Positions 1 through 64,000 of a stretch of 64,000 nucleotides of DNA are shown piece after piece. The position numbers and the translations under genes were made by a program. The stretch covers positions 62,001-126,000 of IMG/VR virus record IMGVR_UViG_3300005613_000002; one strand, 5' to 3'. The notes beneath the pieces are model-generated. The model worked only from the letters and a program-made list of their open reading frames with translations, was not told where the DNA came from and ran no database searches. How positions within the stretch are numbered: the first letter of the stretch is position 1; every line of letters begins with the position of its first letter.

Positions 1-605
1 TTCATAAAAACCCATAACTCATAAGTTAAGATATTAGCAAGAGGTCCTGCTGCAAAAAGAAATATTTTATCTTTAGAATTTTCATAATCTTTCATTATTT
101 CACTAAACACATTATAATCCTTTAACCATGCATCAGTACCAACATGATATGTTTTTTCAACATTAAATGGTAATAATGAAGTATCTGCCTTATCATTTAC
201 AACCATTACAATATCATGATTATTCATTTCTGGAACAAATTCAGATAAAAAACGTTTATAATTTGAATTAACATAAATATTTGCCCAAGTCAAATGTTCT
301 TCATCTTGACATGACTTAGTTTTCATATATTTATATTTTTCCTGACCAACACAACAAGGACATGCAATACCAATATAATATCCATCATCAGTTGTCGTAT
401 ATGAATATTCTAGTTTATTTCTAACACCAACATATTCATTCATATTTGGGTCATATCTAAATTCACCATTTTTTTGATTCCGTAAATCAATAAATTTATT
501 TTCTAATATCATTAATTCACCATCACCCCATCGTGACAATGAAAAATGTTCATTAGACTTAATTTTATTTAAAAACTTATCAAAATCACCACCAAATGTT
601 TTCAT
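1..605 (-). CDS. GT-D fold (DUF1792-like) glycosyltransferase, runs off the window edge
   Basis: Not in the ORF track. Hand translation from ATG 605 gives MKTFGGDFDKFLNKIKSNEHFSLSRWGDGELM...FLFAAGPLANIL. SxxRxGDGE and GPxA motifs are typical of GT-D. Confidence 0.7.
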   Translation of the reverse strand, partial: MKTFGGDFDKFLNKIKSNEHFSLSRWGDGELMILENKFIDLRNQKNGEFRYDPNMNEYVGVRNKLEYSYTTTDDGYYIGIACPCCVGQEKYKYMKTKSCQDEEHLTWANIYVNSNYKRFLSEFVPEMNNHDIVMVVNDKADTSLLPFNVEKTYHVGTDAWLKDYNVFSEIMKDYENSKDKIFLFAAGPLANILTYELWVFM

Positions 606-606
606 C

Positions 607-1341
607 TTATTTAATTTTATTTACAGTATCCCAACCACAATCAATACAATGAAAACAAACCTTATCTCTAACACCATAATGTGCGTTTTTTGTCCAAGAA
701 GCATTTTCATCATTACCAAATTTCATCCCAACTTTAAAATCTGAACTCCACAAATTTTTATTACTAATTGGATGTGGTGGGACAAATGTATTAATACCTC
801 CATACTTTTGTGCTAAATATGAAAACATAATATCTTCACCATTATCCCAAGTAAAAGGTTCTTCATACCATAAATATTTTGCCCATTCTTGTCTAAAAAA
901 CCAAGCATGACCAACTAAATCTACACGTTTTGTTTTATTTAATTGTTCACCATTCCATCCAATTTTATCGAAAGGTAAATATGATTTCCCTTTAATAATA
1001 ACACCACTACCACCAAGAATACCATTTGTTTCAGGATTTTCAATTGTTTCAAGACAATTCTTTAACCAATCTTTTTGTGGTATTGTATCATCATCAAACA
1101 TCGCAACATATGGAGTTTTCAATAATAATGGAACTGTAAATCTTCCAAAAAATTTAGTATTCCAATTACACGTATATGTTTTTATTTCTTTATCTTTTGG
1201 AAGATATTGTCCAACATCACTTTTATTATACCAAACATGAATATTTTCACTCTTTACTTCAATTGATTGATCTTTAATTGCTTGAATCTGTTGTTCAAGT
1301 GTGTGTGGTCTTTTATAAACATTTAATATTACACTTACCAT
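607..1341 (-). CDS. GT-A (family 2-like) glycosyltransferase
   Basis: N-terminal VSVILNVYKRP strand; YVAMFDDD DxD motif; GEDI motif. Confidence 0.8.
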   Translation of the reverse strand: MVSVILNVYKRPHTLEQQIQAIKDQSIEVKSENIHVWYNKSDVGQYLPKDKEIKTYTCNWNTKFFGRFTVPLLLKTPYVAMFDDDTIPQKDWLKNCLETIENPETNGILGGSGVIIKGKSYLPFDKIGWNGEQLNKTKRVDLVGHAWFFRQEWAKYLWYEEPFTWDNGEDIMFSYLAQKYGGINTFVPPHPISNKNLWSSDFKVGMKFGNDENASWTKNAHYGVRDKVCFHCIDCGWDTVNKIK

Positions 1342-2336
1342 AATTTACCTATATATTTTTGAGTATATACACCACCTTGCCCATCAATTCTAACATCACC
1401 ATGTAATTTTGAATCACCATTACCATCATGATAAACTAACGAATTTTCAGTTCTATATATCTCGTTATTTAAATAACCAATTGCGTCACCAATTTGAGTC
1501 CAAGCACGAACAGGGACTCCAGCTTTACAAACTTCATCAGCATTAACCTCAAGCATTTTATATTCCATAAACTCAATTACATCAATATCAATTAATGCAA
1601 TTCCATCAACAAAATGCTTATTTGACCACCAACTTTCGAATTCAGATGTTTCATTAAATGACCATAAATGTGGTGCTATCGCCATTATATTGCTGTTTTT
1701 TTCTTTTTTATTAAAAAATAAATCTGTTAATACATTTAAGAAATCTTTTGATAATATAAAATCATCATCCATCTGTAATACAGCATGACATTTTACTTCT
1801 TTTAAAATTTCCCACATCTGATTATAACAATACCAATGCAATACTTTTCCATTTGGTTTTTCATTTTTTATATAATGAATATTAGGATAAATATTAAGTA
1901 AATTATCATATCTTTCATCATCAGAACCATCATTTAATAATACTAATTTAAATGTATATTTTGTTGGTTCATTATATAATTGTGAAATAATTCTTTCTAC
2001 TTTTTCATATCTATTATATGATGGAATACATATTACAACATCAAAATCAACAAATGCTTTTTTTTGATATGGTGTTGGCATTAAGTTAACAACAACATCA
2101 TTTTTTATTTCACCCCTAAATTCTTTTTGAATTCTAATACCTTCCCTTCTTTTATTTCGTAAAAAAGGATTGGGTTGTTCATTCTTTAAAATTGGGATAG
2201 GTTTAGATTTATCTCCAAAAATTCTCCTACGATTTCTTTCATTCATGTTGTTCTTTTTTTCGATATACAAATTTTTATCATGTCTATGTTGTATCTTTTT
2301 AAGTATTAGTTCTTTTTTGTCAATTTTTTTTCTCAT
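1335..2336 (-). CDS. GT2 glycosyltransferase with basic N-terminal extension
   Basis: VVICIPSYNR, LLNDGSDD and LQMDDD motifs; about 90-aa K/R-rich N-terminus. Confidence 0.8.
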   Translation of the reverse strand: MRKKIDKKELILKKIQHRHDKNLYIEKKNNMNERNRRRIFGDKSKPIPILKNEQPNPFLRNKRREGIRIQKEFRGEIKNDVVVNLMPTPYQKKAFVDFDVVICIPSYNRYEKVERIISQLYNEPTKYTFKLVLLNDGSDDERYDNLLNIYPNIHYIKNEKPNGKVLHWYCYNQMWEILKEVKCHAVLQMDDDFILSKDFLNVLTDLFFNKKEKNSNIMAIAPHLWSFNETSEFESWWSNKHFVDGIALIDIDVIEFMEYKMLEVNADEVCKAGVPVRAWTQIGDAIGYLNNEIYRTENSLVYHDGNGDSKLHGDVRIDGQGGVYTQKYIGKLW

Positions 2337-2360
2337 AATTATAACTATATATTTAAATAG

Positions 2361-2987
2361 TTATAAAGAATGTTTTCGTCTTAATGCTGCTAATCCACTA
2401 TCTGTTCCTTTAGATGTTATACCTGAGTCAAGATAATAGGCATAAAATTTAAGATTTGGAACTAACACACCTTTTCCTCCATTTTTCACAATTGTTAACC
2501 AAATATCCCAATCTTGTAATCTTTTTAAATTTTCATCAAACATTGGAAAATTATCTCTCCTGATTAAAGACATTGTTGAAATATAATTCATTCCTTTTAA
2601 CACTTGTGCATTAAATGGTCTTGATGGAATTTGAAAATTACCATGCATAGGATGTGATTCTGGATGTAATACAATACCATGATAGCCAGTATATGAAAAT
2701 GCTGCTGTTTGATCTTTTATTAGCTTTTCATATAATGATTTAATGTAATTTTTCGGTAATAAAATATCATCATCACAGAAGAATACAAAAGGTTGTGTAG
2801 ATTTTTTAAATCCATCATTTCTTTTCTTTGGTGCTGTACCTTCATTATCATTAATAATAATTTCCATTACATCATTCGCTTCGATTAATGGTAAGACCAT
2901 ATTTGTGAAAAAATCCCTTCTACTTTTACTTAAAGGCACAATAACACTAATTGGTAATCCTTCTTCTACTTTATCTACTTTTATCAT
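2361..2987 (-). CDS. GT2 glycosyltransferase
   Basis: ISVIVP, KRNDG, FVFFCDDD and LQDWDIW motifs. Confidence 0.85.
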   Translation of the reverse strand: MIKVDKVEEGLPISVIVPLSKSRRDFFTNMVLPLIEANDVMEIIINDNEGTAPKKRNDGFKKSTQPFVFFCDDDILLPKNYIKSLYEKLIKDQTAAFSYTGYHGIVLHPESHPMHGNFQIPSRPFNAQVLKGMNYISTMSLIRRDNFPMFDENLKRLQDWDIWLTIVKNGGKGVLVPNLKFYAYYLDSGITSKGTDSGLAALRRKHSL

Positions 2988-3673
2988 TCTTCATAATTTA
3001 ATGGTAAATCATTTTTATATTTTTCAGCAAATTGCTTTCTATTTACTTCCCATTGCTCATTAGTCATACCTACTGACTTATGTAATATTCTAATATCAGT
3101 GGTTACACCAATATTACAACCATCTAAATAATTAGGTATGCAAAATGATAGATCATATAAATGAAAACCATTAAAATCTTCATCAAATTTATTTTCAATA
3201 TTATTACAATCAACAGCCATAAATAAACCATCAACAAGAACAACTGGTTTAATATATCCTGCAACAGGTTTTGCATATTCATTCACCCATGTATTAATAC
3301 CATCAGTATGTTCTACAACACCATACATTTTAGACCTATCATTCCACCACACACCATTTTCACCAAGATGTGGACTTCCAGCAACACCAATAATATCGAA
3401 ATCAAAATTATTAAATTTATTTAATAATAATTTACCCCAATTTTTAGTTTTAAATACAATATCATTATGACAAAACACCATAATTGCATCACTATTATTA
3501 TATTCACCTATTGCTTTGTTATAAATTTCTGTTAAACTATATTGATTAAAATTTTGATAACCATGAACAGTACATTTAACTTTACCAACAGTTTCTAAAA
3601 CATGATGATTAAATTTATGATTTTCTTCTTCAGTAAGATGTGAAGAATAAATTACAATTATATTATTTTTCAT
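2984..3673 (-). CDS. Glycosyltransferase-like protein (Glyco_tranf_2_5 type)
   Basis: SLTEIYNKAI, VFCHNDI, IIGVAG, VDGLFMA and FDEDFNGFHLYD motifs. Confidence 0.8.
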   Translation of the reverse strand: MKNNIIVIYSSHLTEEENHKFNHHVLETVGKVKCTVHGYQNFNQYSLTEIYNKAIGEYNNSDAIMVFCHNDIVFKTKNWGKLLLNKFNNFDFDIIGVAGSPHLGENGVWWNDRSKMYGVVEHTDGINTWVNEYAKPVAGYIKPVVLVDGLFMAVDCNNIENKFDEDFNGFHLYDLSFCIPNYLDGCNIGVTTDIRILHKSVGMTNEQWEVNRKQFAEKYKNDLPLNYEE

Positions 3674-3701
3674 TTATTATTAATTAAAATTATTGCAATT
3701 A

Positions 3702-3732
3702 CAAACTTACTAATTAATAATTAATATATCAA
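3702..3732 (-). promoter_or_regulatory. Bacteroidota-type housekeeping-sigma promoter for the glycosyltransferase operon
   Basis: Minus strand reads TTG-N20-TAAGTTTG, about 28 nt upstream of ATG 3673. Confidence 0.7.
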
Positions 3733-3739
3733 GTGTAAT

Positions 3740-4054
3740 TTATTGTGTTTTAAATTTAGTTAGAATTGCTTCATAATCAGCCTTAACCTTTGCAAGTGGG
3801 AATGGTATTCTAATTAATGCATTATCTGTAATATCAAATTCTGATACATATTCTGGATTTGCATATAAAATAAGAAAATCATAAAATGGATTTCCATAAT
3901 ATTTTTGTGATAATTTATCTAATCTACTAAAATCAGGATTCCAATTCTCATATTTATCACTTGAATTAATTGGTAAATTAACAAAAGGAATATCATCTTT
4001 TGTACCGTCATCATTTTCTAAAATTGAATATCTATTATAATCAGTATATGGCAT
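3740..4054 (-). CDS. Baseplate wedge protein, LysM-like (T4 gp53-like)
   Basis: RLDKLSQKYYGNP...ILYANP...IRIP pattern; lies downstream of baseplate and tape measure genes. Confidence 0.7.
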   Translation of the reverse strand: MPYTDYNRYSILENDDGTKDDIPFVNLPINSSDKYENWNPDFSRLDKLSQKYYGNPFYDFLILYANPEYVSEFDITDNALIRIPFPLAKVKADYEAILTKFKTQ

Positions 4055-4057
4055 CTT

Positions 4058-7000
4058 TTAATTTATTAATTTGTTTAATTTTTCTTTTTCAGTTGCCAAT
4101 ATACCTTTCATATAACTTTCTTGTTTATTTGCAACATCAGATGGTAATTTATACATACCTTCAGAACTAAAATTAGAGTTAGCATAATAATTAAATGATA
4201 CAGCATTTTGAAGTGCATCGATAGGTCCTTTCAACGATTGACCACCCATTACTTTCATACTTAATGTAACATTTGCCATCATTGGCTGCATTCCAAATCC
4301 TTCTGGATTCATATCCCAAGGACTATCAACATAATCAATATTTAAACTTTCAATAATTACTTTTGTATAAAAGAAATCACCAACTCTTAAAATACAAATT
4401 GGTTGACGACCAAAAACTGAATTTTTTGCTCTTGTAATATTATTATCATCAACTTGCACATCATATCTTAATGCAGCACCTTGTCTCATACATTGCTGTA
4501 AGAATGTTAACCTTTTATGAAAATCTTCAGGAGTTTGTGAATGAAATGCTGGATAAAAATTATTTTTATTAATTGAGCTAAAACCATTTAATATTGCACT
4601 TTCATCAGCAGTTCTTTCATTCATTAAACAATCCGAAGCATTATTTTTTTGTTTATTTTTCTCATTTTCTAATCCAACAATTTCATTATTGATATCATCA
4701 ATAGTTTTTTGTTCATCAGCAGTTAATGTTTTTGAAATATTATCAACTGATTTATCATTTCTAACTATTTTTATTTCTGAATATCTATCTTGTTTAGCTG
4801 ATTTAAGAGCAATTCCACTTACTGTAGCACCATCATCACTAGCTTTAGTACTACCTAAACTTTCTGTTGTAATTTCAACACCCATTTGATCTGGTGTTTT
4901 TCCAAATAATGCTAAAATTTTTCTTTCAATAAAATTCTTTGCAGCATCTGCCCTTCTTTGTCCTAATAATTCATTATATTCTGAGGTATATAATTTTGAT
5001 GCTGACCCAATAATTTCAATTTTATAATATTCTCTATCTTCTTCGTTTTCGAAAAATCTTTTTAATTCAGAAATTAAAGGAACTGTATTACCAAAAAAAT
5101 CAGTTTCAAAAACAGAAGTATATTGTGAATATGAATATGGTTTTGAAACTTCATAATAAGTCTTCCCACTAACATTTACAGTATTTAAATCACCAATATA
5201 AAATATATCTTTATTTAATCCATAATGAGTTAAATCAGTAGTTGTAATAATTTCAGGATGAATATCATATGAATTATCATACATAGTATCAATAATTGAA
5301 CTTAAATTATCACTTACTTTAGGTACATCATTTGGAAAATATATAGTAAATGTTTTAGAATTCTTATTTAAATTTGGTTGAATTGATTTATTATCGCCAA
5401 TAATTAATTCTTTCTTATTTTCAAGTTCTTTTATTTTTGCCTCTTGATTAGTTTGTGGTGTAATATTGGTCAATTTATCACCACCAAAAGCAAAGAATTC
5501 TGCAATATCTTTATGTGATGTTTTACTATCTTTATAATTTTTTACATGTGGTGGATAATCAATTAATAATGAAAAATTAAGCACAGCACTTCTTTCAGAA
5601 TTTTGATAATTATACATCGGCTCACCTCTACCAACCATAACTGTTGATTCAAATTTAGCATTAGTTGTTTCATTAATTTCTAATGCGTATGGTGGAAACC
5701 ACATTATACGTCCATTGAAAGGACCTACTTCACACACAGGAATTGGTGACCCAAATTCATCATCAATTATACCAACTCCATCTTTACTAATAACTCTAAC
5801 TGCAAGATTTTCAAGACTAAACATTAAATCTTTATTATTAATGTTTCCTTCTTTATCTAATATTGGGTGTATTCTAGGTAAAACTGAATCATATATTACA
5901 GAATTTTCATTTCCACCATATACTTTATTCCCATTAAATCTTATTGTTTTCGTAAATTTATCATATTGGTCAATTGCTGAATGTTGACGAGTACCTCTAA
6001 CACTGGTATTATCACTAGAATCAGCATATGTACTATCATTAGATTTAAATAAACCTGAACCATTAAAACCTGCAATCTTATCACCTTTCATAAAGGCTTT
6101 TCTTGTCATATCAACAATTTCACCCTGAGAAGCAATAACTAAATTTCTAGTATACTCTAATAAACCAGTTTTAACATTAAAATCTGTCTCAAATTTTGAT
6201 TCATCTACAGTAAATCCCTGATAATTATCACCCCTATATTGTGCACCTACATTATTAGTAATATCATCAATTCCATCTCTACCCCAAACAATTTTATTTT
6301 CATTATTATTTAAGTTTCCTCTAAATTCAGTTTCATCACCAATCCAATCATTTTGTCCAAATACCGAAGTATATGTATAATCTTTTTTTAATGGATTACC
6401 CATCCAATCAATAGCATCATCATTTGGTGCATAATCACCATTACTATAATCTGCTGAATTAAACATGTTTTGATTAGCTACATCATTAGAATATTCAGAA
6501 TTATTTAAATATTGAACAATAAACGATTTATATGGATAAAATCTATTATTGTTAAAATCAAAAAATTTCTTATTGTTTGATAATAATATATTTTTAGTTC
6601 CTTGTATTGATGTTTCTGCTTCATCAGCCTTATCATAATAAACAACATTATAAGCATCATTATTAGGTCTAAATCTATTATTATTTATTGATGTAAATAA
6701 AAATTTTAATTGACCAGTACCTGTATTATTTAAAAAATCATTATTATCTGCATCCTTAGTAAACGGATAATTTTTATTTGGGTAAAAACCAGTTACACTA
6801 TCAATAAAATTACTAAAACCTGTTTTATCTTCTTTTTTAGTAATATTATAATTAATTCTTTTAGTAAATAATTTAGTGTCTTTATTTCCATCAAACAAAT
6901 TAGACACATTCATTATTGGTAAATAATCTTGAGCAACACTTGAACCAGCGTTCATAGCAAATTGTCTACCTAACATCACTAAACCAATTTCACTTAATGG

Positions 7001-7234
7001 TGTTCTATTAACAACCAATCTACCATAAATCGTATTTTCAAGATTATATGATTTAAATGGTGTTAAAAGACTAGTAATACTACTAATTGCACTTACTGTT
7101 TTATCAACAGCACCATCATCATATGTTGGATACTCAGTATATGGAGTATATAAATTTCTAGTTACTAATGTATCTCTTATTTGATTAGTAGTAGTTAATA
7201 GATTAGATGTTGTGATATCTGATTGTGTTGCCAT
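4058..7234 (-). CDS. Large baseplate/tail-tube initiator-like protein with an inserted OmpA-C-like peptidoglycan-binding domain
   Basis: Tube-initiator-like motifs (VGRGEPMYNYQNSER; PICILRVGD...IIESLNIDY...WD) flank IIGSAS..YNELLGQRRADA..SLG..QDR. Start moved to ATG 7234 because a late motif lies at 7254-7261. Confidence 0.6.
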   Translation of the reverse strand: MATQSDITTSNLLTTTNQIRDTLVTRNLYTPYTEYPTYDDGAVDKTVSAISSITSLLTPFKSYNLENTIYGRLVVNRTPLSEIGLVMLGRQFAMNAGSSVAQDYLPIMNVSNLFDGNKDTKLFTKRINYNITKKEDKTGFSNFIDSVTGFYPNKNYPFTKDADNNDFLNNTGTGQLKFLFTSINNNRFRPNNDAYNVVYYDKADEAETSIQGTKNILLSNNKKFFDFNNNRFYPYKSFIVQYLNNSEYSNDVANQNMFNSADYSNGDYAPNDDAIDWMGNPLKKDYTYTSVFGQNDWIGDETEFRGNLNNNENKIVWGRDGIDDITNNVGAQYRGDNYQGFTVDESKFETDFNVKTGLLEYTRNLVIASQGEIVDMTRKAFMKGDKIAGFNGSGLFKSNDSTYADSSDNTSVRGTRQHSAIDQYDKFTKTIRFNGNKVYGGNENSVIYDSVLPRIHPILDKEGNINNKDLMFSLENLAVRVISKDGVGIIDDEFGSPIPVCEVGPFNGRIMWFPPYALEINETTNAKFESTVMVGRGEPMYNYQNSERSAVLNFSLLIDYPPHVKNYKDSKTSHKDIAEFFAFGGDKLTNITPQTNQEAKIKELENKKELIIGDNKSIQPNLNKNSKTFTIYFPNDVPKVSDNLSSIIDTMYDNSYDIHPEIITTTDLTHYGLNKDIFYIGDLNTVNVSGKTYYEVSKPYSYSQYTSVFETDFFGNTVPLISELKRFFENEEDREYYKIEIIGSASKLYTSEYNELLGQRRADAAKNFIERKILALFGKTPDQMGVEITTESLGSTKASDDGATVSGIALKSAKQDRYSEIKIVRNDKSVDNISKTLTADEQKTIDDINNEIVGLENEKNKQKNNASDCLMNERTADESAILNGFSSINKNNFYPAFHSQTPEDFHKRLTFLQQCMRQGAALRYDVQVDDNNITRAKNSVFGRQPICILRVGDFFYTKVIIESLNIDYVDSPWDMNPEGFGMQPMMANVTLSMKVMGGQSLKGPIDALQNAVSFNYYANSNFSSEGMYKLPSDVANKQESYMKGILATEKEKLNKLIN

Positions 7235-7642
7235 TAATATCTTATTATTTTTAATAAATACTTGTAATATTAAATTATTAAACATATTTTTACACTGCCA
7301 AAATCTACCCAAACCTCAACGCACAATATAAACTTATTTATCCTAAAACATTGTTGGGTATTAACCCAAGTGAAAAATTGAATGATAATAACTTGATCTA
7401 ACCAATCCAAATCAAAAGATTTGGATTTTTCCCTTAAATTGAGTATAATAAGTTAATGATTAAAATAGCGAATTTTAATGAGCATAGTATTCCTATTATT
7501 CAAATTGTTATTAGATTTGTAAAATTTAATAATCAAGTATGTAATTTTGTTTATTAAATTCGTAGAATTGAATAAAAAGACTTTTTGTGTATAAAGTGGA
7601 CTGGCTTATTAGACAGTTTGCTTTATTAAACGGAAAGTTCGT

Positions 7643-7673
7643 CAAAGTTACAAGAATTATTTTTAATAAACAA
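7643..7673 (-). promoter_or_regulatory. Bacteroidota-type promoter firing into an ORF-free intergenic region
   Basis: Minus strand TTG-N20-TAACTTTG. Confidence 0.6.
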
Positions 7674-7703
7674 GAGATTTTTAATTAAATTCAAAAAATA
7701 AAA

Positions 7704-10181
7704 TTATGTACCTGTTCCATAACCAATTTTAGCATCAACTTGTCTTTGTATTGCTGTTACTGGACGATATATTTTTTGCATAAATTTTTCACCATCAATA
7801 TTTAATGTAATATCACTAACTACTGCTACATTACTATCAGCAAATTCAACTTTTAATGGTTTTTTCAAAATATTTGCTAAGTCAGCTAACATTCCACCAC
7901 CTTTTGTATTTACTTTTGATATTGATTCGACAGCATTTTGTATTGCGATATAATCTTCTTTATTTCCAGTTAATACTGTGCTAATATTTTTAAATGCATT
8001 ACCAACTCTTGAAATTGCATCAGCATTTTTTGATATTGTTTTCATTGTTGCAGCAAATGTTAATAATCCTAATGCACCAACTGTAAATCCCATCATTGAA
8101 GCAGCTAACATTCCAACTCCTGCTCCTACTTTTATCATTGATTCACCAGCACCATTACTTTTTTCAATTAAATTTCCTAAACCTTCAGCCATTTGACCAA
8201 TTCCCCATGCAGCAATTCCAATACCAGCACCAACACCTAAAGCAGCAGCACCAAAAGCTAACATTGCTGGTGCAGCAGCAGTACCTGCCGTAGCAAACGC
8301 AAACATTGCAGGTACTAAAATTGCAACCATAGTACCACCAAGAATACCAATAGTACCATTCATCATTTTTAGTTTATCTACATCAACATCTTTAATTGCT
8401 TTTGCTAATTCACTAATACCTGCTGATGCTACACCAATACCAGCACCCACTCCAACGGCAGCAGCACCAACACCTAATCCACCTTTCATCATACCTGCAC
8501 CTCTACCAGCAGCTAATTTTCCCCTACCAGCCATTTGTGAACCAGATAAAGCAGAACCTCGACTTCCAATTCCACCAGTCAATTTATTTGCAGCACCTGA
8601 TGTTAAATTTCCAAATCCTTTTAATACAGTTTTCCATGCTAAAGCACCAGCTAATAATATACCACCAGCAGTAGCAACACCACCCCAACCACTTCCAGCA
8701 AGAGTTGACATCCAATCAGCAATAGGTCTTACCCATTCTAATGTTTTATTAACACCTCTTAATAATGGTAATAATGCACCTTTTAATGCATTTATTGTAT
8801 TTTTGAATACTTCATCAAATGTTTGTGCTTCTTTTGCTCTTTGTTGTAATGTTGTTTGTTCTTTCTGAAAAGCATTTGCTTGTTCACTAGTTAATTTACT
8901 AATATCTGTCATATGACCAGCAAGCATAACTTGGAATTTACCAGTTTTAGAATCCATCGTGGCAGCACCTTTAAGTAATTCCTTTTCACGCTTAGTTAAT
9001 CCTCTACCAGCTAATTGATTATCCATTATAGATAAATCAAGTCTTCTTTGTGCAATTTCAAACATTTCTTCTTTAGCAATACCTAAAGAATTTGCAACAT
9101 TTGATAATCTATCAACATCAGCAGGACTTATAAATTTTTCGAAGGTTGTTTTACCATCAGGACTTATTATTTTCCTTAAAGTATAAACTCCTTTAGTCAT
9201 ATTTGATATTTGTTCTGTAACCTTTTCTGGTTCATTACGAACCATATATAACCAACGGAGTGGGTCCATTTTTGCAAAATTACCACCCATTACTTGTAAA
9301 TTAGCACCTAATTCAATTACTTTTTCTAATCCTCTTGTTGCTTCAGCTACATTAAGAGCAGTTTCCATACTAACTCTAGTTTTTTCAGCATCTATAGCCA
9401 TAGTACTGAATGCTTTAACACCGTTAATAAATGTAAATGTTGATAATTTTTTGAAGTTTTTATTAATATTTGAAAGAATTTTAGTTGTATTAAGACCCAT
9501 AAGTTCAGATGTTTCTACAACACCTTGAACAAAATTCATAGTTCTTCTAACATCAATTCCCATATATTCAAATTGTGCAGCTAATTTTGTTGCTTGTTCA
9601 ACACCTAAACCAGTACCTCTACCAATAGTAGTTATATCTATCAGAGTTTCAGCCACTAAAGCACGTGCTCTGCCAGTTTCATCAGCAAAACCTTGTTGCA
9701 TTGTTCGAATATCTTCTAATGAACCACCTAAACTTGAAACGATTCCAACCGATTGTTCGAATGATTGTCTCATTAAATCAGCTTTTGCTCCCGACATTCC
9801 TAAATTAAGGATTGTTGATTTAATAATTTTATCTGAAGCTAATAAATAATCTAAACCAAGTTTAAATTGTCCAACAGTGAATTTTAATATACCTAATAAT
9901 TGTTGTCTAGTTCTAACCTCTTTTGAAACTTCAGAATTAACATTTCGTTGTTCATTTACAATTTTAGTTAATTCTTCTTTTTCTTGAGCAGTTAATGATG
10001 ATGCTTGTTTTCTTGATTCTAATACTAGTCTTTCTTGTTCAGTTTGGACTCTTTTTTGATTTGCAATATATTCTTCTTGAATTTTTATTCTATCATTAAA
10101 ATCAATAGCAGTATTTAATTGATTATTATAATCAACCTGTAAATCCCTCAATTGTTTTAAAAATTCTAATTTATCTGCCAT
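7704..10181 (-). CDS. Tape measure protein
   Basis: 825 aa; helical/coiled N-terminus; A/G-rich hydrophobic C-terminal half; lies between chaperone-like and baseplate genes. Confidence 0.8.
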   Translation of the reverse strand: MADKLEFLKQLRDLQVDYNNQLNTAIDFNDRIKIQEEYIANQKRVQTEQERLVLESRKQASSLTAQEKEELTKIVNEQRNVNSEVSKEVRTRQQLLGILKFTVGQFKLGLDYLLASDKIIKSTILNLGMSGAKADLMRQSFEQSVGIVSSLGGSLEDIRTMQQGFADETGRARALVAETLIDITTIGRGTGLGVEQATKLAAQFEYMGIDVRRTMNFVQGVVETSELMGLNTTKILSNINKNFKKLSTFTFINGVKAFSTMAIDAEKTRVSMETALNVAEATRGLEKVIELGANLQVMGGNFAKMDPLRWLYMVRNEPEKVTEQISNMTKGVYTLRKIISPDGKTTFEKFISPADVDRLSNVANSLGIAKEEMFEIAQRRLDLSIMDNQLAGRGLTKREKELLKGAATMDSKTGKFQVMLAGHMTDISKLTSEQANAFQKEQTTLQQRAKEAQTFDEVFKNTINALKGALLPLLRGVNKTLEWVRPIADWMSTLAGSGWGGVATAGGILLAGALAWKTVLKGFGNLTSGAANKLTGGIGSRGSALSGSQMAGRGKLAAGRGAGMMKGGLGVGAAAVGVGAGIGVASAGISELAKAIKDVDVDKLKMMNGTIGILGGTMVAILVPAMFAFATAGTAAAPAMLAFGAAALGVGAGIGIAAWGIGQMAEGLGNLIEKSNGAGESMIKVGAGVGMLAASMMGFTVGALGLLTFAATMKTISKNADAISRVGNAFKNISTVLTGNKEDYIAIQNAVESISKVNTKGGGMLADLANILKKPLKVEFADSNVAVVSDITLNIDGEKFMQKIYRPVTAIQRQVDAKIGYGTGT

Positions 10182-10205
10182 TATTAAACATTTACATATA
10201 AATAC

Positions 10206-10238
10206 AATAGTCCAAGTTTTTTAATGACTTGGACTATT
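10206..10238. repeat. Perfect 12-bp inverted repeat abutting the tape measure late promoter
   Basis: AATAGTCCAAGT-N9-ACTTGGACTATT; late motif at 10198-10205. Confidence 0.7.
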
Positions 10239-10400
10239 ACTATTTTTTAATCTTGCAGCTTCCTGCATTTTTTCGATTTCTTCATTTTCTTTTTGTAATA
10301 AAAACAAAAAGTGTCTTCTTCTGTAAATTGGCAGTCTTTCTACGTACTCTGCTTGAAACTTAGCGTGTTTGGTCAAAATATAAATTTCTTCATCGACCAT
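10221..10400 (-). CDS. T4 gp51-like hub/tail assembly protein (59 aa); probable -1 frameshift extension of the upstream gene
   Basis: Not in the track. MVDEEIYILTKHAKFQAEYVERLPIYRRRHFLFLLQKENEEIEKMQEAARLKNSNSPSH; this frame is open back to the T9 run at 10431-10439. Confidence 0.7.
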   Translation of the reverse strand: MVDEEIYILTKHAKFQAEYVERLPIYRRRHFLFLLQKENEEIEKMQEAARLKNSNSPSH

Positions 10401-10417
10401 TTTTTTGTAATCACCCG

Positions 10418-11317
10418 CTAGGTGCTTGGGAAAAAAAAATCTATGCCCACACTTAAATTCGTTTTAAATTTATAACCATCATTAGTCATAAATTCATATG
10501 CCATATCAACATCTGGTTTAACATCCATGATTTTTTTACGAATAGTGTACGCATCTAATGCTGGCATAGCATCAACAAATCTATCAATATATGATCTGTC
10601 ATCTTTTCCATTAATTGAAACAATACTTGCTTTTAGTTTTAACGTACTATATTGACTATAATCTTCACCATATGCTAATTTAATTTCTTCGGCTGATTTA
10701 TATATTTTTGAATCTTCACCATGACTAATTAATCTAATTATAACAGTTTTTTTACGCATTGGTATTTTTACTGAGAAATAACCTCTTTCATCAGGTTTTT
10801 CTTCAACTATTTTATATCTAAGTTTTAATAAATCTACTTTTGAATTAAATGGGATACCTGTTCTTGGGTCAACAACTTCTACAGAATAATCTGAACCATA
10901 ACTAGATGTACGTAAAAATAATAAAAGTGCATTTCTATCACCTTCTAATAAATCTTCAACTATAATTCCTTGAGATTTAATTTTTCTTTTTAATAACACA
11001 TCTAAAACAGTACCATTTTCGATTAATGATGGAGTTGTTAATAAATCTTCATCTTTAGATGTCATATATTCGATATTAACTTCAGAAACACCATTTGGGT
11101 AGTATAAACCATTTGATGGTAATTTAACTATTTCATATGATGTAATTAAATCAGGGTCAGTTTCTTTTGACATAGTTTTTTCATATTCATTAGCATTAAA
11201 GTTTGCTTTTGGAACAGAATCACCAACAACTGGGATATTATCGCCTGATTTATATTTATTTAGTGCATCAGCAATGCTTTCTTTTTTTGGTATATTATCA
11301 ATGTTTTCGTTTCCCAT
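10418..11317 (-). CDS. T4 gp26-like baseplate hub/tail assembly chaperone
   Basis: VKLPSNG, YMTSKDEDLL, GDRNALLLFLR..SYG motifs; C-terminal DFFFP. Confidence 0.75.
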   Translation of the reverse strand: MGNENIDNIPKKESIADALNKYKSGDNIPVVGDSVPKANFNANEYEKTMSKETDPDLITSYEIVKLPSNGLYYPNGVSEVNIEYMTSKDEDLLTTPSLIENGTVLDVLLKRKIKSQGIIVEDLLEGDRNALLLFLRTSSYGSDYSVEVVDPRTGIPFNSKVDLLKLRYKIVEEKPDERGYFSVKIPMRKKTVIIRLISHGEDSKIYKSAEEIKLAYGEDYSQYSTLKLKASIVSINGKDDRSYIDRFVDAMPALDAYTIRKKIMDVKPDVDMAYEFMTNDGYKFKTNLSVGIDFFFPST

Positions 11318-11430
11318 TATTATAGTTTTTTATATTTTATTATTGTTTTTAATAAATACTACAAAAAAAATTATTGAATTAATCAAGATATTTTATTTAA
11401 ATACGTATAAGTTAGTAAATAGTAAATAGT

Positions 11431-11709
11431 ATGAAAAATAATATATTAGTAATTTATGTTGGTGTAGCTGGTATTCGTGCTGAAGATATTCCTGAATATG
11501 TAAATAAGGTAGCAGCTAAAATTACACCAGTAACTTTTGAAGGTGAAATTATTTACATACCAATACAATCAAATGATACTAGAATAGAATGTGTAAATCC
11601 TAAATATATTACTGATATTGAATTGATTAATGAAAATAGAACAAAAATAAAAGAATTAAATGAAGAATTAAAATTTCAAATAAAACAATTAAAATCGAAT
11701 AAGAAATGA
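11431..11709 (+). CDS. Hypothetical protein
   Basis: 92-aa ORF overlapping the start of the next gene. Confidence 0.7.
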   Translation: MKNNILVIYVGVAGIRAEDIPEYVNKVAAKITPVTFEGEIIYIPIQSNDTRIECVNPKYITDIELINENRTKIKELNEELKFQIKQLKSNKK

Positions 11710-12443
11710 GTAAAAAAATAAAGGTTGGTATAGATATAAATGAAATTTTTAGAGCAAGATGGCTTCAATTTGATAGATTTTATGCACAGGAATTTGGTGA
11801 AGATGGTGTTCCTGATACACAACCATATGTGTATGATTTATTTAATAGTTATAAATTTGAAGACACAACTGAAACAATTAAGGAATTAAAAGAACCTGAA
11901 GATTTTCCTGAAAATATTAATCCAATTGATTATGAACTTAATGAAGAAGGTGAAGCACCAGCAGATGCTTTTTTATTTAAAAAACCTGAAGTTAATAAAT
12001 TAACTGCAAAAGAAGTTTATAATAGATTTATGTATGAAGATTTCCTTTTTGAACTTCATGCAAGTGCACCAATAATGTACAAGGGTATGGATTTACATGT
12101 TAATAATTTTTTAGAAAAATATAAAGACTCATGTGAATTTATTATTTATTCTGTTGAAAATAAATTCAGTATTCCACCAACATTATTCTTTTTAAGTAAA
12201 ATGTCATGTAGATTCAAAAATATTAAATTTATCGATAAATCTGTTGATGCTTTAAATGATGTTGATGTGTTAATTACTACTGACCCAGAAATATTATCAT
12301 TAGGTGTTCCTTGGGGTATGAAAATAATTAAAATGAGTAGACCATATAATAAAAAATTAAAATCAAATTCTATGGAAGCATTACAAATAGCTGATTTAAT
12401 TGATAATTTAGAATTTGAAAAAATAATTAAATACAAAAAATAA
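11706..12443 (+). CDS. HAD-superfamily 5'-nucleotidase-like protein (NT5C-like, degenerate)
   Basis: N-terminal VGIDINEI; DVLITTDP; KMSRPYN C-terminal motif. Confidence 0.55.
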   Translation: MSKKIKVGIDINEIFRARWLQFDRFYAQEFGEDGVPDTQPYVYDLFNSYKFEDTTETIKELKEPEDFPENINPIDYELNEEGEAPADAFLFKKPEVNKLTAKEVYNRFMYEDFLFELHASAPIMYKGMDLHVNNFLEKYKDSCEFIIYSVENKFSIPPTLFFLSKMSCRFKNIKFIDKSVDALNDVDVLITTDPEILSLGVPWGMKIIKMSRPYNKKLKSNSMEALQIADLIDNLEFEKIIKYKK

Positions 12444-12448
12444 TAAAA

Positions 12449-13627
12449 ATGAGTGAAGAATTAAATATAGCAACAAAACAAGCTGATTCTGAAAAAATAG
12501 AAAAAGTTAAATTATCTTTAGATAAAATAAAAAATAAAGAATCTAAATTTTTATTTTGTGTACCAGAATCACAAAGTCCTTCAGCAAGTGTTTATGAAAT
12601 TTATTTTCATGCAACAGTTGTAAAAAATATGGGATATAATGTAACTATTTTGGTTGAAAAAGGTGATTATGTTGCACCAAAATGGATTGAAAAAGAATTA
12701 ACACAGCATGAACATTTATCTTTAACAGACCCCAAATTAATGGTCGGTCCTGAAGACGTGATGATAATCCCTGAGATATATTCAAATGTAATGGAACAAA
12801 CTAAAAATTTACCATGCGTTAGAATTGGATTTTTACAATCAGTGGATTATATGACAAATAGTTTAATTCCCGGGACTGATTGGGCATCATTTGGAATTCA
12901 TGATATTATTACAACATCACAATCGCTTAAAGAACTATTTGAAACATTCTATGGGGAAACTAAATATAAAATTCAAACATATAATATTGGTATTCCTGAT
13001 TATTTTGAAAAATCAGATAAACCTCAAAAGCCAATAATTTCAATTATAGGTAGAAATCCAAATGAAATTTCAAAATTTGTTAAATTATTTTTTAGTAAAT
13101 ATCCACAATATAGTTGGGTTACATTTGACCCAATGTTAACTAAAAGTAAACCACCACAATCAATGCGTAGAGTTGACTTTGCAAAAAGATTGAAAGGAAA
13201 TTTTGCAGCAGTTTGGATTGATAGAATATCATCTTTTGGTACATTTCCATTAGAATGTATGAAATCTGGTGTAGTTCCAATTTGTTTTAAACCAGATATT
13301 ATCCCTGAATATTTAATTGAAAGAGATGAAAAAGGTGTTGCTAAAAAAATGGTTGAAGGTGCTGGTGTATGGACTGATAATTATTATGAATTACCAGTAC
13401 TAATGAATGATGTTTTAGTTAAGTTCCTAGATGATTCAATTTTACCAACACTATATGAATCAATGAATAATGTTGCTTCAAAATATACTCAAGAGGATTC
13501 AGAAAAACAATTAGTTGAAATATATCAAGGTTTTATTAATCAAAGAACTAGTTTGTTTGAACAGGCATTAACTACACCTGCTGAAGAAGTAAATGAAGTA
13601 GAAAAAAATAATAAAAAAGAAAAATAA
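12449..13627 (+). CDS. GT-B fold glycosyltransferase-like protein
   Basis: DVMIIPEIY; SSFGTFPLECMKSG matches the GT-B (E/S)xFGxxPLEAMxxG motif. Confidence 0.7.
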   Translation: MSEELNIATKQADSEKIEKVKLSLDKIKNKESKFLFCVPESQSPSASVYEIYFHATVVKNMGYNVTILVEKGDYVAPKWIEKELTQHEHLSLTDPKLMVGPEDVMIIPEIYSNVMEQTKNLPCVRIGFLQSVDYMTNSLIPGTDWASFGIHDIITTSQSLKELFETFYGETKYKIQTYNIGIPDYFEKSDKPQKPIISIIGRNPNEISKFVKLFFSKYPQYSWVTFDPMLTKSKPPQSMRRVDFAKRLKGNFAAVWIDRISSFGTFPLECMKSGVVPICFKPDIIPEYLIERDEKGVAKKMVEGAGVWTDNYYELPVLMNDVLVKFLDDSILPTLYESMNNVASKYTQEDSEKQLVEIYQGFINQRTSLFEQALTTPAEEVNEVEKNNKKEK

Positions 13628-13634
13628 AGTAACA

Positions 13635-14468
13635 ATGAATATATCAGTAATAATTCCAGTTCATAAATATGATGATAAAATTTCAACATATTTAAATAGT
13701 GTAATTGAATCAATAACAAAAAATGTAGGTGTAACTGAATTACCTCAAGTAATTATTGTTTATCCACCAGATATTGAAAAAGAAATTATAGGATTTAGAG
13801 ATAGTCAAGTCCGAAAATATGGTGATAAATTTTCTGAAGCTAAATATACTTTAGTGAAAAATGAAGATAAAACTGATTATCAATCACAGGTAAATTTAGG
13901 TGTTGAATATGTAAGCACTGATTATTTTTCAGTAATTGAATTTGATGATGAATTTAGTACCACTTATTTTAAAAATGTTGAACAGCATATAAACACATAT
14001 CAAGATGTTGATATTTTCTTATCAATGATAATTGAGGTTAATGATAAAAACGAAGGTATGAAATTAACTAATGAAACCGTATGGGCGCAACAATTTGTTG
14101 GTGAAAATGGTGAAATGGGTTATTTGAATGCAAAATCATTACAACAATATACAGATTTTAAATTATCTGGTGCTGTAATAAAAAAATCAGAATTTGAAAA
14201 TATTGGTAAATATAAATCAAATATAAAACTATCATTTATGTATGAGTTGTTGTTAAGGGCATTAAATAATGCGTGTAAAATATATACGATACCTAAAATC
14301 GGATATAAACATTTAGCAACAAGACCAGATAGTTTATTTGGTGAATATTCTAAATCAATGTCAATGAATGAAAGAAAATTTTGGTTTGATACAGCTAAGA
14401 ATGAGGCTAATTTTATTAATGATAGGGTTATTGATACATCACGTATAACTAAACAAATTGTTACATAA
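13635..14468 (+). CDS. GT2-like glycosyltransferase
   Basis: ISVIIPVH, QVNLGV, YFSVIEFDD motifs. Confidence 0.7.
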   Translation: MNISVIIPVHKYDDKISTYLNSVIESITKNVGVTELPQVIIVYPPDIEKEIIGFRDSQVRKYGDKFSEAKYTLVKNEDKTDYQSQVNLGVEYVSTDYFSVIEFDDEFSTTYFKNVEQHINTYQDVDIFLSMIIEVNDKNEGMKLTNETVWAQQFVGENGEMGYLNAKSLQQYTDFKLSGAVIKKSEFENIGKYKSNIKLSFMYELLLRALNNACKIYTIPKIGYKHLATRPDSLFGEYSKSMSMNERKFWFDTAKNEANFINDRVIDTSRITKQIVT

Positions 14469-14496
14469 AAATAAGACTATTAATTTTATGTAGATA

Positions 14497-15249
14497 ATGA
14501 AAGAAATTAAAAAAAGTACACCATATTTTGCTGAAAGGGAAGAACAAGCTGTAGCTGATTATATTAATTCAAACTCATTTGAGGAAAAGAATAAAATATA
14601 TAATGAGATACTGATTGAACCCTTTCGCAAAATGATTCAATCCATATTAAGAAGATATCCAATACATATTGGAAACTATGATATGGCAGAAGTAGAATCA
14701 AATGCATTAGCACATTTGATAGACCATATGGTTAAATTTAATCCAGATAAAATCACAAAATCAGGAAAAAAAACCAAGGCTTTTAGCTATTGTCAAACTA
14801 TAATTAGAAACTATTATAAAGACCATAGTAAAAAAAGTTATACTGAAAAGAAAATTAATCTATCTTTTGATGATTATGTTGATGAAATAAATAACAACAA
14901 TGAATTTGCATATGAAATTGAATTAGAATCACAACATCAACTTGAAAAATTGATTAATGAGGTAATATGTGAGATGGAGAAAATGATTGATGGTGAAACA
15001 CCGATGAAGAAAAATGAAATTATTGTTGGTGATGCAATTATTAACATCTTAAAATATTGGCATTTATTATTTTTGGAAGATAGTCCAGATGGGAAATATA
15101 ATAAAAAAGTAACTAATAAATTTCAAAAAAATAAAATATTATTTTATCTTAAAGAACAAACAGGATTAACAACTAAAGAAATTCGTATTGCTATTAAACC
15201 ATTTAAGGAAATTTATTTCTTAAAAAAAGTTAGTTATTTAGAGGAATAA
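14497..15249 (+). CDS. Phage late-transcription sigma factor (T4 gp55-like)
   Basis: PYF..EEQAV.DY N-terminus and KFNP...KAFSYCQTIIRNYY region-2-like motif resembling gp55 proteins. Confidence 0.65.
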   Translation: MKEIKKSTPYFAEREEQAVADYINSNSFEEKNKIYNEILIEPFRKMIQSILRRYPIHIGNYDMAEVESNALAHLIDHMVKFNPDKITKSGKKTKAFSYCQTIIRNYYKDHSKKSYTEKKINLSFDDYVDEINNNNEFAYEIELESQHQLEKLINEVICEMEKMIDGETPMKKNEIIVGDAIINILKYWHLLFLEDSPDGKYNKKVTNKFQKNKILFYLKEQTGLTTKEIRIAIKPFKEIYFLKKVSYLEE

Positions 15250-15309
15250 ATAAACATACAAATAATAAATTCCATCTAACTTGTATTTATATGTACTAAA
15301 ACTATTATA

Positions 15310-15690
15310 ATGGCAAGACCAATAAGAAAAAGAATAAAATTTGATGAAGATAGTGTTGAAAACTTACTTCAAGAAATCTATAATGATAGTCATAACATTA
15401 AAGCAAAAATAACTAGGTTATTTAATAAATGGGAAACTAAAGTTAAAGAAAATGGCGAAATTGCTGCTATTGGTGACCAGATTGTTAAATTAATAGCAGC
15501 AGAAGCAAAAAACCAAGACCAAAAAATCATGTTATTAAAATACTTAAAAGAAGTAGTGTTTGATAAGACTGGTGGAAAAGGTGAAGTAGTGAAGACTGAT
15601 GGTGAACAAACAATCTCTGCTGATAGAAGAAATGAATTATTAAATATAGTTCAAGAAGAAATCGAGAAAAAAGAGAAAGTATCTAAATAA
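15310..15690 (+). CDS. Hypothetical late protein
   Basis: Helical 126-aa ORF; late motif GTATTTATA at 15283. Confidence 0.75.
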   Translation: MARPIRKRIKFDEDSVENLLQEIYNDSHNIKAKITRLFNKWETKVKENGEIAAIGDQIVKLIAAEAKNQDQKIMLLKYLKEVVFDKTGGKGEVVKTDGEQTISADRRNELLNIVQEEIEKKEKVSK

Positions 15691-17021
15691 TGAGTTTATC
15701 TGACGACAAAAGAAATGTTTTTACTACTATTGGTGCTTATACCTCTTTTATGAAGCAGGAGAAGCCACCAAAAAGGGGTGAGATATATCCATCAATTAAC
15801 AATAAAAATGATGTAGTTCCATTTCTATTAGATACATTAAAAACAATTGCAGGTAGTGAAGCATTAAAAGGTTTAATTGGAGGAATGTTTACTGAATTAA
15901 TTGATGATTCAGAAGCAAAGATGAAGACTGTCTTAAAAAAACAATTCATTCAACCAAATTCAGATGACCAAATTCCTGCTGATTTTAATAATAATGGTAT
16001 TGATGTACCTGTAAAAGATATTGATGTTACAGGTAAATTAAAAATAAATCCCAATTCGGATAGTGGAAAGATGTTGTTTGATAATAATAAACCAAATTTT
16101 GATAAAACAGCATATGATGCAATATTAAATAATGGTACTACACAATCTTTTGCTGGTATAGATATTAATTATAGTGATACTACTGATAGTTTTAATTTTA
16201 AACCAACTGATGGAAGTGTTAATATTGGTCAATATTTTACTGATTATATTGATAATACTGAAATAGTTAATAAAGATGAATTATTAACAACTGTAATGGA
16301 TAAAATTTATGGTACATTATCAAGTGAAAATAATAAAACACCTGATGAAGTATTACAAGAATTAGAAATCGATAAATTATTAAATCAAGCACTAGATGCT
16401 GATGATTCTTTCGAAATTAGTCCAGCAGATTTTGATGAACTAATAAATACTTCAGAACAAATATCAAATGGTGCTGTAGAATATGATATGGGTTGTGGTT
16501 TATTATCATCATCACTATCATTTGATTCATTAAAGGATTTATTAAATAATTTTTCAGGGTCAACAGACCCATTTTATATTGGTAATATAATTGAAGATAC
16601 TATTGTTCAAAGTTCAAGTGGTGATACAACTACTGAAGAAACAACAGAAGAAAATAATGCAACAATAAAAGATGGTTTTTTTCAAAAATTAATTAAATTA
16701 TTCACAACTAAATTATTATTTTTTTTAACGGCATCACCACAAATTAGAACACTATTAGCTATTTTAAGTTCGTTTCAAAATAATGGTACTGTTATGATTG
16801 AATCAGCTAAAAATGATTTAAAAAAATTTAAAACATTTATTCTTTGTTTAGCTAAAGAAATATTAAAAATGGTGAGTGAATTTATTTTCATGTTAGCAAT
16901 TGGATTGTTGATTGAATTATTAACACCAGTAATAAAAAAAATAGTAAAAGAAAAGGTTAATCAATTTGTTAAAATAATAAAAAGTTTAACTCCAGCGAGT
17001 AAAATTATTGATACAACATAA
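15690..17021 (+). CDS. Hypothetical (probably virion-associated) protein
   Basis: 443-aa ORF in the late operon preceding the gp5-like gene. Confidence 0.7.
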   Translation: MSLSDDKRNVFTTIGAYTSFMKQEKPPKRGEIYPSINNKNDVVPFLLDTLKTIAGSEALKGLIGGMFTELIDDSEAKMKTVLKKQFIQPNSDDQIPADFNNNGIDVPVKDIDVTGKLKINPNSDSGKMLFDNNKPNFDKTAYDAILNNGTTQSFAGIDINYSDTTDSFNFKPTDGSVNIGQYFTDYIDNTEIVNKDELLTTVMDKIYGTLSSENNKTPDEVLQELEIDKLLNQALDADDSFEISPADFDELINTSEQISNGAVEYDMGCGLLSSSLSFDSLKDLLNNFSGSTDPFYIGNIIEDTIVQSSSGDTTTEETTEENNATIKDGFFQKLIKLFTTKLLFFLTASPQIRTLLAILSSFQNNGTVMIESAKNDLKKFKTFILCLAKEILKMVSEFIFMLAIGLLIELLTPVIKKIVKEKVNQFVKIIKSLTPASKIIDTT

Positions 17022-17022
17022 T

Positions 17023-17430
17023 ATGGCAATGGATTTTAGTAATATAGATGATATAGTTGGTGGATTTACAAAAGTATTAAGTCTTTCCTCAGTAGGAGGT
17101 CCGCCACCAGTACCAACACCATTAATATTAATTGGTGTACCTTTACGTACTGGTTTATCACCAACTAAAATTGCGTCAAGAATTATCGCAAGAAAAAGTG
17201 AAGCTGGATTACCTGTTGGAGTTTTACCATCGGGTAATGTTAATCCAGATGAAATAATGGAACGAATTAGAGTTGAGGAAATTATTAATGCGTTTCAACA
17301 AGAAGCTATTATAACGGTGGCTATACCTCCCGGGATTACTCTCACAGCAGCAGGTATTTCACCAACAGGACCTGTATCAGTTTTTGGGTCAACTGTAATA
17401 TATTCAAAAGGTTATGGAGTAATACAATAA
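17023..17430 (+). CDS. Hypothetical baseplate-associated protein (possible spike tip)
   Basis: P/G-rich beta-type C-terminus; two genes upstream of the gp5-like spike. Confidence 0.5.
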   Translation: MAMDFSNIDDIVGGFTKVLSLSSVGGPPPVPTPLILIGVPLRTGLSPTKIASRIIARKSEAGLPVGVLPSGNVNPDEIMERIRVEEIINAFQQEAIITVAIPPGITLTAAGISPTGPVSVFGSTVIYSKGYGVIQ

Positions 17431-17636
17431 TGAAAGATTTAAAAAAATATACACCAACAGAATTATTAAAAATGATTAACGAAACTAAAGATAATCATAA
17501 TAATTTAAAAGAAGAAATAGTAAGTGATACATACAAAATGGATGAACTTGAAAAAAATATTAATTCAAAACTTGATATTTTAGATAAATATGAAAAAGAT
17601 TATATTACATTATTAGAAGAAATAAATAGTAGATAA
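17430..17636 (+). CDS. Small coiled-coil hypothetical protein
   Basis: 68 aa; TAATG coupling on both sides. Confidence 0.7.
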   Translation: MKDLKKYTPTELLKMINETKDNHNNLKEEIVSDTYKMDELEKNINSKLDILDKYEKDYITLLEEINSR

Positions 17637-18526
17637 TGGCATTTGATAAACATGAAATACATACATCAAATTCTTATAAAAAAGAAGGAAGTATACATAA
17701 AATCACCAGAACAATATATTATGGTGAGGTAATTTCTATTGATGACCCAACTGAGGGTGGTAGGATTAAGGTAAGAATTCTAAGTTTTGATAATAAAACA
17801 GCAAATGCTGATTTACCTTGGTGTTACCCTATGTTACCTAAATTTTTCCATATATATCCACAAATTGGTGAAATGGTTCGAATTTTCATTGAAGATATTA
17901 AATATCCTGAAATGAGTAGATTTTGGCAAGGTAGTGTTATATCACAACCACAAAAAATTGGATTTGATTCAGTATATACGGCATTATCAACAACTAATTA
18001 TCCATCAACTAATCCTGAACCAGCACCATCAACTAATCCTGATGCTATTGGTGTTTTTCCTAGAAAAGATGATGTTGCACTTATTGGTAAAGTTAATACA
18101 GATGTAATTTTAAGGACAAATGAAGTACATATACGTGCTGGTAAACATGAAAACGGTGATATTTTAAAATTAAATACAAAAAATCCTGCTCAAATTACTA
18201 TGGTCTTCGAAAGTGTTGAAGATAAGGATGAATATCAAAGCAGTACAATTATAACTAGTGATAAAATAGCATTATTATCACATACAGGTAATCCACAATT
18301 TAAATCAACAAAATTAGAAGCTAAAGATAGAGAAAGAATTTTCAATGAGGGTCATTCATTAGCCAGAGGTGATGTTTTAGTTGAAGCATTAGTGATAATA
18401 CGGAATGCATTGATTAACCATATTCATGGATATTCTGGTGTTGCTGCTGATAAAACAGCAATAATTAATGATTTAGAAAAAATTGATCTTACTTCAATAC
18501 TTCAAGAAAATATTGTTATTAATTAA
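17636..18526 (+). CDS. Baseplate central spike, gp5/gpV-like OB-fold, no lysozyme domain
   Basis: YYGEVISIDDP..GRIKVRI..LPWCYP..P.IGE.V OB-fold; C-terminal NHIH metal-binding motif. Confidence 0.8.
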   Translation: MAFDKHEIHTSNSYKKEGSIHKITRTIYYGEVISIDDPTEGGRIKVRILSFDNKTANADLPWCYPMLPKFFHIYPQIGEMVRIFIEDIKYPEMSRFWQGSVISQPQKIGFDSVYTALSTTNYPSTNPEPAPSTNPDAIGVFPRKDDVALIGKVNTDVILRTNEVHIRAGKHENGDILKLNTKNPAQITMVFESVEDKDEYQSSTIITSDKIALLSHTGNPQFKSTKLEAKDRERIFNEGHSLARGDVLVEALVIIRNALINHIHGYSGVAADKTAIINDLEKIDLTSILQENIVIN

Positions 18527-18547
18527 AATTTGAGTATTTTTGTTTTA

Positions 18548-19339
18548 ATGGATATTCAATTAGAAATACCAACCGAGTTATTTACGTCATTTAACGAGGT
18601 TAAATATTATGATGAACCACATAAATATTATGTAGGTAATAAAGAATTGGTTTCAGTTACAACACTTCTACATAAATATCAAGAAGAATTTGATGAAGAC
18701 TATTGGTCTGAATATAAAAGTAACCAATTTGGGATAAAAAAGCACCACGTTTTAAGAGCATGGGACTTTATTAATAAAAAAGGTACAATTAAAGGTTCAG
18801 CAATTCATGATTATACTGAAAATTTATTCATTAATAAAAAATTTGAATACCCAAGACAAAAAATATTTAATGAATTTGGTTTTGACCCTGTTACTATTGA
18901 ATATGAAATAACAAAGAAACATGTTGATAAATTTTATTCTGATTCGTATGGTAAATTAATTCCAATTAAAACTGAATTAGTTGTTTATGATAAAATTGCA
19001 CTTATTGGTGGAATGGTTGATATGTTATTTTATAATGTAAGAGCTGGTGAGTTTCAAATTTTTGACTGGAAAACAAATAAGAATTTTACAAATTCAACTA
19101 ATAGAAGATTAAAAAATAATTTATATGTTTTAAATGATTCTGATTTAACAATATATTCATTACAATTAGGATTATATAAATATATAATTGAAAAATATAC
19201 ATCAATTAAATTAGGAAAATCATATTTAGTATGGTTTTCACATAATAATCCAACATATAAAATAATTGAAACTAAAGATTTAACATATTTTGTTGATATT
19301 GTAATACAAAATAGAATTAATGAAATTAAAGTAGTTTAA
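18548..19339 (+). CDS. PD-(D/E)XK exonuclease (RecB/Cas4-like)
   Basis: SVTT, GSAIH, E..V, GMVD, IFDWKTNK and YSLQLGLY motifs; host-type promoter TTG-N19-TATTTTTG at 18513-18542. Confidence 0.8.
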   Translation: MDIQLEIPTELFTSFNEVKYYDEPHKYYVGNKELVSVTTLLHKYQEEFDEDYWSEYKSNQFGIKKHHVLRAWDFINKKGTIKGSAIHDYTENLFINKKFEYPRQKIFNEFGFDPVTIEYEITKKHVDKFYSDSYGKLIPIKTELVVYDKIALIGGMVDMLFYNVRAGEFQIFDWKTNKNFTNSTNRRLKNNLYVLNDSDLTIYSLQLGLYKYIIEKYTSIKLGKSYLVWFSHNNPTYKIIETKDLTYFVDIVIQNRINEIKVV

Positions 19340-20012
19340 ATTTTTCACGTTTACGACTTAAAGAAATATTAATTGAATCATTATATAAATATTTATGAAA
19401 TGTATTTAAATCTTTTTTATTTGTTATTCTTATTTGTGATGAAAACCCACCTCTACTAGTTATTATTCTTTCTTTATATTTATTAATTCCAATTTCATTA
19501 AATAATTTAATAATAAAATACCAATCTTGTTCTTTATGTCCAGTAAATGCTATTGAATGATGTCCTTTAGGAATTATTGTAACAGAACCATCACCATCAA
19601 AAAAACCTCTAAACCATAATTGCTTTTCAATATTATTTAATTTTGATAATATCTTATCTGGTGATTTTATTTTATTTCTATAATTATTTTCAATTAAAAA
19701 CTCCCCTAATTCTCTATTTGAAGTCCAATTTACTTCAAGAATATTATTTTTTTTAGTAAATGACCCTTGATTTCTTGTCTCATAAATTCCCCAATCACCA
19801 GTGTTAAGAAAAATTTTTCTAAAAAAAATATTATCTTCTTTTTTTGTTGAATGTTTAATTTGTGGTGTTTTTGCTTTATTATTAGCAAAAATGACACTAC
19901 CATCTGCCCATAATAACCCAAGTAAATATGCGTGTGATAATGTTTCCACATTAATAAAGTCAATTGCTGATACTTTTTTTATTTTCATTTGAAATTTGTT
20001 TACGATTCCCAT
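19326..20012 (-). mobile_element. Free-standing double-motif LAGLIDADG homing endonuclease
   Basis: AYLLGLLWADGS and WFRGFFDGDGS motifs; C-terminal LSRKREKF. Confidence 0.85.
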
Positions 20013-20024
20013 TTATATGTTTAA

Positions 20025-20055
20025 TTAAAGCCACATAAAGTGGCTTTGATTTTTT
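20025..20055. terminator. Hairpin/terminator after the tail tube gene
   Basis: TTAAAGCCAC-ATAAA-GTGGCTTTGA. Confidence 0.6.
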
Positions 20056-20072
20056 AATTATTATATTAATAA

Positions 20073-20564
20073 TTAGAGATTTAAAATACATCTCCAAGGT
20101 TGTAATTCAAGAGTTATAGTTGATAATTCATCATTACTATAGTCATTATCACCAAAATCAATTGAAGTTATCATACATTGCTCTAAGAAAAACTTAGCAA
20201 CTTCAATACCTGTTGGGTCTAATTCTTTTAATAAAATATTTTTCTTGTAACCTGCTGCATAACCCATACGTCCTGTAAGTGATTCTGCATGTAAACGAAC
20301 CCACTCCATGAGTTGTTGTGATGTTGAAGGACCGATTGGGTCTAAGAACGTCACACTCATTGATTCCCAAGTATATCTACCAGCTACGTAATTTTGTTCA
20401 TTCATAAATGGTATTGGGACAGAGTTTATTTTCATTGTAGGTCTTTTAAATTTTTGAACCTTCCAAACTTCAATTCCTAATTCATCAGCAAATTCAGCGA
20501 AAAATCGGTTTATTCTTTTTGGTTCATATTCGAATGGGATACCCCTTATCATTTCTCCTGCCAT
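20073..20564 (-). CDS. gp19: Tail tube protein
   Basis: EPKRINRF, YVAGRYTW, GYAAGYKK and LDPTG motifs; directly follows the sheath gene. Confidence 0.9.
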   Translation of the reverse strand: MAGEMIRGIPFEYEPKRINRFFAEFADELGIEVWKVQKFKRPTMKINSVPIPFMNEQNYVAGRYTWESMSVTFLDPIGPSTSQQLMEWVRLHAESLTGRMGYAAGYKKNILLKELDPTGIEVAKFFLEQCMITSIDFGDNDYSNDELSTITLELQPWRCILNL

Positions 20565-20655
20565 AATATATCGTTTTAATTGTGTTTTATTTTAATATAA
20601 ATACTATGTGTATCGAAAAACATTTTAATAATTATATCAATAACCATTAAATAAT

Positions 20656-20685
20656 AAAAAAGAGCAACTAATGCTGCTCTTTTTT
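20656..20685 (-). terminator. Intrinsic terminator after the sheath gene
   Basis: AAAAAAGAGCA-N8-TGCTCTTTTTT. Confidence 0.7.
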
Positions 20686-20706
20686 ATATTAATCAATTTG
20701 GTGTAA

Positions 20707-23511
20707 TTATGCACCAACATCTGAGAAGGATGCTCCAGATGGAGTTATTGTGAATGTAATTCCAATAAATTCAACTGCTCTTGTTGGTTTTAAGAATATT
20801 TCACCATATAATTCATTTCTGTCTTTAGATTCAGTAGTATTATTACTGTCATCCATTTTTATCCTAAATTCTTGCAAACCTCTTTCTCTTTTTATTGTAT
20901 CCAAAATTGGTGTTGCTTTAGATAAGAATTGGTCAATAGTTGTTTGGTCATTTTGTTCAAATACTAATCTAATTGCAATATTAGCAATAAGAACTTTAAT
21001 TTGAAGTAATAATCTACGAACATTAATTCTATCAAGTGCACTTTCTTTTACTTGAAGTGTTTTTTGTCCGAATATTGCAGTACCAACATCAGCATAATCA
21101 GCCATTGGATTGATTCTACCTTCATATAAAGTATCACGTGCTTCTTGTGAAAGTTTATATTTAGATTTCCTTGCGTTTGTAACACCACGGTTTAAACCAG
21201 CAGGTGAGAACCAAGGGAATTTAGTATTATCAGTAAATGCCATTGCTCTAACTACTTCACCTGTTGGTGGAAGATAAACATTAACATTATTCTCGGTATC
21301 TCTCATTTGAATCCAAGGAAAATAAGTACATGAATAGCTTGAATCAACATCAGCAGTATCGAGTAAATCAACAATATCTTCGGAAGCAATAACATCAGCT
21401 TTTCCACCATCACCAATAGTTAATGAAACATCAACATCTGGAGAATCAATAATATATAAACTATCAGTTCTTTGCGTTTCAATCATTTCAATAATGTCTT
21501 GAACCAAAATATTTTCATCAGACCAATTAATACCCGGAGTTGCAAACAAATTAATTGTTATTTCTTCTGGGTTAGACATAGTATTTACAGCAGTTTCCCA
21601 TGCTTGGAAATCATTTGTTGGGCTTCCGTTTGGTGTTACACCATCATAAAGACCATTTAAACGATATAAATCACCAGTTGAACGTTCAGTTCTGTTTTCA
21701 TCCCAACCATCAAAACCTTTTGAAGGAACTAAAGTAAATTTTCTAGTATTAATATCATAATATTCAGCAGTTGCATCACTTATTACATCTTCAACAGTTT
21801 GGAAATTACCATCACCACTATCAAAAGAATAACCATTTGATGTAACACCAGATGCATCAACATCCATGTGGAAACCTTTAGATTTTACGTGTGTTCCAGT
21901 ACTTTCTTGTCCATTAAAATTGAATAAATTTTGGTTAATTCCAGTTCCAATTACACCTGTCGCATCATAACCGTTTTCAGAAACACCTAAATATACTTTT
22001 TTTACTCTTTCATCATCATTATATTTAGTTTTATAGAATATTTTTGGTGCAGTACCATCAACACTTCCACCAGTATTAGAAATTTCATAATTATTCAACA
22101 TATATCCTTCAAAACCAGCAGGGAAGTCAGTAATACTTAAATCATCAGCAACTTCAATCATAATATATTCACTCATTAAATCGTATTCACCATCAGTTGT
22201 ACCTATTCGTTGTGCAATATAATTAGTTTCACCTTTAATTAAATTACATCTAGTGAAGGATTCTAAAACTGTAACATCATCATCAGTATCATAAAAATCA
22301 CGGATATATATATCAAATTCTAATGTTGATGGATTAATATTTGCAATACTAATTTTAATTTCCTTATTAGCATCATCACCGTCTGATATACTAACAAATT
22401 TAAATAATCTACTTACTGCACTACCTTTAACCTGAGAAACAACCCAAGGTGTTTCAGGAGTTTTAAATTGTGTTTTATAATTAGTGAATGCATCTGTATC
22501 ACATTCGATTAAAGTACTTGAAATACCAAATCCATAAGATGAAAGAGTACCAATTCCATAACTAGTTAATCCTGAAGTACCAGAATAATTAAGTATAGAA
22601 TCACCATCAGCATCCAATTTTTTTATTAAATCAGGATAAACTGCTTCAACCCATATTTTAGTTGTTTTATCTTTAGGTTCACTACCAATTACATTAGGTA
22701 GGTAACTACTTGAATCAGGATTTAATGAAACTGTATGTGTTTCTTTAGTTGTTCCACTTGTTGCAGTTATTTTGAAAGTCTCAAACATGTCCCCAATTCC
22801 TAATATTGTTGAATTTCCTGAGATTGCAACAGATGTTGTATCGAATTTAGTTGTCGGTGATGCGTTAAGATTATCAATAACATAACCTCTACTTCTAACA
22901 ATAGCTAATACCATATTACTATAATCAGTATTTTCTGTTGCTGTAAATGTTGTTGCTGTTACAGATACTACACCAGCACCAGTACTTGCAGAGTATGATG
23001 TGCATGTAAATTGATATGATGTGCCAGTAAAATCAGTATCATTAATTTTTTCAAATCCAGTAAATGTTGTTCCAGTATCGCCAGTTTGATTAATACCGAC
23101 ACCTAAATATTCGTTATCAGTAAATGATGCAGTTGATACAGAACTTGTACCACTACTTATTGTTGTTGGGTCAACACCAGCATCTAAGTTAATAGTCCAT
23201 GCTTTACCAGCATCATAACCACTAAGTCCCAATATTCTAGTTACCCACAATTGATTTGATTCTTCAAGATATGAATTAGCTACATATGGTAATTGATATT
23301 GAAGATTTCCATTTGAAAATCTATTTACACTTTGACCACCAAATCTATTACTGAAATCTGTTTTGTCTTGTATGTAAACTGGTTCAAAGGCAGGTCCTTT
23401 AAGGGTTTCTCCAACAAGACCTAATGTTGTTATTCCTACATTACGTGTTACAAATGTTAAGTCACGCTCTTTAAATTTTACACCCGGAGAGGTGAATACA
23501 AATTCTGCCAT
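20707..23511 (-). CDS. gp18: Contractile tail sheath protein
   Basis: SPGV..ERD, GETLKGP, PWFSPAGLNRG, FGQKTLQ, DRINVRRLL and KPTRAVEFI motifs. Confidence 0.95.
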   Translation of the reverse strand: MAEFVFTSPGVKFKERDLTFVTRNVGITTLGLVGETLKGPAFEPVYIQDKTDFSNRFGGQSVNRFSNGNLQYQLPYVANSYLEESNQLWVTRILGLSGYDAGKAWTINLDAGVDPTTISSGTSSVSTASFTDNEYLGVGINQTGDTGTTFTGFEKINDTDFTGTSYQFTCTSYSASTGAGVVSVTATTFTATENTDYSNMVLAIVRSRGYVIDNLNASPTTKFDTTSVAISGNSTILGIGDMFETFKITATSGTTKETHTVSLNPDSSSYLPNVIGSEPKDKTTKIWVEAVYPDLIKKLDADGDSILNYSGTSGLTSYGIGTLSSYGFGISSTLIECDTDAFTNYKTQFKTPETPWVVSQVKGSAVSRLFKFVSISDGDDANKEIKISIANINPSTLEFDIYIRDFYDTDDDVTVLESFTRCNLIKGETNYIAQRIGTTDGEYDLMSEYIMIEVADDLSITDFPAGFEGYMLNNYEISNTGGSVDGTAPKIFYKTKYNDDERVKKVYLGVSENGYDATGVIGTGINQNLFNFNGQESTGTHVKSKGFHMDVDASGVTSNGYSFDSGDGNFQTVEDVISDATAEYYDINTRKFTLVPSKGFDGWDENRTERSTGDLYRLNGLYDGVTPNGSPTNDFQAWETAVNTMSNPEEITINLFATPGINWSDENILVQDIIEMIETQRTDSLYIIDSPDVDVSLTIGDGGKADVIASEDIVDLLDTADVDSSYSCTYFPWIQMRDTENNVNVYLPPTGEVVRAMAFTDNTKFPWFSPAGLNRGVTNARKSKYKLSQEARDTLYEGRINPMADYADVGTAIFGQKTLQVKESALDRINVRRLLLQIKVLIANIAIRLVFEQNDQTTIDQFLSKATPILDTIKRERGLQEFRIKMDDSNNTTESKDRNELYGEIFLKPTRAVEFIGITFTITPSGASFSDVGA

Positions 23512-23806
23512 GTTTATAAATTATTAGTTATTTTTATTTTTTTATTTTAAATCTAATTCTTATTCGAATCGTTTAAAATAAATACTGAAAAATAACGCAA
23601 AAGGTGATTTATTTTAATTATTACAATTCTGCAACACTACGTCATAACTCAATTTTCTCACTAATTTCAAGTTTTTATATTCAAATTTTTCATTTTTTTT
23701 GATTTTTTAATTTAAATTTTGATTTATTTTGTAAATTTTTTTTTTTAAAATAAATCATTAATGTGTGATTTTTATTGGTTTAGTATTTATAAAAAACAAT
23801 AAAATA

Positions 23807-25927
23807 ATGAATAAATCACAAAAAATACTTTTTAATGATAGTGTCAAAGGTAATAATATGCACTTTAAAGTTAAATTGGAACAAAATGTTAATAATGTTC
23901 AATTTCTCAGCATGGATGTAAGTACTGAAGATGTATATCAAGATTTTAATTCAGATTATGGAGTTTTAGTTGGTAGAGTGATTGCCAATGATGGGATAGG
24001 TATTCCAAATGCTAAAATTAGTGTATTTATTCCGCTTAGTGATGATGATTCAACAGATAGTGAAATAAGTAGTATCTATCCATATAAAACACCTAGAGAA
24101 AAAAATAATGAAGGAAAAAGATATAATTTATTACCACGTGTTTCTAAAATAGACCCAATAACTAATCAATGGAAACCAAAACAACCATTTGGGTCATTAC
24201 CAATTAAAGAAGAAATTATTACAAATCCAGAATATCTTGATGTATATAAAAAATATTACAAATACACAGCATTAACAAACAATGCTGGTGATTATATGAT
24301 ATTTGGAGTTCCAATTGGAACACAAACTGTACATTTAAGTGTTGATATTACTGATATTGGTGAATATAGTATGAATCCTGCATCTATGGTTGTTAATTTA
24401 GGTTATTCAGCTAATTTATTTACTGATAATAATACAAAAATTAAAGAAAGTAAAGATTTGAATGATTTACCTAATATTGAAACACAAGAAATTTCAGTTG
24501 AAATAATTCCTTTTTGGGGTGATGCTGAAAATTTTGAAATAGGTATAACACGTCAAGATTTTAGGATTCGTTCTGTTTTAAATAAAACATTTGTTTTATT
24601 TGGAACTTCTTTTACTGATGGAAATGATTCAATGTGGGGTCATGATTATCGTAGTGATAGAAGTATAAGAGAATTTTATAGGATTAGACCTGATTGGATG
24701 GATAATTTAGGTATGGCAACCAAAAGAACAGCGAATGTAACAGAAAGTATATATTATTATCCACCAGAAATTAGTGATGAAACTATTGATGGTTATAGTG
24801 TTGACCCTATTAATCAAATGAGAAAATTAGATTCTTCAGAATATACTGTTCATAAAAGAAATGGTGACTTTGTATATATTCTTAGTTGTAATAGAAATAG
24901 AGTAATTACTGGTGAAAATGGTGAGGAAGTTCCAGTACCATACGATTCAAATGAGGGTGTTTTTACTGAATTTAGAGGGTTCGTTGTTTTAGAAATAGAA
25001 GATTCTGAAGCACCAATGGAATTTTCAAGTAAAATTGGAACAAATGCAGTATTAAAGCCATATAGATATAAATTAAAATTTCCACAACATGCTGGAAAAA
25101 ATCAAAGCTTCGAACCAACTGAAAGTCGAACTAATGATAATTGGAGAAATGAAAATTTTAAATTTGAAGGCGGGAAAATTTATAGTTTTTCACGATTTAA
25201 TGGGATTATATATAATAATGGAAATACTAGTGATGTAGATCAATATAATGATTATACTGATAATTTTTTTGGTGGTGATAGACATAATTATTTAAGAGGA
25301 AGTATTGAAACTAATGTGAATAATGTCGGTATTATTATGAATTCAAGTTTCACTTATGATGATGAATATTATAATCATGGTCAATATGAATTTCCAACAA
25401 ATTGTGTTGCTTCTGATGGTTTTTCTTTTTTTGGTGGAAATTGGATGAATCTATGTGTTCATTTTCCACAACTCGGATTTTTAGAAAGGGGTAGTAGTGG
25501 AACTAGAGATACTTATACAGCAGATCATTTTGCTAGACAAAAAGAAAATGATGAAGAATATAATTCATTTTATTTAACAAACAATTCACAAGATATTGTC
25601 GGTGGTTATAAAAATACCAAATTTTTTGCACGTGCAGATTTTAATTGGACTGATATAATAGAAGTCCCAATTACTGATATTAATTTAATGATTGATGAAT
25701 CTAAAGGGTTTATTGATACTGGAAGTACTGTATATACTGGAAGTACTTATAGAAATGGAATTAATATTCCAGATAGTGGCGATTGGGTAGAAGCGTGTCC
25801 TTTTGATGGTGGAAAAATAAATTGTATTCCAACTAATCCTGTAGACCCAAATACATATTTTTATAAAGGATATGATGAATCTGATTGTATTCAATATTTG
25901 ATTGATTTAGGTATTGTTGATAATTAA
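23807..25927 (+). CDS. Virion structural protein (carboxypeptidase-regulatory-like beta domain)
   Basis: GVLVGRV..GIPNAKISVF; TNNAGDYMIFGVPIG; late motif at 23783 supports start 23807. Confidence 0.6.
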   Translation: MNKSQKILFNDSVKGNNMHFKVKLEQNVNNVQFLSMDVSTEDVYQDFNSDYGVLVGRVIANDGIGIPNAKISVFIPLSDDDSTDSEISSIYPYKTPREKNNEGKRYNLLPRVSKIDPITNQWKPKQPFGSLPIKEEIITNPEYLDVYKKYYKYTALTNNAGDYMIFGVPIGTQTVHLSVDITDIGEYSMNPASMVVNLGYSANLFTDNNTKIKESKDLNDLPNIETQEISVEIIPFWGDAENFEIGITRQDFRIRSVLNKTFVLFGTSFTDGNDSMWGHDYRSDRSIREFYRIRPDWMDNLGMATKRTANVTESIYYYPPEISDETIDGYSVDPINQMRKLDSSEYTVHKRNGDFVYILSCNRNRVITGENGEEVPVPYDSNEGVFTEFRGFVVLEIEDSEAPMEFSSKIGTNAVLKPYRYKLKFPQHAGKNQSFEPTESRTNDNWRNENFKFEGGKIYSFSRFNGIIYNNGNTSDVDQYNDYTDNFFGGDRHNYLRGSIETNVNNVGIIMNSSFTYDDEYYNHGQYEFPTNCVASDGFSFFGGNWMNLCVHFPQLGFLERGSSGTRDTYTADHFARQKENDEEYNSFYLTNNSQDIVGGYKNTKFFARADFNWTDIIEVPITDINLMIDESKGFIDTGSTVYTGSTYRNGINIPDSGDWVEACPFDGGKINCIPTNPVDPNTYFYKGYDESDCIQYLIDLGIVDN

Positions 25928-25947
25928 TATTTTGGTATTTATATTCA

Positions 25948-27102
25948 ATGGATAAGCAAATTAAAATATTACTTAATAGTGAACAGAATATTGATTCAGT
26001 TAATCTTGATATGCACGATAAAATTGAATTAGGTGTATTATCTAAAGAAATTACTGAATATAATATTAGAAATGTTGTTAATGCTACGGAAGTGTTTGAT
26101 GATGAAAGAGAAGCAAACCCAATATATAGAATATATGGTAAAATTGAATATTTGTCATTATTAAATGGATTAAAATTAGATTATGATGAATTTGAGGATT
26201 TTTTTCTCCCACAAACAACTGATAGTAAAAATATTTTAAATAGTTTTGATTTTTATTTAATTAGACCAGCATCATCAGGATATACAAACACAAGCGAGAA
26301 TGAGTATATTCGATATTTTGAAGTTATTGCTACACCTAACGATTTTGAATTATTTCCAGTTGGTTTTTCAAATAATGTTTATGGTGAACAAGGATATTCA
26401 TTTAATTATAGTGTTGATATTGATGTTTCTGAATATTATGACCATTTTGGTTTTCCTGTGACAGATTTATTTTTATATGCACAATATAAAAAATCACCAA
26501 ACGAAACATTATTATTTACTGATTGGTCAAGTACTGGTACTACTCAAGAAAATATGATATCTAAAACATTAAATGTTGGTGATTATGTTGAAACATTTAA
26601 TAATTTACGTATTGGTGATTTAATTGAATATAGTAAATTAATATTTTTACAAGAACAATTAACAGAACAATCATTTTATATTATAACCCCATATTTAATT
26701 AGTGGTGTTTCAACTACATTAAAATGGGAATATAAACCATTTATAGCAATTAATCTTAGAAATTTAAGCAATAGTTATTATAATGCAAATACAGGCAGTA
26801 CATCATATGAATTAGTGCAATCAATACCTTCATATGCTACAGATATTGATTCAGGAAATTTTGTCTGGAGAAATATAATGATTGAAGATTATATTGACCC
26901 TCTAACAGGAATTGGAACTAATCATCCATTTGTGAATAAAAAGAGATATGTGTTTTCATCTATTATTTTAGATATTATACCTGATTTAACTGATGATTTA
27001 ACTAGAATAGCATTTGATGAAGTTTGGTTTACAAGAAATAGAATTGGAAGTAAAATAACACCATACGGTGATATAGATAATATTGGAAAACCATGTTTAT
27101 AA
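25948..27102 (+). CDS. Hypothetical virion structural protein
   Basis: 384 aa, aromatic-rich; late motif at 25935. Confidence 0.6.
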   Translation: MDKQIKILLNSEQNIDSVNLDMHDKIELGVLSKEITEYNIRNVVNATEVFDDEREANPIYRIYGKIEYLSLLNGLKLDYDEFEDFFLPQTTDSKNILNSFDFYLIRPASSGYTNTSENEYIRYFEVIATPNDFELFPVGFSNNVYGEQGYSFNYSVDIDVSEYYDHFGFPVTDLFLYAQYKKSPNETLLFTDWSSTGTTQENMISKTLNVGDYVETFNNLRIGDLIEYSKLIFLQEQLTEQSFYIITPYLISGVSTTLKWEYKPFIAINLRNLSNSYYNANTGSTSYELVQSIPSYATDIDSGNFVWRNIMIEDYIDPLTGIGTNHPFVNKKRYVFSSIILDIIPDLTDDLTRIAFDEVWFTRNRIGSKITPYGDIDNIGKPCL

Positions 27103-27899
27103 AACAAAAAAAATTAAATAACGGTGTTGATGGTTACATAAAGATTAATTTAAAATCTAGTAACGATTTTCTTGGTGTTCAACAAGAAATTGACGATTTA
27201 ACAGAATTTAAATCTGTTGATTTAATTAATTCAGCTACTGATGTGGAAAAATTGAAATTTAAATTAGACCCAACAATTCCTCTAACTGTATTAATGTTTC
27301 AATTTAGTGGTGTAACTTCTTTTTTAAATGCAGGTTTTACTGATGTTGAGATTTCAGGTGGGAGTCAGAATATCCGTAATAGTTTTTTTATTTTAGATTT
27401 TTATGATACGTTTGACCAAAATATACAAACAAAAATATTTAAAACATATTTAACAAAAATTGATGATGAACCGATATATAATGTTAGTTCAAACACAAGT
27501 AATCAATTGTATTATTGGTATGTACCTGTATCACTTATTGAAAGTAATACAGGTGATACAACAATTGGATATGTGAAATTTAGTTTTTATAATGCAAAAA
27601 CTGGTAGTGTTGCATTATTTTATAACAATGATAATTCATTATTAACTACACCAGAAAAATATTATTTTAAATCTGAATTAAATTTTATAAATAGAACATG
27701 GAAATTTGTTGACTCTAATTTAGTTGTCGGTGTTGAACAATCTTATAGTAGTTCTAATAACTATAATGATAGAGTTGATGATACATTTGATAAAACAGAA
27801 TTATTAACTGAGGTATTTCCAACTGGTGATAGTTATAATTATAGAACAAATAAATATGAAAATATTGATGAAAACGATACTACAACTAGTAGGAGATAA
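27093..27899 (+). CDS. Hypothetical virion structural protein
   Basis: 268 aa; overlaps the previous late gene. Confidence 0.6.
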   Translation: MFIKQKKLNNGVDGYIKINLKSSNDFLGVQQEIDDLTEFKSVDLINSATDVEKLKFKLDPTIPLTVLMFQFSGVTSFLNAGFTDVEISGGSQNIRNSFFILDFYDTFDQNIQTKIFKTYLTKIDDEPIYNVSSNTSNQLYYWYVPVSLIESNTGDTTIGYVKFSFYNAKTGSVALFYNNDNSLLTTPEKYYFKSELNFINRTWKFVDSNLVVGVEQSYSSSNNYNDRVDDTFDKTELLTEVFPTGDSYNYRTNKYENIDENDTTTSRR

Positions 27900-28664
27900 T
27901 TACGTAATAGTGTAACCAATTTTTGTTTTCCTAACTGATTTAGAAATTTCGAAATCTTTTTCATCTTGTATAAAACCCATTACTTTAATTGCGTATTTAG
28001 AAACAAAATATCTATCACCATCAATATTTTCAATTGGATTTGATTCCGCAAATCCTTCAAAATTTATTGGTATTGGATTTCCTTTCACAAATAAATAATC
28101 TTGACGTGATGCAAAATTTTTCAACACTTGTTCGTCATATTTATTTACATCAACTCTATATTTAGTAAATAAAGTTATTTCAAACACTAAATCAACATTT
28201 GTTGGTTCAGGCATTTTAAATAATAAATATATAACTTCACCATTATCTAAAATAGGAACATTTAAATATCTAAATTTACGTGGTTGTGGAATTCTATATT
28301 TAGTACCTAGTCTTGTCCCGGGTAGTTTATTAATTCGTCTAACTGTAACATATGGTGTGGGTACATTTTTATCGTTATCCATAAATTTCCAAGTCTTTGA
28401 AAATTCACCCCAACGGTCATTATCTAAATAAAATGTTGGAACAGGTTTATTATCAATAACTAATTTCATTCCATCTAAATTCACATAATCAAATAGAGCT
28501 TGATCTAAATCTTCAATTAATATAGTTTTAGGTAAATATTTAGTTTTAGTATCAGTTTCACGCATTAATTCTTCAATGCGTTCTACACCATAATTAAGAT
28601 ATTCATTTCCAACATTAGGTGGATTAGTATCATGTGTTATTTTAACTTTTTTCGGAAGTGACAT
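27900..28664 (-). CDS. Tail terminator/completion protein (gp15-like)
   Basis: VPT...DRW...PYVTVRR...MPEPTNVDLVFEI pattern; late motif at 28679. Confidence 0.65.
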   Translation of the reverse strand: MSLPKKVKITHDTNPPNVGNEYLNYGVERIEELMRETDTKTKYLPKTILIEDLDQALFDYVNLDGMKLVIDNKPVPTFYLDNDRWGEFSKTWKFMDNDKNVPTPYVTVRRINKLPGTRLGTKYRIPQPRKFRYLNVPILDNGEVIYLLFKMPEPTNVDLVFEITLFTKYRVDVNKYDEQVLKNFASRQDYLFVKGNPIPINFEGFAESNPIENIDGDRYFVSKYAIKVMGFIQDEKDFEISKSVRKTKIGYTIT

Positions 28665-28688
28665 GTTATTTTTTTTATATAAATACTG

Positions 28689-28719
28689 TTTGTTTTTAAT
28701 TATTAATTGATTATATTTG
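28689..28719 (+). promoter_or_regulatory. Bacteroidota-type promoter for the KTSC-dut-thyA operon
   Basis: TTTG-N19-TATATTTG, full consensus. Confidence 0.75.
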
Positions 28720-28736
28720 TTAAAAGATTAATTGAT

Positions 28737-29069
28737 ATGCTAATAGAACGTAAAGAATATTTAGATACCGATGGTAGTGTTGGTTACATCGAAGCAATTT
28801 TTGATTCAACCAATATTTTGAGAGTAACATTTTTTCCAAAATCTGAAAGATTGTATATTGCTTTTAGTAGAGGCAATACATATTCTTATCCAAATTTCAC
28901 TGAAAAGTTATACACTGAATTTGAAGAATGTGAATCACAAGGTAAGTTTTTTAATACAAAAATTAATAGAAATAAAAACCATCCTTCACGTAAAGAATTT
29001 ACACTATATCCTACAGAACTGTTGGAATTAAAAGAAATAGTGAAGAACAAAATAGATGATGATGATTAA
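28737..29069 (+). CDS. KTSC-domain protein
   Basis: STNI...LYIAF..GNTYSY...SQGKFFNTKI. Confidence 0.75.
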   Translation: MLIERKEYLDTDGSVGYIEAIFDSTNILRVTFFPKSERLYIAFSRGNTYSYPNFTEKLYTEFEECESQGKFFNTKINRNKNHPSRKEFTLYPTELLELKEIVKNKIDDDD

Positions 29070-29358
29070 ATTTAGTGTTAATGAGTATTATAATTTAGTA
29101 ATACTATTAAAACAAGCATTATTATTTTATGCTGATAAAGAAAATTATGGTGAATCTAAAAGTTCACCAATATTAATTGATAGAGGTTCACAAGCGCAAT
29201 TTGTTCTTAAAAGTATTACTGATTTAGAAGAAATGTATATGGATACAATAAAAGACCATAAAAATTTATCAGAATCAGAAATGTTAAAAGATTTTAGTGC
29301 TAATGATGAAAATGAATCATTGGCGAATTTAATTAAACAATTTAAAGAAGAAAAATAA
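29056..29358 (+). CDS. Hypothetical protein
   Basis: 100-aa ORF in the operon. Confidence 0.65.
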   Translation: MMMIKFSVNEYYNLVILLKQALLFYADKENYGESKSSPILIDRGSQAQFVLKSITDLEEMYMDTIKDHKNLSESEMLKDFSANDENESLANLIKQFKEEK

Positions 29359-29429
29359 TGAAGATTAAAATTATCATGTGTTTATTGTTATTTTCAATAA
29401 CACCGAGTATTTATTCTAAAATAAATATT

Positions 29430-30065
29430 ATGGTTGAAAAAAAATGTTTAAATCCAGAATGTAATAAATTATTTTCAGTTATTAATAGTAGAAAAGATTC
29501 TGCAAAATTTTGTTGTAAGGAATGTGCTAATTTAAATTTAACAGGAAAACCAAATACAATTTGTACTGAATGCAATAAACCATTTCATTTAAAAGAATCA
29601 TCAAAAAAAAGATATAAAAGAACTCATGGTTATTTTTGTTCAACTAAATGTGTTGCTGATTTTAGAAAAAAAGCATATCTTGGAGAGAATAACCCTAATT
29701 TTAGAAATACTACTCATGACGGTGGTTATTTATTAAGTAATTTACCTAAATTTGGTAGAATAAAATTACATCATAAAGTTGTTTTTGAATTACTTAAAAT
29801 TGATAAAATACCTGAAAAATATTGTGTGCATCATAGAGATTGTAATATAAATAATAATGATGAAGAAAATTTAGTTTTATTAACATTAAGTAATCATAGA
29901 TGGTTACATAAAAATTTTGGTAACGCTACATTATGGGCATATTCGCAAAATAAGATTTCATTATACGAATTATGTGATTGGTGTAAGAATCCAGAAAAAG
30001 CAATGAGATTATTACCATTAAATATTATTAAACAAAAAGAAAATATTCATGAAATTATTAGTTAA
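29430..30065 (+). mobile_element. HNH homing endonuclease with Zn-ribbon repeats
   Basis: CxxC pairs, GENNPNF (NUMOD-like) and VHHRDCNINNNDEENL..H..LH HNH motif; own late motif at 29407 suggests start 29430. Confidence 0.85.
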
Positions 30066-30522
30066 ATATCATAATTCAAATTGTCATTTAGAGCAACATG
30101 GTAATTGGGTAGATTTAAAATCAGCAGAAAATATAAAAATTAAAAAATTTGAAAATAGATTAATTTCATTAGGTGTATCAATACGTTTACCTAAATATTA
30201 TCAAGCAAATATTGTTCCCAGAAGTGGAACTTATAAAAAATATAAAATTATTCAGGCTAATCATTATGGTATTATTGACGGTCCTGATAAAATTTCAGAT
30301 GGTTATTCTGGAAATAATGATATTTGGATGTTTAATGCAATTGCTTTAGATAATGTAGAAATTAATAATGGTGATAGAATTTGTCAATTTGAAATAAGAC
30401 CTACAATGGTTGCACCTTGGTTTATTAAATTAAATTGGATTTTTAATAATAAAATTAAAATTATTGTGGCTCAAGATTTAAAATCTGATGATAGAGGTGG
30501 TTTTGGTAGTTCAGGAAAATAA
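30049..30522 (+). CDS. dut: Trimeric dUTPase
   Basis: VDL, PRSG, GIID..Y.G, GDRICQF and RGGFGSSG motifs. Confidence 0.92.
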   Translation: MKLLVKYHNSNCHLEQHGNWVDLKSAENIKIKKFENRLISLGVSIRLPKYYQANIVPRSGTYKKYKIIQANHYGIIDGPDKISDGYSGNNDIWMFNAIALDNVEINNGDRICQFEIRPTMVAPWFIKLNWIFNNKIKIIVAQDLKSDDRGGFGSSGK

Positions 30523-30549
30523 AATAAATAAAAATAATATAATAAAAAA

Positions 30550-31674
30550 ATGAGTGAATCATATCAAGTACAGTATGCGGACATTTTAGATAAATTAATA
30601 AATGAACCGAGAAAAAAAAGACCATCACGAATAGGTAATATTCGTAGTAATTTTGTTGAATTAATGCGAGTTGATTTAACAAAAGAATTCCCATTGATGG
30701 ATTTAAAGAAAATTAAATTCAGTAATATTTTACATGAATTACTATGGTTTATTCATGGTGATACACATATTAAATATTTAATTGATAATGGGTGTAATAT
30801 TTGGACAGATGATGCATATAGATATTATTGTGAACAACTAACAAGAAAAAGGGAAGATTATGTTGAATTATATGGTGATAACCCAAATCTTGCAGGAAAA
30901 ACTCCTGATGATTTATTTAACCCAATAAGTAAAGAAAAATTCATCAAATTAGCAATAAATGGTAAAGGGGAAAATCATTATGGTGAGTTAGATAGGGTTT
31001 ATGGTAAACAATGGCGTGAATTTAATGGTAAGACAGATCAATTACAAAAATGTATTAATACGTTAATGACGAATCCTGATGATAGGAGAATGATTGTTTC
31101 TGCACATAATCCAACTGATATTGAAGATGAAATTGTTGGATTACCAAGTTGTCATAATATGTTTCAATTTTATACAATTCCATTAACATTTGAGGAAAGA
31201 TTGAAAATCAAAGAAGAAAAATACCCAATTGATACTGATGATTTAGATACCGAAGAAAAACTAGATAGATATAAGATTCCAAAATTTTATCTCTGTACAT
31301 GGTTTAATATACGTTCTAATGACTTTTTCTTAGGACAACCATATAATATGGCATCTTATGCGTTATTAACTCATATCGTTGCTAATGTTGTTAATATGAT
31401 ACCTAAAGAAGTAGTTTGCACTGCTATTGATTGTCATTTATATGAAGCACATATTGATGCATCAGAAAAATATCTTAAAAGATTTGAAAAAATTATGAAT
31501 GATAATCATATTTTTGGTAGAGGAATAAAAACTACACCAAGTGATGTGACTTATTGTAAATCAAAATTACATATTAAAAGAGATTTAAAATCAATTGATG
31601 ATGTAACTGCTGATGATATTAAATTGATTGATTATAATCCGCAATCATTTATTAAAGCACCATTATTAACTTAA
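30550..31674 (+). CDS. thyA: Thymidylate synthase
   Basis: ELLWF, IW..DA, YGKQWR, PDDRR, LPSCH, RSND.FLG.PYN and HLYE.H motifs. Confidence 0.95.
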   Translation: MSESYQVQYADILDKLINEPRKKRPSRIGNIRSNFVELMRVDLTKEFPLMDLKKIKFSNILHELLWFIHGDTHIKYLIDNGCNIWTDDAYRYYCEQLTRKREDYVELYGDNPNLAGKTPDDLFNPISKEKFIKLAINGKGENHYGELDRVYGKQWREFNGKTDQLQKCINTLMTNPDDRRMIVSAHNPTDIEDEIVGLPSCHNMFQFYTIPLTFEERLKIKEEKYPIDTDDLDTEEKLDRYKIPKFYLCTWFNIRSNDFFLGQPYNMASYALLTHIVANVVNMIPKEVVCTAIDCHLYEAHIDASEKYLKRFEKIMNDNHIFGRGIKTTPSDVTYCKSKLHIKRDLKSIDDVTADDIKLIDYNPQSFIKAPLLT

Positions 31675-31713
31675 TTTATCATGTGTGAGAAATTGACAAA
31701 ATAAAGTCATCTA

Positions 31714-31944
31714 ATGTTATATCTAATAATACTATTATTAATTATAATAGTTCTTTTATTATCATTAGGTCTATTTTTCTTTATAAAGAAAAATTTATAT
31801 CTTTCTGATAAGGAAATTGAATTTATTATATTCGTTATAGATATATATGAACAATATAGTGATGATTTAGGTATACAGTCTAAAGAACAACATAAGAAAC
31901 TTGTACTTGAATTAAATAAAATAAAGAAAAAATTAAAAAGATGA
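31714..31944 (+). CDS. Small membrane protein
   Basis: N-terminal transmembrane helix. Confidence 0.65.
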   Translation: MLYLIILLLIIIVLLLSLGLFFFIKKNLYLSDKEIEFIIFVIDIYEQYSDDLGIQSKEQHKKLVLELNKIKKKLKR

Positions 31945-32147
31945 TGGATAATAATAAAAAAAGACATGTTTTTAAAACAATCTCATGGAGAATTATTGCC
32001 ACATTGACTACAATAATTATTTCAGTTATTATCACAAAAAGTATTCAAATTGGTTTAGGTATTGGGATTACTGAATTTATTGTGAAAATGTTTCTTTATT
32101 ATTATCATGAGAGATTTTGGTTTAAGAAAATTAGATTAAAAACATAA
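31941..32147 (+). CDS. DUF2061-like membrane protein
   Basis: KTISWRIIATLTT...YYYHERFW. Confidence 0.75.
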   Translation: MMDNNKKRHVFKTISWRIIATLTTIIISVIITKSIQIGLGIGITEFIVKMFLYYYHERFWFKKIRLKT

Positions 32148-32149
32148 AA

Positions 32150-32287
32150 ATGGAAGAAGCTAAAATAATAAAAAAAGTGCTTAAAGAATTAAAAATTCAA
32201 ATTAGTGATGTTAAATCAATTAATATTAAATGGGAAAAAGTTTTAAATGATAGAGCATTTCCGAATATAGAAATAGTTTTAAAATAA
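32150..32287 (+). CDS. Small hypothetical protein (45 aa)
   Basis: Not in the track; MEEAKIIKKVLKELKIQISDVKSINIKWEKVLNDRAFPNIEIVLK, ending at a terminator. Confidence 0.55.
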   Translation: MEEAKIIKKVLKELKIQISDVKSINIKWEKVLNDRAFPNIEIVLK

Positions 32288-32315
32288 AAAGGAGGGTATT
32301 GATACCCTCCTTTTT
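32287..32315. terminator. Bidirectional terminator
   Basis: AAAAGGAGGGTAT-TG-ATACCCTCCTTTT between convergent genes. Confidence 0.85.
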
Positions 32316-32317
32316 AT

Positions 32318-32869
32318 TTAATTCCCTTTTGTTTCATATAAAAATGGAATAACATCCTCTTTTACTGGAACACCAGTGATTCGTTTCCAATATGGTTTGA
32401 ATCCACCAATTGTTTTCTTTGTTTCATCAGTAATATTATTAGCACTTTCAACTTCATAATATCTATTTTTTTCACCACTCATATTATATTCAACAATATC
32501 ACCACGATCAATTTCAATTTTTTTTTCTTCTAATTCTTTAAGATAAACACCGAAACTAATAATACCAGTATCATCACGACTAATCCCACCTTGAGCAGCA
32601 CCATAATATTCTTGTTGCCCATTATCAATATTAACCATTACGCTTATGCGCACTGGTTTCATAAACTTTTTATCTTTAGCTTTTGCTTGACCATATAGTG
32701 AATGAGATTTAGTATCAATTATGTTTATTTTATGAATAATAACTTCCTGTGCATTATCTGTTTGTAAGAAGTTTCGACCATACATAACATCTAAATCAAA
32801 CGAATTATCAGTCATAAATAATCCAAATCTATCATCTTCCAAATTTATTACTTGTTTTTTCTTTCTCAT
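32318..32869 (-). CDS. Head completion/neck protein (gp14-like)
   Basis: SLYGQA..KKF..PV, GDIV...YYEV pattern; in an operon with the gp13-like gene. Confidence 0.6.
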   Translation of the reverse strand: MRKKKQVINLEDDRFGLFMTDNSFDLDVMYGRNFLQTDNAQEVIIHKINIIDTKSHSLYGQAKAKDKKFMKPVRISVMVNIDNGQQEYYGAAQGGISRDDTGIISFGVYLKELEEKKIEIDRGDIVEYNMSGEKNRYYEVESANNITDETKKTIGGFKPYWKRITGVPVKEDVIPFLYETKGN

Positions 32870-33354
32870 TATGAAATTATTTTATACCCATCACTTTCAA
32901 CATTATTTAAATCTTTAATAAAATTTCGATATTGTTTATTTACAGCATTTGGTGGAACATTAGACCTATCAATACCAGTTTCAATATCATTACGAATTCT
33001 TTCATTACATATTTCAGGGTCAACATTGAATATTTTCGCAAATGCATCAAAATCTAATTCAGTGTTTTGTTTAATATAATCTAACATTCGTTTTCTATGA
33101 GAAGAATTAACATTAGTAGCATCAAATATCACACTATTTCCATCATTTATTGCTTTAATTGTTCTTTGAAAAGCAATTGGAAATACATCTTTATTTCTTG
33201 ATTGGTTTGAAACATCACCAGTTAATTCTCTACGAATATCATCAGGCGAAATAATTTCATACCCTAAATCTACAAGAGATTTAATCCATCTGGACTTTCC
33301 ACTTCCAGAAATACCAATAGGAATTATAAATTTTGGTTTAAAATTTTCTATCAT
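32869..33354 (-). CDS. Polynucleotide-kinase-like P-loop kinase (AAA_33)
   Basis: GISGSGKS, SPDDIR, DATN..R and R..VP motifs. Confidence 0.8.
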   Translation of the reverse strand: MIENFKPKFIIPIGISGSGKSRWIKSLVDLGYEIISPDDIRRELTGDVSNQSRNKDVFPIAFQRTIKAINDGNSVIFDATNVNSSHRKRMLDYIKQNTELDFDAFAKIFNVDPEICNERIRNDIETGIDRSNVPPNAVNKQYRNFIKDLNNVESDGYKIIS

Positions 33355-33373
33355 TTCAAATTATTTACATTTA

Positions 33374-34048
33374 TTATCTTTTTCTTTCAACAGGCACACA
33401 GGCTTCACCATTTTCATTTAATAATTTACTTAAATCACTAGCATAAATAAATCCCTCTCCATTCACACCCCAAGTTTCACCCCATGAATTATGTAATCTT
33501 ATTATTGGGTCTGATAACATTTCCCAATGCCAACCATTTCTTTTCCTTACTTGAATTCCATTAGCTAAAATAGCATGACCACCAGCTAATTCACCAGTTG
33601 GATAAATAAACCCATCATCATCAGTATCAAACATTCCACTATACCAATTCACACCTAAAACAATAGGACCGTGATTTGATAACGTATTCATCACATCCTC
33701 AATACCAAATGCCCAACGATATTCACCCATAAACCCAATGCTATTTATTGTTTTAGCACCAGCAATAACACTAGTTCCATCATATTCAGTACCAGCCCAA
33801 GAATCCCATTGTTGAGCAGCATAATAGACAGTTTTTGCTGTATTATTAGTTACTGGTATTTTATATGGTATAGCATTTAATTCATGACTCCAAGCAAACC
33901 CAACACAAGCACCTTCACTTCCTTGGTCTAATAGTTCTTTACATTTCCAAACCTTATTTTTTAATTTTGTTGATGTTAATACTGATGAAATTGGGTAGTT
34001 TCTACTTCTATCATCAAATCTTACTTCTCTATCTAATTTTCTTTTCAT
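33374..34048 (-). CDS. Papain-like (C1) cysteine peptidase
   Basis: DQGSEGACVGF, GGHAI and HNSWG..WG..G catalytic motifs. Confidence 0.85.
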   Translation of the reverse strand: MKRKLDREVRFDDRSRNYPISSVLTSTKLKNKVWKCKELLDQGSEGACVGFAWSHELNAIPYKIPVTNNTAKTVYYAAQQWDSWAGTEYDGTSVIAGAKTINSIGFMGEYRWAFGIEDVMNTLSNHGPIVLGVNWYSGMFDTDDDGFIYPTGELAGGHAILANGIQVRKRNGWHWEMLSDPIIRLHNSWGETWGVNGEGFIYASDLSKLLNENGEACVPVERKR

Positions 34049-34053
34049 ATCTA

Positions 34054-35175
34054 TTAAATTGGTATTATTGGGAACATTGGTGGTTGATAACCACGTTCTT
34101 TATTTACATTTTCAGCAATTTTTGCTCGTTTTTCAGTTAAATTAACTTGACTAATATTATCTAATTGTTCTAATATTTTCTTTTCAGTATCTTCTTTTAA
34201 TTTAGTACCTTCATCAAGTAAATGACGATAATCCATCGTTAATTGCTTTTCAGCAACACCAAGTTCACCAGTATAAAAACCTCTAATTCCACCGATTACC
34301 ATTTTTACTTTAGCAATCAAAAAATCTCTTATTTGTTGACGTGCAACATCATTTAAATTAGACCATTGTAACACTTTTGTTGGTGCATCAGATGGTAGTT
34401 TAACAATATCACTATTTTCTTCTAAACATTTATCTCTATCACCTTCACCATTAATATCATAATACCAATACCAAACCTTTCTACCACTACAATGTTTACC
34501 CCATGATGAACCAATTTCATGACGATCATTTGGCATAGGGTACAAATGTAACATTTTTTCGCCAGTCGCCAAACCTGTTATACGATATGTTAATGTTGAT
34601 TGTAAAACTCTCTGTTTCATTCTTCTGTCTTGTGCAGATAATAAAGTAGAAAATGTTGGTTGAACATATAATGCTGGTCTTCCTAAATATGACATTCCCA
34701 TCATTCCAGCACTCCAAGCATTCAATGCGAATGGGTCAACCAAACCACCATCAATTGGTGGTGGTGTTTCCCATAATACTTCATTAACTTCACGTCCTTT
34801 TGGAATAATATAATGTTGAGTGAATTCAGTAGTAGTAATAAAATCTCGTTTTAATTCCCAACCATAGGCAGATGGTGAATTAGTACCCAAGCCAACTTGT
34901 TTTGAGTAAGCATAAGTGAATGATTCCATGTATTTGTTTGATTTAGTTGTAAAAGCTGAAAGAAAATCACTATTTTCTTTATCTAAACCTTCCAAACCAA
35001 TCCATTGTTGTTGAATTAACCAATCATTTAGTATTGATGAATAATCTTCAACTACCATTTCTAAATATGAATCCATCATTTCATCCTTTAATTCGAAAGG
35101 TCTCAATGGAAAACCTAATTCATGTTTTATTTTTAGGTATAATTTATTTTTATCAACTGTTGTTATTAATGCCAT
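34054..35175 (-). CDS. Neck protein (gp13-like)
   Basis: IKHELGFP...EL..E N-terminus; AKVK..IG.IRG C-terminus; late motif at 35202. Confidence 0.75.
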   Translation of the reverse strand: MALITTVDKNKLYLKIKHELGFPLRPFELKDEMMDSYLEMVVEDYSSILNDWLIQQQWIGLEGLDKENSDFLSAFTTKSNKYMESFTYAYSKQVGLGTNSPSAYGWELKRDFITTTEFTQHYIIPKGREVNEVLWETPPPIDGGLVDPFALNAWSAGMMGMSYLGRPALYVQPTFSTLLSAQDRRMKQRVLQSTLTYRITGLATGEKMLHLYPMPNDRHEIGSSWGKHCSGRKVWYWYYDINGEGDRDKCLEENSDIVKLPSDAPTKVLQWSNLNDVARQQIRDFLIAKVKMVIGGIRGFYTGELGVAEKQLTMDYRHLLDEGTKLKEDTEKKILEQLDNISQVNLTEKRAKIAENVNKERGYQPPMFPIIPI

Positions 35176-35190
35176 AATTTTATATCTTTG
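35160..35190 (+). promoter_or_regulatory. Bacteroidota-type promoter for the helicase operon
   Basis: TTG-N20-TATCTTTG. Confidence 0.65.
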
Positions 35191-35224
35191 TGTTCTTTCT
35201 TATAAATACATTAAGAGTTACATT

Positions 35225-35908
35225 ATGCATACAATTGAATATGAAATAAAATTAAATGACCAAAAAAGACCATATGTTGAGTTATCTGAAAATTATGAGG
35301 ATAAACCAGTAGATAAATTTTTTGCGATTGAATTAGCAACATATTTGATTAAAAATTCATTCAATAATAATTCACATGTTCTTGATGATGAATCAAGAAA
35401 TGAATTAACAAAATCACTTGAATTTTTATTAGATATTGGTGATAAAATGGCTGAAATTGTTTTTGATGATATGAAAGCTCTTGGTGAGTTGGATTTATAT
35501 TTATTTAAAAGTTATCATGTTAAGGTTAAATCACTTGAAGAACGTAATAATATTGATGAATTTGTTGCATATAATGATAAAATATTTGAAAAAAAAGTAG
35601 GGTTAAAAGTATTTGTTGAAGACGAATCAACAATATTTATTTTAGAAAGAAACAACGAGGGTGAATATTGGGAAGAAGTATGTAAACAAGAAATTAACCC
35701 ACCACATTTACAAAACCTAAAAAATAATCCAGATTACTATACCCCAAAAGAATCTGATTTAAAAGTTGGTGATGATATTATTATAGGAACTTATGCTTCA
35801 GATTGTCATGGTAGTCCAACCATTAGATGGTTGGAAACAACAATAGAAGGTTTACCTTTTTCTCAATATTATAGTGGTTATGTTACATGTAGAAAATTAA
35901 TTAAATAA
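35225..35908 (+). CDS. Hypothetical protein
   Basis: 227-aa ORF coupled to the helicase gene. Confidence 0.7.
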   Translation: MHTIEYEIKLNDQKRPYVELSENYEDKPVDKFFAIELATYLIKNSFNNNSHVLDDESRNELTKSLEFLLDIGDKMAEIVFDDMKALGELDLYLFKSYHVKVKSLEERNNIDEFVAYNDKIFEKKVGLKVFVEDESTIFILERNNEGEYWEEVCKQEINPPHLQNLKNNPDYYTPKESDLKVGDDIIIGTYASDCHGSPTIRWLETTIEGLPFSQYYSGYVTCRKLIK

Positions 35909-37392
35909 TGGGTTTTAAATTAACACAAGAACAAATAAGAATTTTTACGTTTGTTGATAAACGACACGAAAATATATTAATTAAAGCATTTGCTGGTACT
36001 GGTAAAACTTCAACTATTGTTGAAGCAGTTAAACTATTACCAAAAGATAAATCTATAATGTTTTTGGCATTTAATAAACATATTAAAGAAGAATTAACAA
36101 CTAAATTACCTGATTATGTTAGATGTTATACCACTTATGGTTTGGGCGTGTCAGCAATTAAACGAAAATATGGTGATAGTATTCAATTTGACGAATTTAA
36201 AATTGATAAAATTATTCAGAAAAAAGCAAAATCTTGGAAATTAGATGAAGAATTTAAAGATGATGAAGAAATATCAATTTATTTAAATTCCATAAAAAAA
36301 TTAGTTAATTTATGTAGATTAACATTAACATTAAAAGCAGATTTTATTCCATATATAGCTGATAGATATGAAATAAAAATTAAGAAGTCAAAAGATATTA
36401 AACGTGTTTTAAAAGTATTAGATACAGCAACAAACGATAGAAAGTTTTTTGATTATACTGATATGATCTATTTACCTGCAATAGATAATTCAATTTGGTT
36501 TTTCCCTCAAGATTATGTGTTTGTTGATGAAGTACAAGATTTAAATCGTTGTCAAATTAAAATAATCGAGAAAATATTAAAACGTGATAGAAAAACAAAA
36601 AAACTTAAAGGTAGATTAATTTCTGTTGGTGATTTTTTTCAGGGGATTTATGGTTTTAATGCTGCTGATGAAAAATCATTTGAATGGTTCGAGAAATTCC
36701 CAAATACTAAAGTATTACCATTATCTGTGTCTTTTAGATGTTCAAAAAATGTTATAAAAAAGGCACAAGAAATAGTACCAAATATTAAAGCAATGGATAA
36801 TGCTCCAGATGGTGATGTTAGAGAGGGTGATGTACTTAATGAAGCAGAAAGTGGTGATTTTGTCGTGTGTAGAACAACTATGCCTTTAGTTAAACTATTT
36901 TTTGAATTTTTATCACAACATAAAAAAGCCGTTATTAAGGGTAGTGATATTGGTGTGCATTTAATTGAATTAATTGGTAAGATCAATAATCTTGATAAAT
37001 TAAAAACATTCTGGGAATCAGAGTTATTTAAATTTAAAGAAGAATTAAAAGCAACAGGTATATTAAACCCAAGTGAACATAGTGGATATGCTGTTCTTGA
37101 AGATAAAGTAATGACTTTATTGTTTTTATCTAAAGTAGCTAACAGTATTGATGATTTAAAACTAAAAATTCGCACTATTTTTACTGATGAAATTGAAGGG
37201 ATTTGTTTAAGTACAGTACATAAGGTAAAAGGACTTGAAGCTGATAGAGTTTTCATTATTAGACCTGATTTATTACCAATGCAGAGTGCTAGAAGTTGGC
37301 AACATATCCAAGAAAAAAATTTAGAGTATGTGGCATATACTCGTGCTAAATTAGAGTTAATATTCGATAAAAATTGGACTGATGAAGGTTAA
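35908..37392 (+). CDS. UvrD/Rep-like superfamily 1 helicase
   Basis: AFAGTGKTST, VDEVQD, VGD.FQGIYGF, SFRC, STVHKVKGLEAD and YVAYTRAK motifs. Confidence 0.9.
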   Translation: MGFKLTQEQIRIFTFVDKRHENILIKAFAGTGKTSTIVEAVKLLPKDKSIMFLAFNKHIKEELTTKLPDYVRCYTTYGLGVSAIKRKYGDSIQFDEFKIDKIIQKKAKSWKLDEEFKDDEEISIYLNSIKKLVNLCRLTLTLKADFIPYIADRYEIKIKKSKDIKRVLKVLDTATNDRKFFDYTDMIYLPAIDNSIWFFPQDYVFVDEVQDLNRCQIKIIEKILKRDRKTKKLKGRLISVGDFFQGIYGFNAADEKSFEWFEKFPNTKVLPLSVSFRCSKNVIKKAQEIVPNIKAMDNAPDGDVREGDVLNEAESGDFVVCRTTMPLVKLFFEFLSQHKKAVIKGSDIGVHLIELIGKINNLDKLKTFWESELFKFKEELKATGILNPSEHSGYAVLEDKVMTLLFLSKVANSIDDLKLKIRTIFTDEIEGICLSTVHKVKGLEADRVFIIRPDLLPMQSARSWQHIQEKNLEYVAYTRAKLELIFDKNWTDEG

Positions 37393-37403
37393 ATATTTTA
37401 ATA

Positions 37404-37691
37404 ATGAAGTGGATAATTAGTGTTAAAGACGATAAATCTAAAAGAATTTCAATTAATTATAACCCAATTGATGAAATTTTAATATTTATTGGACAATGTA
37501 AATTAAGTAATGCTGGTTGGACTGATTTTACTAGTCATTTTATCCCAACTGAGGATATTGGGTTGAAAAAAATTCAGGATATGTTAGTTAGTACACATAA
37601 TAAACTTATTGAAAGATTTGATATATATACTAATCTAAATAATGGATTGAGTATTATTGGTGAAGTTGATTTTTCTATGAATGAGACATAA
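37404..37691 (+). CDS. Hypothetical protein
   Basis: 95-aa ORF. Confidence 0.65.
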   Translation: MKWIISVKDDKSKRISINYNPIDEILIFIGQCKLSNAGWTDFTSHFIPTEDIGLKKIQDMLVSTHNKLIERFDIYTNLNNGLSIIGEVDFSMNET

Positions 37692-37718
37692 AAAAAGTGG
37701 TCAAATTTGACCACTTTT
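37691..37718. terminator. Bidirectional terminator after the capsid gene
   Basis: Palindrome AAAAGTGGTCAAATTTGACCACTTTT. Confidence 0.8.
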
Positions 37719-37743
37719 AATATATATGTTAATCTACTATTGA

Positions 37744-39429
37744 TTACTGTAAGTCACCTATTCCGAATGTTTGAAGTCCATCGCAATAGATACGTCCATA
37801 GTAACGGTTTAATACCATTTTCTTAGCATAACGAGTCATGATACCACGTATTGGTGTGAAATCGAATGGGTTATACATTACAGGTGTTAACTGCATTGGC
37901 ACGTAAGGTGCGTAAATATAACCAGTCTCTAAAATACTTGTTCCTTTATGACCAATAAGCACAGTGTTAGCTGGTGAATAAGGGTCACGATATACTTGAT
38001 ATCTACCACTAAGTGAACCGATTTTCTCAATACCCATGTTGTATTTATCTTGCTCTGGAGAAGCATTAGATACATGGAAGTATTCAAGGTCATCAAATAC
38101 TGCACTAACCTCTGGAGAAACAACTACCCAAGATGCTCCACCACGAAGTGTTGCTTTATGGATTTGTGCTGAAATCTGGTTAATTTTAGTAATCAACGTT
38201 TGATTCCAATCTTTTTGTGTTCCGTAATATGTGTTTGCTTGTCTACGAAGACCATTATAATCCCAACGAGCAGTCCATGCAGCACCTCTACGTAAATCAC
38301 GAAGGATTTCACGGTCAATCTCTGCTGCCATTTGTTCTGATAATAAAGCAGTTAATTCTGCTTCAGCATCAATGTTGTGGAATGCACTAACGTCTTGTGC
38401 TAATTCAGGAGTCCACATAGCTCTCATTTTACGAGTTTCTACTGATACAGTTACTTGGTCAAGTTGGAAAGTTACCTCTGCCATTCTTGAATCTTCTTCC
38501 ATATCAGAATAAGTTCTATATTCGTAATTAAATGTTACACCACTTGTTGCAGCACTTAATGCTTGGTAACCATTTGTTCCTGCATATTGTACATCAACTA
38601 CAAGTGTAATTTTACCTGTTGTATCAACAATTGCTTGTCCATATTTTTGTACTTTAATATTGAACGGAAGTGAAGTTCCAGCAGCAAGTGATTGGTCAGT
38701 AAATCCAGCAGGAGCACTTAATGCTTCATCAGCACTAATTTTTAAACTTGCAAGGAATGATTCAGTATCCATTGGAACACCAGCAGGTCCTACCAATTTA
38801 CCTGTATCAGACACTAAGAATCCAGTAATATATACTTGTGCGAATTTATCGCCAATTTCATAAGCAGTAACAGCAGTTGTAGCACCAGTATGAGTTGTCA
38901 TATCACCTTTTGAACGATCAAATAATGATTCACCTTCTTCAGCATATTCTGTTGCATAGAAAGAATCGTACAATGATTTAGTCTCAAATTGAGTTCTTGA
39001 TGTTTCAGCTTTATCAGCAGAGTTTCCATAAGCACCATTTGGTGATGTGTGTTTATCTCCCGGAGTTGTAGTAGTAGTTGAACTTTCTACTCTAGTACTT
39101 GTTTTTGGGTTGATGTAATACAATTTACCAATTGGTAAGTTTAACGCTTGTACTGATACAATATCATTTGCTAAAAGTTTAGCAAATACCCTACGAATTA
39201 CAGGGAATGCAACAGTTTCAAATTGTCCACTGTTTGATGAATCTGAAGACTCATTAATCATATGAGATAACTGGTTTTCGAATAACTGAGCACAGTTTTC
39301 TTTTACGTTACCTTCTAATCCTTCTAACAAACCAATTTTTTCCCAACGGTTTGTAGTAATTTCTCTTTGTTCACGAAGTTGTTTTAATCCAATATTACCA
39401 ACATCCGCACTTTCCATTAAAAATCCCAT
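37744..39429 (-). CDS. gp23: Major capsid protein (T4 gp23-like)
   Basis: LFENQ, DIVSVQ, RKMRA.WTPELAQD, EIDREI, YIYAPYVP and GIMTRYA motifs. Confidence 0.95.
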   Translation of the reverse strand: MGFLMESADVGNIGLKQLREQREITTNRWEKIGLLEGLEGNVKENCAQLFENQLSHMINESSDSSNSGQFETVAFPVIRRVFAKLLANDIVSVQALNLPIGKLYYINPKTSTRVESSTTTTTPGDKHTSPNGAYGNSADKAETSRTQFETKSLYDSFYATEYAEEGESLFDRSKGDMTTHTGATTAVTAYEIGDKFAQVYITGFLVSDTGKLVGPAGVPMDTESFLASLKISADEALSAPAGFTDQSLAAGTSLPFNIKVQKYGQAIVDTTGKITLVVDVQYAGTNGYQALSAATSGVTFNYEYRTYSDMEEDSRMAEVTFQLDQVTVSVETRKMRAMWTPELAQDVSAFHNIDAEAELTALLSEQMAAEIDREILRDLRRGAAWTARWDYNGLRRQANTYYGTQKDWNQTLITKINQISAQIHKATLRGGASWVVVSPEVSAVFDDLEYFHVSNASPEQDKYNMGIEKIGSLSGRYQVYRDPYSPANTVLIGHKGTSILETGYIYAPYVPMQLTPVMYNPFDFTPIRGIMTRYAKKMVLNRYYGRIYCDGLQTFGIGDLQ

Positions 39430-39453
39430 TTTTTATTTATTTTAAATTTTGTT

Positions 39454-40992
39454 TTAAATTATTTTTTTACCTCTATTTTCTACGTATTCGATAAGTTTTT
39501 TCATTTTATTAATGTGTTCATCATTTTCGTAGGCTTTTGTTTCTACAACTTCATCAAGTTTTTGTTTTGATGATGGTTGAATTGAGGTTGATACTTTTGT
39601 TTCAACACTTTCAGTTATTGTTTTCTTACTATCTTTCATTTCTGAAAGGAATGTTTTGTAAGTTTCTTGTGATTCTGAAATTGTTTCAACTTTTTTAAAT
39701 CCATTGATGATATTAATTTTATCATCTTGAGTTAATGCTAAACTCTCATTTACTAATAGGTTATTCACATGAGCCAAATTAGTATTGAAAATTGCCATCT
39801 CTTTCAATTGGTTACGATACTTTCCAAGTGCATTTTTGTAGCTTTCAACTAATGTTGAAACAGATGTTTTATATTTTTTAGATTCGTTTAATTTTTTTGT
39901 TAATTTTTTGTTTTCTTCAATTAAACTACCTAATTTTACATCAGATTCTTTAAAACGTCTTCGTTCTGTTTCAGCAGTACTTAAATAATCAGTTTTGGGA
40001 ATCACACTTTGTATTCCTTTACCTGCTGAATGTGATACACCATGCGCTTCATCAACTTCATCAGGTGTAGCACCTAAAACTGCGTTAATATCATCATCAG
40101 TAATTTCATCTGTGCTTTCTTCTTCTTCTAAACTAGTCGTTACTCCACCATCAACAGGACTCACCACATCTGTATTAATTTCTTCAGATTCAGTTTGAGC
40201 ACTACCCATGTTTTTTATCATTTCATCTAATTTATTTCTCATGCTAATTAATTCAGAAAACGGGTCACCATTTTGATTTTCAGGTGAACCAATACTTACG
40301 GGTTGAGCACCAGTATTAATTTCTTCGCCCAATTCTTCCATTTGTGTTATTTCTGATTCGATTTCATCAATTGAGATTACGTCATCATCATCAGCATTTT
40401 CCAATGCGCTACCTACACTATTAATATCAAGCTCTGATATATTAAATTCTTCTTTAATATTTGAAATTGGTTTTCCGCTTGTAGGACCTTTAAGTTTCTC
40501 TTTAAATGCGTCACCTTTAGCTGTTTCGCCTTTAGCTTGATTTGGAGTTTCACCTTCAACATCAGCCATAAATCCTTTTTCACGTTCTTCTTCGATAGGT
40601 TGTTTCACTTTTGATTTTTTTTCAAAAGGGTCACTTTTACCAACAGTATTAGTAACTTTAACATCTTCCTTTACTTCTTTTGGTTTTTCTTCGAAGGGTT
40701 CACCATTTCCAACAGTGTCTACGACCTTTACGGTCTCTTTAACTTCCTTTGTCATATCAGATTCTTTTTTTGATTTAGTATCATCCAAATTGGATTCTTT
40801 TGCTTCATCTATTTTTTTATAAGACTCTTTAGCTATATTATTTTTATTTAATTCTTCATTTAATAACTCATTAAACTTTTCAGGAAATTCAGTTGACAAT
40901 TTTTTTAATGCATTTTTATCTGCTGCTTCCTTTATTGCATTATAGTCAGCTAATGCTTCTTTAATTATTGTAGTTTTAATTTCTTTTGCCAT
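39454..40992 (-). CDS. Prohead core/scaffold protein (gp22-like position)
   Basis: Acidic, low-complexity, coiled-coil C-terminus, many I/L-x-E sites; lies between protease and capsid genes. Confidence 0.75.
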   Translation of the reverse strand: MAKEIKTTIIKEALADYNAIKEAADKNALKKLSTEFPEKFNELLNEELNKNNIAKESYKKIDEAKESNLDDTKSKKESDMTKEVKETVKVVDTVGNGEPFEEKPKEVKEDVKVTNTVGKSDPFEKKSKVKQPIEEEREKGFMADVEGETPNQAKGETAKGDAFKEKLKGPTSGKPISNIKEEFNISELDINSVGSALENADDDDVISIDEIESEITQMEELGEEINTGAQPVSIGSPENQNGDPFSELISMRNKLDEMIKNMGSAQTESEEINTDVVSPVDGGVTTSLEEEESTDEITDDDINAVLGATPDEVDEAHGVSHSAGKGIQSVIPKTDYLSTAETERRRFKESDVKLGSLIEENKKLTKKLNESKKYKTSVSTLVESYKNALGKYRNQLKEMAIFNTNLAHVNNLLVNESLALTQDDKINIINGFKKVETISESQETYKTFLSEMKDSKKTITESVETKVSTSIQPSSKQKLDEVVETKAYENDEHINKMKKLIEYVENRGKKII

Positions 40993-41106
40993 GTCGTTAA
41001 ATATCGTATTGTAATAGTTTAATTTAATATAAATACATATTCTTTATAAAAAAGTATGATTTTATGTTAAAAACTTGTTTTTTTAATTTTTTTTATTATG
41101 TAATTT

Positions 41107-41811
41107 TTATAATAATAAAAATTTATCAGTCGCTGTAATTATTTTAGAATCATCTTCTTTAAGATAAATTCCATTCTTATTTTTATATGTTTCACCGAAA
41201 TTTGTCACACCTTTTTCTGCTGGAAATAAGTATGCTCCGGGAGTACTAGGAGTTGCAACTAAATCAAACCCAATTAATTCGAAATCATTTTGAACTAAAT
41301 TTTCACCATTGATTTCTTTAAGAGTACCAACACCACGTGATGATATACCTAACTTAATTTTATTTTGTAAGTATAAAATTATCTTATCACCAATAACTGA
41401 AACGATTCCCATTTTAATAAATCCGGGACTTACAATAATTTTCAATTGTCCATATAAAACATTCTCATGTTCACCATTTCCCCACCAAATTTTAGTAACC
41501 ATGTGAGAAATGTTTTGTAATGAAATAATGCTACTATCTGGATGATCTGCTTCAGATACTGCACTATTGTTATTTACTAATTGTTCATATTCTTGAACTT
41601 GAGCAATTAATACATCTTTAGGGTAAATTCTACCATTTTTATTTTTAACTCCCCATTTTTGTAAAATACAATTAATTAAAACTGGCTTATTTGGTTCTAA
41701 TACAAATGATTCATTTATTAATGTTGGGTTTAAATCTGAATTTATAAATCCAGCATCATGTTCGATTAATATACCAAATCCTTGTTCACCTGATTGTAAT
41801 ATCTTGCTCAT
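41107..41811 (-). CDS. gp21: Prohead protease
   Basis: NKNGRIYP, EADHP, SH, GISSRGVG and DLVATPSTPGA motifs. Confidence 0.92.
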   Translation of the reverse strand: MSKILQSGEQGFGILIEHDAGFINSDLNPTLINESFVLEPNKPVLINCILQKWGVKNKNGRIYPKDVLIAQVQEYEQLVNNNSAVSEADHPDSSIISLQNISHMVTKIWWGNGEHENVLYGQLKIIVSPGFIKMGIVSVIGDKIILYLQNKIKLGISSRGVGTLKEINGENLVQNDFELIGFDLVATPSTPGAYLFPAEKGVTNFGETYKNKNGIYLKEDDSKIITATDKFLLL

Positions 41812-41987
41812 GTTTATTATCTTTCTATATAAATAGTTCGAATTATTGCTTTTTAACTTTTTCTGTTTTAGTTATTTTCTTTTGTGTGTTAATATCTTCA
41901 CTAATACCACTATTGATGAATAACTTAGCCTCTAAAATCATTGATAATTTATCAATGATTGAATTGATTTCATTAAGTTTTTTTAAT

Positions 41988-42416
41988 TTATTCATCATCA
42001 ATACTTTTAACCCCAAATCTTTTTATTATGTTATGAATTTCATTTAGTTTTAACATAATTTTACTCGATTCAACATCAGTTACTTTTTCGTTTAAATCCA
42101 ACAGTTTTGATACACCACCCAATACTTTCAATGTTTCTTTTTCTGATTCGAACCACTGACGACTACGTTCTTCATCACGTTTATTTGAATTAATTCTAAT
42201 CTTTTCAATTTGTTTAATATGTATTTTACTTAATTCATCAATTCTTTTAACATAATTTTTTTCAATTGAAATCCGTTTTTTAGTTGCAGTTTTATTATAC
42301 AACATAAATGAAACCATAACTAAAATTGTTATAATTACAAGCATAACAAATAAATAGATAAATATTTCTTGACAATTTTGGTTTTTTATTAAATCTAAAG
42401 GCGTTGATAAATTCAT
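41988..42416 (-). CDS. Single-TM late protein, holin/antiholin candidate
   Basis: One hydrophobic helix followed by a coiled coil; late-type motif at 42437. Confidence 0.4.
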   Translation of the reverse strand: MNLSTPLDLIKNQNCQEIFIYLFVMLVIITILVMVSFMLYNKTATKKRISIEKNYVKRIDELSKIHIKQIEKIRINSNKRDEERSRQWFESEKETLKVLGGVSKLLDLNEKVTDVESSKIMLKLNEIHNIIKRFGVKSIDDE

Positions 42417-42501
42417 ATGTATATAGTATTATAAGGATAAATAGTTTGAAAACTCTTAATAGTTTTTGATTTTTTACTTATATTGTATTTATATAAAAAA
42501 A

Positions 42502-45500
42502 ATGACGAACGTTTTAGAACATAAAAGTATAATGTATATTGATGACCCAAATGGTATCAATGTAAATACTGATATAATTAATGGTATTCCACAATATCAA
42601 GATATGCATATATATGCTGAACTAACAGCAGTTAGAAAAGGTAGAAGTGTAATTACTATTGGTGATGATTTTGAAACTGATGATACTTTTAATGTTAATT
42701 TCATTGGAGTTAATCAAAATGAAGATAATCCAAATAATATGAGTTTTAGTACCAATTACTATGACGGTAGTACTGGTTCAAATGAAAAACAAATGGAATC
42801 GTTTGGTATTAGCAATATTAAAGTTACAGTTAATTCATCATACGTTCCACAAATTAATATACAATTTATTGATTTTAGAGGTTTATCATTTTTTAATCAA
42901 GAAAATTCACCATATAGAATATTATTTGATTTCCCACCACCAATATTCAACTTAAAAATTAAGGGTTATTATGGAAGAACATTAGAATATAATTTACATT
43001 TAGTTAAATATGATACTGAATTTAAATCAGATAATGGTAATTTTATTATTGATGCACAATTTGTCGCATTAACATATGCACCATTAACTGATATATTATT
43101 TAGATATATTACAAATATGCCATTGACTGTTAACAAGGAATCGTTAACTTCAAATACTAGTGATAAGCCAAAAAATACCAATGAATTAATGCTGAAAATA
43201 CAGAATTTATATTCTGAAGCAAATAAATTAATTGATAAGTCAGAAGAAAAAATAAAATATGATGAAGCATTGGTTGAATATGGTAAGATAGAATCAGCAA
43301 TTAATCTATTAGAAAATTATAAAAATATTTTAAAAGAAAAAGGCACACCAATTTTATTTCAAAAACACACAAAAGGCACATATGATTCATCTATACCAAT
43401 CCTTGATAGTGATTTTGATTTGATTGAAGGTTATCCAACAACTGTTGGTGAAATTGAAAAGTTAGAAAAAATAAAAGATTATAATTCAACAATTAAATCA
43501 CAAAAAAATTCAGTTACATCAGATAAAACAAATTCTAAATTATTTGTTGGGTATTTGGGTGCAGCAAATAATAGTAAACAAAATGAAATGTTGTTGGAAT
43601 TTAAAAATAGATTATCATCATCATCAATTGCTTTGGTTTCTGAAAATAGTATCGGAAGTCCTGAAATTATTAATGATGCATTAATACCAACATCAACAGT
43701 AACAATAAGTTCGTATTTTGTTATTGATATAACAACATTTTATGTTGAATTATATAGAAAGAAATTAGAAGTTATTGAAAAAAGGAAAAATTTATCAAAA
43801 TCAATTAATTTGATGATAAATAATTCAATTTTACAAAATCTTGGTATGATACCAACGATATATAATATATTTAAAATTATTTTAGATGATGTTGATGATT
43901 TTTTTGATATATTAAAGAAAACATCGGTTGATGCTGAAAATCATCATAATAAATTTAAATCTGAAATTATTTCTAAAATAGCACCAAACGATAATCAAAG
44001 TGGTTCTGAATATTTATATCCTTTTCCATTGATTATAAAAAATGAAGTTGGTCATTGTTTTAATAGAGAAGTAAGGACATCACCAAAAGAAATTAATGAT
44101 GTAATATCTGAACCATTTCCTGAAAGTAAATTGATAATGGAATTTATTGAAAGTTTTAATAAACAAAAACAATTTGCTATTGATTTTAAAGCGAGAACAA
44201 ACGTAAATGATGATGGTACTGCAACATGGATTCCAGTTTCACCTTTAGATTCAACATTAGGTGATGTAAGTCCTGTTTCACCATATGCTGGTAGAGTTGG
44301 AAATATCGATAATGTTCTCCAAACATTATTAGAAAGATTTTATATTCTAACACAATATTCAATTGGTAATGATTTTTATGATACTAACGATGTTAGCAAT
44401 CCAAATGCTTCTAAATATTATATTGATTTATATTCATATTCAGAAGCATTAAATATTGCATTATCTGTTAGTAATACAAATGTTTCAAATAATTTAATTG
44501 ATTTTGCTAAAAAATATTCAAAAGAAAATAGAATTCAATATTTTTATGATTATTTAGATAGTAATATAAATATTAATAACTACAGTAAACTTGATAATTA
44601 TTACGTTATTGATGGAGTTTATTATGTTGATAAAAGTAATAGTTCATATAAAGGGACAACTCTTTATCGACCTGAGATTCAACTACAAAACATACAACAA
44701 GATGATGATAATCCGCTATCAGTTTTTTTAACTGAGGTAAATAAAAAACAGAAAACAGGTTCTTGGTTTTGGAATAGGACTAAATTACCTGAATCAGCAT
44801 ATTTATTTACTAAAGAAAATGTACTTTACATTAAAGACGCACCAGTAAGTGGTGGGGAAATTGATGATAATCCAGATATCGTTTCTACTAGATTTTTAAC
44901 AAAAGCATCATTAATTGAAGATATTGGTGAATCTAATACTGGACTTCCTGATTCAATAAATAAAACATTATATGATGGATATGTAAACATATTATTAACT
45001 GAAGGTAATAGTGGTTTTAGTAAAATTCCAAATACTAATAAAAAAGTGAATATTAGTTCTAGTGATAATTTCATTGTAAATAATTTTATTAATATGATTA
45101 CTATTTGGTCTAATGAATTAGGTGTAAATGATGGTAATTTATACGATGATGTAATTAATAATTCTAGCGAATTAAGTGCAACTATTATATTATCTAATTT
45201 TGGTTTTACATTAAGTTGTTATAATTTATATCCTAAATATTTAAATGAAAGCATATTTCAAACACCAGCAGCAATTGAAGTACCTAGTTATATAGCATTA
45301 TATATTGGTTCACTAGTTAATGCAACAACTAATGGTAGATTAGATGAATTATTAAATTATTTTTCTGGTGGTAGTGGTTATAATTTAACTAGTAAAGGGT
45401 ATTATATTTTTGCCGATATTTATGACATTAATAATTATTTATCTGATGTTGATAAAACTTATTATAAAGATTTATACGATAATTGGTATTCTAATGGTTA

Positions 45501-47445
45501 TAGCAATATTAGAGAAAGTCTAAAAGATTTATATGATGAAATATATAATAATTCATCAGCAAGAAATAATTCAACACTTAAAACTTCATTATATAAATAT
45601 GCATTAAGTCCTGAACGTGTAATGGCTGATAAAAGTAAAAATTATTATGATAATATTTTAGCACCACTATTAGAAAGAAGGAACATCATTGTTTATAGTC
45701 AAAACACATTTAAAAGATATATAACAGACAATAACACTGTTTTTGAACCATTAAAAACAGTGAACGATAATAGTGTAATTGGTGATGGGGTAAAGAAAAA
45801 AGCTAATGATGTATTCTTTGCTAATTTTTTCACTAAATTAGCAGAGATATTAACTGAAAAAAATATCGATATTGCTGAAGAAGATAATGAAAGGAAAAAA
45901 ATATCTGGTGATGAAGATGTAACAACACAGTTATATTATTCATTTAAAAATATTAATGACAAATGGTTAAGTAATCCAAATAAAAATTTTGGTGGGTCAA
46001 GTGGTTATCCTTCAAATAGAGATGGTAGAAAATTGATTGATTCGTTTGCGTTTATTGATAGAGCAATGAACCCTATTGGTGATACTATCATAAACCCTGA
46101 AATATTGTTAGAATTGTTTGAAGATACTAATGTTTCAGTTTTTAGTGTGTTAGCTCAATTATTATCGATGAATGGTTTTGAATTTTTTCCGCTTCAAAAT
46201 TTTATGACTCATAGTAGAGAAAGTTGGGGGGATTCATTCAAAATTGACCCAAGTGGTCTTGTAACAAAAAGAGATGCATTTATATGTATGTATATTGGTG
46301 GTAGTTCTAGTTATCCTAGTAATATTAGTAAAAATGGGTTTATTAATGATGGAATTATTGATATTACAGATACTGATGCAGTTGATTTTAACGTAGAAAG
46401 TACAGATTGTAATACTAAGACTGAATATGATAATCAAGTTGCAAATAATATAGATTTTCCATATCAACAAGTACGTGCATTTAGAGTGAAATTTGGTGAA
46501 CAAAATCAGTCTATGTTTAAAGATATTAAAATTAATAGTAAAGAATTTCCTGAAACAAATGAATCATTACAAATTTTATCAAGATTAGCAGGTGATTTAG
46601 GAAAAACAAAACCAATACCTAAAGGACAAAATTTATATAATTTATATGAGAATCGTGCATATAGTGCAGCAATAACTGGTCTTGGTAATGCAATGATTCA
46701 ACCAACACAGTATTTTCAATTAGATAATGTGCCATTATTTAATGGCGCATATTTAATATTGTCTGTTGAACATGATATTAGTCAAAATAAAATGTCAACA
46801 ATGTTTTCAGGTACTAAAATATTAAAGTATCCAATCCCAAAGGTTACGAATCCAGCAGCAGTAATGGGTTTTGATATTGGTAGTTCTGATGTAACTGATT
46901 GGGATGCATTAAATGATAGTACACCAACAACTAATGATGGGAATGAAGATTTAATATCTGAATCTACTCCTGAAATAAATGGTTATATTCAATTAAATGC
47001 ACCAATTGCTCCATCAAAAGTTAGATTTACTGGTGATTATGGTGATGTTAGAAGTACTGGTCATATACATCGTGGACTTGATTTTGCAGCAAATGCTGGT
47101 ACTGAAATATGGGCAGTTGCAGATGGTGAGATAGTACTTAAATATTATAGTGAAAGTTATGGTAATAATATTGTAATTGACCACGGTAATAATCACTATT
47201 CGCAATATGCACACATGTTAGATTCATCACCAAATGTTAGTGTTGGTGATGAAGTGGAGGCTGGTGAAACTATTGGTCATTGTGGAACAACTGGAAAACC
47301 GAGTACTGGAACACACTTACATTTTGAATACAGAATAGGTGCAGGTGGTGGTAGCAAAACAGGTACTAAACAAGCTGTAGACCCAAAACCATATCTACAA
47401 ACATCAATGAAGTATGTATGGAAAAGTAATAAATTAACAATATAA
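42502..47445 (+). CDS. Giant baseplate hub-like protein with C-terminal M23 peptidase
   Basis: Hub-like GLGNAMIQPTQYF..FNGAYLILSVEH motif; M23 HRGLDF, YAHM and HLHFE motifs; late motif at 42485. Confidence 0.75.
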   Translation: MTNVLEHKSIMYIDDPNGINVNTDIINGIPQYQDMHIYAELTAVRKGRSVITIGDDFETDDTFNVNFIGVNQNEDNPNNMSFSTNYYDGSTGSNEKQMESFGISNIKVTVNSSYVPQINIQFIDFRGLSFFNQENSPYRILFDFPPPIFNLKIKGYYGRTLEYNLHLVKYDTEFKSDNGNFIIDAQFVALTYAPLTDILFRYITNMPLTVNKESLTSNTSDKPKNTNELMLKIQNLYSEANKLIDKSEEKIKYDEALVEYGKIESAINLLENYKNILKEKGTPILFQKHTKGTYDSSIPILDSDFDLIEGYPTTVGEIEKLEKIKDYNSTIKSQKNSVTSDKTNSKLFVGYLGAANNSKQNEMLLEFKNRLSSSSIALVSENSIGSPEIINDALIPTSTVTISSYFVIDITTFYVELYRKKLEVIEKRKNLSKSINLMINNSILQNLGMIPTIYNIFKIILDDVDDFFDILKKTSVDAENHHNKFKSEIISKIAPNDNQSGSEYLYPFPLIIKNEVGHCFNREVRTSPKEINDVISEPFPESKLIMEFIESFNKQKQFAIDFKARTNVNDDGTATWIPVSPLDSTLGDVSPVSPYAGRVGNIDNVLQTLLERFYILTQYSIGNDFYDTNDVSNPNASKYYIDLYSYSEALNIALSVSNTNVSNNLIDFAKKYSKENRIQYFYDYLDSNININNYSKLDNYYVIDGVYYVDKSNSSYKGTTLYRPEIQLQNIQQDDDNPLSVFLTEVNKKQKTGSWFWNRTKLPESAYLFTKENVLYIKDAPVSGGEIDDNPDIVSTRFLTKASLIEDIGESNTGLPDSINKTLYDGYVNILLTEGNSGFSKIPNTNKKVNISSSDNFIVNNFINMITIWSNELGVNDGNLYDDVINNSSELSATIILSNFGFTLSCYNLYPKYLNESIFQTPAAIEVPSYIALYIGSLVNATTNGRLDELLNYFSGGSGYNLTSKGYYIFADIYDINNYLSDVDKTYYKDLYDNWYSNGYSNIRESLKDLYDEIYNNSSARNNSTLKTSLYKYALSPERVMADKSKNYYDNILAPLLERRNIIVYSQNTFKRYITDNNTVFEPLKTVNDNSVIGDGVKKKANDVFFANFFTKLAEILTEKNIDIAEEDNERKKISGDEDVTTQLYYSFKNINDKWLSNPNKNFGGSSGYPSNRDGRKLIDSFAFIDRAMNPIGDTIINPEILLELFEDTNVSVFSVLAQLLSMNGFEFFPLQNFMTHSRESWGDSFKIDPSGLVTKRDAFICMYIGGSSSYPSNISKNGFINDGIIDITDTDAVDFNVESTDCNTKTEYDNQVANNIDFPYQQVRAFRVKFGEQNQSMFKDIKINSKEFPETNESLQILSRLAGDLGKTKPIPKGQNLYNLYENRAYSAAITGLGNAMIQPTQYFQLDNVPLFNGAYLILSVEHDISQNKMSTMFSGTKILKYPIPKVTNPAAVMGFDIGSSDVTDWDALNDSTPTTNDGNEDLISESTPEINGYIQLNAPIAPSKVRFTGDYGDVRSTGHIHRGLDFAANAGTEIWAVADGEIVLKYYSESYGNNIVIDHGNNHYSQYAHMLDSSPNVSVGDEVEAGETIGHCGTTGKPSTGTHLHFEYRIGAGGGSKTGTKQAVDPKPYLQTSMKYVWKSNKLTI

Positions 47446-47474
47446 AAAAAGACCTGCATTGCAGGTCTTTTTTT
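47444..47474. terminator. Bidirectional terminator
   Basis: AAAAAAAGACCTGCA-T-TGCAGGTCTTTTTTT. Confidence 0.85.
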
Positions 47475-48249
47475 ATAATATTTCTTTTTTTAATTCATAT
47501 AGACTTAAAATATCGTTATCAACATTTACTTTATCATATTTCATTTCTTTTATTTTTTGAATTGCCTTTTTAATGTTATCTTCAACATTTTCATTATTAG
47601 CACCTTCTAATAATTTTAAGTTTTCATCTTTTAAAGATTCAAGTAAATCTTCCTTTTCAATATTATTAAATTTTATTAATTTCTGCAATAATCTTTTATC
47701 TTCCTCATTTAAACTCCCATATTTCTCATTATATTTATTAATTGCAATTTCAACAATATTTTCGTTAATGAGGTCATTTTTACTGTTTTTTATTATATTA
47801 TCCTTTGGTGTTTTTATATGATTTAAAACGAATGAATAAGATTCGTCAATTTTATTAACATCTACATCATTATTATCAATTAATGATTGTTCAATTAATG
47901 TGAATATTGACTCATATAAAGTAATCTTATTTTCATCATCATAATTTATATTTTCATTTAAAAATGATTTCAATTTTTCATGTTCTTTTTCAATTTCTTC
48001 AATCGTATAGATTTCAAATAAATTAATATTATTATCAATATAACGTGATGCAGCTAAATCATCATCAATATGTTTATTTTCAATATTATTAAAAATTTTA
48101 AATTCTAATTGTAATATTGGTGAATCTTTAACTATTTCAAAAAATTCAGTGATGTTATTTTTTGATTCATCTAAATTCTTATTAAAATAAGAATCTTTTA
48201 GTTTATTTGAAATTATATAATTAATAATCCCTATGTTTAATTTTTCCAT
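47473..48249 (-). CDS. Hypothetical head-associated protein
   Basis: Follows the portal gene; late motif at 48270; several LNE/INE sites. Confidence 0.65.
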   Translation of the reverse strand: MEKLNIGIINYIISNKLKDSYFNKNLDESKNNITEFFEIVKDSPILQLEFKIFNNIENKHIDDDLAASRYIDNNINLFEIYTIEEIEKEHEKLKSFLNENINYDDENKITLYESIFTLIEQSLIDNNDVDVNKIDESYSFVLNHIKTPKDNIIKNSKNDLINENIVEIAINKYNEKYGSLNEEDKRLLQKLIKFNNIEKEDLLESLKDENLKLLEGANNENVEDNIKKAIQKIKEMKYDKVNVDNDILSLYELKKEIL

Positions 48250-48305
48250 ACTGTTGTCTTAATTTTAATATAAATACTTTTATTAGTAATTAAAAACGAA
48301 TCTTG

Positions 48306-50303
48306 TTATTTTTTTTCAATATCATCAACATTTAAATCATTTAGATCAACATCTTCGATATTATCAGTTTTCTCAACAGTATTAATACTGTCTGAATTTT
48401 CTAATAAAACATTTATCTCATTAACCATATTATTTGCTTTATTATTTAGTTTATCGTTTGTTTTCTCATTTTCATTAATAAGTTTTTTATTGATAACCTC
48501 ATTTTTTGTCTTATTAGTTCCAGCAAAAACTAATTTTTCAACATGATTATTAAATTCTTCTTCACTTAATTTACTTTGCACTTCAGCTAATGGTGATATG
48601 CCTCCTGCTGGTTCACTACCAACCATTCCTCCTGCTGGTGGTGCATCACCCATTCCACCACCTAATGGTTCATCACTCATAGGTGCATCACCTATTGGAG
48701 CACCACCATCTGGTGGTAATTCACCTTGTTCTGTCCCACCTGACATTTCAATAGCACCTTCTGGTTCACCAAATCTTTTATCAATATCACTAAATAAACC
48801 AGTTTTCTTAATAATTACTGGTGCATCGGCTAGTTCTTGTTGAACAACTTTTTCCATTTTTTGATGCTTTAAATCTTCAACAATTTGATTATCACTCATG
48901 TTAAAGACTAATCGTTTTGCATTTGTATGTGACATGGCAGCAATACCGCTTTCACCACGAGTTAATTCAGTATATGTTTGTGCCTTATCACGCATTAACT
49001 CAGATTTCATCATTTCTTGTTGAGTTGATGGATTGGTTAATGTTAGTTCAAAACTACTCACATCTTCCCCACTATAACCCAATAAATATAAATGAATCAT
49101 TGCCATTTTATTGAGTTCTTGAATAATTGCTTGTTGAATTCGACTTACTTTTTTCGCAAAACGTATATCATATTGTGCCATATTTTTACCACCACCAGAT
49201 GCATCTTGGAAACTTAAAAATGGCTTTGGAACACCTAATCCCATAAATAAATTATCACGAAGATATTCAATATCCTGTATGGCATCTAGGTTTGATGCCC
49301 CCGGGAGAGTATCAATACCTGTTTGAGTATTTGCGTTTCTTACTGGTAGAAAATAATCTTCATCATTACCTAATATGTTGAAACGATAATCAATTTGACC
49401 ATCATTCGGTGAAACTTGAGCAACTTTTTTAAATTTGGTAGCAACTTTATAGATATAATCCTCGATATCGTCTTCATCAATATTACCAACATCAATTTTA
49501 AATACTTTTTTCTCACCAGCACGAATAATACGATAAGTTAACATAGCATCTTCAGCCATAACTAATTGTCTAAAAACTCTACGAATTTTATTTAATACTG
49601 ATGAACCATATGGTAAATATTTATCATCACCCAATAATCTAAAATGTGCAATTTCAAAAACATTAAATTCATCACCAGTCATTCTTTCTTTAAACATAAC
49701 CGATGGTTTACCATTTTGAATTCTTTCAAATCTTTCTATTTCATAATTAACTAATTGTTTTACATGAGTAATTCCTTTTTTTCTTTCACCATAAAGTAAA
49801 ACAAAGTTATCACCATACTTTACAGTATTTCTAACCCAAAATGGTAGATTAACATTCACATTTACAATATCATAGAAAAATTCTTCTAATAAAAGTTTTA
49901 TCCTTTCTTTATTTGAAAAAATATTTAACATTTTCCCATTAATCCCAATAGTTGTTGCTTCTTCCATAAATAAATCCAAGGCACTTGAAATAATTGGATA
50001 ATATTCCATACCCTCATAATCAATATATGCTGGAAGTCTAGCTGCTTCATATTGTAATGCTTTTTGGAATCCTCTATCAGTAGTACGGAAAAATTTATTT
50101 TGGAGTTCTCTTTTTTGTTGTAATTCTAATCCTTTTTTATGTATATCTTCGGGACTATTACCTTTAATTATAATTTTAGCTTCTTTTGAAGTTGGTGTTG
50201 ATTTTGATACATTTGGTTGTGCATCTGGCGTGTCAAAACCACCCATATTAAAGAATTGGTTGATTTCTTGATATATTGTTCCCTTTTTTTCTTTATTAGC
50301 CAT
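48306..50303 (-). CDS. gp20: Portal protein
   Basis: QLVMAEDAMLTYRIIRA.EKKVFKIDVGN, EDYFLP, IDTLPG and DIRFA motifs. Confidence 0.93.
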   Translation of the reverse strand: MANKEKKGTIYQEINQFFNMGGFDTPDAQPNVSKSTPTSKEAKIIIKGNSPEDIHKKGLELQQKRELQNKFFRTTDRGFQKALQYEAARLPAYIDYEGMEYYPIISSALDLFMEEATTIGINGKMLNIFSNKERIKLLLEEFFYDIVNVNVNLPFWVRNTVKYGDNFVLLYGERKKGITHVKQLVNYEIERFERIQNGKPSVMFKERMTGDEFNVFEIAHFRLLGDDKYLPYGSSVLNKIRRVFRQLVMAEDAMLTYRIIRAGEKKVFKIDVGNIDEDDIEDYIYKVATKFKKVAQVSPNDGQIDYRFNILGNDEDYFLPVRNANTQTGIDTLPGASNLDAIQDIEYLRDNLFMGLGVPKPFLSFQDASGGGKNMAQYDIRFAKKVSRIQQAIIQELNKMAMIHLYLLGYSGEDVSSFELTLTNPSTQQEMMKSELMRDKAQTYTELTRGESGIAAMSHTNAKRLVFNMSDNQIVEDLKHQKMEKVVQQELADAPVIIKKTGLFSDIDKRFGEPEGAIEMSGGTEQGELPPDGGAPIGDAPMSDEPLGGGMGDAPPAGGMVGSEPAGGISPLAEVQSKLSEEEFNNHVEKLVFAGTNKTKNEVINKKLINENEKTNDKLNNKANNMVNEINVLLENSDSINTVEKTDNIEDVDLNDLNVDDIEKK

Positions 50304-50380
50304 TTTATAATTTTTTATATTTTTTTATAAATACTTTCATTTTTGCGAAAAGTACACTTTTAGATAAATACATTTAAATT

Positions 50381-52426
50381 TTAGTTTTTCTTATTTAATC
50401 CATCAAACAACCAAGCATTAGTAATATGTTGATTTAAAGGTGAAGTACTATTTAATGATGATAAATTACTATTTTTATTTTTATCTTTTTTTGACATTTG
50501 ACTTATATCATTATTTGTTATAATAGCATTTAATAGTTTTTCAGTTATTCCTTTATTTTGTTTAAATCTAGCCATATCAAAATTTAAAACAAACAAACCA
50601 ATAGATAATCCCATTATTGAATCATCATGGAATGAACGTTTATGATCTGCAACCCTATTTCCAGCCACTGTAACGAATGTTTTTAGTTCATTTAATAATC
50701 TGAATGATCTAATTATTACATCCTCTAAATGGATAGCTCTCTGCAATTCAAGCAATACTGATGGTCGATTATTACCGATAAAGAATCCGGGTATTAAATC
50801 AACATTCACAATAGCACCATCTGACATTATTTTTTGACCTTTTTTTATGTAACCTTGTAATCTATCTCTCGATGGCTTATGTGATACTTCAGCATAATGG
50901 ACGTTTTCATAACCAATTTCAAGTAGTTTTTCAACTGTTTGAACACCATAACCACCAGTAATATCAACAACACAATATGCATCATTATATCGTTTTCCAT
51001 ATTGATATGAAATTTCAGCAAGCATTTGTGGAGTTACTTTACCATAATATTCAGCAACTTGTTCAACTTTATGTCTTTTTATTTTTACTTTTTTTGTTTT
51101 ACCATTTTTTGTGATTTCTTTATTTTCAATAATTTCAATAGTTTTTAATATGTTAATTGTTGAATTATCCTCCCCATGTCCCGGAGATGCATCAATAGCC
51201 ATTATATAATCTTCACCAACTATTGAATCCTCCCAAATCCACATATTTTTATCTAAATATTCTTGACGTATTGGTGGTTTAATTTCATCATCTTGAATTC
51301 TTTTAAGGTATTCTTCAGCGATAAAATTATCACCAGACCCAAGGAATGAACATAATAATTCTTGTGCAATTTTACGCATATCACCATTTGCATCTCTAAC
51401 TTGTTCTTCAAACCAAGGTGAACTTGCTTCCCAACCTTCATCAGCTAATTCAATTCTTCTTTCATTATCCCAACCTTCATCAGGTAATTCAATTACGTTT
51501 TCCTTTCCTTTATTTTTTAACCAAACTAATTCTTTATTATATCGTGGGTCATTATACCACCATAATTCAACTGCTTTAAAATTATTTTCACCTCTACGTG
51601 CACCATCAAAAGTTTTATAGAAAACAGCATCTAATCCAGATGGTGTACTAACCATAATGGCAGAACCACCAGTTTGTAATGTTGGTTTTGCTGATGTCCA
51701 GAATTTATCACCTTTTTCAGTCCAAGCAGTTTCATCCCAGAATAGTAATGTTGGTGTATAACCACGAAGTCCTTTAGATGAAAACGCACCTAATGATGAA
51801 CCATTATCATATCTTTTTAATTTTTGAGTATCTTTAAATTTATCATCAGATTCTTTACCTGTTTTTGGTCTTAAAAAATCTGGACATCCTTCGATAAACA
51901 TAACAACATCATTCATTAATTCATCACGTGCAGTTTCTAATTTATCAGCAACGATAGCAACACTACGATTTAAGTTAAACATCACATACCAAGCAATATA
52001 TGCACAAGTTGTTGTTGAAATACCTGCTTGACGATATTTATTGGCTACTACGAATCTATTTTTTGTGAAAGTATTAACTAGTTTATTTTGGAAATCGAAA
52101 AGTTTAAAATTAACAATCAAACCTGAAATCCCTTGTGTTTGGTCAAAGATTGTTAAATATGTTTCAATGAAATATACAGGGTCAGTAGCGCATTTCACAA
52201 ATTCACGTTCTTTTTCATCAATAGTTAAATCACTAGCTTTAACAGCAATCCCATCACTATTAATTACAATTGGCTCAAGTTTACCACTTTTTTTTCTAAT
52301 ATCCTCTGCTAATTTTCTTCTTGATTCTTTTTCTTTTTCTCTTTGAAGATTATATGGCACAACTGGAATATGTTCAGGGAAACTATCATCTTTAATTGGA
52401 GTGATTTTTTCTTTTCTACTTTCCAT
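50381..52426 (-). CDS. terL: Terminase large subunit (T4 gp17-like)
   Basis: KCATDPVYF, KYRQAGIST, LFWDETAW, VSTPSG, QELLCSFLGSG, AIDAS.G.GED and HDD motifs. Confidence 0.95.
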   Translation of the reverse strand: MESRKEKITPIKDDSFPEHIPVVPYNLQREKEKESRRKLAEDIRKKSGKLEPIVINSDGIAVKASDLTIDEKEREFVKCATDPVYFIETYLTIFDQTQGISGLIVNFKLFDFQNKLVNTFTKNRFVVANKYRQAGISTTTCAYIAWYVMFNLNRSVAIVADKLETARDELMNDVVMFIEGCPDFLRPKTGKESDDKFKDTQKLKRYDNGSSLGAFSSKGLRGYTPTLLFWDETAWTEKGDKFWTSAKPTLQTGGSAIMVSTPSGLDAVFYKTFDGARRGENNFKAVELWWYNDPRYNKELVWLKNKGKENVIELPDEGWDNERRIELADEGWEASSPWFEEQVRDANGDMRKIAQELLCSFLGSGDNFIAEEYLKRIQDDEIKPPIRQEYLDKNMWIWEDSIVGEDYIMAIDASPGHGEDNSTINILKTIEIIENKEITKNGKTKKVKIKRHKVEQVAEYYGKVTPQMLAEISYQYGKRYNDAYCVVDITGGYGVQTVEKLLEIGYENVHYAEVSHKPSRDRLQGYIKKGQKIMSDGAIVNVDLIPGFFIGNNRPSVLLELQRAIHLEDVIIRSFRLLNELKTFVTVAGNRVADHKRSFHDDSIMGLSIGLFVLNFDMARFKQNKGITEKLLNAIITNNDISQMSKKDKNKNSNLSSLNSTSPLNQHITNAWLFDGLNKKN

Positions 52427-52469
52427 TTATAATTTTTTATAATAAATACTTAAACTATTTAAAACCGCA

Positions 52470-52503
52470 AGGCACGTTATAAATCCATTGTTATAACGTG
52501 CCT
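52470..52503. repeat. 13-bp perfect inverted repeat upstream of terL
   Basis: AGGCACGTTATAA-N8-TTATAACGTGCCT. Confidence 0.75.
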
Positions 52504-52569
52504 CGAAAACCTTTTCTTCCTAATATGGTAAGATAGGCAAATAATAAATATGATATAAATTTTTAAAAA

Positions 52570-53058
52570 TTAAAGTATTATTGATGATGTTTCAATAAAT
52601 TCATTACCTTTTAAAATAATACTTCTTGATTCAAGTACTTCTTTAATTGTTTTCAATGTCATTCCATAGTGGAAAACTAATAATGGAATATCATCATTAT
52701 TAGTATCAGAGTTAAACATTTTATCATAACTACTAACATTATGATTATCATCATCTTTTTCAGTTTCATAAGCTAGGGCATGAATATTATGAAAACCATG
52801 CATATATTCTCTATCAACTGCTTCGTGTAAACAAAATAAATCAAAAGATTTTGTTTTTAAATTTAAAACATCATTTATATATTCATCAGTTGGTGGTATT
52901 GCATTATCACAAGCAGGTGAATTATCCCAACACCAACCTTCTATATCAATATTTGATTCATCAAGAGAAAAAATAAATTCATATAAACCCTCATTTTTTG
53001 AATTATAACCAATTTTTAAAACATATATAAGTTTTAGTTTATCATCACTATATTCCAT
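52570..53058 (-). CDS. Hypothetical late protein
   Basis: Start moved to MEYSDD because a late motif lies at 53072. Confidence 0.65.
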   Translation of the reverse strand: MEYSDDKLKLIYVLKIGYNSKNEGLYEFIFSLDESNIDIEGWCWDNSPACDNAIPPTDEYINDVLNLKTKSFDLFCLHEAVDREYMHGFHNIHALAYETEKDDDNHNVSSYDKMFNSDTNNDDIPLLVFHYGMTLKTIKEVLESRSIILKGNEFIETSSIIL

Positions 53059-53086
53059 GTTATTTTTTTTCATAAATACTATAAAC

Positions 53087-53124
53087 AAAAAAAGCTATAA
53101 TACTCAAAGTATTATAGCTTTTTT
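53087..53124 (-). terminator. Intrinsic terminator
   Basis: AAAAAAGCTATAATACT-CAA-AGTATTATAGCTTTTTT. Confidence 0.8.
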
Positions 53125-53141
53125 ATGATTGTGTTTTATGA

Positions 53142-55193
53142 TTATTTTTTTATAACATTTTTATAGTTATCAAATTGTTCATCAATTAATTTATCTAATT
53201 TTTTTAATGAATCAGATTTTTTATCTTCATTAATTACTGCTTTTCTTAAACCTGCTCTTTCTTCAAGTCTTGCCCTGATATATTTTCTTACTTTTAATTC
53301 ACTTTCATTCATTGAAATATTAACAGATTTATCAGGATTAACATTAATATCAACACCTGTTGTTGGTGCACCATCTGGTTTAATAACACCACCACCTAAT
53401 GGCTGTGCTTCTGGAGCAAACCCAACTTCATCAGTTTTATCTTCAATAGCATCTAAATCAACATCATCTTCTTTTATCATTGGTTGTACTTCAATACTTG
53501 CAGGGTCTGTCATTCCTTCTCTTTGTAATCCACTACCTGCTGTAGTTCCACCAACATTAGCATCTTTACCAGTTCTAACTTGATTAGAAATTCCAGCAAT
53601 TAATTTTTGTGTGTCAACAGGTTCTTGACCTGCTTTTGTTAGTCTTGTGTTTAATGACGCAACTTGTGACCCTAAATCATTAGCTAATTTTTCTAATTTT
53701 TGTATTTCACCTTTAACTTCACCACTATGGTATGTCTGACTAATTGCTGTTCCAGCATCTTTAGCTGCTTGAACACCTTTTTGTGCTGCACCACCTATTG
53801 CTTGTCCAGCATCTTTAGCTACACCACTTATTGCTTGTCCAGCACCTTTAACTGCACTACCAACTGCTTGTCCACCTTTTTTTATACCACTAACTGCTGC
53901 ACCACCTAATGATTTTAATCCACCAAATAATTCATCTAATTTTGCTAAATTTTCATCATCATTACTTTCATTCATTCCATCAACATATGGTGTTAATTTT
54001 TCAGCATATTCATCATGACCATATTCGTTTTTTAATGAATCTAACATGTTTGGATTAATTACTTTAATAACTAAAGCAACACCTTCAAGGTCACCATCAT
54101 TCATTCCATCATTATGGGCATTAGCATATCCACTTACTAAATTATTCACTTCATCTTCACCACATTCTCTAAGTGCATCAGCACTTCCATAACCTCTTGA
54201 TTCCGCATATTTTCCAAAACTTCCACATTCACTACAACTTTCTTCTTCAATTTCATCTGGTGGTAATGTATCGCCTAAATCTTCCATATCTTCAGGTGGT
54301 ACAACTTTAAGGATTAAATTTGCAATTTCTTTCCTGTCTTCAATTTCAAGTTCTGGTAATTTATCTTTAAATGATTGGATTAATGATTTAAGATATGATT
54401 GTGATTGTGATGGTTCTAAATCAGTTTTTCTAATTGTATTAGTGATTTTCCCAATAGATTTTTCAAGTTCTCTTGTTGATTCATCTTTTTCTTCACCATC
54501 AACATTATCTGTTGATGTTTCTTCACTATCATCTGTAGTTTCTTCACCTTCTACATCGGTAGTTTCTATTTCTTCTTCACCAGTACCACCATCAGCAGGT
54601 AATCCCGTGTCATCATTAGCTGGTTCAGTTTCCACACTATCAACATCAGTAGTTTCAACATCTGGTTCACTTACATCAGCAGCAGGTAATTCAGCATCAT
54701 CACTAGCTGGCTCAGACTCAAAACCAGCAGCAATTTCATCGCTTGCTGGTTCAGCATTAGCAGTAGCTGCATCTAAATCATCTAATTTGCTTTCAGCATT
54801 ACTAATTTCAATATCTGCTTTATCTTCATTTAATTTTTCTTTTCCACCATTAATATTTGGTTTAAGATTATTGGCTTCATTAATAGTATGCATAAGCATA
54901 TTCCTATTTTTATCAGCTTCATGTAATGATTTATACTGGAAATTGGTAATGTTAGACAATCCACCAATATATGCGAAATCAGATACATTTGGGTCGGTTT
55001 TTGTACCAGCTTTTTTTATGAAGTAATTATGGTTTTCTTTAATTATTCCATAATTTATACCATCTGCTGCTGTTTTATAGTCGATTAATGTACCTAAACT
55101 ACGATTTACTGATTCCTTTATTGTTTTTTTATTTACTTCAGCTAAATTTTTAAGTCTGTCGTAATACGCATCTTTTGATGTATGTTTTTTCAT
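53142..55193 (-). CDS. Acidic putative internal head protein with amphipathic 11-mer repeats
   Basis: D/E-rich linker, many I/L/M-x-E sites, GQA-type repeats; late motif at 55236. Confidence 0.6.
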   Translation of the reverse strand: MKKHTSKDAYYDRLKNLAEVNKKTIKESVNRSLGTLIDYKTAADGINYGIIKENHNYFIKKAGTKTDPNVSDFAYIGGLSNITNFQYKSLHEADKNRNMLMHTINEANNLKPNINGGKEKLNEDKADIEISNAESKLDDLDAATANAEPASDEIAAGFESEPASDDAELPAADVSEPDVETTDVDSVETEPANDDTGLPADGGTGEEEIETTDVEGEETTDDSEETSTDNVDGEEKDESTRELEKSIGKITNTIRKTDLEPSQSQSYLKSLIQSFKDKLPELEIEDRKEIANLILKVVPPEDMEDLGDTLPPDEIEEESCSECGSFGKYAESRGYGSADALRECGEDEVNNLVSGYANAHNDGMNDGDLEGVALVIKVINPNMLDSLKNEYGHDEYAEKLTPYVDGMNESNDDENLAKLDELFGGLKSLGGAAVSGIKKGGQAVGSAVKGAGQAISGVAKDAGQAIGGAAQKGVQAAKDAGTAISQTYHSGEVKGEIQKLEKLANDLGSQVASLNTRLTKAGQEPVDTQKLIAGISNQVRTGKDANVGGTTAGSGLQREGMTDPASIEVQPMIKEDDVDLDAIEDKTDEVGFAPEAQPLGGGVIKPDGAPTTGVDINVNPDKSVNISMNESELKVRKYIRARLEERAGLRKAVINEDKKSDSLKKLDKLIDEQFDNYKNVIKK

Positions 55194-55270
55194 TTTTTTG
55201 TTTTTATATTGACTATTATATGATTTACATTTTTTATAAATACTTAATTGATAATAAAAAAGTTATTTTA

Positions 55271-55519
55271 TTAGATTATTTCATAATTTTCATTCATTAT
55301 GTTATACTTGACTAACATATTAAAAACTCTGGGAGTTATTAAATCTTTTCTTTGATAATTATCAATAACTGATTGATTTACTTTAGTCTGTGAAACATTT
55401 TCATTCAACATTTTCGAGTTTCTATGTAAATGCTCCAATATTTCATAAAAGGTATTATCAGATTTCTTCCTATCGATAAATTCAACTAATTGTTCTTTTT
55501 TAACTATAAACTTTTTCAT
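55271..55519 (-). CDS. Hypothetical protein
   Basis: 82-aa ORF. Confidence 0.65.
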   Translation of the reverse strand: MKKFIVKKEQLVEFIDRKKSDNTFYEILEHLHRNSKMLNENVSQTKVNQSVIDNYQRKDLITPRVFNMLVKYNIMNENYEII

Positions 55520-55522
55520 TTA

Positions 55523-56287
55523 TTAAATATTGAGTTCATCTAAACTTAATTCATTTTGTAGATAACCATTCTTTAATTCAACCATTTTTTCAAGATAACC
55601 AGTATTTCTTAACACTTTAAAAACTAGATTTTCAACAGAATATTCACCACCATTTTCTAATCCTGTTTGTCTATATTTTTTTATTTTATCTTTAATTTGT
55701 TCATATTTTTCTAACCAATTATCTTTATTTTTATTAGACTCTAAATCGTCAATAGCATTCATAAAATCTGCTGATTTTAATTTAATATTGGCAGTATCAA
55801 TATTGACAATTTTTTTTGTTGGTTTGTTAATCCATTGATTATTCATTAATGAATAGATTCCTGACGAATGATGCAATTCGCTTTTATCTTGAAAATATAG
55901 TTCAACATCATGCCCTTTTACTTGTATTGGAAGTTTTTCTTTCCATAATTGTTTTTTTAGTTTAAGGAAATCAGCAACAAATTCTTTATTTTCGGATATT
56001 TGTGAATAATCTAAAACAATATGAATATCTAAATCTGAATTTTCATTATAATTAAAGTTAGCCATACTACCAGTAAGTGTTATATCATTAAATTTTAAAT
56101 TTTCAACATTTGAAAACTCAATGAATCTTTTAGCATTAAGCAGTAATGTTTTTCTAACATCAGATTTAAGTTTATCATCTTCCCAAATAAGTGGAGATAG
56201 TTCATCATGTAATTGGATAGATGTTACATCAACACTATCAGGTTCAATCACTTCTTTAATGATATCACTAATGTTTATTTTATTCAT
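55523..56287 (-). CDS. Pol-beta-superfamily nucleotidyltransferase
   Basis: LTGSMANFNY...SDLDIHIV, VELY.QD and GEYSVENLVFK.LR motifs. Confidence 0.8.
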   Translation of the reverse strand: MNKINISDIIKEVIEPDSVDVTSIQLHDELSPLIWEDDKLKSDVRKTLLLNAKRFIEFSNVENLKFNDITLTGSMANFNYNENSDLDIHIVLDYSQISENKEFVADFLKLKKQLWKEKLPIQVKGHDVELYFQDKSELHHSSGIYSLMNNQWINKPTKKIVNIDTANIKLKSADFMNAIDDLESNKNKDNWLEKYEQIKDKIKKYRQTGLENGGEYSVENLVFKVLRNTGYLEKMVELKNGYLQNELSLDELNI

Positions 56288-56323
56288 GTTTTCTATAATT
56301 ATAACACTTAATATAATCAGTTA

Positions 56324-56764
56324 TTAACCAACGGTTGGAATAGATTTAACAGGAACGTTAGGTTTAGTTTCATCTAATTCTTCCTTATCATCATCTTTTT
56401 TTTCTTCTTTTGGTTTTTCATCATCTTTTTCGTCATCATCCTTTTTCTTATCAAAATTCCACTCTTGTAGATTTTCTTCAGGAGATGTGTTATTATCTAT
56501 TTCAACACTTGCTTCTTCTTCTTCTTCACCAGTTGCATCACCTCCATTAACTAATGTATATAATTCTCCAACTTTTTCTTTTAGTTCATCATATTTTTGC
56601 TCAATTGTTTTTTCTTCAACTTCGGGAGTTTCAGTTGCATCAATTTCAACACTTGCTGGTTCTGCTGGTAATTCATTATCGAAATTTTCGTTTAAACTAG
56701 GCTTAAATGTTTTATCTAATTTATGCATTACTTCGAAAAGTCTTTTTTTATCGTTTTTTTTCAT
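56324..56764 (-). CDS. Acidic putative internal head protein
   Basis: KRLFEVM...SLNE N-terminus, acidic body; late motifs at 56791 and 56860. Confidence 0.6.
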   Translation of the reverse strand: MKKNDKKRLFEVMHKLDKTFKPSLNENFDNELPAEPASVEIDATETPEVEEKTIEQKYDELKEKVGELYTLVNGGDATGEEEEEASVEIDNNTSPEENLQEWNFDKKKDDDEKDDEKPKEEKKDDDKEELDETKPNVPVKSIPTVG

Positions 56765-56917
56765 AATTATGATTTTATATTTTTATTATTATAAATACAC
56801 ATTATTGATGAATTTAACCCACTATTCATCTATTCATCATAATAAATGTGTGATTTTATATAAATACGCAATTTTAAATTAAAATCATATAGTATTTATT
56901 ATAAATTCTTGAGTAAA

Positions 56918-58231
56918 ATGAGTTTAGATTGTTTAAATAGTATAATTACAGATAATTTAGCAATTCACATTGACCTAACTGACAGTAAATCATGGAATTT
57001 AAATACTGATTTAATTGTTAATAGTTTAAATAAGTGGAATGAGGCAATTTCTGATGATATTGATCTAATTGACTTTGGATTAACAGGTTTTGATAATGGT
57101 AGAGTGGATTCTATGAATTCAGGAATAACATTAACTCAAAATGATAATAAATTAACACTTAATAGAGTTGGGTATAATGATATTAGTGGTGGTACTTATT
57201 ATAGTGGATATACTGTTACATCACATAGTGGTGCATCAGTAGGTAATTATTTTTCATTAAATGGTGGATATCTTCAAGGTTTTTTTAAATTAGAAGATTA
57301 TGATTTCGAATTATTTCCACCTCGATATAATAGTGGTATTACTATTGAAACAGTGATTGAAATATTACCAGAATCTGAAGGTACATTCTTTTTAATGGGT
57401 GTTAGAGCAGAAGATAAATATAATTCATTTTTTAGTGGTGAGACAACAATAACTGGAACAACTGAGGTATCATATGGCGGTAACTCAACTGGTCAATCAA
57501 TTCAATTTAGTGGAATCACAACAAGTGAAGATAATTATTTGGTATCATATGATGAAGATGAAGTAAATCTGAGTTCGTTCAAACAACCAGAATATAAAGA
57601 GTTTACAATATTTGATGAACCAATACAAGTTGATAATATTGGAAATAATATTATTTCGTTTGATATAACTGATTTAAAGAAGTTAAAATATAGATATGTT
57701 AATTCTGACGGTATTTTAGTTCAAAATGAATCATCTAATTCTATAAGTAGAACTGGTTGGACTATAATTGATATTGTATTTAAGCCATATTCGATTATTA
57801 ATGAATATGACCCAACAATTTATAAATGTTATGATAGAAGGAAAGGTGATCTTATTTTTTATGTAAATGGTAGAGTATTTTGGAAGATAAAAGATTTTGA
57901 TGAATTTTATTTTATTGGAATTAATAATGATAAAGAAAAACAATTAGGTGTTCCATATAATATTAGTTGGGGTGGTGGTTCATTTGGTTTGAAACATTCT
58001 TGGCATTTTAATAATTTCAATCGTAATGAAATTATACAAGATGAAACAAAAAATGATTTATTTATTGAAAAATATTTTAATTCATCATTTATTGGAAACA
58101 TACAAAAATTAAGAATATATGATACAGCATTATTATCAAACGAAATATTAAATAACACAATTATTGAATCTAAAAACAATACTTATTATAATATTTCCGT
58201 TTCTAAAGGTGGTAGAATAATATATAGATAA
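56918..58231 (+). CDS. LamG/concanavalin-like virion protein
   Basis: ITIET, FYVNG and FIGNIQKLRIYDTAL LamG-type motifs; late motif at 56892. Confidence 0.6.
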   Translation: MSLDCLNSIITDNLAIHIDLTDSKSWNLNTDLIVNSLNKWNEAISDDIDLIDFGLTGFDNGRVDSMNSGITLTQNDNKLTLNRVGYNDISGGTYYSGYTVTSHSGASVGNYFSLNGGYLQGFFKLEDYDFELFPPRYNSGITIETVIEILPESEGTFFLMGVRAEDKYNSFFSGETTITGTTEVSYGGNSTGQSIQFSGITTSEDNYLVSYDEDEVNLSSFKQPEYKEFTIFDEPIQVDNIGNNIISFDITDLKKLKYRYVNSDGILVQNESSNSISRTGWTIIDIVFKPYSIINEYDPTIYKCYDRRKGDLIFYVNGRVFWKIKDFDEFYFIGINNDKEKQLGVPYNISWGGGSFGLKHSWHFNNFNRNEIIQDETKNDLFIEKYFNSSFIGNIQKLRIYDTALLSNEILNNTIIESKNNTYYNISVSKGGRIIYR

Positions 58232-58287
58232 TAACAATCACTTGACAACAAAAAAAATTATAGTTATTTTTATACAAAAATATTAAT

Positions 58288-58530
58288 ATGACAATATTAT
58301 CAGAAATATATGCAGGTTGGAAGAATTTCATTTTCGAAAATCCAAATGTTGAAGCCGAAGCAAAAAGAAGAATTGAAATTTGTACAGGAAATGAAGAAAA
58401 AAATATAAAAAAGTGTGACCACTTTAGAAATAATAAAACTTGTGCTAAATGTGGTTGTTATATGCCAGCTAAAGCTAGAAGTCCAAAATCTCGTTGTCCT
58501 GTTGGTAATTGGAAGTTAAGGTCTGTTTAA
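58288..58530 (+). CDS. Small Cys-rich Zn-binding protein (DUF6171-like)
   Basis: RRIEIC...C...CAKCGC.M..KAR....CP.G.W; near-consensus host promoter at 58242-58272. Confidence 0.65.
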   Translation: MTILSEIYAGWKNFIFENPNVEAEAKRRIEICTGNEEKNIKKCDHFRNNKTCAKCGCYMPAKARSPKSRCPVGNWKLRSV

Positions 58531-58938
58531 TGTTATTACATATGTGTCTTCTAAGGACACACCTTTAAATTCGTTGGATTTTAATGTTGTTTTATTAAAT
58601 GCGTCAATTATTACAGTTTCGTTGTTTACTTGTAGTTTAAGTTTTCCACTTACACATATAATAGTATGTATATAATCCCTTTTTTCTAATTCTAATACAG
58701 TACCTTTTGGGATAAAATGAAAAACCGTTATATCTTCTGGTTTTTCATTATCGTTTATTGTTTTATATCTAATTTCATCATTATGGTTACAATTTTCCCA
58801 ATTAGTAAAAAATCTAATAACAATCCCATCATCAATATCATGGACGCTTGGAATTTCTATTTTACTTAAAAGTTGTGCTTCCTTTTTATCAATTAAAAAA
58901 TTAATCTTATCTAATATTTTTTGTTTTTCAACGTTCAT
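58516..58938 (-). CDS. Cupin-like hypothetical protein
   Basis: FHFIPKG...IICVSGKLKL...SLEDT beta-barrel pattern. Confidence 0.45.
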   Translation of the reverse strand: MNVEKQKILDKINFLIDKKEAQLLSKIEIPSVHDIDDGIVIRFFTNWENCNHNDEIRYKTINDNEKPEDITVFHFIPKGTVLELEKRDYIHTIICVSGKLKLQVNNETVIIDAFNKTTLKSNEFKGVSLEDTYVITLNRP

Positions 58939-58941
58939 ATT

Positions 58942-59541
58942 TTAACAAAATTGAGATATTGCTGATTTATTTATATTATCACGTATGTCCATAGTAGTTT
59001 CAGTTGAAATAAAACCACTTACATATTCTCTAATAAATAAATTTTTTATATTTATAGGTGCTTTTTCAAAAGCTAAAAATTTTAGTTCCTCACCATCATC
59101 ACTAAATAATGATATTTCGATATCCTCCCAATTAATATAATTAAACCAAGCATTACCTGATGGTGGCGTATTATAATCACCACTATCACTTTCACCACTT
59201 GCTGTTACACTAATATTACTACTATTAAATTCTAATGCTAGTTTTATTGGGTCTTTATTTGAATCATATAAATATTCAATATTAAGTCCATATTCAATAG
59301 TAATATTATTCATTTCATCGTAACTGGATTCAAAATCTCCACCTATTGATGCATTAGTTGTTTCAATTATTTTAATTTTGTTATTTTGCCTTAATAGCGA
59401 GTCACAAATAAATTGTTTTTGTAATTCCTCATTGTTAAGTAAGTCAATGTATTCTTGATATTTAACATTTGTGTCATTATTAAGAAAATCAAAATTGTTG
59501 ATTTCTTCGGTTATAATTTTTTGAAAATTAATTTTATACAT
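58942..59541 (-). CDS. Hypothetical late protein
   Basis: KIITEEI N-terminus; late motif at 59558. Confidence 0.65.
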   Translation of the reverse strand: MYKINFQKIITEEINNFDFLNNDTNVKYQEYIDLLNNEELQKQFICDSLLRQNNKIKIIETTNASIGGDFESSYDEMNNITIEYGLNIEYLYDSNKDPIKLALEFNSSNISVTASGESDSGDYNTPPSGNAWFNYINWEDIEISLFSDDGEELKFLAFEKAPINIKNLFIREYVSGFISTETTMDIRDNINKSAISQFC

Positions 59542-59741
59542 TGATTATAATTTTGTAATAAATACTCATAATTTTTATTAAATCGAAAAAAAATATTAAA
59601 AATCATTGTATTTATAATTGAAAAATGACTGCGCTTGCTTAATCAATGAATTAAGTTACGTTTTCTATGACAAATTAGCATGATTTTTTTAATTTTATAG
59701 CCAGATAGTGGTTACGTGAAATTTTAAACTTAATAATTTAT

Positions 59742-59776
59742 AAAAATGCATCAAATTTAGGGTGCATTTTTTTTTT
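59742..59776 (+). terminator. Intrinsic terminator closing a short transcript
   Basis: AAAAATGCATC-N8-GGTGCATTTTT followed by a long T run. Confidence 0.75.
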
Positions 59777-59809
59777 ATTATTATTTATATAAAATAATAT
59801 AGTTAAATA

Positions 59810-60301
59810 ATGAAGATAATTGGAGAACACACACATAATTTTTCTGCATTAATGATACAATTAGGAATGCATATTGACCATTTAATAAATGGGAATCCTA
59901 TTAATGGTAGAGTCTATAATCATATATTAATTGAACATGATGGTTATGTATATGAAGCAATTGGTCATGGTGTGGTAAAATGGACATTAGCAGAACACAA
60001 TGCACAACGTAAAGTTAAAAATCATTGTAAACGAATTGAATTTAATCTCGATCTAACTAAAATTGAATTACATAAAGCATTAAGTTATTTAGAAAATCAA
60101 AAAGGTAAAAAATATGAATATGCTAATTTTTATTGGCATTTAAAAAAAATATTCACTAATAAATGGAAAGGTGATAAAACTGATAAGAAATTATATTGTA
60201 CTGAATTGGTTATCCGTGCTATGAATTTTACTGGAAAATATAATATTGACCCATATTTAAATCCAATTGAAATTAGAGAACTACTAAGAATTATTATTTA
60301 A
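59810..60301 (+). CDS. Permuted papain-like (YaeF/YiiX, NlpC/P60 superfamily) amidase
   Basis: NHILI..YEA..GV before KGKKYE and LYCTELV (His precedes Cys). Confidence 0.7.
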   Translation: MKIIGEHTHNFSALMIQLGMHIDHLINGNPINGRVYNHILIEHDGYVYEAIGHGVVKWTLAEHNAQRKVKNHCKRIEFNLDLTKIELHKALSYLENQKGKKYEYANFYWHLKKIFTNKWKGDKTDKKLYCTELVIRAMNFTGKYNIDPYLNPIEIRELLRIII

Positions 60302-60345
60302 AAATGAAAAATAATATAAATTTTTATTATTTTTTTTAAAAAGTA

Positions 60346-60375
60346 TTGTATTTATGATTTTAATGCGTATATTTG
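60346..60375 (+). promoter_or_regulatory. Host-type promoter (with overlapping late motif) for the leader/tRNA operon
   Basis: TTG-N19-TATATTTG; GTATTTAT at 60348-60355. Confidence 0.75.
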
Positions 60376-60406
60376 CATTATAATTTAGTGTTTAACAATT
60401 AGTATT

Positions 60407-60490
60407 ATGAAAAATTTAGTGAACATACAGCATCAACCCGTACAACATCCACAGGATATCGTTGAATGGGTAGATTATGTTCAAACTTAA
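60407..60490 (+). CDS. Attenuator leader peptide rich in Gln/His/Pro
   Basis: MKNLVNIQHQPVQHPQDIVEWVDYVQT*; 8 of 9 consecutive codons (60428-60454) are Q/H/P, matching the downstream tRNAs. Confidence 0.85.
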   Translation: MKNLVNIQHQPVQHPQDIVEWVDYVQT

Positions 60491-60520
60491 ATTTTTCCGA
60501 GAGAAGTTTTAATTTAGGGC

Positions 60521-60556
60521 AAAAAGTTCCATTCTATTTAGAGTGGAACTTTTTTT
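60521..60556 (+). terminator. Attenuator terminator upstream of the first tRNA
   Basis: AAAAAGTTCCATTCT-ATTT-AGAGTGGAACTTTTTTT; its 5' arm can alternatively pair with GAATGGG at 60464-60470. Confidence 0.85.
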
Positions 60557-60563
60557 GTTATAT

Positions 60564-60658
60564 CTGGGATTGAACGAGTGGTTGAAGTTACCAGCCTTGG
60601 AAACTGGTGAGGGCGATAAGATGGTTGTCCTCCGTGGGTTCGAACCCCACATCCCAGA
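60564..60658 (+). tRNA. tRNA-Pro(UGG) on a Ser-like class II scaffold
   Basis: Acceptor CTGGGAT/ATCCCAG, A73; anticodon arm CCAGC-CTTGGAA-ACTGG; 8-bp variable stem; T arm GTGGG-TTCGAAC-CCCAC. Confidence 0.8.
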
Positions 60659-60660
60659 CA

Positions 60661-60803
60661 AATGAATAATGGTAGTGTTAATATTATATATGGAGTAACT
60701 TGATGAATCCTTGAAGGAACGCTTGGTGAAAAATAGTAAAAGTATATAACAACAACACGCTAGTCGAAGATGACTGGAGTTATAGGCGAAAATCCTATTC
60801 ATT
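60661..60803 (+). ncRNA. tRNA-like structured ncRNA 1
   Basis: End pairing AATGA/TCATT; ATAATGGTA D-loop-like segment; long helix GTGTT..TTATATA/TATATAA..AACAC; hairpin CTAGTC/GACTGG; T-arm-like ATAGG-CGAAAAT-CCTAT. Confidence 0.55.
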
Positions 60804-60815
60804 GTTTATAAATAT

Positions 60816-60901
60816 GGTGATTGTTGCAGAGTGGTCAAATGCGCCAGATTGTGGTTCTGGTATCCGAAAGGATTTCGTGGGTTCGAAACCCATCATTCAC
60901 C
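60816..60901 (+). tRNA. tRNA-His(GUG) on a Tyr-like class II scaffold
   Basis: G-1:C73; anticodon arm CCAGA-TTGTGGT-TCTGG; variable arm ATCC-GAAA-GGAT. Confidence 0.85.
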
Positions 60902-60908
60902 CAAAAAT

Positions 60909-61021
60909 AATTAGTTACCCTGCTTGTTCCGTATGGGGTTATAAAAATACATCAATTAACGGAACTCATGATGGAGTCCTTGCCAAGAAAGTAGGATAAA
61001 GATGTTAGATATTAACTAATT
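60909..61021 (+). ncRNA. Structured ncRNA 2, possibly pseudoknotted
   Basis: Closing stem AATTAGTTA/TAACTAATT; GTTCCGT/ACGGAAC; TCCT/AGGA hairpin; loop ACATC can pair with GATGT. Confidence 0.5.
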
Positions 61022-61030
61022 TATAAATAT

Positions 61031-61105
61031 CGGGTAGTTATGCAGATGGCTATACAACGATGCCTTGGACGCATCGGTTCGCAGGTTCGAATCCTGCCTA
61101 TCCGA
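61031..61105 (+). tRNA. tRNA-Pro(UGG), atypical D arm, A37
   Basis: CGGGTAG/CTATCCG, A73; CGATGC-CTTGGAC-GCATCG; GCAGG-TTCGAAT-CCTGC. Confidence 0.75.
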
Positions 61106-61113
61106 CATAATAT

Positions 61114-61186
61114 AGAGTAGTAGCGCAGTTGGTAGCGTACTGCATTTGGGATGCAGGGGTCGCAGGTTCAAGTCCTGTCTACTCTA
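61114..61186 (+). tRNA. tRNA-Pro(UGG), class I, G37
   Basis: AGAGTAG/CTACTCT, A73; CTGCA-TTTGGGA-TGCAG; canonical D and T arms. Confidence 0.88.
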
Positions 61187-61188
61187 CT

Positions 61189-61260
61189 GTGTTAGTAGCA
61201 TAACTGGCTAATGCGCCACACTGTGAATGTGGAGAATAGGGTTCGAGTCCCTCTAACACC
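61189..61260 (+). tRNA. tRNA-His(GUG), class I, A37, 4-bp T stem
   Basis: GTGTTAG/CTAACAC, C73; CCACA-CTGTGAA-TGTGG; AGGG-TTCGAGT-CCCT. Confidence 0.8.
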
Positions 61261-61266
61261 CAACTT

Positions 61267-61350
61267 AGTCCTATGGTGGAATTGGTAAACACATCGTCCT
61301 TTGAAGGCGACACCCGAAAGGGTTTGTAGGTTCGAGTCCTACTAGGATTG
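61267..61350 (+). tRNA. tRNA-Gln(UUG) on a Leu-like class II scaffold
   Basis: AGTCCTA/TAGGATT, G73; D arm GTGGAATTGGTAAACAC; TCGTC-CTTTGAA-GGCGA; variable arm ACCC-GAAA-GGGT. Confidence 0.85.
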
Positions 61351-61383
61351 CAAAAGTGTGAAAAACATACTTTATTAAGACGA

Positions 61384-61471
61384 AAGAAGATTCAGAGATG
61401 GTTGACATTCATGTAACCAATAGCTCGATAATGGTAGGGTTATAGTGAAAAGTGATAATAATCTTCTTCCA
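61384..61471 (+). ncRNA. Structured ncRNA 3 ending in CCA
   Basis: Closing stem AAGAAGATT/AATCTTCTT + CCA; hairpin TGGTT-G-ACAT/ATGT-AACCA; ATAATGGTAG shared with ncRNA 1. Confidence 0.5.
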
Positions 61472-61505
61472 ATATGAAGTACAAGTATTGGATAGTCTTT
61501 TTTAT

Positions 61506-61580
61506 TGCCCATTGGTGTAATTGGCTAACACATCTGATTTTGATTCAGAAGACTTATAGGTTCGAATCCTATATGGGCAA
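61506..61580 (+). tRNA. tRNA-Gln(UUG), class I, A37
   Basis: TGCCCAT/ATGGGCA; TCTGA-TTTTGAT-TCAGA; ATAGG-TTCGAAT-CCTAT. Confidence 0.9.
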
Positions 61581-61633
61581 CTTTTCTCTTGCTACTTATT
61601 ATTTTTTTAATTATATTTATGAAAAATATAATT

Positions 61634-61831
61634 ATGGATGCAGAAGAACTATTGAAATATCTAAAAAAATGTGTTGAAGACCTAAATTTAGGTTATGAAC
61701 CAATTATAACTCCAACAAAGTCAGACCCAAGAAAATATCAAACAGATGTGTCTATTATTGTTATGGAAAAAGCATTGGTGGGTAATAGACCAATATTCAA
61801 AATAAACGTAAAAGATTTAATAAAAGGATAA
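61634..61831 (+). CDS. Hypothetical protein
   Basis: Likely start MDAEELL; first ORF after the tRNA array. Confidence 0.6.
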   Translation: MDAEELLKYLKKCVEDLNLGYEPIITPTKSDPRKYQTDVSIIVMEKALVGNRPIFKINVKDLIKG

Positions 61832-61832
61832 T

Positions 61833-62117
61833 ATGATTTACAAACTAAAACATGTTCCAACTGGTTTATATTATCAACCACATAGACATCGAGGTAGCAA
61901 TTTAAGTAAAAGAGGTAAAATTTATCAAACTTCTACTCATGGTCTATCATCAGCATTTAAAAATAAAAGAGCAACATTTACTGTTTATTGTGAAAAAGAT
62001 AGTCGCATATATAAATTATGTAATAATATTTTAAATTTCGAAGATTATAGATTTTCATATAATCAAGTAAAAGCTGAAACAAAAGTAAGTGATTGGATAA
62101 TTGAAGAAATTAAATAA
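61833..62117 (+). CDS. Hypothetical protein
   Basis: 94 aa, YKLKHVPTGLYY...LSKRGKIY. Confidence 0.65.
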   Translation: MIYKLKHVPTGLYYQPHRHRGSNLSKRGKIYQTSTHGLSSAFKNKRATFTVYCEKDSRIYKLCNNILNFEDYRFSYNQVKAETKVSDWIIEEIK

Positions 62118-62122
62118 AAACA

Positions 62123-62521
62123 ATGAAATATAATTTATTCTTAGATGATGTTAGAAACCCGATTGATTGTGTATACTACATGTATACACCAATATATACT
62201 AGTGTTGACTGGGTGATAGTTAGAGATTATAATTCTTTTATTAAAATAATTAAAGAAAATGGTTTACCTGAAATAATCTCCTTCGATCATGATTTATCTG
62301 ATGAACATTATGACCCAAAAATGTATCATGAATCATATGATGAATTATATGATTCATTTAAAGAAAAAACTGGTTACGAATGTGCTAAATGGTTGGTAGA
62401 TTATTGTATTGATAATAATGAATTTCTACCAAAAAAAATATTAGTACATTCAATGAATCCTATTGGTAGACGAAATATTGAGTCTTATTTCGAATCATAT
62501 AATAAATCATTAAAATTATAG
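62123..62521 (+). CDS. Cyclic-phosphate-processing receiver (cREC)-domain protein
   Basis: LFLDD.R.P, ISFDHDL, KTGYECAKWL and VHSMNP.G motifs. Confidence 0.75.
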   Translation: MKYNLFLDDVRNPIDCVYYMYTPIYTSVDWVIVRDYNSFIKIIKENGLPEIISFDHDLSDEHYDPKMYHESYDELYDSFKEKTGYECAKWLVDYCIDNNEFLPKKILVHSMNPIGRRNIESYFESYNKSLKL

Positions 62522-62590
62522 TTTAATAATTATTTTATTAAGTTCTTAATTTTTATATTTTCTTTTGTATTTATTTAAAAACACAATATT

Positions 62591-64000
62591 ATGAAACATA
62601 CAAGAGAAGCAATAGGAGTAACATATGATGAATTAACAACTTTAATTGGGTCTGCTAGTTTAACTGTAGGACAAACATATAAAATTACTGATTATCAAAC
62701 TGTTCATTATTTAATTGATGGTGATGGTGGTGATGTGGTTTTAGAAGGTGGAACAGGTGATACTGTCGTTCATACAGGAAATACTGAGGCATTAGTTGTA
62801 ACAGCACTTACTGGTGAAGAATTATCACCAATTGCATATAGTGAAGAATATCTATATGATATTATTCATTATGATTGGAATCCTAATAATTGGTTGTTTG
62901 ACTTAGGTTTTAGTGCTTATGATGAAGCAGTAGTAACAGGATTTAAAGGTGTTATTTATTATAGAGAAGACACACAAAATAATAATATTTTCGGATATGA
63001 TTTCCGTAATGTAATGAATCGTAGATGGGTATTGGATTATGGAGAATGGACAGGTACAACAACATATAATTTTGCTGATAAGGTTCAAGTAGAAGGTGAT
63101 GGTCTTTATATGTCAACAAAAAATAATAACACAGACAATGCAGTTAGTGCTACAACATATTGGGATAAAATTGTTGATTATTCTAATTATTCATATTGGT
63201 GTTTAAATTCTGGTGATGCACAAGATATTGAAGATTATATTGATTCATTAACATTTAATGATAGTGAAGGTTCTTATGAGGATATTGTGAAAAATAATAT
63301 ATTCACTACAAATAAAGACAATACAGACATAGGAATGAGTCCAACTAATTCTATTTTGGATAATAATGTGTTTTATTTATTAGATGATGGAGCATTTAAT
63401 TTATCAGGTAATAAGTTTGGTGTTTATTTTCAATGTAACACTATTGATGGGAATTATTTCAATAATAACTCATTAGGTAATAATTGTAGTTCAAACACTA
63501 TAAGTCGTAATTTTGAGAATAATAAAATTGAAAATTCATTTAATGGTAATTTTATTGGTTATTCTTTTGATTCTAACATTATAGGAAATTATTTTCAAAC
63601 TAACACAATTGGAAGTGGTTTTGGTAAAAATTTAATTGGGAATTATTACCAAAATAATATAATTTCTGATGGTTTCATAAGTAATATAATTGGAAATTAC
63701 TTTTCAGGAAATGATGCAATTGGAAGTGATTTTGCTGAAAACTCAATTGGTAGTGATTTTCAAAGTGTTGAAGTTGGGACTGGATTTACTAATAACACAA
63801 TAGCAAATAGTTTTAAAAGTTCTTTTACTGTTGATGATTTCCATAATAATACAATAAAAGATGATGTTACTAGCATTAATTTTGCTTCAATGACACATGC
63901 TTATGAGGATTATAATTGTGAAGTGTTTTTAACTGCTAATGATGATTATAGATTATCATATTTTAATGCAAGTGATGTGCTTACTATTGTAGCTACAACA
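62591..64000 (+). CDS. Tail fibre/spike-like beta-helix protein, runs off the window edge
   Basis: Not in the track. MKHTREAIGVTYDELTTLIGSASLTVGQTYKITDYQT..., later tandem F.xNxIG repeats; late motif at 62567. Confidence 0.7.
   Translation, partial: MKHTREAIGVTYDELTTLIGSASLTVGQTYKITDYQTVHYLIDGDGGDVVLEGGTGDTVVHTGNTEALVVTALTGEELSPIAYSEEYLYDIIHYDWNPNNWLFDLGFSAYDEAVVTGFKGVIYYREDTQNNNIFGYDFRNVMNRRWVLDYGEWTGTTTYNFADKVQVEGDGLYMSTKNNNTDNAVSATTYWDKIVDYSNYSYWCLNSGDAQDIEDYIDSLTFNDSEGSYEDIVKNNIFTTNKDNTDIGMSPTNSILDNNVFYLLDDGAFNLSGNKFGVYFQCNTIDGNYFNNNSLGNNCSSNTISRNFENNKIENSFNGNFIGYSFDSNIIGNYFQTNTIGSGFGKNLIGNYYQNNIISDGFISNIIGNYFSGNDAIGSDFAENSIGSDFQSVEVGTGFTNNTIANSFKSSFTVDDFHNNTIKDDVTSINFASMTHAYEDYNCEVFLTANDDYRLSYFNASDVLTIVATT

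What the first reader, a model, noticed from the sequence alone, without database searches (positions are those of the whole stretch)
60564..60658. Ser-bodied tRNA(UGG) could be a mistranslating tRNA (Ser at Pro codons)
Established: SerRS recognises mainly the long variable arm and ignores the anticodon. Seen: this first gene of the array has an 8-bp V stem in Ser orientation, a C31-A39 mismatch and A37. Inference: if serylated it would relieve stalls at CCN codons by inserting Ser. C1-G72 and A73 argue for Pro charging instead, so the question is open.
Basis: inference. Interest (0 to 1): 0.65.

Follow-up and report, generated by a model that had tools for sequence, protein, structure and literature searches.

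The report
Serine-shaped proline tRNA of jumbo phages
This is a real, conserved phage tRNA that descends from a serine tRNA and kept its long extra arm, but its amino-acid-accepting end has been rebuilt to look like a proline tRNA. It therefore most likely inserts proline correctly rather than serine, and it is one of several such rebuilt tRNAs in large phages.

Summary
Window 60564-60658 (+) is a 95-nt tRNA(UGG) with C1-G72, A73, C31xA39, A37 and an 8-9-bp variable (V) stem (ARAGORN; Rfam 46.7 bits).

**Serine origin.** The body is serine-like. Against an annotated phage tRNA-Ser(UGA) it has the same D loop, V-arm geometry and T arm, and the anticodon loop differs only at A36->G36.

**A conserved family.**
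- About 30 distinct homologues occur in phage-like tRNA arrays. None was found as a tRNA in 185,579 species genomes with the same pattern.
- All five helices covary: 99% of cells are paired and 23 of 27 pairs show double changes.
- The proline acceptor set is fixed: A73 in 27/27 and C1-G72 in 26/27.
- The serine acceptor set (G1-C72, G2-C71, G73) is gone, and pair 2-71 drifts freely.

**Not alone.** The same complete 321-kb T4-like phage has long-armed His, Gln, Trp and Cys tRNAs. Each carries acceptor features matching its own anticodon.

**Codon check.** In the phage's ribonucleotide reductase, 32 of 35 CCN codons sit in proline-majority columns.

**Verdict.** This is a serine-derived tRNA whose identity has most likely switched to proline. 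Serine mistranslation is unlikely but not biochemically excluded. Why the arm is kept is unknown. The island also carries tRNA-repair genes, which hints at a counter-defence role.

The parts
60564..60658 (+). Pro-L: class II-shaped tRNA(UGG), positions 1 to 73; no CCA encoded (the following bases are CAA)
   Evidence: ARAGORN; Rfam tRNA 46.7 bits; family alignment A2 and pair counts
60564..60570 (+). acceptor stem, 5' strand (C1 to U7)
   Evidence: Pairs with 60651-60657. All 7 pairs covary in the family. Pair 1-72 is C-G in 26/27
60573..60589 (+). class II-type D arm: 3-bp stem and 11-nt loop GAGTGGTTGAA
   Evidence: Loop identical to that of phage S-RSM4 tRNA-Ser(UGA). Bracket structure
60591..60607 (+). 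anticodon arm: anticodon TGG at 60598-60600, A37 at 60601, C31 (60595) opposite A39 (60603)
   Evidence: Variation at 31-39 across the family
60609..60632 (+). long variable arm: 8-9-bp stem with a 6-8-nt loop, flanked by U (60608) and the invariant C48 (60633)
   Evidence: Fold. The 7 conserved pairs are 100% paired and 5 covary
60634..60650 (+). T arm (GTGGG TTCGAAC CCCAC)
60651..60658 (+). acceptor stem, 3' strand, plus discriminator A73 (60658)
   Evidence: A73 is invariant in 27/27 distinct homologues
60816..60901 (+). His-L: class II-shaped tRNA(GUG) with encoded G-1 (60816) and C73 (60901); V arm is a 4-bp stem with a GAAA loop and a UUC tail
   Evidence: Homologous 86-nt tRNA-His in Microbacterium phage Cece, with V-stem covariation
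61031..61105 (+). short tRNA-Pro(UGG) with C1-G72, A73, A37 and a weak D stem
   Evidence: (34.4 bits)
61114..61186 (+). short canonical-loop tRNA-Pro(UGG) with G37 and A73; here pair 1-72 is A-U
   Evidence: (67.8 bits)
61189..61261 (+). short tRNA-His(GUG)
61267..61350 (+). Gln-L: class II-shaped tRNA(UUG) with a leucine-like D arm; V arm is a 4-bp stem with a GAAA loop
   Evidence: D arm 94% identical to the phage's Leu(UAA). Annotated genes under its best GenBank phage matches are tRNA-Leu; several matches are unannotated. 11 distinct homologues
61506..61580 (+). short tRNA-Gln(UUG)
60521..60554 (+). terminator-like hairpin with a T run, ending 10 nt before Pro-L
62123..62521 (+). 132-aa protein with a cyclic-phosphate-processing receiver domain (cREC_REC), just downstream of the array; context only
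   Evidence: Pfam PF20274, E 1.2e-23; phrog_1479

Best explanation
The gene encodes a working elongator tRNA of a T4-like jumbo phage. It descends from a tRNA-Ser(UGA) through an A36-to-G36 anticodon change.

The lineage kept the class II body: the D arm, the long variable arm and the T arm. Its acceptor end was remodelled to the bacterial proline identity set, C1-G72 and A73, which joins G35, G36 and the G15-C48 pair.

**Inferred mechanism**
- It is transcribed with the array and trimmed by RNase P and RNase Z.
- It receives CCA from the phage or host CCA-adding enzyme.
- It is charged with proline by the host ProRS.
- It reads CCA and CCU, which make up 95% of the phage's proline codons.

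**The long arm**
The arm is an inherited structure kept under selection. Its purpose is unknown. My working guess is that it gives the phage a proline tRNA whose shape differs from host tRNA-Pro, and so a spare that host tRNA-directed nucleases or modifiers may not recognise.

**Shown versus inferred**
- Shown: the gene, its fold, its conservation, its serine ancestry and its acceptor-end remodelling.
- Inferred: proline charging, use in translation and any defence-related role.
For: **Real tRNA under selection**
- Rfam match at 46.7 bits.
- 27 distinct homologues with 99% paired cells, and 23/27 pairs with compensatory changes.
- Three more divergent members and one found without constraining the anticodon all have UGG, C1-G72 and A73.
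- Pro-L is at least as conserved as the neighbouring canonical tRNA-Pro: 0.80 versus 0.69 mean pairwise identity across 38 contigs. About 0.75 remains after discounting the 18 bases fixed by the search pattern.

**Serine ancestry**.

**Proline identity**
- A73 in 27/27, C1-G72 in 26/27, C48 invariant and G15 invariant.
- These match the determinants listed by Giege and Eriani 2023 (PMC9976931).

**Loss of serine acceptor marks**
- No G1-C72 and no G73. G2-C71 occurs in only 4/27.
- The phage's own two tRNA-Ser genes keep G1-C72 and G2-C71.

**Same logic in sister tRNAs**
- His-L has G-1:C73, Cys-L has U73, and Trp-L has A1-U72 with G73.
- The Gln-L family has U1-A72 or A1-U72 with G2-C71. It carries A73, which LeuRS needs, in only 1 of 11.
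- Trp and Cys exist in this phage only as long-armed forms, yet the set covers all 20 amino acids.

**Codons**
- 32 of 35 CCN codons of the phage ribonucleotide reductase lie in Pro-majority columns of 106 homologues. 25 lie in columns at least 90% Pro, and none in Ser-majority columns.
- CCA is 66% and CCT 29% of Pro codons.

**Supporting genes**
- The phage has a CCA-adding enzyme and no class IIa synthetase of its own.
Against: - No charging, expression or proteomic data exist, and no RNA runs hold the locus.
- E. coli SerRS is reported to recognise tRNA-Ser mainly by tertiary shape, and G73 is dispensable in vitro. A serine-shaped body with the wrong acceptor end could therefore still be serylated at some rate.
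- A37 replaces the G37 (m1G37) that tRNA-Pro normally carries and that aids prolylation in E. coli.
- It is not known whether ProRS tolerates a 26-nt variable region.
- The host, and therefore its ProRS type, is unknown.
- The D loop and anticodon loop were fixed by my search patterns, so their conservation is not independent evidence.
- The codon test excludes reassignment, not low-level mistranslation.
Confidence: 0.7

Rival explanations
1. Mistranslating or dual-identity tRNA. SerRS still charges the serine-shaped body, so serine goes in at some CCN codons. This could be a selected way to diversify or tune phage or host proteins, or a tolerated side reaction.
For: The body is serine-like, with a V arm laid out as in tRNA-Ser. 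SerRS ignores the anticodon and relies on the variable arm and overall shape. Engineered tRNA-Ser(UGG) does mistranslate in yeast (PMC6827378). Natural precedents exist for class II tRNAs with foreign anticodons: allo-tRNAs (PMC5389517) and nev-tRNAs (PMC3333845).
Against: In those precedents the acceptor end keeps the identity of the body (G73 or U73 for Ser, A73 for Leu). Here it has been swapped to C1-G72 and A73 and held there in 26-27 of 27 lineages, while G2-C71 is free to drift. That is the pattern expected for selection by ProRS, not SerRS. The His, Cys, Trp and Gln analogues carry the acceptor marks expected for their own anticodons. CCN codons sit at invariant prolines of an essential enzyme. 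Two other tRNA-Pro(UGG) genes stand beside it, so any serine insertion would be stochastic across the proteome.
Confidence: 0.12
2. Decoy or non-translating RNA. The long-armed tRNAs are not used on the ribosome. They soak up host factors that recognise variable arms, such as Septu or retron nucleases that cut the tRNA-Tyr variable loop, or MenT/AbiEii-type nucleotidyltransferases that select tRNA-Ser by its long loop.
For: Variable arms are known contact or cleavage sites for such systems (PMC13096335; PMC11162799). The tRNA island carries an Rnl1-type RNA ligase, a small kinase and a cREC domain protein, which points to conflict over tRNA integrity. Some irregular tRNAs are charged but not used in translation (PMC5389517).
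Against: A decoy would not need a fixed proline acceptor end. It would also not need a standard anticodon loop with UGG that matches the phage's preferred codon, intact tertiary-pair positions (U8, A14, G15, G18, G19, C48, TTCGAA), or 7/5 geometry. Trp and Cys are represented only by long-armed forms in an otherwise complete 20-amino-acid set.
Confidence: 0.08
3. Decaying duplicate. A tRNA-Ser copy picked up an anticodon mutation and is drifting without function.
For: Phage tRNA arrays hold many odd copies. One neighbouring short tRNA-Pro scores only 34 bits.
Against: 27 or more distinct sequences from different environments keep every helix by compensatory change. They also keep A73 and C1-G72, and are more conserved than the canonical neighbour.
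Confidence: 0.03

Closest known systems
Bacterial and phage tRNA-Ser(UGA), for example the annotated tRNA-Ser of cyanophage S-RSM4
   Same: Class II architecture. Identical D loop GAGTGGTTGAA. The V arm starts GAGG, ends CCTC and has one unpaired base on each side. Same T arm. The anticodon loop differs at one base.
   Different: Anticodon UGG instead of UGA. Acceptor stem with C1-G72, a variable 2-71 pair and A73, instead of G1-C72, G2-C71 and G73. V stem lengthened to 7-9 bp with a conserved loop.
Canonical bacterial tRNA-Pro(UGG)
   Same: Anticodon UGG, C1-G72, A73, G15-C48 and 7/5 acceptor/T geometry.
   Different: Long variable arm and class II D arm instead of a 4-5-nt variable loop. A37 instead of G37.
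allo-tRNAs (Mukai et al. 2017, PMC5389517)
   Same: Long-armed bacterial tRNAs that carry anticodons for amino acids other than Ser, Leu or Tyr.
   Different: allo-tRNAs have 8/4 or 9/3 acceptor/T branches and G73 or U73, and are taken to be serylated. Pro-L is 7/5 with A73 and C1-G72.
Nematode nev-tRNAs (Hamashima et al. 2012, PMC3333845; 2015, PMC4300185)
   Same: Class II tRNAs with class I anticodons (Gly, Ile).
   Different: nev-tRNAs are leucylated in vitro, so their body identity wins. In Pro-L the acceptor end matches the anticodon, not the body.
Engineered tRNA-Ser(UGG) mistranslators (Berg et al. 2019, PMC6827378)
   Same: A serine tRNA body with a proline anticodon: the state Pro-L's ancestor probably passed through.
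   Different: The engineered tRNAs keep the serine acceptor stem and are serylated. The natural family has replaced it.
Alloacceptor tRNA remolding (mitochondria, PMC4783518; anticodon shifts in eukaryotes, PMC3923123)
   Same: A duplicated tRNA changes its anticodon and ends up closer in sequence to another acceptor family than to its own.
   Different: The known cases are mostly within class I or in reduced mitochondrial tRNAs. Here a class II scaffold was converted to a class I amino acid, in phages, with the long arm retained.
Phage tRNAs that escape tRNA-targeting defences (PMC10264068, PMC11555353, PMC13096335)
   Same: Phage-encoded duplicates of host isoacceptors that differ in the anticodon loop or variable loop, next to tRNA repair genes.
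   Different: Those cases involve small loop changes with shown resistance. For Pro-L, resistance to any nuclease is untested.

Membership tests
tRNA (Rfam RF00005) | Cloverleaf with a score above the gathering threshold | tested here: met
   46.7 bits against a threshold of 29, full-length match 1-71; ARAGORN call
Bacterial tRNA-Pro (ProRS substrate) | Anticodon G35 G36 | tested here: met
   UGG at 60598-60600. UGG in every family member, including one found without constraining the anticodon
Bacterial tRNA-Pro (ProRS substrate) | A73 and C1-G72 | tested here: met
   A73 in 27/27 and C1-G72 in 26/27; determinants as listed in PMC9976931
Bacterial tRNA-Pro (ProRS substrate) | G15-C48 Levitt pair | tested here: met
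   G15 and the single base between the V stem and T stem (C, column 70 of A2) are invariant
Bacterial tRNA-Pro (ProRS substrate) | G37 (m1G37) and a short class I variable loop | tested here: not met
   A37, and a 26-nt variable region. The short neighbour at 61114 has G37
Bacterial tRNA-Pro (ProRS substrate) | Charged with proline by ProRS | not testable with these tools
   Needs an aminoacylation assay
Bacterial tRNA-Ser (SerRS substrate) | Long variable arm with serine-type layout and a class II D arm | tested here: met
   Alignment with an annotated tRNA-Ser(UGA); the annotated genes under the two near-full-length GenBank phage matches, and most under the partial ones, are tRNA-Ser
Bacterial tRNA-Ser (SerRS substrate) | G1-C72 and G2-C71 (conserved in most bacterial tRNA-Ser) and G73 | tested here: not met
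   C1-G72 in 26/27; pair 2-71 is AU 13, UA 9, GC 4, GU 1; A73 in 27/27
allo-tRNA | 8/4 or 9/3 acceptor/T branch with G73 or U73 | tested here: not met
   7-bp acceptor and 5-bp T stem, A73
Mischarging class II tRNA (nev-tRNA type) | Class II body with a class I anticodon | tested here: met
Mischarging class II tRNA (nev-tRNA type) | Acceptor end keeps the identity of the body's amino acid | tested here: not met
   The acceptor end is proline-type, not serine-type
Alloacceptor-remolded tRNA | Closer in sequence to another acceptor family than to its own, with an anticodon one mutation away | tested here: met
   The most complete matches are tRNA-Ser genes, none is a tRNA-Pro; UGA to UGG is one change. 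The short tRNA-Pro genes of the same phage do not align outside the T arm

The most novel reading that the evidence does not exclude
Large phages systematically rebuild class II tRNA scaffolds (Ser, Leu, Tyr) into acceptors for class I amino acids. The pattern is Ser to Pro or Thr, Leu to Gln or Met, and Tyr to His, Asn, Cys or Asp. The odd-shaped copies are kept beside normal ones as a 'body swap': they decode the same codons, but host tRNA-directed nucleases or modifiers aimed at the normal isoacceptor do not recognise them. Pro-L would then be one member of a counter-defence tRNA set rather than a simple spare.
Probability: 0.25. Interest if true: 0.8.

Novelty: new variant of a known kind. 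Interest (0 to 1): 0.6.

Why it matters
If the reading is right, this is a natural, completed identity switch across the two structural classes of tRNA. A serine scaffold now serves proline, with the intermediate 'mistranslator' state left behind.

It raises several testable points:
- ProRS would have to accept a 26-nt variable arm. By extension, HisRS, GlnRS or GluRS, TrpRS and CysRS would have to accept long arms too. This can be checked with transcripts.
- The family offers ready-made, evolution-tested scaffolds for tRNA engineering.
- Phage tRNA arrays look like places where the pairing of tRNA body and amino acid is unusually fluid.
- The neighbouring RNA-repair genes and the known defence systems that read variable loops make a counter-defence role worth testing.

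An 86-nt tRNA-His of the same kind exists in a cultured phage, Microbacterium phage Cece. Part of the phenomenon can therefore be studied at the bench now.

Tried and rejected
- **RNA evidence.** The look-up of sequencing runs returned only two DNA runs with 5-7% of the words and no RNA run. I therefore did not use read laying, and expression is untested.
- **Phage synthetase or V-arm binder.** The genome has no class IIa synthetase core. The only Seryl_tRNA_N signal is 14.7 bits, below the cut-off, inside a 512-aa ORF next to the capsid gene. I take it to be coiled-coil noise.
- **Host inference.** The Bacteroidota promoter motif is not enriched: 3 found against 1.3 expected. The T4 late motif TATAAATA is not enriched: 30 against 25.6. 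Cluster look-ups gave no names. The closest cultured capsids are only 33-40% identical, from Flavobacterium and Microcystis phages and two huge phages. The host remains unknown.
- **Promoter for the array.** The sigma-70 scan was not above the shuffled controls.
- **Four-base-pair anticodon stem 'superwobble' (PMC13092985).** It concerns the top pair 27-43, not 31-39, and has no phage or tRNA-Pro content. I dropped it as an explanation for C31xA39.
- **Stop-codon recoding.** The coding fraction barely changes if TAG or TGA is read as sense: 0.709 against 0.719 and 0.717. I used the standard code throughout.
- **E. coli genomes.** No BLAST match to Pro-L.
- **Literature.** Eight searches found no description of class II-shaped Pro, Gln or His tRNAs in phages. 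The library lacks most subscription journals, so this is not proof of novelty.
- **Pattern hits that are not tRNAs.** 17 of 18 genome hits and about 34 of 75 metagenome hits were chance matches in other sequence.

Full report
**What is there**

ARAGORN finds seven tRNA genes at window 60564-61581, all on the + strand: Pro(UGG) 96 nt, His(GUG) 86 nt, Pro(UGG) 76 nt, Pro(UGG) 74 nt, His(GUG) 73 nt, Gln(UUG) 85 nt and Gln(UUG) 76 nt. Rfam's tRNA model matches all seven above its gathering score. The gene in question scores 46.7 bits at 60564-60658.

Read from the sequence, it has the following features:
- acceptor stem CTGGGAT/ATCCCAG, so C1-G72, and discriminator A73;
- a 3-bp D stem with the 11-nt loop GAGTGGTTGAA;
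- anticodon loop CTTGGAA, so UGG, A37 and A38;
- C31 opposite A39;
- a 26-nt variable region with an 8-9-bp stem, flanked by one unpaired base on each side;
- a standard T arm.

**It is not alone in the array or the genome**

His at 60816-60901 and Gln at 61267-61350 also have class II shape. Each has a 3-bp D stem, an 11-nt D loop and a 4-bp variable stem closed by GAAA.

The window is part of a single 321,624-bp, 27.5% GC contig with direct terminal repeats, rated complete. It encodes T4-type capsid, portal, terminase and sheath proteins. It is a T4-like jumbo phage.

The genome has 46 tRNA genes by ARAGORN, two more by Infernal, and a tmRNA. Outside the window there are further long-armed tRNAs with class I anticodons: Trp(CCA), Cys(GCA), Asn(GUU) and Met(CAU). 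The set covers all 20 amino acids. Trp and Cys are present only as long-armed forms.

**Pro-L is a conserved phage family**

I searched for the D loop plus the anticodon loop, with nine free bases between them.
- The pattern found the tRNA in 4-5 IMG/VR contigs and about 41 metagenome contigs. All of these are tRNA-rich, phage-like arrays.
- It found the tRNA in none of the 185,579 species genomes. The 18 genome hits there are chance matches, plus one odd serine-like tRNA.
- Looser patterns added three more divergent members and one member found without constraining the anticodon.
- Related arrays are syntenic: Pro, Pro-L, His, Pro, His, Gln(CUG), Gln-L, Gln, then Asp, Glu, Val and so on.

On the alignment of 27 distinct sequences (A2) the cloverleaf with the variable stem is 99% paired. 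23 of 27 pairs show changes on both sides, against 11.7 in shuffles and 3-10 when the partners are slid. The seven-pair variable stem is 100% paired, with five covarying pairs.

Pro-L is at least as conserved as the canonical tRNA-Pro next to it. It is therefore a selected, folded tRNA, not a decaying copy.

**The body comes from tRNA-Ser(UGA)**

Among 50,697 GenBank phage records, every annotated gene under the two near-full-length matches to Pro-L, and most under the partial ones, is a tRNA-Ser. None is a tRNA-Pro.

Aligned with the annotated tRNA-Ser(UGA) of cyanophage S-RSM4:
- the D loop is identical;
- the anticodon loop differs only at position 36 (CTTGAAA against CTTGGAA);
- the variable arm starts GAGG and ends CCTC, with the same single flanking bases;
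- the T arm is the same.

The differences are the acceptor stem, the discriminator and a longer variable stem.

**The acceptor end has been switched**

Giege and Eriani (PMC9976931) give the relevant identity sets.
- For bacterial proline identity they list G72, A73, G35, G36 and the G15-C48 pair. A73 is strictly conserved in bacterial tRNA-Pro, and C1-G72 is a strong determinant in E. coli.
- For serine, G1-C72 and G2-C71 are conserved in most bacterial tRNA-Ser. G73 acts in vivo, and the variable arm and overall shape are the main signal.

In the Pro-L family A73 is present in 27/27 and C1-G72 in 26/27. G15 and C48 are invariant. Pair 2-71 is free: AU 13, UA 9, GC 4, GU 1. No member found by any pattern combines the UGG anticodon with a serine-type acceptor end. 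The phage's own two tRNA-Ser genes do keep G1-C72 and G2-C71.

This is the pattern expected if ProRS, not SerRS, is the enzyme under selection.

**The sister tRNAs tell the same story**

Each long-armed tRNA has an anticodon one mutation away from a class II anticodon:
- UGG and UGU from Ser UGA;
- UUG from Leu UAG, and CAU from Leu CAA;
- GUG, GUU, GCA and GUC from Tyr GUA.

Bodies match their proposed sources, and acceptor ends match the anticodons:
- Gln-L's D arm is 94% identical to the phage's Leu(UAA). The annotated genes under its best GenBank phage matches are tRNA-Leu.
- Cys-L's anticodon arm equals that of a phage tRNA-Tyr except for the middle anticodon base.
- His-L has an encoded G-1 and C73. 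Cys-L has U73. Trp-L has A1-U72 and G73.
- The 11 distinct Gln-L sequences have U1-A72 or A1-U72 with G2-C71, like the short Gln genes. Only one has the A73 that LeuRS needs.

The phenomenon reaches beyond this clade.
- A 634-kb metagenomic phage (LR745206.1) has Gln-L between two short Gln genes.
- Cultured Microbacterium phage Cece has an annotated 86-nt tRNA-His with G-1, C73 and a covarying GAAA-capped variable stem, and a 90-nt tRNA-Met.
- Cece also shows the reverse case: a 73-nt tRNA-Tyr and 75-nt tRNA-Leu genes.

**Codon-level check**

In the phage's ribonucleotide reductase large subunit, aligned with 106 homologues, 32 of 35 CCN codons fall in columns where proline is the majority. 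25 fall in columns at least 90% proline, and none in serine-majority columns. The codons read by the other long-armed tRNAs behave in the same orthodox way.

CCA and CCT are 95% of proline codons genome-wide, matching a UGG anticodon.

This rules out reassignment. It also makes substantial serine insertion costly, but it cannot exclude a low rate.

**Context**

The phage has no class IIa synthetase of its own, so charging depends on the host. It does encode a CCA-adding enzyme, which fits the absence of an encoded CCA.

The tRNA island also holds a T4 gp63-type RNA ligase 1, a small P-loop kinase and, 540 nt downstream of this array, a cyclic-phosphate-processing receiver (cREC) domain protein. 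This is the kit phages use against anticodon nucleases.

Defence systems are known to read or cut variable loops:
- retron-Eco7 and Septu cut the tRNA-Tyr variable loop, and T5's variant loop resists (PMC13096335);
- MenT3 selects tRNA-Ser by its long loop (PMC11162799).

These facts make a conflict-related reason for odd-shaped spare tRNAs plausible. Nothing here tests it.

**Verdict**

The interpretation as a present-day Ser-at-Pro mistranslator is unlikely.

The most economical reading is an alloacceptor remolding that has run to completion:
1. a serine tRNA changed its anticodon;
2. it probably passed through a mistranslating state;
3. it was rescued by acquiring the proline acceptor end;
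4. it has since been maintained in a clade of jumbo phages.

My estimates are about 0.7 that it is mainly prolylated and used in translation, about 0.12 for meaningful serylation, and less than 0.1 each for a decoy role or no function.

**What remains unexplained**
- why class II scaffolds are reused so often;
- why the Pro-L variable stem is longer than in tRNA-Ser, with a conserved loop;
- why A37 is kept;
- why each long-armed gene in this window is followed by a 128-157-nt spacer, while short genes are 1-7 nt apart.

**Limits**
- No expression or charging data exist, and the host is unknown.
- The D loop and anticodon loop were fixed by the search patterns.
- The absence from bacterial genomes holds only for the exact pattern used.
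- The literature check is limited to the held library.

Noticed in passing
window 60816-60901 and 61267-61350: Two more class II-shaped tRNAs in the same array. His(GUG) has an encoded G-1 and C73. Gln(UUG) has a leucine-like D arm. Both have a 4-bp variable stem closed by GAAA, and each has a normal-length twin nearby.
   Followed up: partly
L002:4867-4949 (Trp), L003:2751-2833 (Cys), L003:3847-3930 (Asn), L001:837-924 minus strand (Met); same genome, outside the window: Further long-armed tRNAs with class I anticodons. Trp-L (A1-U72, G73) and Cys-L (U73) are the only Trp and Cys tRNAs of the phage. Asn-L has two U-U mismatches in its acceptor stem. Met-L has an unpaired 1-72 position.
   Followed up: partly
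L002:11366-11450 and L003:4144-4271 (same genome): Two tRNA-like genes seen by Infernal but not by ARAGORN. One has a 20-nt anticodon loop (possible intron or insertion). The other is an Ile(GAU)-like gene with a roughly 58-nt hairpin inserted in the variable region.
   Followed up: no
L002:1554-1628 (same genome); L041:9362-9438 and 9746-9820; Microbacterium phage Cece L262:6066-6138, 6446-6520: The reverse mismatch: class I-sized (73-77 nt) tRNAs carrying Leu or Tyr anticodons in phage arrays.
   Followed up: no
L262:4770-4855 and 4901-4990 (Microbacterium phage Cece, OP068343.1): A cultured phage carries an annotated 86-nt tRNA-His and a 90-nt tRNA-Met. The His gene aligns with the window's His-L, with a compensated variable stem. 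This gives a possible bench system.
   Followed up: partly
L260:1500-1581 (uncultured 634-kb phage LR745206.1): An 82-nt Gln(UUG) with a long arm sits between two short Gln(UUG) genes, the same layout as in the window's clade.
   Followed up: partly
window 62123-62521; L002:9768-10856; L003:4487-4912; G000:C1:14425-14811 (minus strand): RNA-repair and tRNA-maturation genes in or near the tRNA island: a cREC cyclic-phosphate domain protein, a T4 gp63-type RNA ligase 1, a small P-loop kinase and a CCA-adding enzyme.
   Followed up: partly
window 60659-60816, 60902-61031, 61351-61506: Each long-armed tRNA is followed by a 128-157-nt spacer. Spacers 1 and 3 share short motifs (ATAATGGTAG.GTTA). 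Spacers 1 and 2 both end TTTATAAATAT immediately before the next tRNA. No Rfam family matches them.
   Followed up: partly
L003:15544-15616 and L002:6007-6369 (same genome): A high-scoring tRNA with a CUA (amber) anticodon, and a tmRNA. TAG still ends 20 of 250 long ORFs, and reading TAG as sense barely raises the coding fraction, so there is no sign of recoding.
   Followed up: partly
L002:15835-17133 (same genome): A TnpB/Cas12f-like (IS605 OrfB) gene inside the tRNA island, next to the ribonucleotide reductase gene. A GIY-YIG SegE-like endonuclease lies at L003:5888-6523.
   Followed up: no
L053:2117-2210 (Pseudoxanthomonas sp. NC8 chromosome, CP060419.1): A serine-type tRNA (G1-C72, G2-C71, G73, CCA) that ARAGORN reads with an 8-nt anticodon loop, CTTGGAAA. 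It may be a tRNA-Ser(GGA) with one extra loop base.
   Followed up: no
window 61031-61105: The second short tRNA-Pro(UGG) has A37, a mismatched D stem and only 34.4 bits. Relatives also carry a short A37 form beside the canonical G37 form, so position 37 of tRNA-Pro is diversified in this clade.
   Followed up: partly

What the first reader, a model, noticed from the sequence alone, without database searches (positions are those of the whole stretch)
60661..60803. About 140-nt tRNA-mimic ncRNA between the first two tRNAs
Seen: short end-to-end stem, unpaired ATAATGGTA D-loop-like segment, long interrupted helix, extra hairpin and a T-arm-like ATAGG-CGAAAAT-CCTAT. The layout recalls the tRNA-like domain of tmRNA without a tag region; T4 also carries stable non-tRNA species in its tRNA cluster. 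Inference: a decoy for tRNA-targeting enzymes.
Basis: partly seen in the sequence, partly recalled or inferred. Interest (0 to 1): 0.6.

Follow-up and report, generated by a model that had tools for sequence, protein, structure and literature searches.

The report
tRNA-shaped non-decoding RNA in phage tRNA operon
Between two tRNA genes of a 322-kb phage lies a 141-base unit that folds into a complete tRNA cloverleaf but cannot read codons, an independent look-alike of phage T4's 'species 1' RNA; whether it is used or is a dead tRNA gene is open.

Summary
Window 60666-60806 (+) is a full cloverleaf with the tRNA connector lengths 2/1/4/0: a 7-bp acceptor helix, U8-A9, a 5-bp stem in the D position that encloses a 74-nt insertion, G26, a 6-bp hairpin with a 6-nt loop in the anticodon position, a 4-nt variable loop, and a 5-bp/7-nt T-like arm.

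- **Not chance:** a strict descriptor finds this shape 14 times in the 321.6-kb genome, 13 of them called tRNAs plus this unit. It appears in 1 of 20,000 shuffles.
- **Likely origin:** only the array's tRNA-Gln(UUG) shares both its D and T stems, so it probably derives from a tRNA.
- **Cannot decode:** it lacks U33, a 7-nt anticodon loop, the UUC of the T loop and G18-G19.
- **No family or relative found:** there is no Rfam hit. A model of T4 rnaC, which has the same layout, does not match it. No homologue turned up in more than 20 related arrays or 342 kb of relatives, so covariation is untestable. No RNA run was listed.

Best reading (0.45): a tRNA-shaped RNA kept for its fold and cut from the operon transcript. 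Main rival (0.38): a dead tRNA gene. The decoy role is untested.

More striking nearby: a conserved leader-peptide attenuator appears to gate the Pro/His/Gln tRNA operon.

The parts
60666..60672 (+). 5' strand of the acceptor-like helix (AUAAUGG). The predicted RNase P site is between 60665 and 60666.
   Evidence: Pairs 7/7 with 60799-60805 (5 Watson-Crick pairs, 2 G-U). The central pair has probability 0.95.
60673..60674 (+). Two-base connector U-A, in the place of tRNA U8-A9.
   Evidence: Read from the sequence; this connector length is required by the descriptor that hits only tRNAs and this unit.
60675..60758 (+). Expanded arm in the D position. The stem GUGUU (60675-60679) pairs with AACAC (60754-60758). 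Inside it lie a 4x4 internal loop, an 8-bp inner helix (60684-60691 with 60742-60749) and a 50-nt apical loop (60692-60741).
   Evidence: Minimum-free-energy fold and pair probabilities of 0.85. The stem GUGU/ACAC is the D stem of tRNA-Gln(UUG) at 61506-61581, the only one of 46 tRNAs that shares it.
60759..60759 (+). One-base connector G, in the place of tRNA position 26.
60760..60777 (+). Hairpin in the anticodon-arm position: CUAGUC-GAAGAU-GACUGG. It reads as 6 bp with a 6-nt loop, or 5 bp with an 8-nt loop. There is no U33 and no 7-nt loop.
   Evidence: Pair probability 0.997. The loop was read from the sequence.
60778..60781 (+). Four-base variable loop AGUU.
60782..60798 (+). T-like arm AUAGG-CGAAAAU-CCUAU. 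The stem and the bases before it equal those of tRNA-Gln(UUG). The loop lacks U54-U55-C56.
   Evidence: Repeat D7, 17 of 22 identical to 61551-61572. It is the only tRNA with the same T stem. Pair probability 0.94.
60799..60806 (+). 3' strand of the acceptor-like helix (UCAUUGU) plus discriminator-position U60806. No CCA is encoded, as in the neighbouring tRNAs.
60564..60659 (+). Upstream neighbour: tRNA-Pro(UGG), 96 nt, with a long variable arm.
   Evidence: ARAGORN and Rfam. Conserved in 24 related contigs.
60816..60902 (+). Downstream neighbour: tRNA-His(GUG), 86 nt, with a long variable arm and encoded G-1 at 60816.
   Evidence: G-1 read from the sequence.
60340..60560 (+). Probable control region of the transcript that carries the unit. 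It holds a promoter-like box with TAnnTTTG (about 60368-60376). The leader ORF (60407-60490) has a Gln/His/Pro codon run at 60428-60454. The antiterminator strand is GAAUGGG (60464-60470). The terminator hairpin (60521-60554) has its T run ending at about 60556.

Best explanation
Window 60666-60806 (+) is a tRNA-derived, non-decoding, tRNA-shaped RNA unit of the Pro/His/Gln tRNA operon.

**Shown:**
- It is a complete cloverleaf with tRNA connector lengths and 31 intact base pairs.
- It has a 74-nt insertion that turns the D loop into a long arm.
- Its D and T stems are the same as those of the operon's tRNA-Gln(UUG).
- Its loops rule out decoding.

**Inferred:**
- It is transcribed with the seven tRNAs from the promoter near 60340-60377, behind the leader-peptide attenuator.
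- It is released by the tRNA-processing enzymes. RNase P would cut at 60665/60666, and the 3' end would be trimmed near 60806, because the 12-bp acceptor/T stack is intact.
- The RNA of about 141 nt is kept for its shape. It would be a tRNA-like ligand that binds or titrates a tRNA-recognising protein of host or phage.

This makes it a functional analogue, not a homologue, of phage T4 species 1 RNA (rnaC). Which protein it meets is unknown. A decoy role against tRNA-targeting nucleases is one possibility among several.
For: - **Specificity of the cloverleaf:** 14 hits in the genome, 13 called tRNAs plus this unit; 1 of 20,000 shuffles; about one long false hit per Mb overall.
- **Fold:** the cloverleaf is the minimum-free-energy structure, with helix probabilities of 0.85-0.997.
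- **Gene-like spacing:** the gaps to the neighbouring tRNAs are 7 and 10 nt, like the 1-7 nt between other tRNAs of the array.
- **Paralogy:** only tRNA-Gln(UUG) 61506-61581 has both the same D stem and the same T stem.
- **Paired stems despite divergence:** the acceptor and anticodon-position stems resemble none of 364 distinct tRNAs of this phage group, yet every pair is formed. This is what selection on the fold would give.
- **Precedent:** T4 rnaC is 139 nt and lies in a tRNA cluster. It has a terminal helix stacked on the T arm, a long arm in the D position and a hairpin with a 6-nt loop. Nineteen of its 46 pairs covary among Tevenvirinae. It accumulates, and its role is unknown (PMC3014915, PMC9697503).
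- **Same genome:** it holds other long tRNA-like genes with canonical T arms.
- **Single transcription unit:** promoter-like box, leader ORF and the only terminator-like hairpins lie upstream of 60564, and none lies inside the array.
Against: - No homologue was found by blastn, nhmmer or a covariance model of the unit in the genome or in relatives. The best non-self model hit lies inside a coding frame.
- In more than 20 related arrays the same position holds only 4-76 nt.
- The only second copy is identical, so there is no covariation evidence at all.
- No RNA data were available.
- The fold energy is not better than shuffles.
- GC content is 33%, against about 39-65% for the neighbouring tRNAs.
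- The T loop CGAAAAU lacks U54-U55-C56 and there is no G18-G19. A tRNA elbow is therefore doubtful, and with it efficient recognition by RNase P and other tRNA enzymes.
- The argument from intact stems assumes an old origin, which is not shown.
Confidence: 0.45

Rival explanations
1. It is a dead tRNA gene. A former tRNA of the array, perhaps a tRNA-Gln copy, was disabled by an insertion of about 65-75 nt in its D loop and by changes in the anticodon and T loops. It is transcribed as part of the precursor and degraded as a by-product, and has no function of its own.
For: - It is lineage-specific: absent at this position in more than 20 related arrays, and no homologue was found anywhere.
- Every loop needed for decoding and for the tRNA elbow is spoiled.
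- It has low GC and ordinary fold energy.
- These arrays are in flux. Homing-endonuclease genes and their remnants sit between tRNAs in relatives, and partial tRNAs occur.
Against: - All 31 pairs are intact, while the acceptor and anticodon-position stems share nothing with any sampled tRNA. Neutral decay that erased the sequence should also have broken pairs.
- The inserted segment extends the D stem as a helix rather than being random.
Confidence: 0.38
2. It is a true member, by descent, of the T4 species 1 RNA (rnaC) family.
For: It has the same place (inside a tRNA cluster, between two tRNAs in Klebsiella phage KaAlpha), the same size and the same order of elements.
Against: - A covariance model of five Tevenvirinae rnaC sequences finds real tRNAs of the window weakly. 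The best is 16 bits at 61030-61106. It gives no match on 60661-60806 at E up to 10 with filters off.
- None of the conserved rnaC sequence blocks is present.
- The connector lengths differ.
- The T loop is canonical in rnaC and not here.
Confidence: 0.03
3. It is a working tRNA whose insertion is removed, or tolerated, after transcription.
For: The phage has other tRNA-like genes with large insertions that keep canonical anticodon and T loops.
Against: - Even without the insertion the unit has no 7-nt anticodon loop, no U33 and no U54-U55-C56.
- No small intron of this kind is known in a bacterial or phage tRNA D loop (own knowledge).
- There is no tRNA hit in Rfam at E up to 10.
Confidence: 0.04
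4. It is a chance fold of an AT-rich spacer, or a plain processing spacer.
For: - The fold energy is not unusual.
- The simple acceptor plus hairpin module is common in this genome.
- The spacers at this position in relatives have only weak structure.
Against: The full cloverleaf is found in 1 of 20,000 shuffles and nowhere else in the genome outside tRNAs. It also shares its D and T stems with tRNA-Gln.
Confidence: 0.04
5. It is a protein-coding or other known RNA element: small ORFs, the antisense 97-codon frame 60509-60802, a Y RNA-like RNA, or a tmRNA-like domain.
For: ORFs of 13 codons exist at 60662-60703 and 60770-60811, and an antisense frame is open.
Against: - The antisense frame runs through tRNA-Pro, and its product is low-complexity.
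- blastx of the spacer finds only itself.
- There is no YrlA or tmRNA match on the unit.
- The genome has no TROVE or RtcB gene.
- The tmRNA lies elsewhere.
Confidence: 0.02

Closest known systems
Phage T4 species 1 RNA (rnaC, NC_000866 70908-71046) and its Tevenvirinae relatives
   Same: - It lies in the sense strand of a phage tRNA cluster. In Klebsiella phage KaAlpha it sits directly between two tRNAs.
- It is about 140 nt long.
- The terminal 7-bp helix stacks on a 5-bp/7-nt T arm.
- A long arm of 60-85 nt occupies the D position.
- A hairpin with a 6-nt loop sits where the anticodon arm would be, so it is non-decoding.
- Its biological role is unknown (PMC3014915, PMC9697503).
   Different: - There is no sequence similarity, and the rnaC covariance model gives no hit.
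- rnaC has a canonical GGUUCGAAUCC T arm, GC-rich helices and z = -4.6, with 19 covarying pairs. The unit here has the T loop CGAAAAU, 33% GC, z about -0.3 to -1.3 and no relatives.
- Connectors are 0/9/1/0 in rnaC against the tRNA-like 2/1/4/0 here.
- The host lineage is unrelated. This phage has Bacteroidota-type promoter boxes, which is an inference.
Canonical tRNA (Rfam RF00005), in particular the operon's own tRNA-Gln(UUG) at 61506-61581
   Same: - Cloverleaf with connectors 2/1/4/0.
- U8-A9, and the G53-C61 closing pair of the T arm.
- D stem GUGU/ACAC and T stem AUAGG/CCUAU identical to tRNA-Gln(UUG).
   Different: - A 74-nt insertion replaces the D loop.
- The anticodon-position loop has 6 or 8 nt and no U33.
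- The T loop lacks U54-U55-C56.
- The acceptor stem is all different, with one G-C pair only.
- Rfam and ARAGORN give no call.
tRNA-like domain of tmRNA
   Same: An acceptor/T-arm stack without a decoding anticodon.
   Different: - There is no G3-U70, no tag frame and no pseudoknots, and ARAGORN and Rfam give no call.
- The phage has a separate 361-nt tmRNA at G000 132007-132367.
Bacterial Y RNA-like YrlA (RF02553) with Rsr/Ro60
   Same: A non-coding RNA with a tRNA-like module, in a setting of RNA repair genes. A cREC protein lies at 62123-62521 and an Rnl1-type ligase about 13 kb further on.
   Different: - In YrlA the RNA ends lie in the Ro-binding stem, not in the acceptor helix.
- There is no RF02553 match on the unit.
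- The genome has no TROVE/Rsr gene and no RtcB.

Membership tests
tRNA (decoding, RF00005) | Four-arm cloverleaf with connectors of 2, 1, 4-5 and 0 bases | tested here: met
   Strict descriptor and minimum-free-energy fold.
tRNA (decoding, RF00005) | Seven-base anticodon loop with U33 and purine 37 | tested here: not met
   The loop is GAAGAU (6 nt) or CGAAGAUG (8 nt), and position 33 is not U.
tRNA (decoding, RF00005) | T loop U54-U55-C56-R57-A58, and D loop with G18-G19 | tested here: not met
   The T loop is CGAAAAU, and the D loop is replaced by a 74-nt helix and loop.
tRNA (decoding, RF00005) | Score at or above the Rfam gathering threshold, or an ARAGORN call | tested here: not met
   No match at gathering or at E up to 10, and ARAGORN finds nothing.
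T4 species 1 RNA (rnaC) | Gene inside a phage tRNA cluster, same strand, about 140 nt | tested here: met
T4 species 1 RNA (rnaC) | Layout: terminal helix stacked on the T arm, long arm in the D position, hairpin with a 6-nt loop | tested here: met
   Compare. The connector lengths differ.
T4 species 1 RNA (rnaC) | Match to a covariance model of the family (conserved blocks plus structure) | tested here: not met
   Model R1, built from 5 Tevenvirinae sequences, gives no match on 60661-60806 at E up to 10 with filters off.
T4 species 1 RNA (rnaC) | Accumulates as a stable processed RNA | not testable with these tools
   No sequencing run was listed for this stretch.
tmRNA tRNA-like domain | G3-U70 alanine identity pair, tag reading frame, detection by ARAGORN or Rfam | tested here: not met
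   Position 3-70 is A-U. There is no call on the unit, and the tmRNA lies elsewhere.
Y RNA-like (YrlA) with Rsr | RF02553 match and an Rsr/TROVE partner gene | tested here: not met
   The only weak YrlA match lies on a real tRNA at 61079-61138. The genome has no PF05731.
tRNA pseudogene | Recognisable parent tRNA | tested here: inconclusive
   The D and T stems equal tRNA-Gln(UUG), but the acceptor and anticodon stems match none of 364 tRNAs.
tRNA pseudogene | Uncompensated decay of the stems | tested here: not met
   All 31 pairs are standard pairs.

The most novel reading that the evidence does not exclude
The unit is a working decoy made from a tRNA-Gln copy. It is expressed only when the leader-peptide attenuator senses a shortage of charged Pro, His or Gln tRNA. 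Its 50-nt apical loop displays anticodon-loop words of the operon's own tRNAs (UUGAU, UUGAA, CUUGG, GUGAA) on a tRNA-shaped body. In this way it would soak up a host anticodon nuclease or another tRNA-targeting factor that attacks exactly these tRNAs. It would also be a second, independent invention of the T4 species 1 RNA design, and so a handle on the unexplained role of that RNA.
Probability: 0.12. Interest if true: 0.8.

Novelty: new variant of a known kind. Interest (0 to 1): 0.45.

Why it matters
Phage T4's species 1 and 2 RNAs were sequenced in the 1970s (own knowledge). They are still without a known role (PMC3014915, PMC9697503).

An unrelated jumbo phage has built the same design independently: a tRNA body, an expanded D-position arm and a non-decoding hairpin. 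It sits inside a tRNA operon beside RNA-repair genes. This suggests that such tRNA-shaped RNAs are a recurrent solution, and it gives a second system in which to ask what they bind.

If instead it is a dead gene, it shows how fast these arrays turn over.

The surroundings matter more. The operon appears to be switched on by ribosome stalling at Pro, His and Gln codons. That would tie phage tRNA supply to tRNA depletion in the host.

Tried and rejected
- **Rfam:** gathering thresholds on the whole window and E up to 10 on 60300-62000 gave nothing on the unit.
- **Paralogues in the genome:** blastn-short found none.
- **Exact and gapped word scans:** viral contigs gave no hit. A gapped scan of genome contigs gave 6 hits in unrelated bacteria, about the number expected by chance (my estimate is about 8), and I did not follow them.
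- **Relatives through neighbouring proteins:**
  - The 163-aa protein has no relative in viral contigs.
  - The 473-aa protein is a fibre-like, shuffled protein whose homologues are not syntenic.
- **Relatives through conserved tRNA words:** this worked, but none carries the unit except L052, which is identical.
- **Sequence searches on relatives:** BLAST of 60400-61000 against five related full records matched the leader and the tRNAs but not the unit. nhmmer found nothing.
- **Homing-endonuclease remnant:** rejected, because blastx of the three spacers against all frames of all loci finds only itself.
- **Homology with the 53-76-nt spacers of relatives:** rejected, with local alignment p of 0.3-0.98. 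Those spacers have little structure.
- **Mobile element with terminal inverted repeats:** rejected, because there is no second copy.
- **Covariance model of the unit on 342 kb of relatives:** the best non-self hit (22.5 bits, E about 0.014) lies inside a coding frame.
- **Global alignment of the unit without its insertion to 364 tRNAs:** no near relative.
- **Sequencing runs:** none was listed.
- **Not needed:** no other genetic code was used, and no structure or complex prediction was needed.

Full report
**Setting**

The window is bases 62001-126000 of a 321,624-bp virus record with direct terminal repeats. It is a jumbo phage of about 27% GC. ARAGORN finds 46 tRNA genes in the genome, most amino acids twice, plus a tmRNA and a tRNA with anticodon CUA.

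The finding lies in the first array, whose units are:
- tRNA-Pro(UGG), 96 nt, 60564-60659
- the 157-nt spacer with the candidate
- tRNA-His(GUG), 86 nt, 60817-60902
- a 128-nt spacer
- tRNA-Pro, tRNA-Pro and tRNA-His
- tRNA-Gln(UUG), 85 nt
- a 154-nt spacer
- tRNA-Gln(UUG), 61506-61581

The weak DNA similarity of the tRNAs to Bacteroides crAss-like phages, and promoter-like boxes of the TAnnTTTG type, suggest a Bacteroidota host. This is an inference.

**The observation**

Simple measures did not single the candidate out:
- The fold energy is no better than shuffles: z = -0.34 for 60660-60806 and -1.26 for the full spacer.
- Rfam has no match even at E = 10.
- A two-element module, a perfect 5-bp/7-nt hairpin followed by a 7-base strand that pairs 100-170 nt upstream, occurs about 0.26 times per kb per strand in this AT-rich genome. 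One is expected among all inter-tRNA spacers.

The decisive point is the geometry. For 60666-60806 the minimum-free-energy structure is a four-arm cloverleaf whose connectors are 2, 1, 4 and 0 bases, as in tRNA:
- acceptor AUAAUGG/UCAUUGU
- U-A
- stem GUGUU/AACAC
- G
- hairpin CUAGUC-GAAGAU-GACUGG
- AGUU
- AUAGG-CGAAAAU-CCUAU, followed directly by the 3' acceptor strand

Helix probabilities in the ensemble are 0.85-0.997.

A strict descriptor of this geometry allowed a D loop of 7-90 nt and an anticodon loop of 6-8 nt.
- It hits 14 places in the whole genome on both strands: 13 called tRNAs and this unit.
- Only 1 of 20,000 dinucleotide shuffles of the spacer meets it.
- In about 197 kb of tRNA-rich DNA from relatives it gave one long false hit, a terminator at the end of a gene.
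- None of the 16 other inter-tRNA spacers tested gives a cloverleaf without a mismatch. Two give hits when one mismatch is allowed.

With the unit bounded at 60666-60806, the gaps to the neighbouring tRNAs are 7 and 10 nt, like ordinary gaps in this array.

Two assignments change. The 'ATAATGGTA D-loop-like' stretch is the 5' acceptor strand plus U8-A9. The long helix and the extra hairpin stand in the D-arm and anticodon-arm positions.

**What it is**

Of the 46 tRNAs of the genome, only tRNA-Gln(UUG) at 61506-61581 has the same T stem (AUAGG/CCUAU, with the same bases before it). The same gene alone has the same D stem (GUGU/ACAC). The unit is therefore most simply a derivative of a tRNA, probably of a tRNA-Gln copy.

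It cannot decode:
- The anticodon-position loop has 6 or 8 bases and no U33.
- The T loop CGAAAAU lacks U54-U55-C56.
- The D loop, with its G18-G19, is replaced by 74 nt that prolong the D stem: an internal loop, an 8-bp helix and a 50-nt loop.

The acceptor and anticodon-position stems resemble none of 364 distinct tRNAs collected from this phage group. Yet all 31 pairs are standard pairs.

**Relatives**

I found the phage group through conserved tRNA words: 14 viral contigs with the long-arm tRNA-Gln, and 6 viral plus 19 metagenome contigs with the 96-nt tRNA-Pro.

- The order Pro, His, Pro, His, Gln is kept. After the 96-nt tRNA-Pro the relatives have only 4-76 nt before the next tRNA.
- One contig, L052, has the unit but is identical over 1.5 kb.
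- No relative of the unit was found by BLAST of 60400-61000 against five full related records, by nhmmer, by local alignment to the relatives' spacers, or by a covariance model built from the unit and run over 342 kb.
- The three spacers carry no protein remnant.
- No sequencing run was listed.

**Comparison with the known**

T4 rnaC (species 1 RNA) is 139 nt and sits in the T4 tRNA cluster. It folds into a terminal 7-bp helix stacked on a canonical T arm, a long arm in the D position and a hairpin with a 6-nt loop, with z = -4.6. Five Tevenvirinae sequences support this fold, with 19 covarying pairs of 46. In Klebsiella phage KaAlpha it lies between two tRNAs. It is not in Rfam. Its role is still unknown (PMC3014915, PMC9697503).

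The layout is the same as here. Membership fails, however. A covariance model of rnaC picks up real tRNAs of the window weakly but not the unit. The conserved blocks are absent and the connectors differ.

The tmRNA-domain and Y-RNA readings fail on their defining features.

**How it most likely works**

*Shown:* the fold, its specificity, the tRNA-Gln stems and the inability to decode.

*Inferred:* the unit is part of one transcript that starts at a promoter-like box near 60340-60377. The only terminator-like hairpin near the array precedes the first tRNA. The intact 12-bp acceptor/T stack would let RNase P and the 3' trimming enzymes release an RNA of about 141 nt.

From there two readings are close.
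- I give 0.45 to an RNA kept for its shape, an analogue of T4 species 1 RNA that binds a tRNA-recognising protein. The reasons are that every pair is intact in stems that have otherwise diverged beyond recognition, the insertion is itself helical, and the design has a conserved precedent.
- I give 0.38 to a dead tRNA gene. The reasons are that the unit is confined to one lineage, all functional loops are spoiled, its GC is low, and these arrays are visibly in flux. Homing-endonuclease genes and fragments lie between tRNAs in relatives.

The decoy idea has no direct support. The 50-nt loop holds four 5-base words of the operon's own anticodon loops against about one expected (p about 0.03-0.05), but I looked for this after the fact.

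**Surroundings**

The operon is preceded by a 27-codon ORF (60407-60490) whose codons 8-16 read Q-H-Q-P-V-Q-H-P-Q. These are the three amino acids of all seven tRNAs that follow. A strong terminator (60521-60554) comes after it.

- At least eleven related contigs keep the ORF (MKNL.NI..PQPQQHPQ..EWGNYA) and the terminator.
- The codons GAA-UGG-G(G) inside the ORF are complementary to the 5' arm of the terminator (CCCCAUUC).
- In L043 both sides change together (GAACGGGG with CCCCGUUC) although the peptide changes.
- Two more arrays of this genome have the same build. Their leader peptides are rich in the amino acids of their own downstream tRNAs (L, A, V, D, E, W; and N, I, S, T, G, F, C, R). 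Both have ORF-embedded strands complementary to their terminators.

This looks like classical leader-peptide attenuation applied to tRNA genes. Two library searches found no description of it.

**Verdict**

The feature is real and tRNA-shaped. It is a new variant of the kind exemplified by T4 species 1 RNA, and its function is not shown. Interest is moderate for the unit itself and higher for the attenuator beside it.

Noticed in passing
window 60340-60560 (+); also L002:8635-8862 and G000:C1:146525-146753: This looks like a leader-peptide attenuator in front of tRNA operons.
- The ORF 60407-60490 (MKNLVNIQHQPVQHPQDIVEWVDYVQT) is rich in Gln, His and Pro. It is followed by the terminator 60521-60554 and then by seven Pro, His and Gln tRNAs.
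- It is conserved in at least 11 related contigs.
- The strand GAAUGGG(G) inside the ORF pairs with the terminator arm (C)CCCAUUC and covaries in L043.
- Two other arrays of the genome have leaders rich in their own downstream amino acids, with the same build.
- Two library searches found no description of it.
   Followed up: partly
window 60564-60659, 60817-60902, 61267-61351: tRNAs for Pro(UGG), His(GUG) and Gln(UUG) carry long variable arms (96, 86 and 85 nt). Each stands beside a normal-length tRNA with the same anticodon. Elsewhere in the genome Asn, Cys, Trp and Met also have long forms. The 96-nt tRNA-Pro is conserved in 24 related contigs. Long arms are otherwise the mark of Leu, Ser and Tyr tRNAs.
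   Followed up: partly
L002:11505-11585, L002:19366-19450, G000:C1:148144-148271, G000:C1:43468-43602 (-) and a T arm at 43282-43298 (-): These are tRNA-like genes with canonical T arms that ARAGORN does not call:
- a tRNA-Leu(UAG)-like gene with an odd D arm
- a tRNA with a 20-nt anticodon loop
- a 127-nt tRNA-like gene with a 55-nt variable arm
- a 134-nt one with a large insertion after the acceptor stem
- a paralogue that ends in an encoded CCA
   Followed up: partly
window 61352-61505: The spacer before the last tRNA-Gln folds much better than shuffles (z about -3). It shares the 15-mer ATAATGGTAG[G/T]GTTA with the candidate. It ends in a hairpin followed by a T run, which could be an internal terminator or a second control point.
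   Followed up: no
G000:C1:127130-127360, 147528-147845, 151304-151575, 129827-129983: Other inter-tRNA spacers have strongly non-random fold energy, with z from -3.4 to -7.5. I did not examine their content.
   Followed up: no
window 62123-62521; L002:17768-18856: A cREC (cyclic-phosphate processing receiver, PF20274) protein lies directly after the array. An Rnl1-type RNA ligase lies about 13 kb downstream. The genome has no RtcB and no TROVE gene. This fits a tRNA damage-and-repair theme.
   Followed up: partly
L002:11984-12057, G000:C1:151233-151303, G000:C1:159544-159617: ARAGORN calls two tRNAs with a 6-nt and an 8-nt anticodon loop (anticodon given as 'ta' and 'cgaa'). It also calls a tRNA with anticodon CUA, an amber-suppressor type. 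I did not test whether the phage reads TAG as sense.
   Followed up: no
L018:11460-12050 (-), L014:2569-2708, L007 (reverse strand) 1-868: In relatives, HNH-type homing-endonuclease genes, or what look like fragments of them, sit between tRNA genes of the same array. This shows rapid turnover of the spacers.
   Followed up: no
window 62591-64000 (continues to L002:8012): This 473-aa protein has no Pfam match. It has a 58% identical paralogue in the same genome. Its homologues lie next to tail and fibre genes in unrelated phages, so it is probably a fibre or receptor-binding protein placed between tRNA arrays.
   Followed up: partly

What the first reader, a model, noticed from the sequence alone, without database searches (positions are those of the whole stretch)
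61634..62521. Protein cargo behind the tRNA array includes a cyclic-phosphate-processing domain
Seen: three tightly spaced ORFs follow the last tRNA with no strong terminator that I can see in between. The last has cREC receiver motifs. Established: this family is predicted to act on 2',3'-cyclic phosphate RNA ends, the product of anticodon nucleases. Inference: the attenuator co-induces replacement tRNAs and repair or anti-defence proteins, so the two small unknown ORFs are anti-defence candidates.
Basis: partly seen in the sequence, partly recalled or inferred. Interest (0 to 1): 0.65.

Follow-up and report, generated by a model that had tools for sequence, protein, structure and literature searches.

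The report
cREC phosphoesterase cargo behind phage tRNA array
Three real, conserved genes sit at the tail of a jumbo-phage tRNA operon that a Pro/His/Gln-rich leader peptide appears to switch on when those tRNAs run short. The last gene is a predicted, never-assayed cyclic-phosphate esterase, most plausibly a tRNA-end repair enzyme.

Summary
ORF A (61634-61831, 65 aa), ORF B (61833-62117, 94 aa) and ORF C (62123-62521, 132 aa) follow the last tRNA-Gln with gaps of 52, 1 and 5 nt. No terminator-like site lies between them. ORF C is a clear cREC_REC protein (Pfam E 1.2e-23).

New here: cREC is the conserved anchor. It lies behind the same Pro/His/Gln array in every well-sampled relative, sometimes only 17-21 nt after the tRNA. 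In two unrelated phages it follows a different array. ORF A precedes cREC in 10 of 80 viral loci; ORF B is only loosely linked.

The genome also encodes an Rnl1-type RNA ligase, a standalone AAA_33 kinase and a CCA-adding/2H-phosphodiesterase fusion. It has no RtcB and no Pnkp-type phosphatase.

Function remains inferred, because cREC has never been assayed. Several relatives carry promoter-like motifs before the cargo, so co-transcription is likely but unproven. Nothing marks ORF A or ORF B as anti-defence proteins.

The parts
60368..60375 (+). Promoter-like -7 element TATATTTG (Bacteroidetes type TAnnTTTG), 39 nt before the leader ATG
   Evidence: It is the only TAnnTTTG on the + strand between 59548 and 63067. 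The same TATATTTGCAT sequence sits upstream of the leader in L030. Genome-wide, 14 of 44 TATATTTG copies lie 8-70 nt upstream of an ORF start. Promoter function is inferred.
60407..60490 (+). Leader ORF, 27 aa: MKNLVNIQHQPVQHPQDIVEWVDYVQT (9 Pro/His/Gln codons)
   Evidence: Equivalent leaders occur in L002/L003, L004, L023-L026, L029, L030 and in L038, L060, L065, L066, L074, L077, L079.
60464..60471 (+). Antiterminator segment GAATGGGT (codons E-W-V at the leader end), complementary to the 5' arm of the hairpin
   Evidence: 94% of cells are paired across 9 loci, but the pairs are almost invariant, so there is no covariation support.
60521..60554 (+). Intrinsic-terminator-like hairpin plus T-run, 9 nt before the first tRNA
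   Evidence: 96% of cells paired and 3 pairs with compensatory changes. In 500 shuffles, 0 reached the observed covariation score and 3 reached the observed number of compensatory pairs.
60564..61581 (+). Array of 7 tRNA genes: Pro, His, Pro, Pro, His, Gln, Gln. Three have long variable arms.
   Evidence: ARAGORN; Rfam tRNA model at 34-68 bits.
61612..61619 (+). Degenerate -7-like motif TATATTTA in the 52-nt spacer before ORF A
   Evidence: The homologous spacers in relatives carry an intact TAnnTTTG (TATATTTG in L002, L005 and L025; TAATTTTG in L029 and L030; TAACTTTG in L024).
61634..61831 (+). ORF A, 65 aa. A small alpha+beta protein with no conserved polar or catalytic residues; a recurrent upstream neighbour of cREC.
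   Evidence: The AF2 model has low confidence (pLDDT 63.7).
61833..62117 (+). ORF B, 94 aa. A basic protein with the conserved motif YKLKHVPTGLYYQPHKHRGSNLSKRGKIYQT; a family of Bacteroidota phages.
   Evidence: The AF2 model has pLDDT 94.8. There is no credible PDB match. Atlas and BFVD return only uncharacterised phage proteins.
62123..62521 (+). ORF C, 132 aa, cREC_REC domain protein (predicted cyclic-phosphate phosphoesterase)
   Evidence: Invariant residues across 44 homologues: D8, D9, R11, P13, D55, H56, D57, T83, G84, W90, H109, S110, N112, G115, N118.
62591..64000 (+). Start of a 473-aa repeat-rich ORF (ends at G000 126012) on the same strand. It may belong to the same unit, because no terminator or -7 motif separates it from cREC.
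   Evidence: No Pfam family. In most relatives a convergent gene follows cREC instead.
32869..33354 (-). Standalone P-loop kinase (AAA_33), a candidate 5'-end-healing partner encoded elsewhere in the window
   Evidence: E 1.8e-20. Its role in RNA repair is inferred.

Best explanation
The span is the protein-coding tail of a phage tRNA operon.

Transcription most likely starts at a Bacteroidetes-type promoter near 60368. It then passes a 27-codon leader ORF rich in Pro, His and Gln codons and meets a terminator hairpin 9 nt before the first tRNA. When charged Pro-, His- or Gln-tRNA is scarce, the ribosome stalls in the leader. The GAATGGG segment at the leader's end stays free to pair with the 5' arm of the hairpin, and RNA polymerase reads on. 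The read-through transcript carries seven Pro/His/Gln tRNAs followed by ORF A, ORF B and cREC. RNase P and RNase Z processing of the tRNAs would release the mRNA.

cREC is the conserved cargo. It is a Rec-fold phosphoesterase with the invariant DD...DHD...HSxN constellation. Its most likely job is to open or remove 2',3'-cyclic phosphate (or 3'-phosphate) ends on damaged tRNAs. The phage's standalone kinase, Rnl1-type ligase and CCA-adding/2H enzyme could then restore those tRNAs.

ORF A is a small non-catalytic companion of cREC. ORF B is an independent accessory protein of unknown fold.

Shown: the gene reality, cREC membership, the anatomy, and the conservation of the arrangement. Inferred: co-transcription, the stalling logic, the substrate, and any partnership between the proteins.
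For: Anatomy and cREC membership.

cREC lies behind the Pro/His/Gln array in these relatives:
- L002/L003, L004, L005.
- L023 (18-nt gap), L026 (21 nt), L024 (tandem cREC) and L025.
- L029 and L030.

Among 80 IMG/VR cREC loci, 41 have tRNAs within 3 kb and 23 have a same-strand tRNA ending within 1 kb upstream. L054 and L088 have a different array and a different GC content, and there cREC starts 23-25 nt after tRNA-Ser. A convergent gene follows cREC in L002, L023, L024 and L026, which makes cREC the last gene of the unit.

Attenuator: leader peptides in at least 16 loci, a hairpin with compensatory changes, and conserved antiterminator complementarity. A second attenuator of the same design precedes the next array. 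Its leader (…LAIVVMLDAVLLWDDAEEL…) matches the downstream Asp/Glu/Leu/Val/Ala/Trp tRNAs.

Repair toolkit in the same genome:
- Rnl1-type ligase (PF09511, E 4.8e-18).
- AAA_33 kinase.
- CCA-adding enzyme fused to 2H/tRNA_lig_CPD domains.
- No RtcB and no Pnkp-type HAD phosphatase.

The family's published contexts include Rnl1, kinase and cREC gene neighbourhoods (PMC9503650). ORF A precedes cREC in 10 of 80 loci, whereas ORF B does so in 2 of 80.
Against: - No cREC protein has been assayed. The family is equally predicted to act on ADP-ribose-derived cyclic phosphates. Some cultured-phage contexts are NAD-centred, such as NAPRT-sirtuin-NUDIX-cREC in Klebsiella phage Muenster.
- cREC is not next to the ligase or the kinase in this genome. 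They lie about 12 kb and 29 kb away.
- The phage already has a 2H cyclic phosphodiesterase domain, so cREC is not obviously needed for that step.
- Six of ten relatives carry a TAnnTTTG motif between the last tRNA and the cargo. L030 has a 161-aa opposite-strand gene inserted there. Both are compatible with an own promoter.
- Half of the 80 cREC loci (39) have no tRNA within 3 kb, and none of 7 other cultured or reference phage loci does.
- Many of the supporting loci are related phages, so they are not independent observations.
- No RNA data could be obtained.
Confidence: 0.45

Rival explanations
1. cREC is a counter-signalling enzyme rather than an RNA repair enzyme. It would hydrolyse cyclic nucleotide or ADP-ribose-derived immune messengers (Thoeris, CBASS or type III CRISPR type), by analogy with the 2H enzyme Acb1. 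On this reading its place in the tRNA region reflects early expression and an accessory-gene hotspot.
For: The family was defined partly from NAD/ADPr contexts and is predicted to process ADPr derivatives. Klebsiella phage Muenster has NAPRT-sirtuin-NUDIX-cREC. Cellulophaga phi17:2 has a Macro-domain gene 3 kb away. In L004 a nucleoside-deoxyribosyltransferase-like gene lies near cREC. One metagenomic protein, P0103, joins the ORF B N-terminus to an Acb2/Tad1 hairpin domain, which hints that sponge genes occur at this locus in some relatives.
Against: This genome has no sirtuin and no Acb2/Tad1 domain. Its one Nudix gene is 104 kb away. The repeated placement of cREC 17-25 nt behind a tRNA, including behind a different array in unrelated phages, is not explained by this reading. 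The P0103 fusion sits on a 618-bp contig and could not be traced.
Confidence: 0.2
2. The cargo is transcribed from its own promoter, and its position behind the array is inherited synteny without regulatory coupling.
For: TAnnTTTG motifs lie in the tRNA-to-cargo spacer of L002, L005, L024, L025, L029 and L030. The roughly 50-nt segment upstream of ORF A is conserved in L030 even though a 161-aa opposite-strand gene separates it from the array. The tRNA region of these phages is full of small variable genes.
Against: In the window the motif is degenerate (G to A in TTTG), and no other TAnnTTTG lies between 60368 and 63067. L023, L026, L057 and L077 leave only 17-21 nt between the tRNA and cREC, too little for a separate promoter with a 5' leader. 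There is no terminator anywhere between the array and the cargo. An internal promoter would add to read-through rather than replace it.
Confidence: 0.25
3. cREC serves routine maturation or quality control of the phage's own tRNAs, for example clearing phosphorylated 3' ends before CCA addition. On this reading it does not repair defence-inflicted damage, and the attenuator is plain supply-and-demand control for an AT-rich phage.
For: The array tRNAs do not encode CCA. The phage carries its own CCA-adding enzyme fused to phosphodiesterase domains. Aeromonas phage P19 has cREC three genes from a tRNA nucleotidyltransferase. The leader senses charged tRNA, not cleavage as such.
Against: Canonical RNase P and RNase Z processing leaves no cyclic or 3' phosphate (established knowledge). 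Rfam finds no self-cleaving ribozyme in the array or its spacers. Half of the cREC loci have no tRNA nearby.
Confidence: 0.1
4. ORF A and/or ORF B are inhibitors of host tRNA-targeting or other defence systems.
For: Both are small, conserved, phage-restricted proteins without enzymatic motifs, and both sit in a unit that would be induced by tRNA shortage. The ORF B family spans jumbo, Lak and crAss-like phages of Bacteroidota. The P0103 fusion links ORF B to an Acb2/Tad1 domain.
Against: There is no match to any anti-defence family in Pfam or PHROGs. ORF A tracks cREC rather than any defence context. ORF B occurs away from both tRNAs and cREC in L007, Lak-A2 and cr128_1. The evidence amounts to position alone.
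Confidence: 0.2

Closest known systems
cREC (cyclic-phosphate processing Receiver) domain family, Pfam PF20274 (Iyer et al. 2021, PMC7824862; Iyer et al. 2022, PMC9503650)
   Same: Full-length HMM match. The family's acidic DD and D-H-D motifs are invariant. It is a standalone protein of about 130 aa in a jumbo phage, with no histidine kinase nearby, and the genome also carries an RNA ligase and a kinase.
   Different: Here it is the terminal gene of a tRNA operon behind a leader-peptide attenuator, a context those papers do not describe. It is not adjacent to a ligase, sirtuin or Nudix gene.
Phage T4 Pnkp + Rnl1 tRNA repair against the PrrC anticodon nuclease (own knowledge)
   Same: An Rnl1-type ligase is present, along with a polynucleotide-kinase-like P-loop kinase and a candidate 3'-end phosphoesterase (cREC).
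   Different: There is no bifunctional Pnkp and no Pnkp-type HAD phosphatase. The three genes are dispersed over about 40 kb. The healing step would be done by an unrelated fold. No cognate nuclease is known.
Leader-peptide transcription attenuators of amino-acid operons (his, trp, leu, thr, pheA; own knowledge)
   Same: A short ORF with clustered regulatory codons, an intrinsic terminator, and an alternative pairing that overlaps the end of the leader ORF.
   Different: The regulated products are the cognate tRNAs plus a phosphoesterase, not biosynthetic enzymes. Three amino acids are sensed at once. It sits in a phage, probably one infecting Bacteroidota. I found no description of such a system in the searchable library.
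Mixed tRNA-protein operons such as E. coli thrU-tyrU-glyT-thrT-tufB (own knowledge)
   Same: tRNAs and a translation-related protein on one transcript, with the mRNA released by tRNA processing.
   Different: The cargo here is a predicted RNA-end phosphoesterase plus small unknown proteins, and expression is gated by an attenuator.
Phage tRNA arrays as a counter-measure to tRNA-targeting defences (van den Berg et al. 2023, PMC10264068)
   Same: A large phage-encoded tRNA set that could replace depleted host tRNAs.
   Different: This case adds demand-sensing control and a linked putative end-healing enzyme. Resistance of these tRNAs to any nuclease is untested.
Acb1 / 2H phosphodiesterases and Acb2/Tad1 sponges (anti-CBASS, anti-Thoeris)
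   Same: cREC is predicted to be catalytically analogous to 2H enzymes. One ORF B-like fragment is fused to an Acb2/Tad1 hairpin domain.
   Different: cREC has a different fold from 2H enzymes. ORF B itself and this genome have no Acb2/Tad1 match. The genome's Acb1-like 2H segment lies in another protein.

Membership tests
cREC_REC (PF20274) | Match to the family HMM above the curated cut-off over the whole domain | tested here: met
   84 bits against a cut-off of 27, E 1.2e-23, profile positions 1-87 of 88. Confirmed on the genome. All 120 listed homologues carry PF20274.
cREC_REC (PF20274) | Conserved acidic residues equivalent to the Receiver active site (DD after strand 1, D at the end of strand 3) | tested here: met
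   D8, D9, D55 and D57 (plus H56, S110 and N112) are invariant in 44 sequences. Their assignment to strands follows the published topology, not a model made here.
cREC_REC (PF20274) | Receiver-like (flavodoxin-like) three-dimensional fold | not tested
cREC_REC (PF20274) | Never associated with histidine kinases | tested here: met
   No kinase-type neighbour in the window or in about 20 inspected loci.
cREC_REC (PF20274) | Operonic linkage to RNA ligase or NAD/ADPr-processing genes | tested here: not met
   Its neighbours are tRNAs and unknown small ORFs. The Rnl1-type ligase is about 12 kb away. There is no sirtuin and the Nudix gene is distant.
cREC_REC (PF20274) | Hydrolysis of 2',3'-cyclic phosphate RNA ends or ADPr>p | not testable with these tools
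   This is a prediction only, and PMC9503650 states the domain is experimentally uncharacterised. No later assay was found.
Leader-peptide transcription attenuator | Short ORF with clustered codons for the sensed amino acids | tested here: met
   9 of 27 codons are Pro, His or Gln in the window. There are 7-10 in equivalent leaders of at least 15 other loci.
Leader-peptide transcription attenuator | Intrinsic terminator between the leader and the regulated genes | tested here: met
   Hairpin plus T-run at 60521-60554. 96% of cells paired and 3 compensatory pairs across 9 loci.
Leader-peptide transcription attenuator | Mutually exclusive antiterminator pairing that involves the end of the leader ORF | tested here: inconclusive
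   7-8 complementary bases are conserved (94% paired), but they are invariant and coding-constrained, so covariation says nothing.
Leader-peptide transcription attenuator | Read-through responds to the charging level of the cognate tRNAs | not testable with these tools
   No RNA runs were listed.
T4-type Pnkp/Rnl1 tRNA repair | Rnl1-family ligase | tested here: met
   PF09511, E 4.8e-18, at G000 135768-136856 inside the tRNA region.
T4-type Pnkp/Rnl1 tRNA repair | Bifunctional kinase-phosphatase Pnkp | tested here: not met
   Only a 161-aa kinase (AAA_33) is present. There is no PNK3P/HAD phosphatase match in the genome.
Acb2/Tad1 sponge (considered for ORF B) | Acb2_Tad1_hairpin domain (PF24729) | tested here: not met
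   No hit for ORF B or for 66 family members, and none in the genome. The only hit is the chimeric fragment P0103.

The most novel reading that the evidence does not exclude
A phage senses the loss of usable Pro-, His- and Gln-tRNA through a leader peptide. In a single transcript it then answers with replacement tRNAs and a new kind of tRNA-end healing enzyme (cREC, assisted by ORF A). This would be a demand-induced tRNA rescue operon aimed at host tRNases, with ORF B as a further counter-defence factor of novel fold.
Probability: 0.25. Interest if true: 0.85.

Novelty: new variant of a known kind. Interest (0 to 1): 0.6.

Why it matters
cREC occurs in up to 18% of jumbo phages (PMC9503650), yet it has no measured activity. 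This locus gives it a sharp, testable context. It is the conserved last gene of a tRNA operon whose expression appears to be tied to shortage of the very tRNAs it accompanies.

If the coupling is real, it links three themes that have been studied separately: phage tRNA arrays, tRNA-targeting immunity and RNA end repair. It also points to substrates worth trying first, namely 2',3'-cyclic-phosphate tRNA halves or tRNA 3' ends.

The work also delimits two uncharacterised protein families. ORF A is a likely cREC companion. ORF B is a confidently folded protein with no structural relative, found across jumbo, Lak and crAss-like phages of Bacteroidota.

If instead the cargo is independently transcribed, or cREC acts on nucleotide signals, the locus is an ordinary accessory-gene patch.

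Tried and rejected
- **DNA and sequence searches.** Megablast of 58000-64000 against GenBank phages found nothing. A single-sequence search for cREC loci in IMG/VR found nothing; the profile search worked. PDB sequence searches gave nothing usable for cREC or for the ORF B profile.
- **ORF B fold.** Foldseek against PDB gave no hit at E <= 0.001; the best rows were weak T4 MotA C-terminal domain matches (TM about 0.35). VIA-align against 48,161 chains gave a best Z of 3.8. Several WWE (iso-ADP-ribose-binding) domains scored Z 2.3-3.0, which is below any meaningful level, so I treat them as a lead only. Atlas feature searches for ORF A and ORF B were blank.
- **ORF A fold.** The AF2 model was too uncertain (pLDDT 63.7) to search with.
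- **ORF A fusions.** Longer ORF A-containing proteins (P0231, P0237, P0272) gave no informative Pfam domain.
- **Complex prediction.** The cREC + ORF A job returned no verdict (score 0.01). This is no evidence either way.
- **Expression.** The RNA-run search failed once and then listed none.
- **Acb2/Tad1 lead.** P0103's partner gene could not be found in P0056-type contigs or IMG/VR.
- **crAss neighbour.** cr128_1 gp066, next to the ORF B homologue, is not cREC-like (hhalign probability 0.4%). It matches PDB 2obb.
- **Genetic code.** An alternative code for this genome was rejected: table 11 gives 90-99% ORF coverage in the large-gene regions, and reading TAG as sense adds little. Table 15 was used only to list ORFs in the Lak-A2 locus, a phage group known for TAG recoding (own knowledge).
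- **Ribozymes.** The idea that ribozymes create cyclic-phosphate tRNA ends found no support: Rfam shows nothing but tRNAs in 59500-62800.
Full report
**Setting.** The window is bases 62001-126000 of a 321,624-bp IMG/VR virus record with direct terminal repeats. The genome is 27.5% G+C and carries 45 tRNA genes and a tmRNA. Most of the tRNAs lie between 122 and 160 kb. Table 11 fits the genome. Distant homologues of ORF B occur in Prevotella Lak megaphages and in a crAss-like phage. A Por-secretion tail domain lies beside the closest GenBank cREC. Both point to a Bacteroidota host.

**The observation.**
- ARAGORN and the Rfam tRNA model agree on seven tRNAs at 60564-61581: Pro, His, Pro, Pro, His, Gln, Gln.
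- Three + strand ORFs follow: ORF A 61634-61831, ORF B 61833-62117 and ORF C 62123-62521. The gaps are 52, 1 and 5 nt.
- The terminator scan finds only two + strand sites in 59500-63000, both upstream of the array.
- The next + strand site is at G000 126787, past the window end.
- ORF C matches Pfam cREC_REC at E 1.2e-23, 84 bits against a cut-off of 27, and PHROG 1479.

**Are the small ORFs genes?** Yes.
- ORF B has 104 homologues of 44-83% identity, many on contigs of 100-330 kb. Its N-terminal motif is nearly invariant.
- ORF A has few close relatives. A profile search of 1.84 billion representatives finds 47 proteins, almost all 60-80 aa.
- Those homologues begin M-[EDN]-A-E-E-L, which fixes the ORF A start at 61634.

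**What the relatives show.**
- Contigs carrying ORF B or cREC homologues repeat the arrangement: L002/L003, L004, L005, L023-L026, L029 and L030.
- The shared plan is a Pro/His/Gln tRNA array, then a variable handful of small ORFs, then cREC. A convergent gene usually follows, and the next (Asp/Glu/Val) array lies about 2-2.5 kb further on.
- The order of ORF A and ORF B is permuted in some relatives (B-A-cREC in L002 and L005).
- In L005 a LAGLIDADG gene splits the block. In L030 a 161-aa opposite-strand gene sits between the array and ORF A. L024 has two tandem cREC genes.
- In L023 and L026 there are no small ORFs at all, and cREC starts 18 and 21 nt after tRNA-Gln.
- Among the 80 best IMG/VR cREC loci (46-66% identity), 41 have tRNAs within 3 kb. 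In 23 a same-strand tRNA ends within 1 kb upstream, and the gap can be as small as 17 nt.
- L054 and L088 have higher G+C and a different array, and there cREC begins 23-25 nt after tRNA-Ser(GCU).
- ORF A homologues lie upstream of cREC in 10 of the 80 loci, abutting it in several. ORF B does so in 2.
- By contrast, seven loci from cultured or reference phages have no tRNA nearby, and 39 of the 80 loci have none within 3 kb.

So cREC is the anchor of the cargo, ORF A is a frequent companion, and ORF B is a looser passenger. The tRNA link is recurrent but not universal, and many of the supporting loci are related to one another.

**The attenuator.**
- A 27-codon ORF at 60407-60490 reads MKNLVNIQHQPVQHPQDIVEWVDYVQT.
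- Equivalent leaders with runs such as QPQPQQHPQ precede the array in at least 15 other loci.
- Each is followed by a G+C-containing hairpin and a T-run.
- On an alignment of nine loci, 96% of hairpin cells pair and three pairs show compensatory changes. None of 500 shuffles reached the observed covariation score, and 3 reached the observed count of compensatory pairs.
- The codons E-W-G/V at the leader's end (GAATGGG) are complementary to the hairpin's 5' arm. This complementarity is conserved but invariant, so covariation is silent.
- A Bacteroidetes-type -7 motif, TATATTTG, lies 39 nt before the leader.
- Just past the window a second unit of the same design precedes the next array. It has a -33 TTTG and -7 TACCTTTG, a leader reading …LAIVVMLDAVLLWDDAEEL…, and a hairpin whose 3' arm is duplicated in the leader. 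The downstream tRNAs are Asp, Glu, Leu, Val, Ala and Trp.

This anatomy is that of a classical leader-peptide attenuator. Here it gates the cognate tRNAs and, if nothing intervenes, the cargo.

**Is the cargo co-transcribed?**
- For: there is no terminator. The gaps are 17-21 nt in L023, L026, L057 and L077. In the window no TAnnTTTG lies on the + strand between 60368 and 63067.
- Against: the tRNA-to-cargo spacer carries an intact TAnnTTTG in L002, L005, L024, L025, L029 and L030. The window has the same sequence with G changed to A (TATATTTA, 61612-61619).
- An internal promoter would supplement read-through rather than abolish it.
- No RNA runs were listed, so the question stays open. I rate co-transcription in this genome at about 0.7.

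**What cREC may do.**
- The family was named from comparative genomics. It is a Rec-like domain that is never found with histidine kinases. It is found with RNA ligases, sirtuin, Nudix and related genes, and it retains the catalytic aspartates.
- It is predicted to resolve 2',3'-cyclic RNA ends or ADPr-derived cyclic phosphates. PMC9503650 says it remains experimentally uncharacterised, and I found no later work.
- In 44 homologues D8, D9, R11, P13, D55, H56, D57, H109, S110 and N112 are invariant.
- The genome supplies plausible partners. These are an Rnl1-type ligase inside the tRNA region, a standalone AAA_33 kinase, and an 1819-aa protein joining a CCA-adding enzyme to 2H/tRNA-ligase-CPD phosphodiesterase domains.
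- RtcB, sirtuin, the Pnkp-type phosphatase and Acb2/Tad1 are all absent.
- A ligase plus a kinase without a Pnkp phosphatase resembles the published rV5-type neighbourhood of Rnl1, cREC and kinase. That resemblance makes a 3'-end-healing role the best guess.
- The 2H domain could do part of that job, and NAD-centred contexts exist elsewhere. The signal-degrading rival therefore stays alive.

**ORF A and ORF B.**
- The ORF A family has no invariant polar residue and a predicted helix plus three-stranded sheet of low confidence. This fits a binding partner or modulator, not an enzyme.
- ORF B folds with high confidence (pLDDT 94.8) but has no credible solved relative. It matches only uncharacterised phage proteins.
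- In crAss-like phage cr128_1 the ORF B homologue is followed by a gene annotated as polynucleotide kinase/phosphatase-like. That gene matches PDB 2obb and is not cREC. This is a second, weak hint of a tie to RNA-end enzymes.
- A 618-bp contig encodes the ORF B N-terminus fused to an Acb2/Tad1 hairpin domain. I could not trace this fusion.
- Nothing positively marks either protein as anti-defence.

**Verdict.** The cargo is a new context for a known but unassayed family. The most interesting element is the attenuator-tRNA-cREC coupling, which is directly testable.

Noticed in passing
window 60368-60563: Complete leader-peptide attenuator in front of the Pro/His/Gln tRNA array: a -7-like TATATTTG, a 27-aa leader with 9 Pro/His/Gln codons, an antiterminator segment, and a covarying terminator hairpin. 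It is conserved in at least 16 loci. I found no published description.
   Followed up: yes
G000 126580-126820 (580-820 nt past the window end; L119 2581-2821): A second attenuator of the same design. Its leader (…LAIVVMLDAVLLWDDAEEL…) matches the downstream Asp/Glu/Leu/Val/Ala/Trp tRNAs. The hairpin's 3' arm is duplicated inside the leader.
   Followed up: partly
window 60564-60659, 60817-60902, 61267-61351: tRNA-Pro(UGG) of 96 nt, tRNA-His(GUG) of 86 nt and tRNA-Gln(UUG) of 85 nt carry long variable arms, normally a feature of Leu, Ser and Tyr tRNAs. Long Pro and Gln versions recur in relatives (20 of 89 Pro, 30 of 100 Gln). Their arm stems covary, and they keep Pro-like C1-G72/A73 and Gln-like U1-A72/G73 ends.
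   Followed up: partly
window 60660-60816, 60903-61030, 61352-61505: Three spacers of 128-157 nt lie inside the array. Relatives often have spacers of under 10 nt. Rfam finds no family in them, and their content is unexplained.
   Followed up: no
G000 12430-17889, minus strand (outside the window; L118): An 1819-aa ORF joins a CCA-adding enzyme (residues about 1027-1391) to a 2H/Acb1-like phosphoesterase (1448-1549) and a fungal-tRNA-ligase-type CPD domain (1613-1697). The first roughly 1000 residues are unassigned.
   Followed up: partly
G000 135768-136856 (outside the window; L014 1345-2433): An Rnl1-type RNA ligase (PF09511, E 4.8e-18) lies inside the tRNA region, next to a DNA-methylase-like gene. 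A second RNA_ligase-family gene lies near 270.6 kb.
   Followed up: partly
L024 3645-4387: Two tandem, overlapping cREC genes (119 and 128 aa) lie behind the array in a 338-kb contig. R2K-clade ATP-grasp genes are embedded in or beside the arrays of L004, L005/L006 and L024.
   Followed up: no
P0103 (618-bp ENA contig) and P0093: In P0103 the ORF B N-terminal 41 residues are fused in frame to an Acb2/Tad1 hairpin domain (E 1.5e-8). P0093 ends with the same C-terminal peptide. This is either a natural deletion fusion or a chimeric assembly.
   Followed up: partly
G000 159544-159617 and 132007-132367 (outside the window): The genome carries a suppressor-type tRNA with anticodon CUA and a phage tmRNA, yet ORF statistics give no sign of TAG recoding.
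   Followed up: partly
relatives, between the hairpin and the first tRNA (e.g. L025 about 2995-3010; L119 2838-2848): A conserved GTTCTTTG(A) motif lies between the attenuator hairpin and the first tRNA in most relatives and before the window genome's Asp array. It is absent before the window's Pro array, where the tRNA starts 9 nt after the hairpin.
   Followed up: no
window 33374-34048 (-) and 30550-31674 (+): A papain-family (Peptidase_C1) domain protein lies next to the AAA_33 kinase, and a thymidylate synthase with a roughly 100-residue insertion lies nearby.
   Followed up: no
L005 about 2680-2879: Upstream of this relative's first tRNA there is no leader or hairpin. Instead there is a G+C-rich, apparently structured segment of unknown nature.
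   Followed up: no
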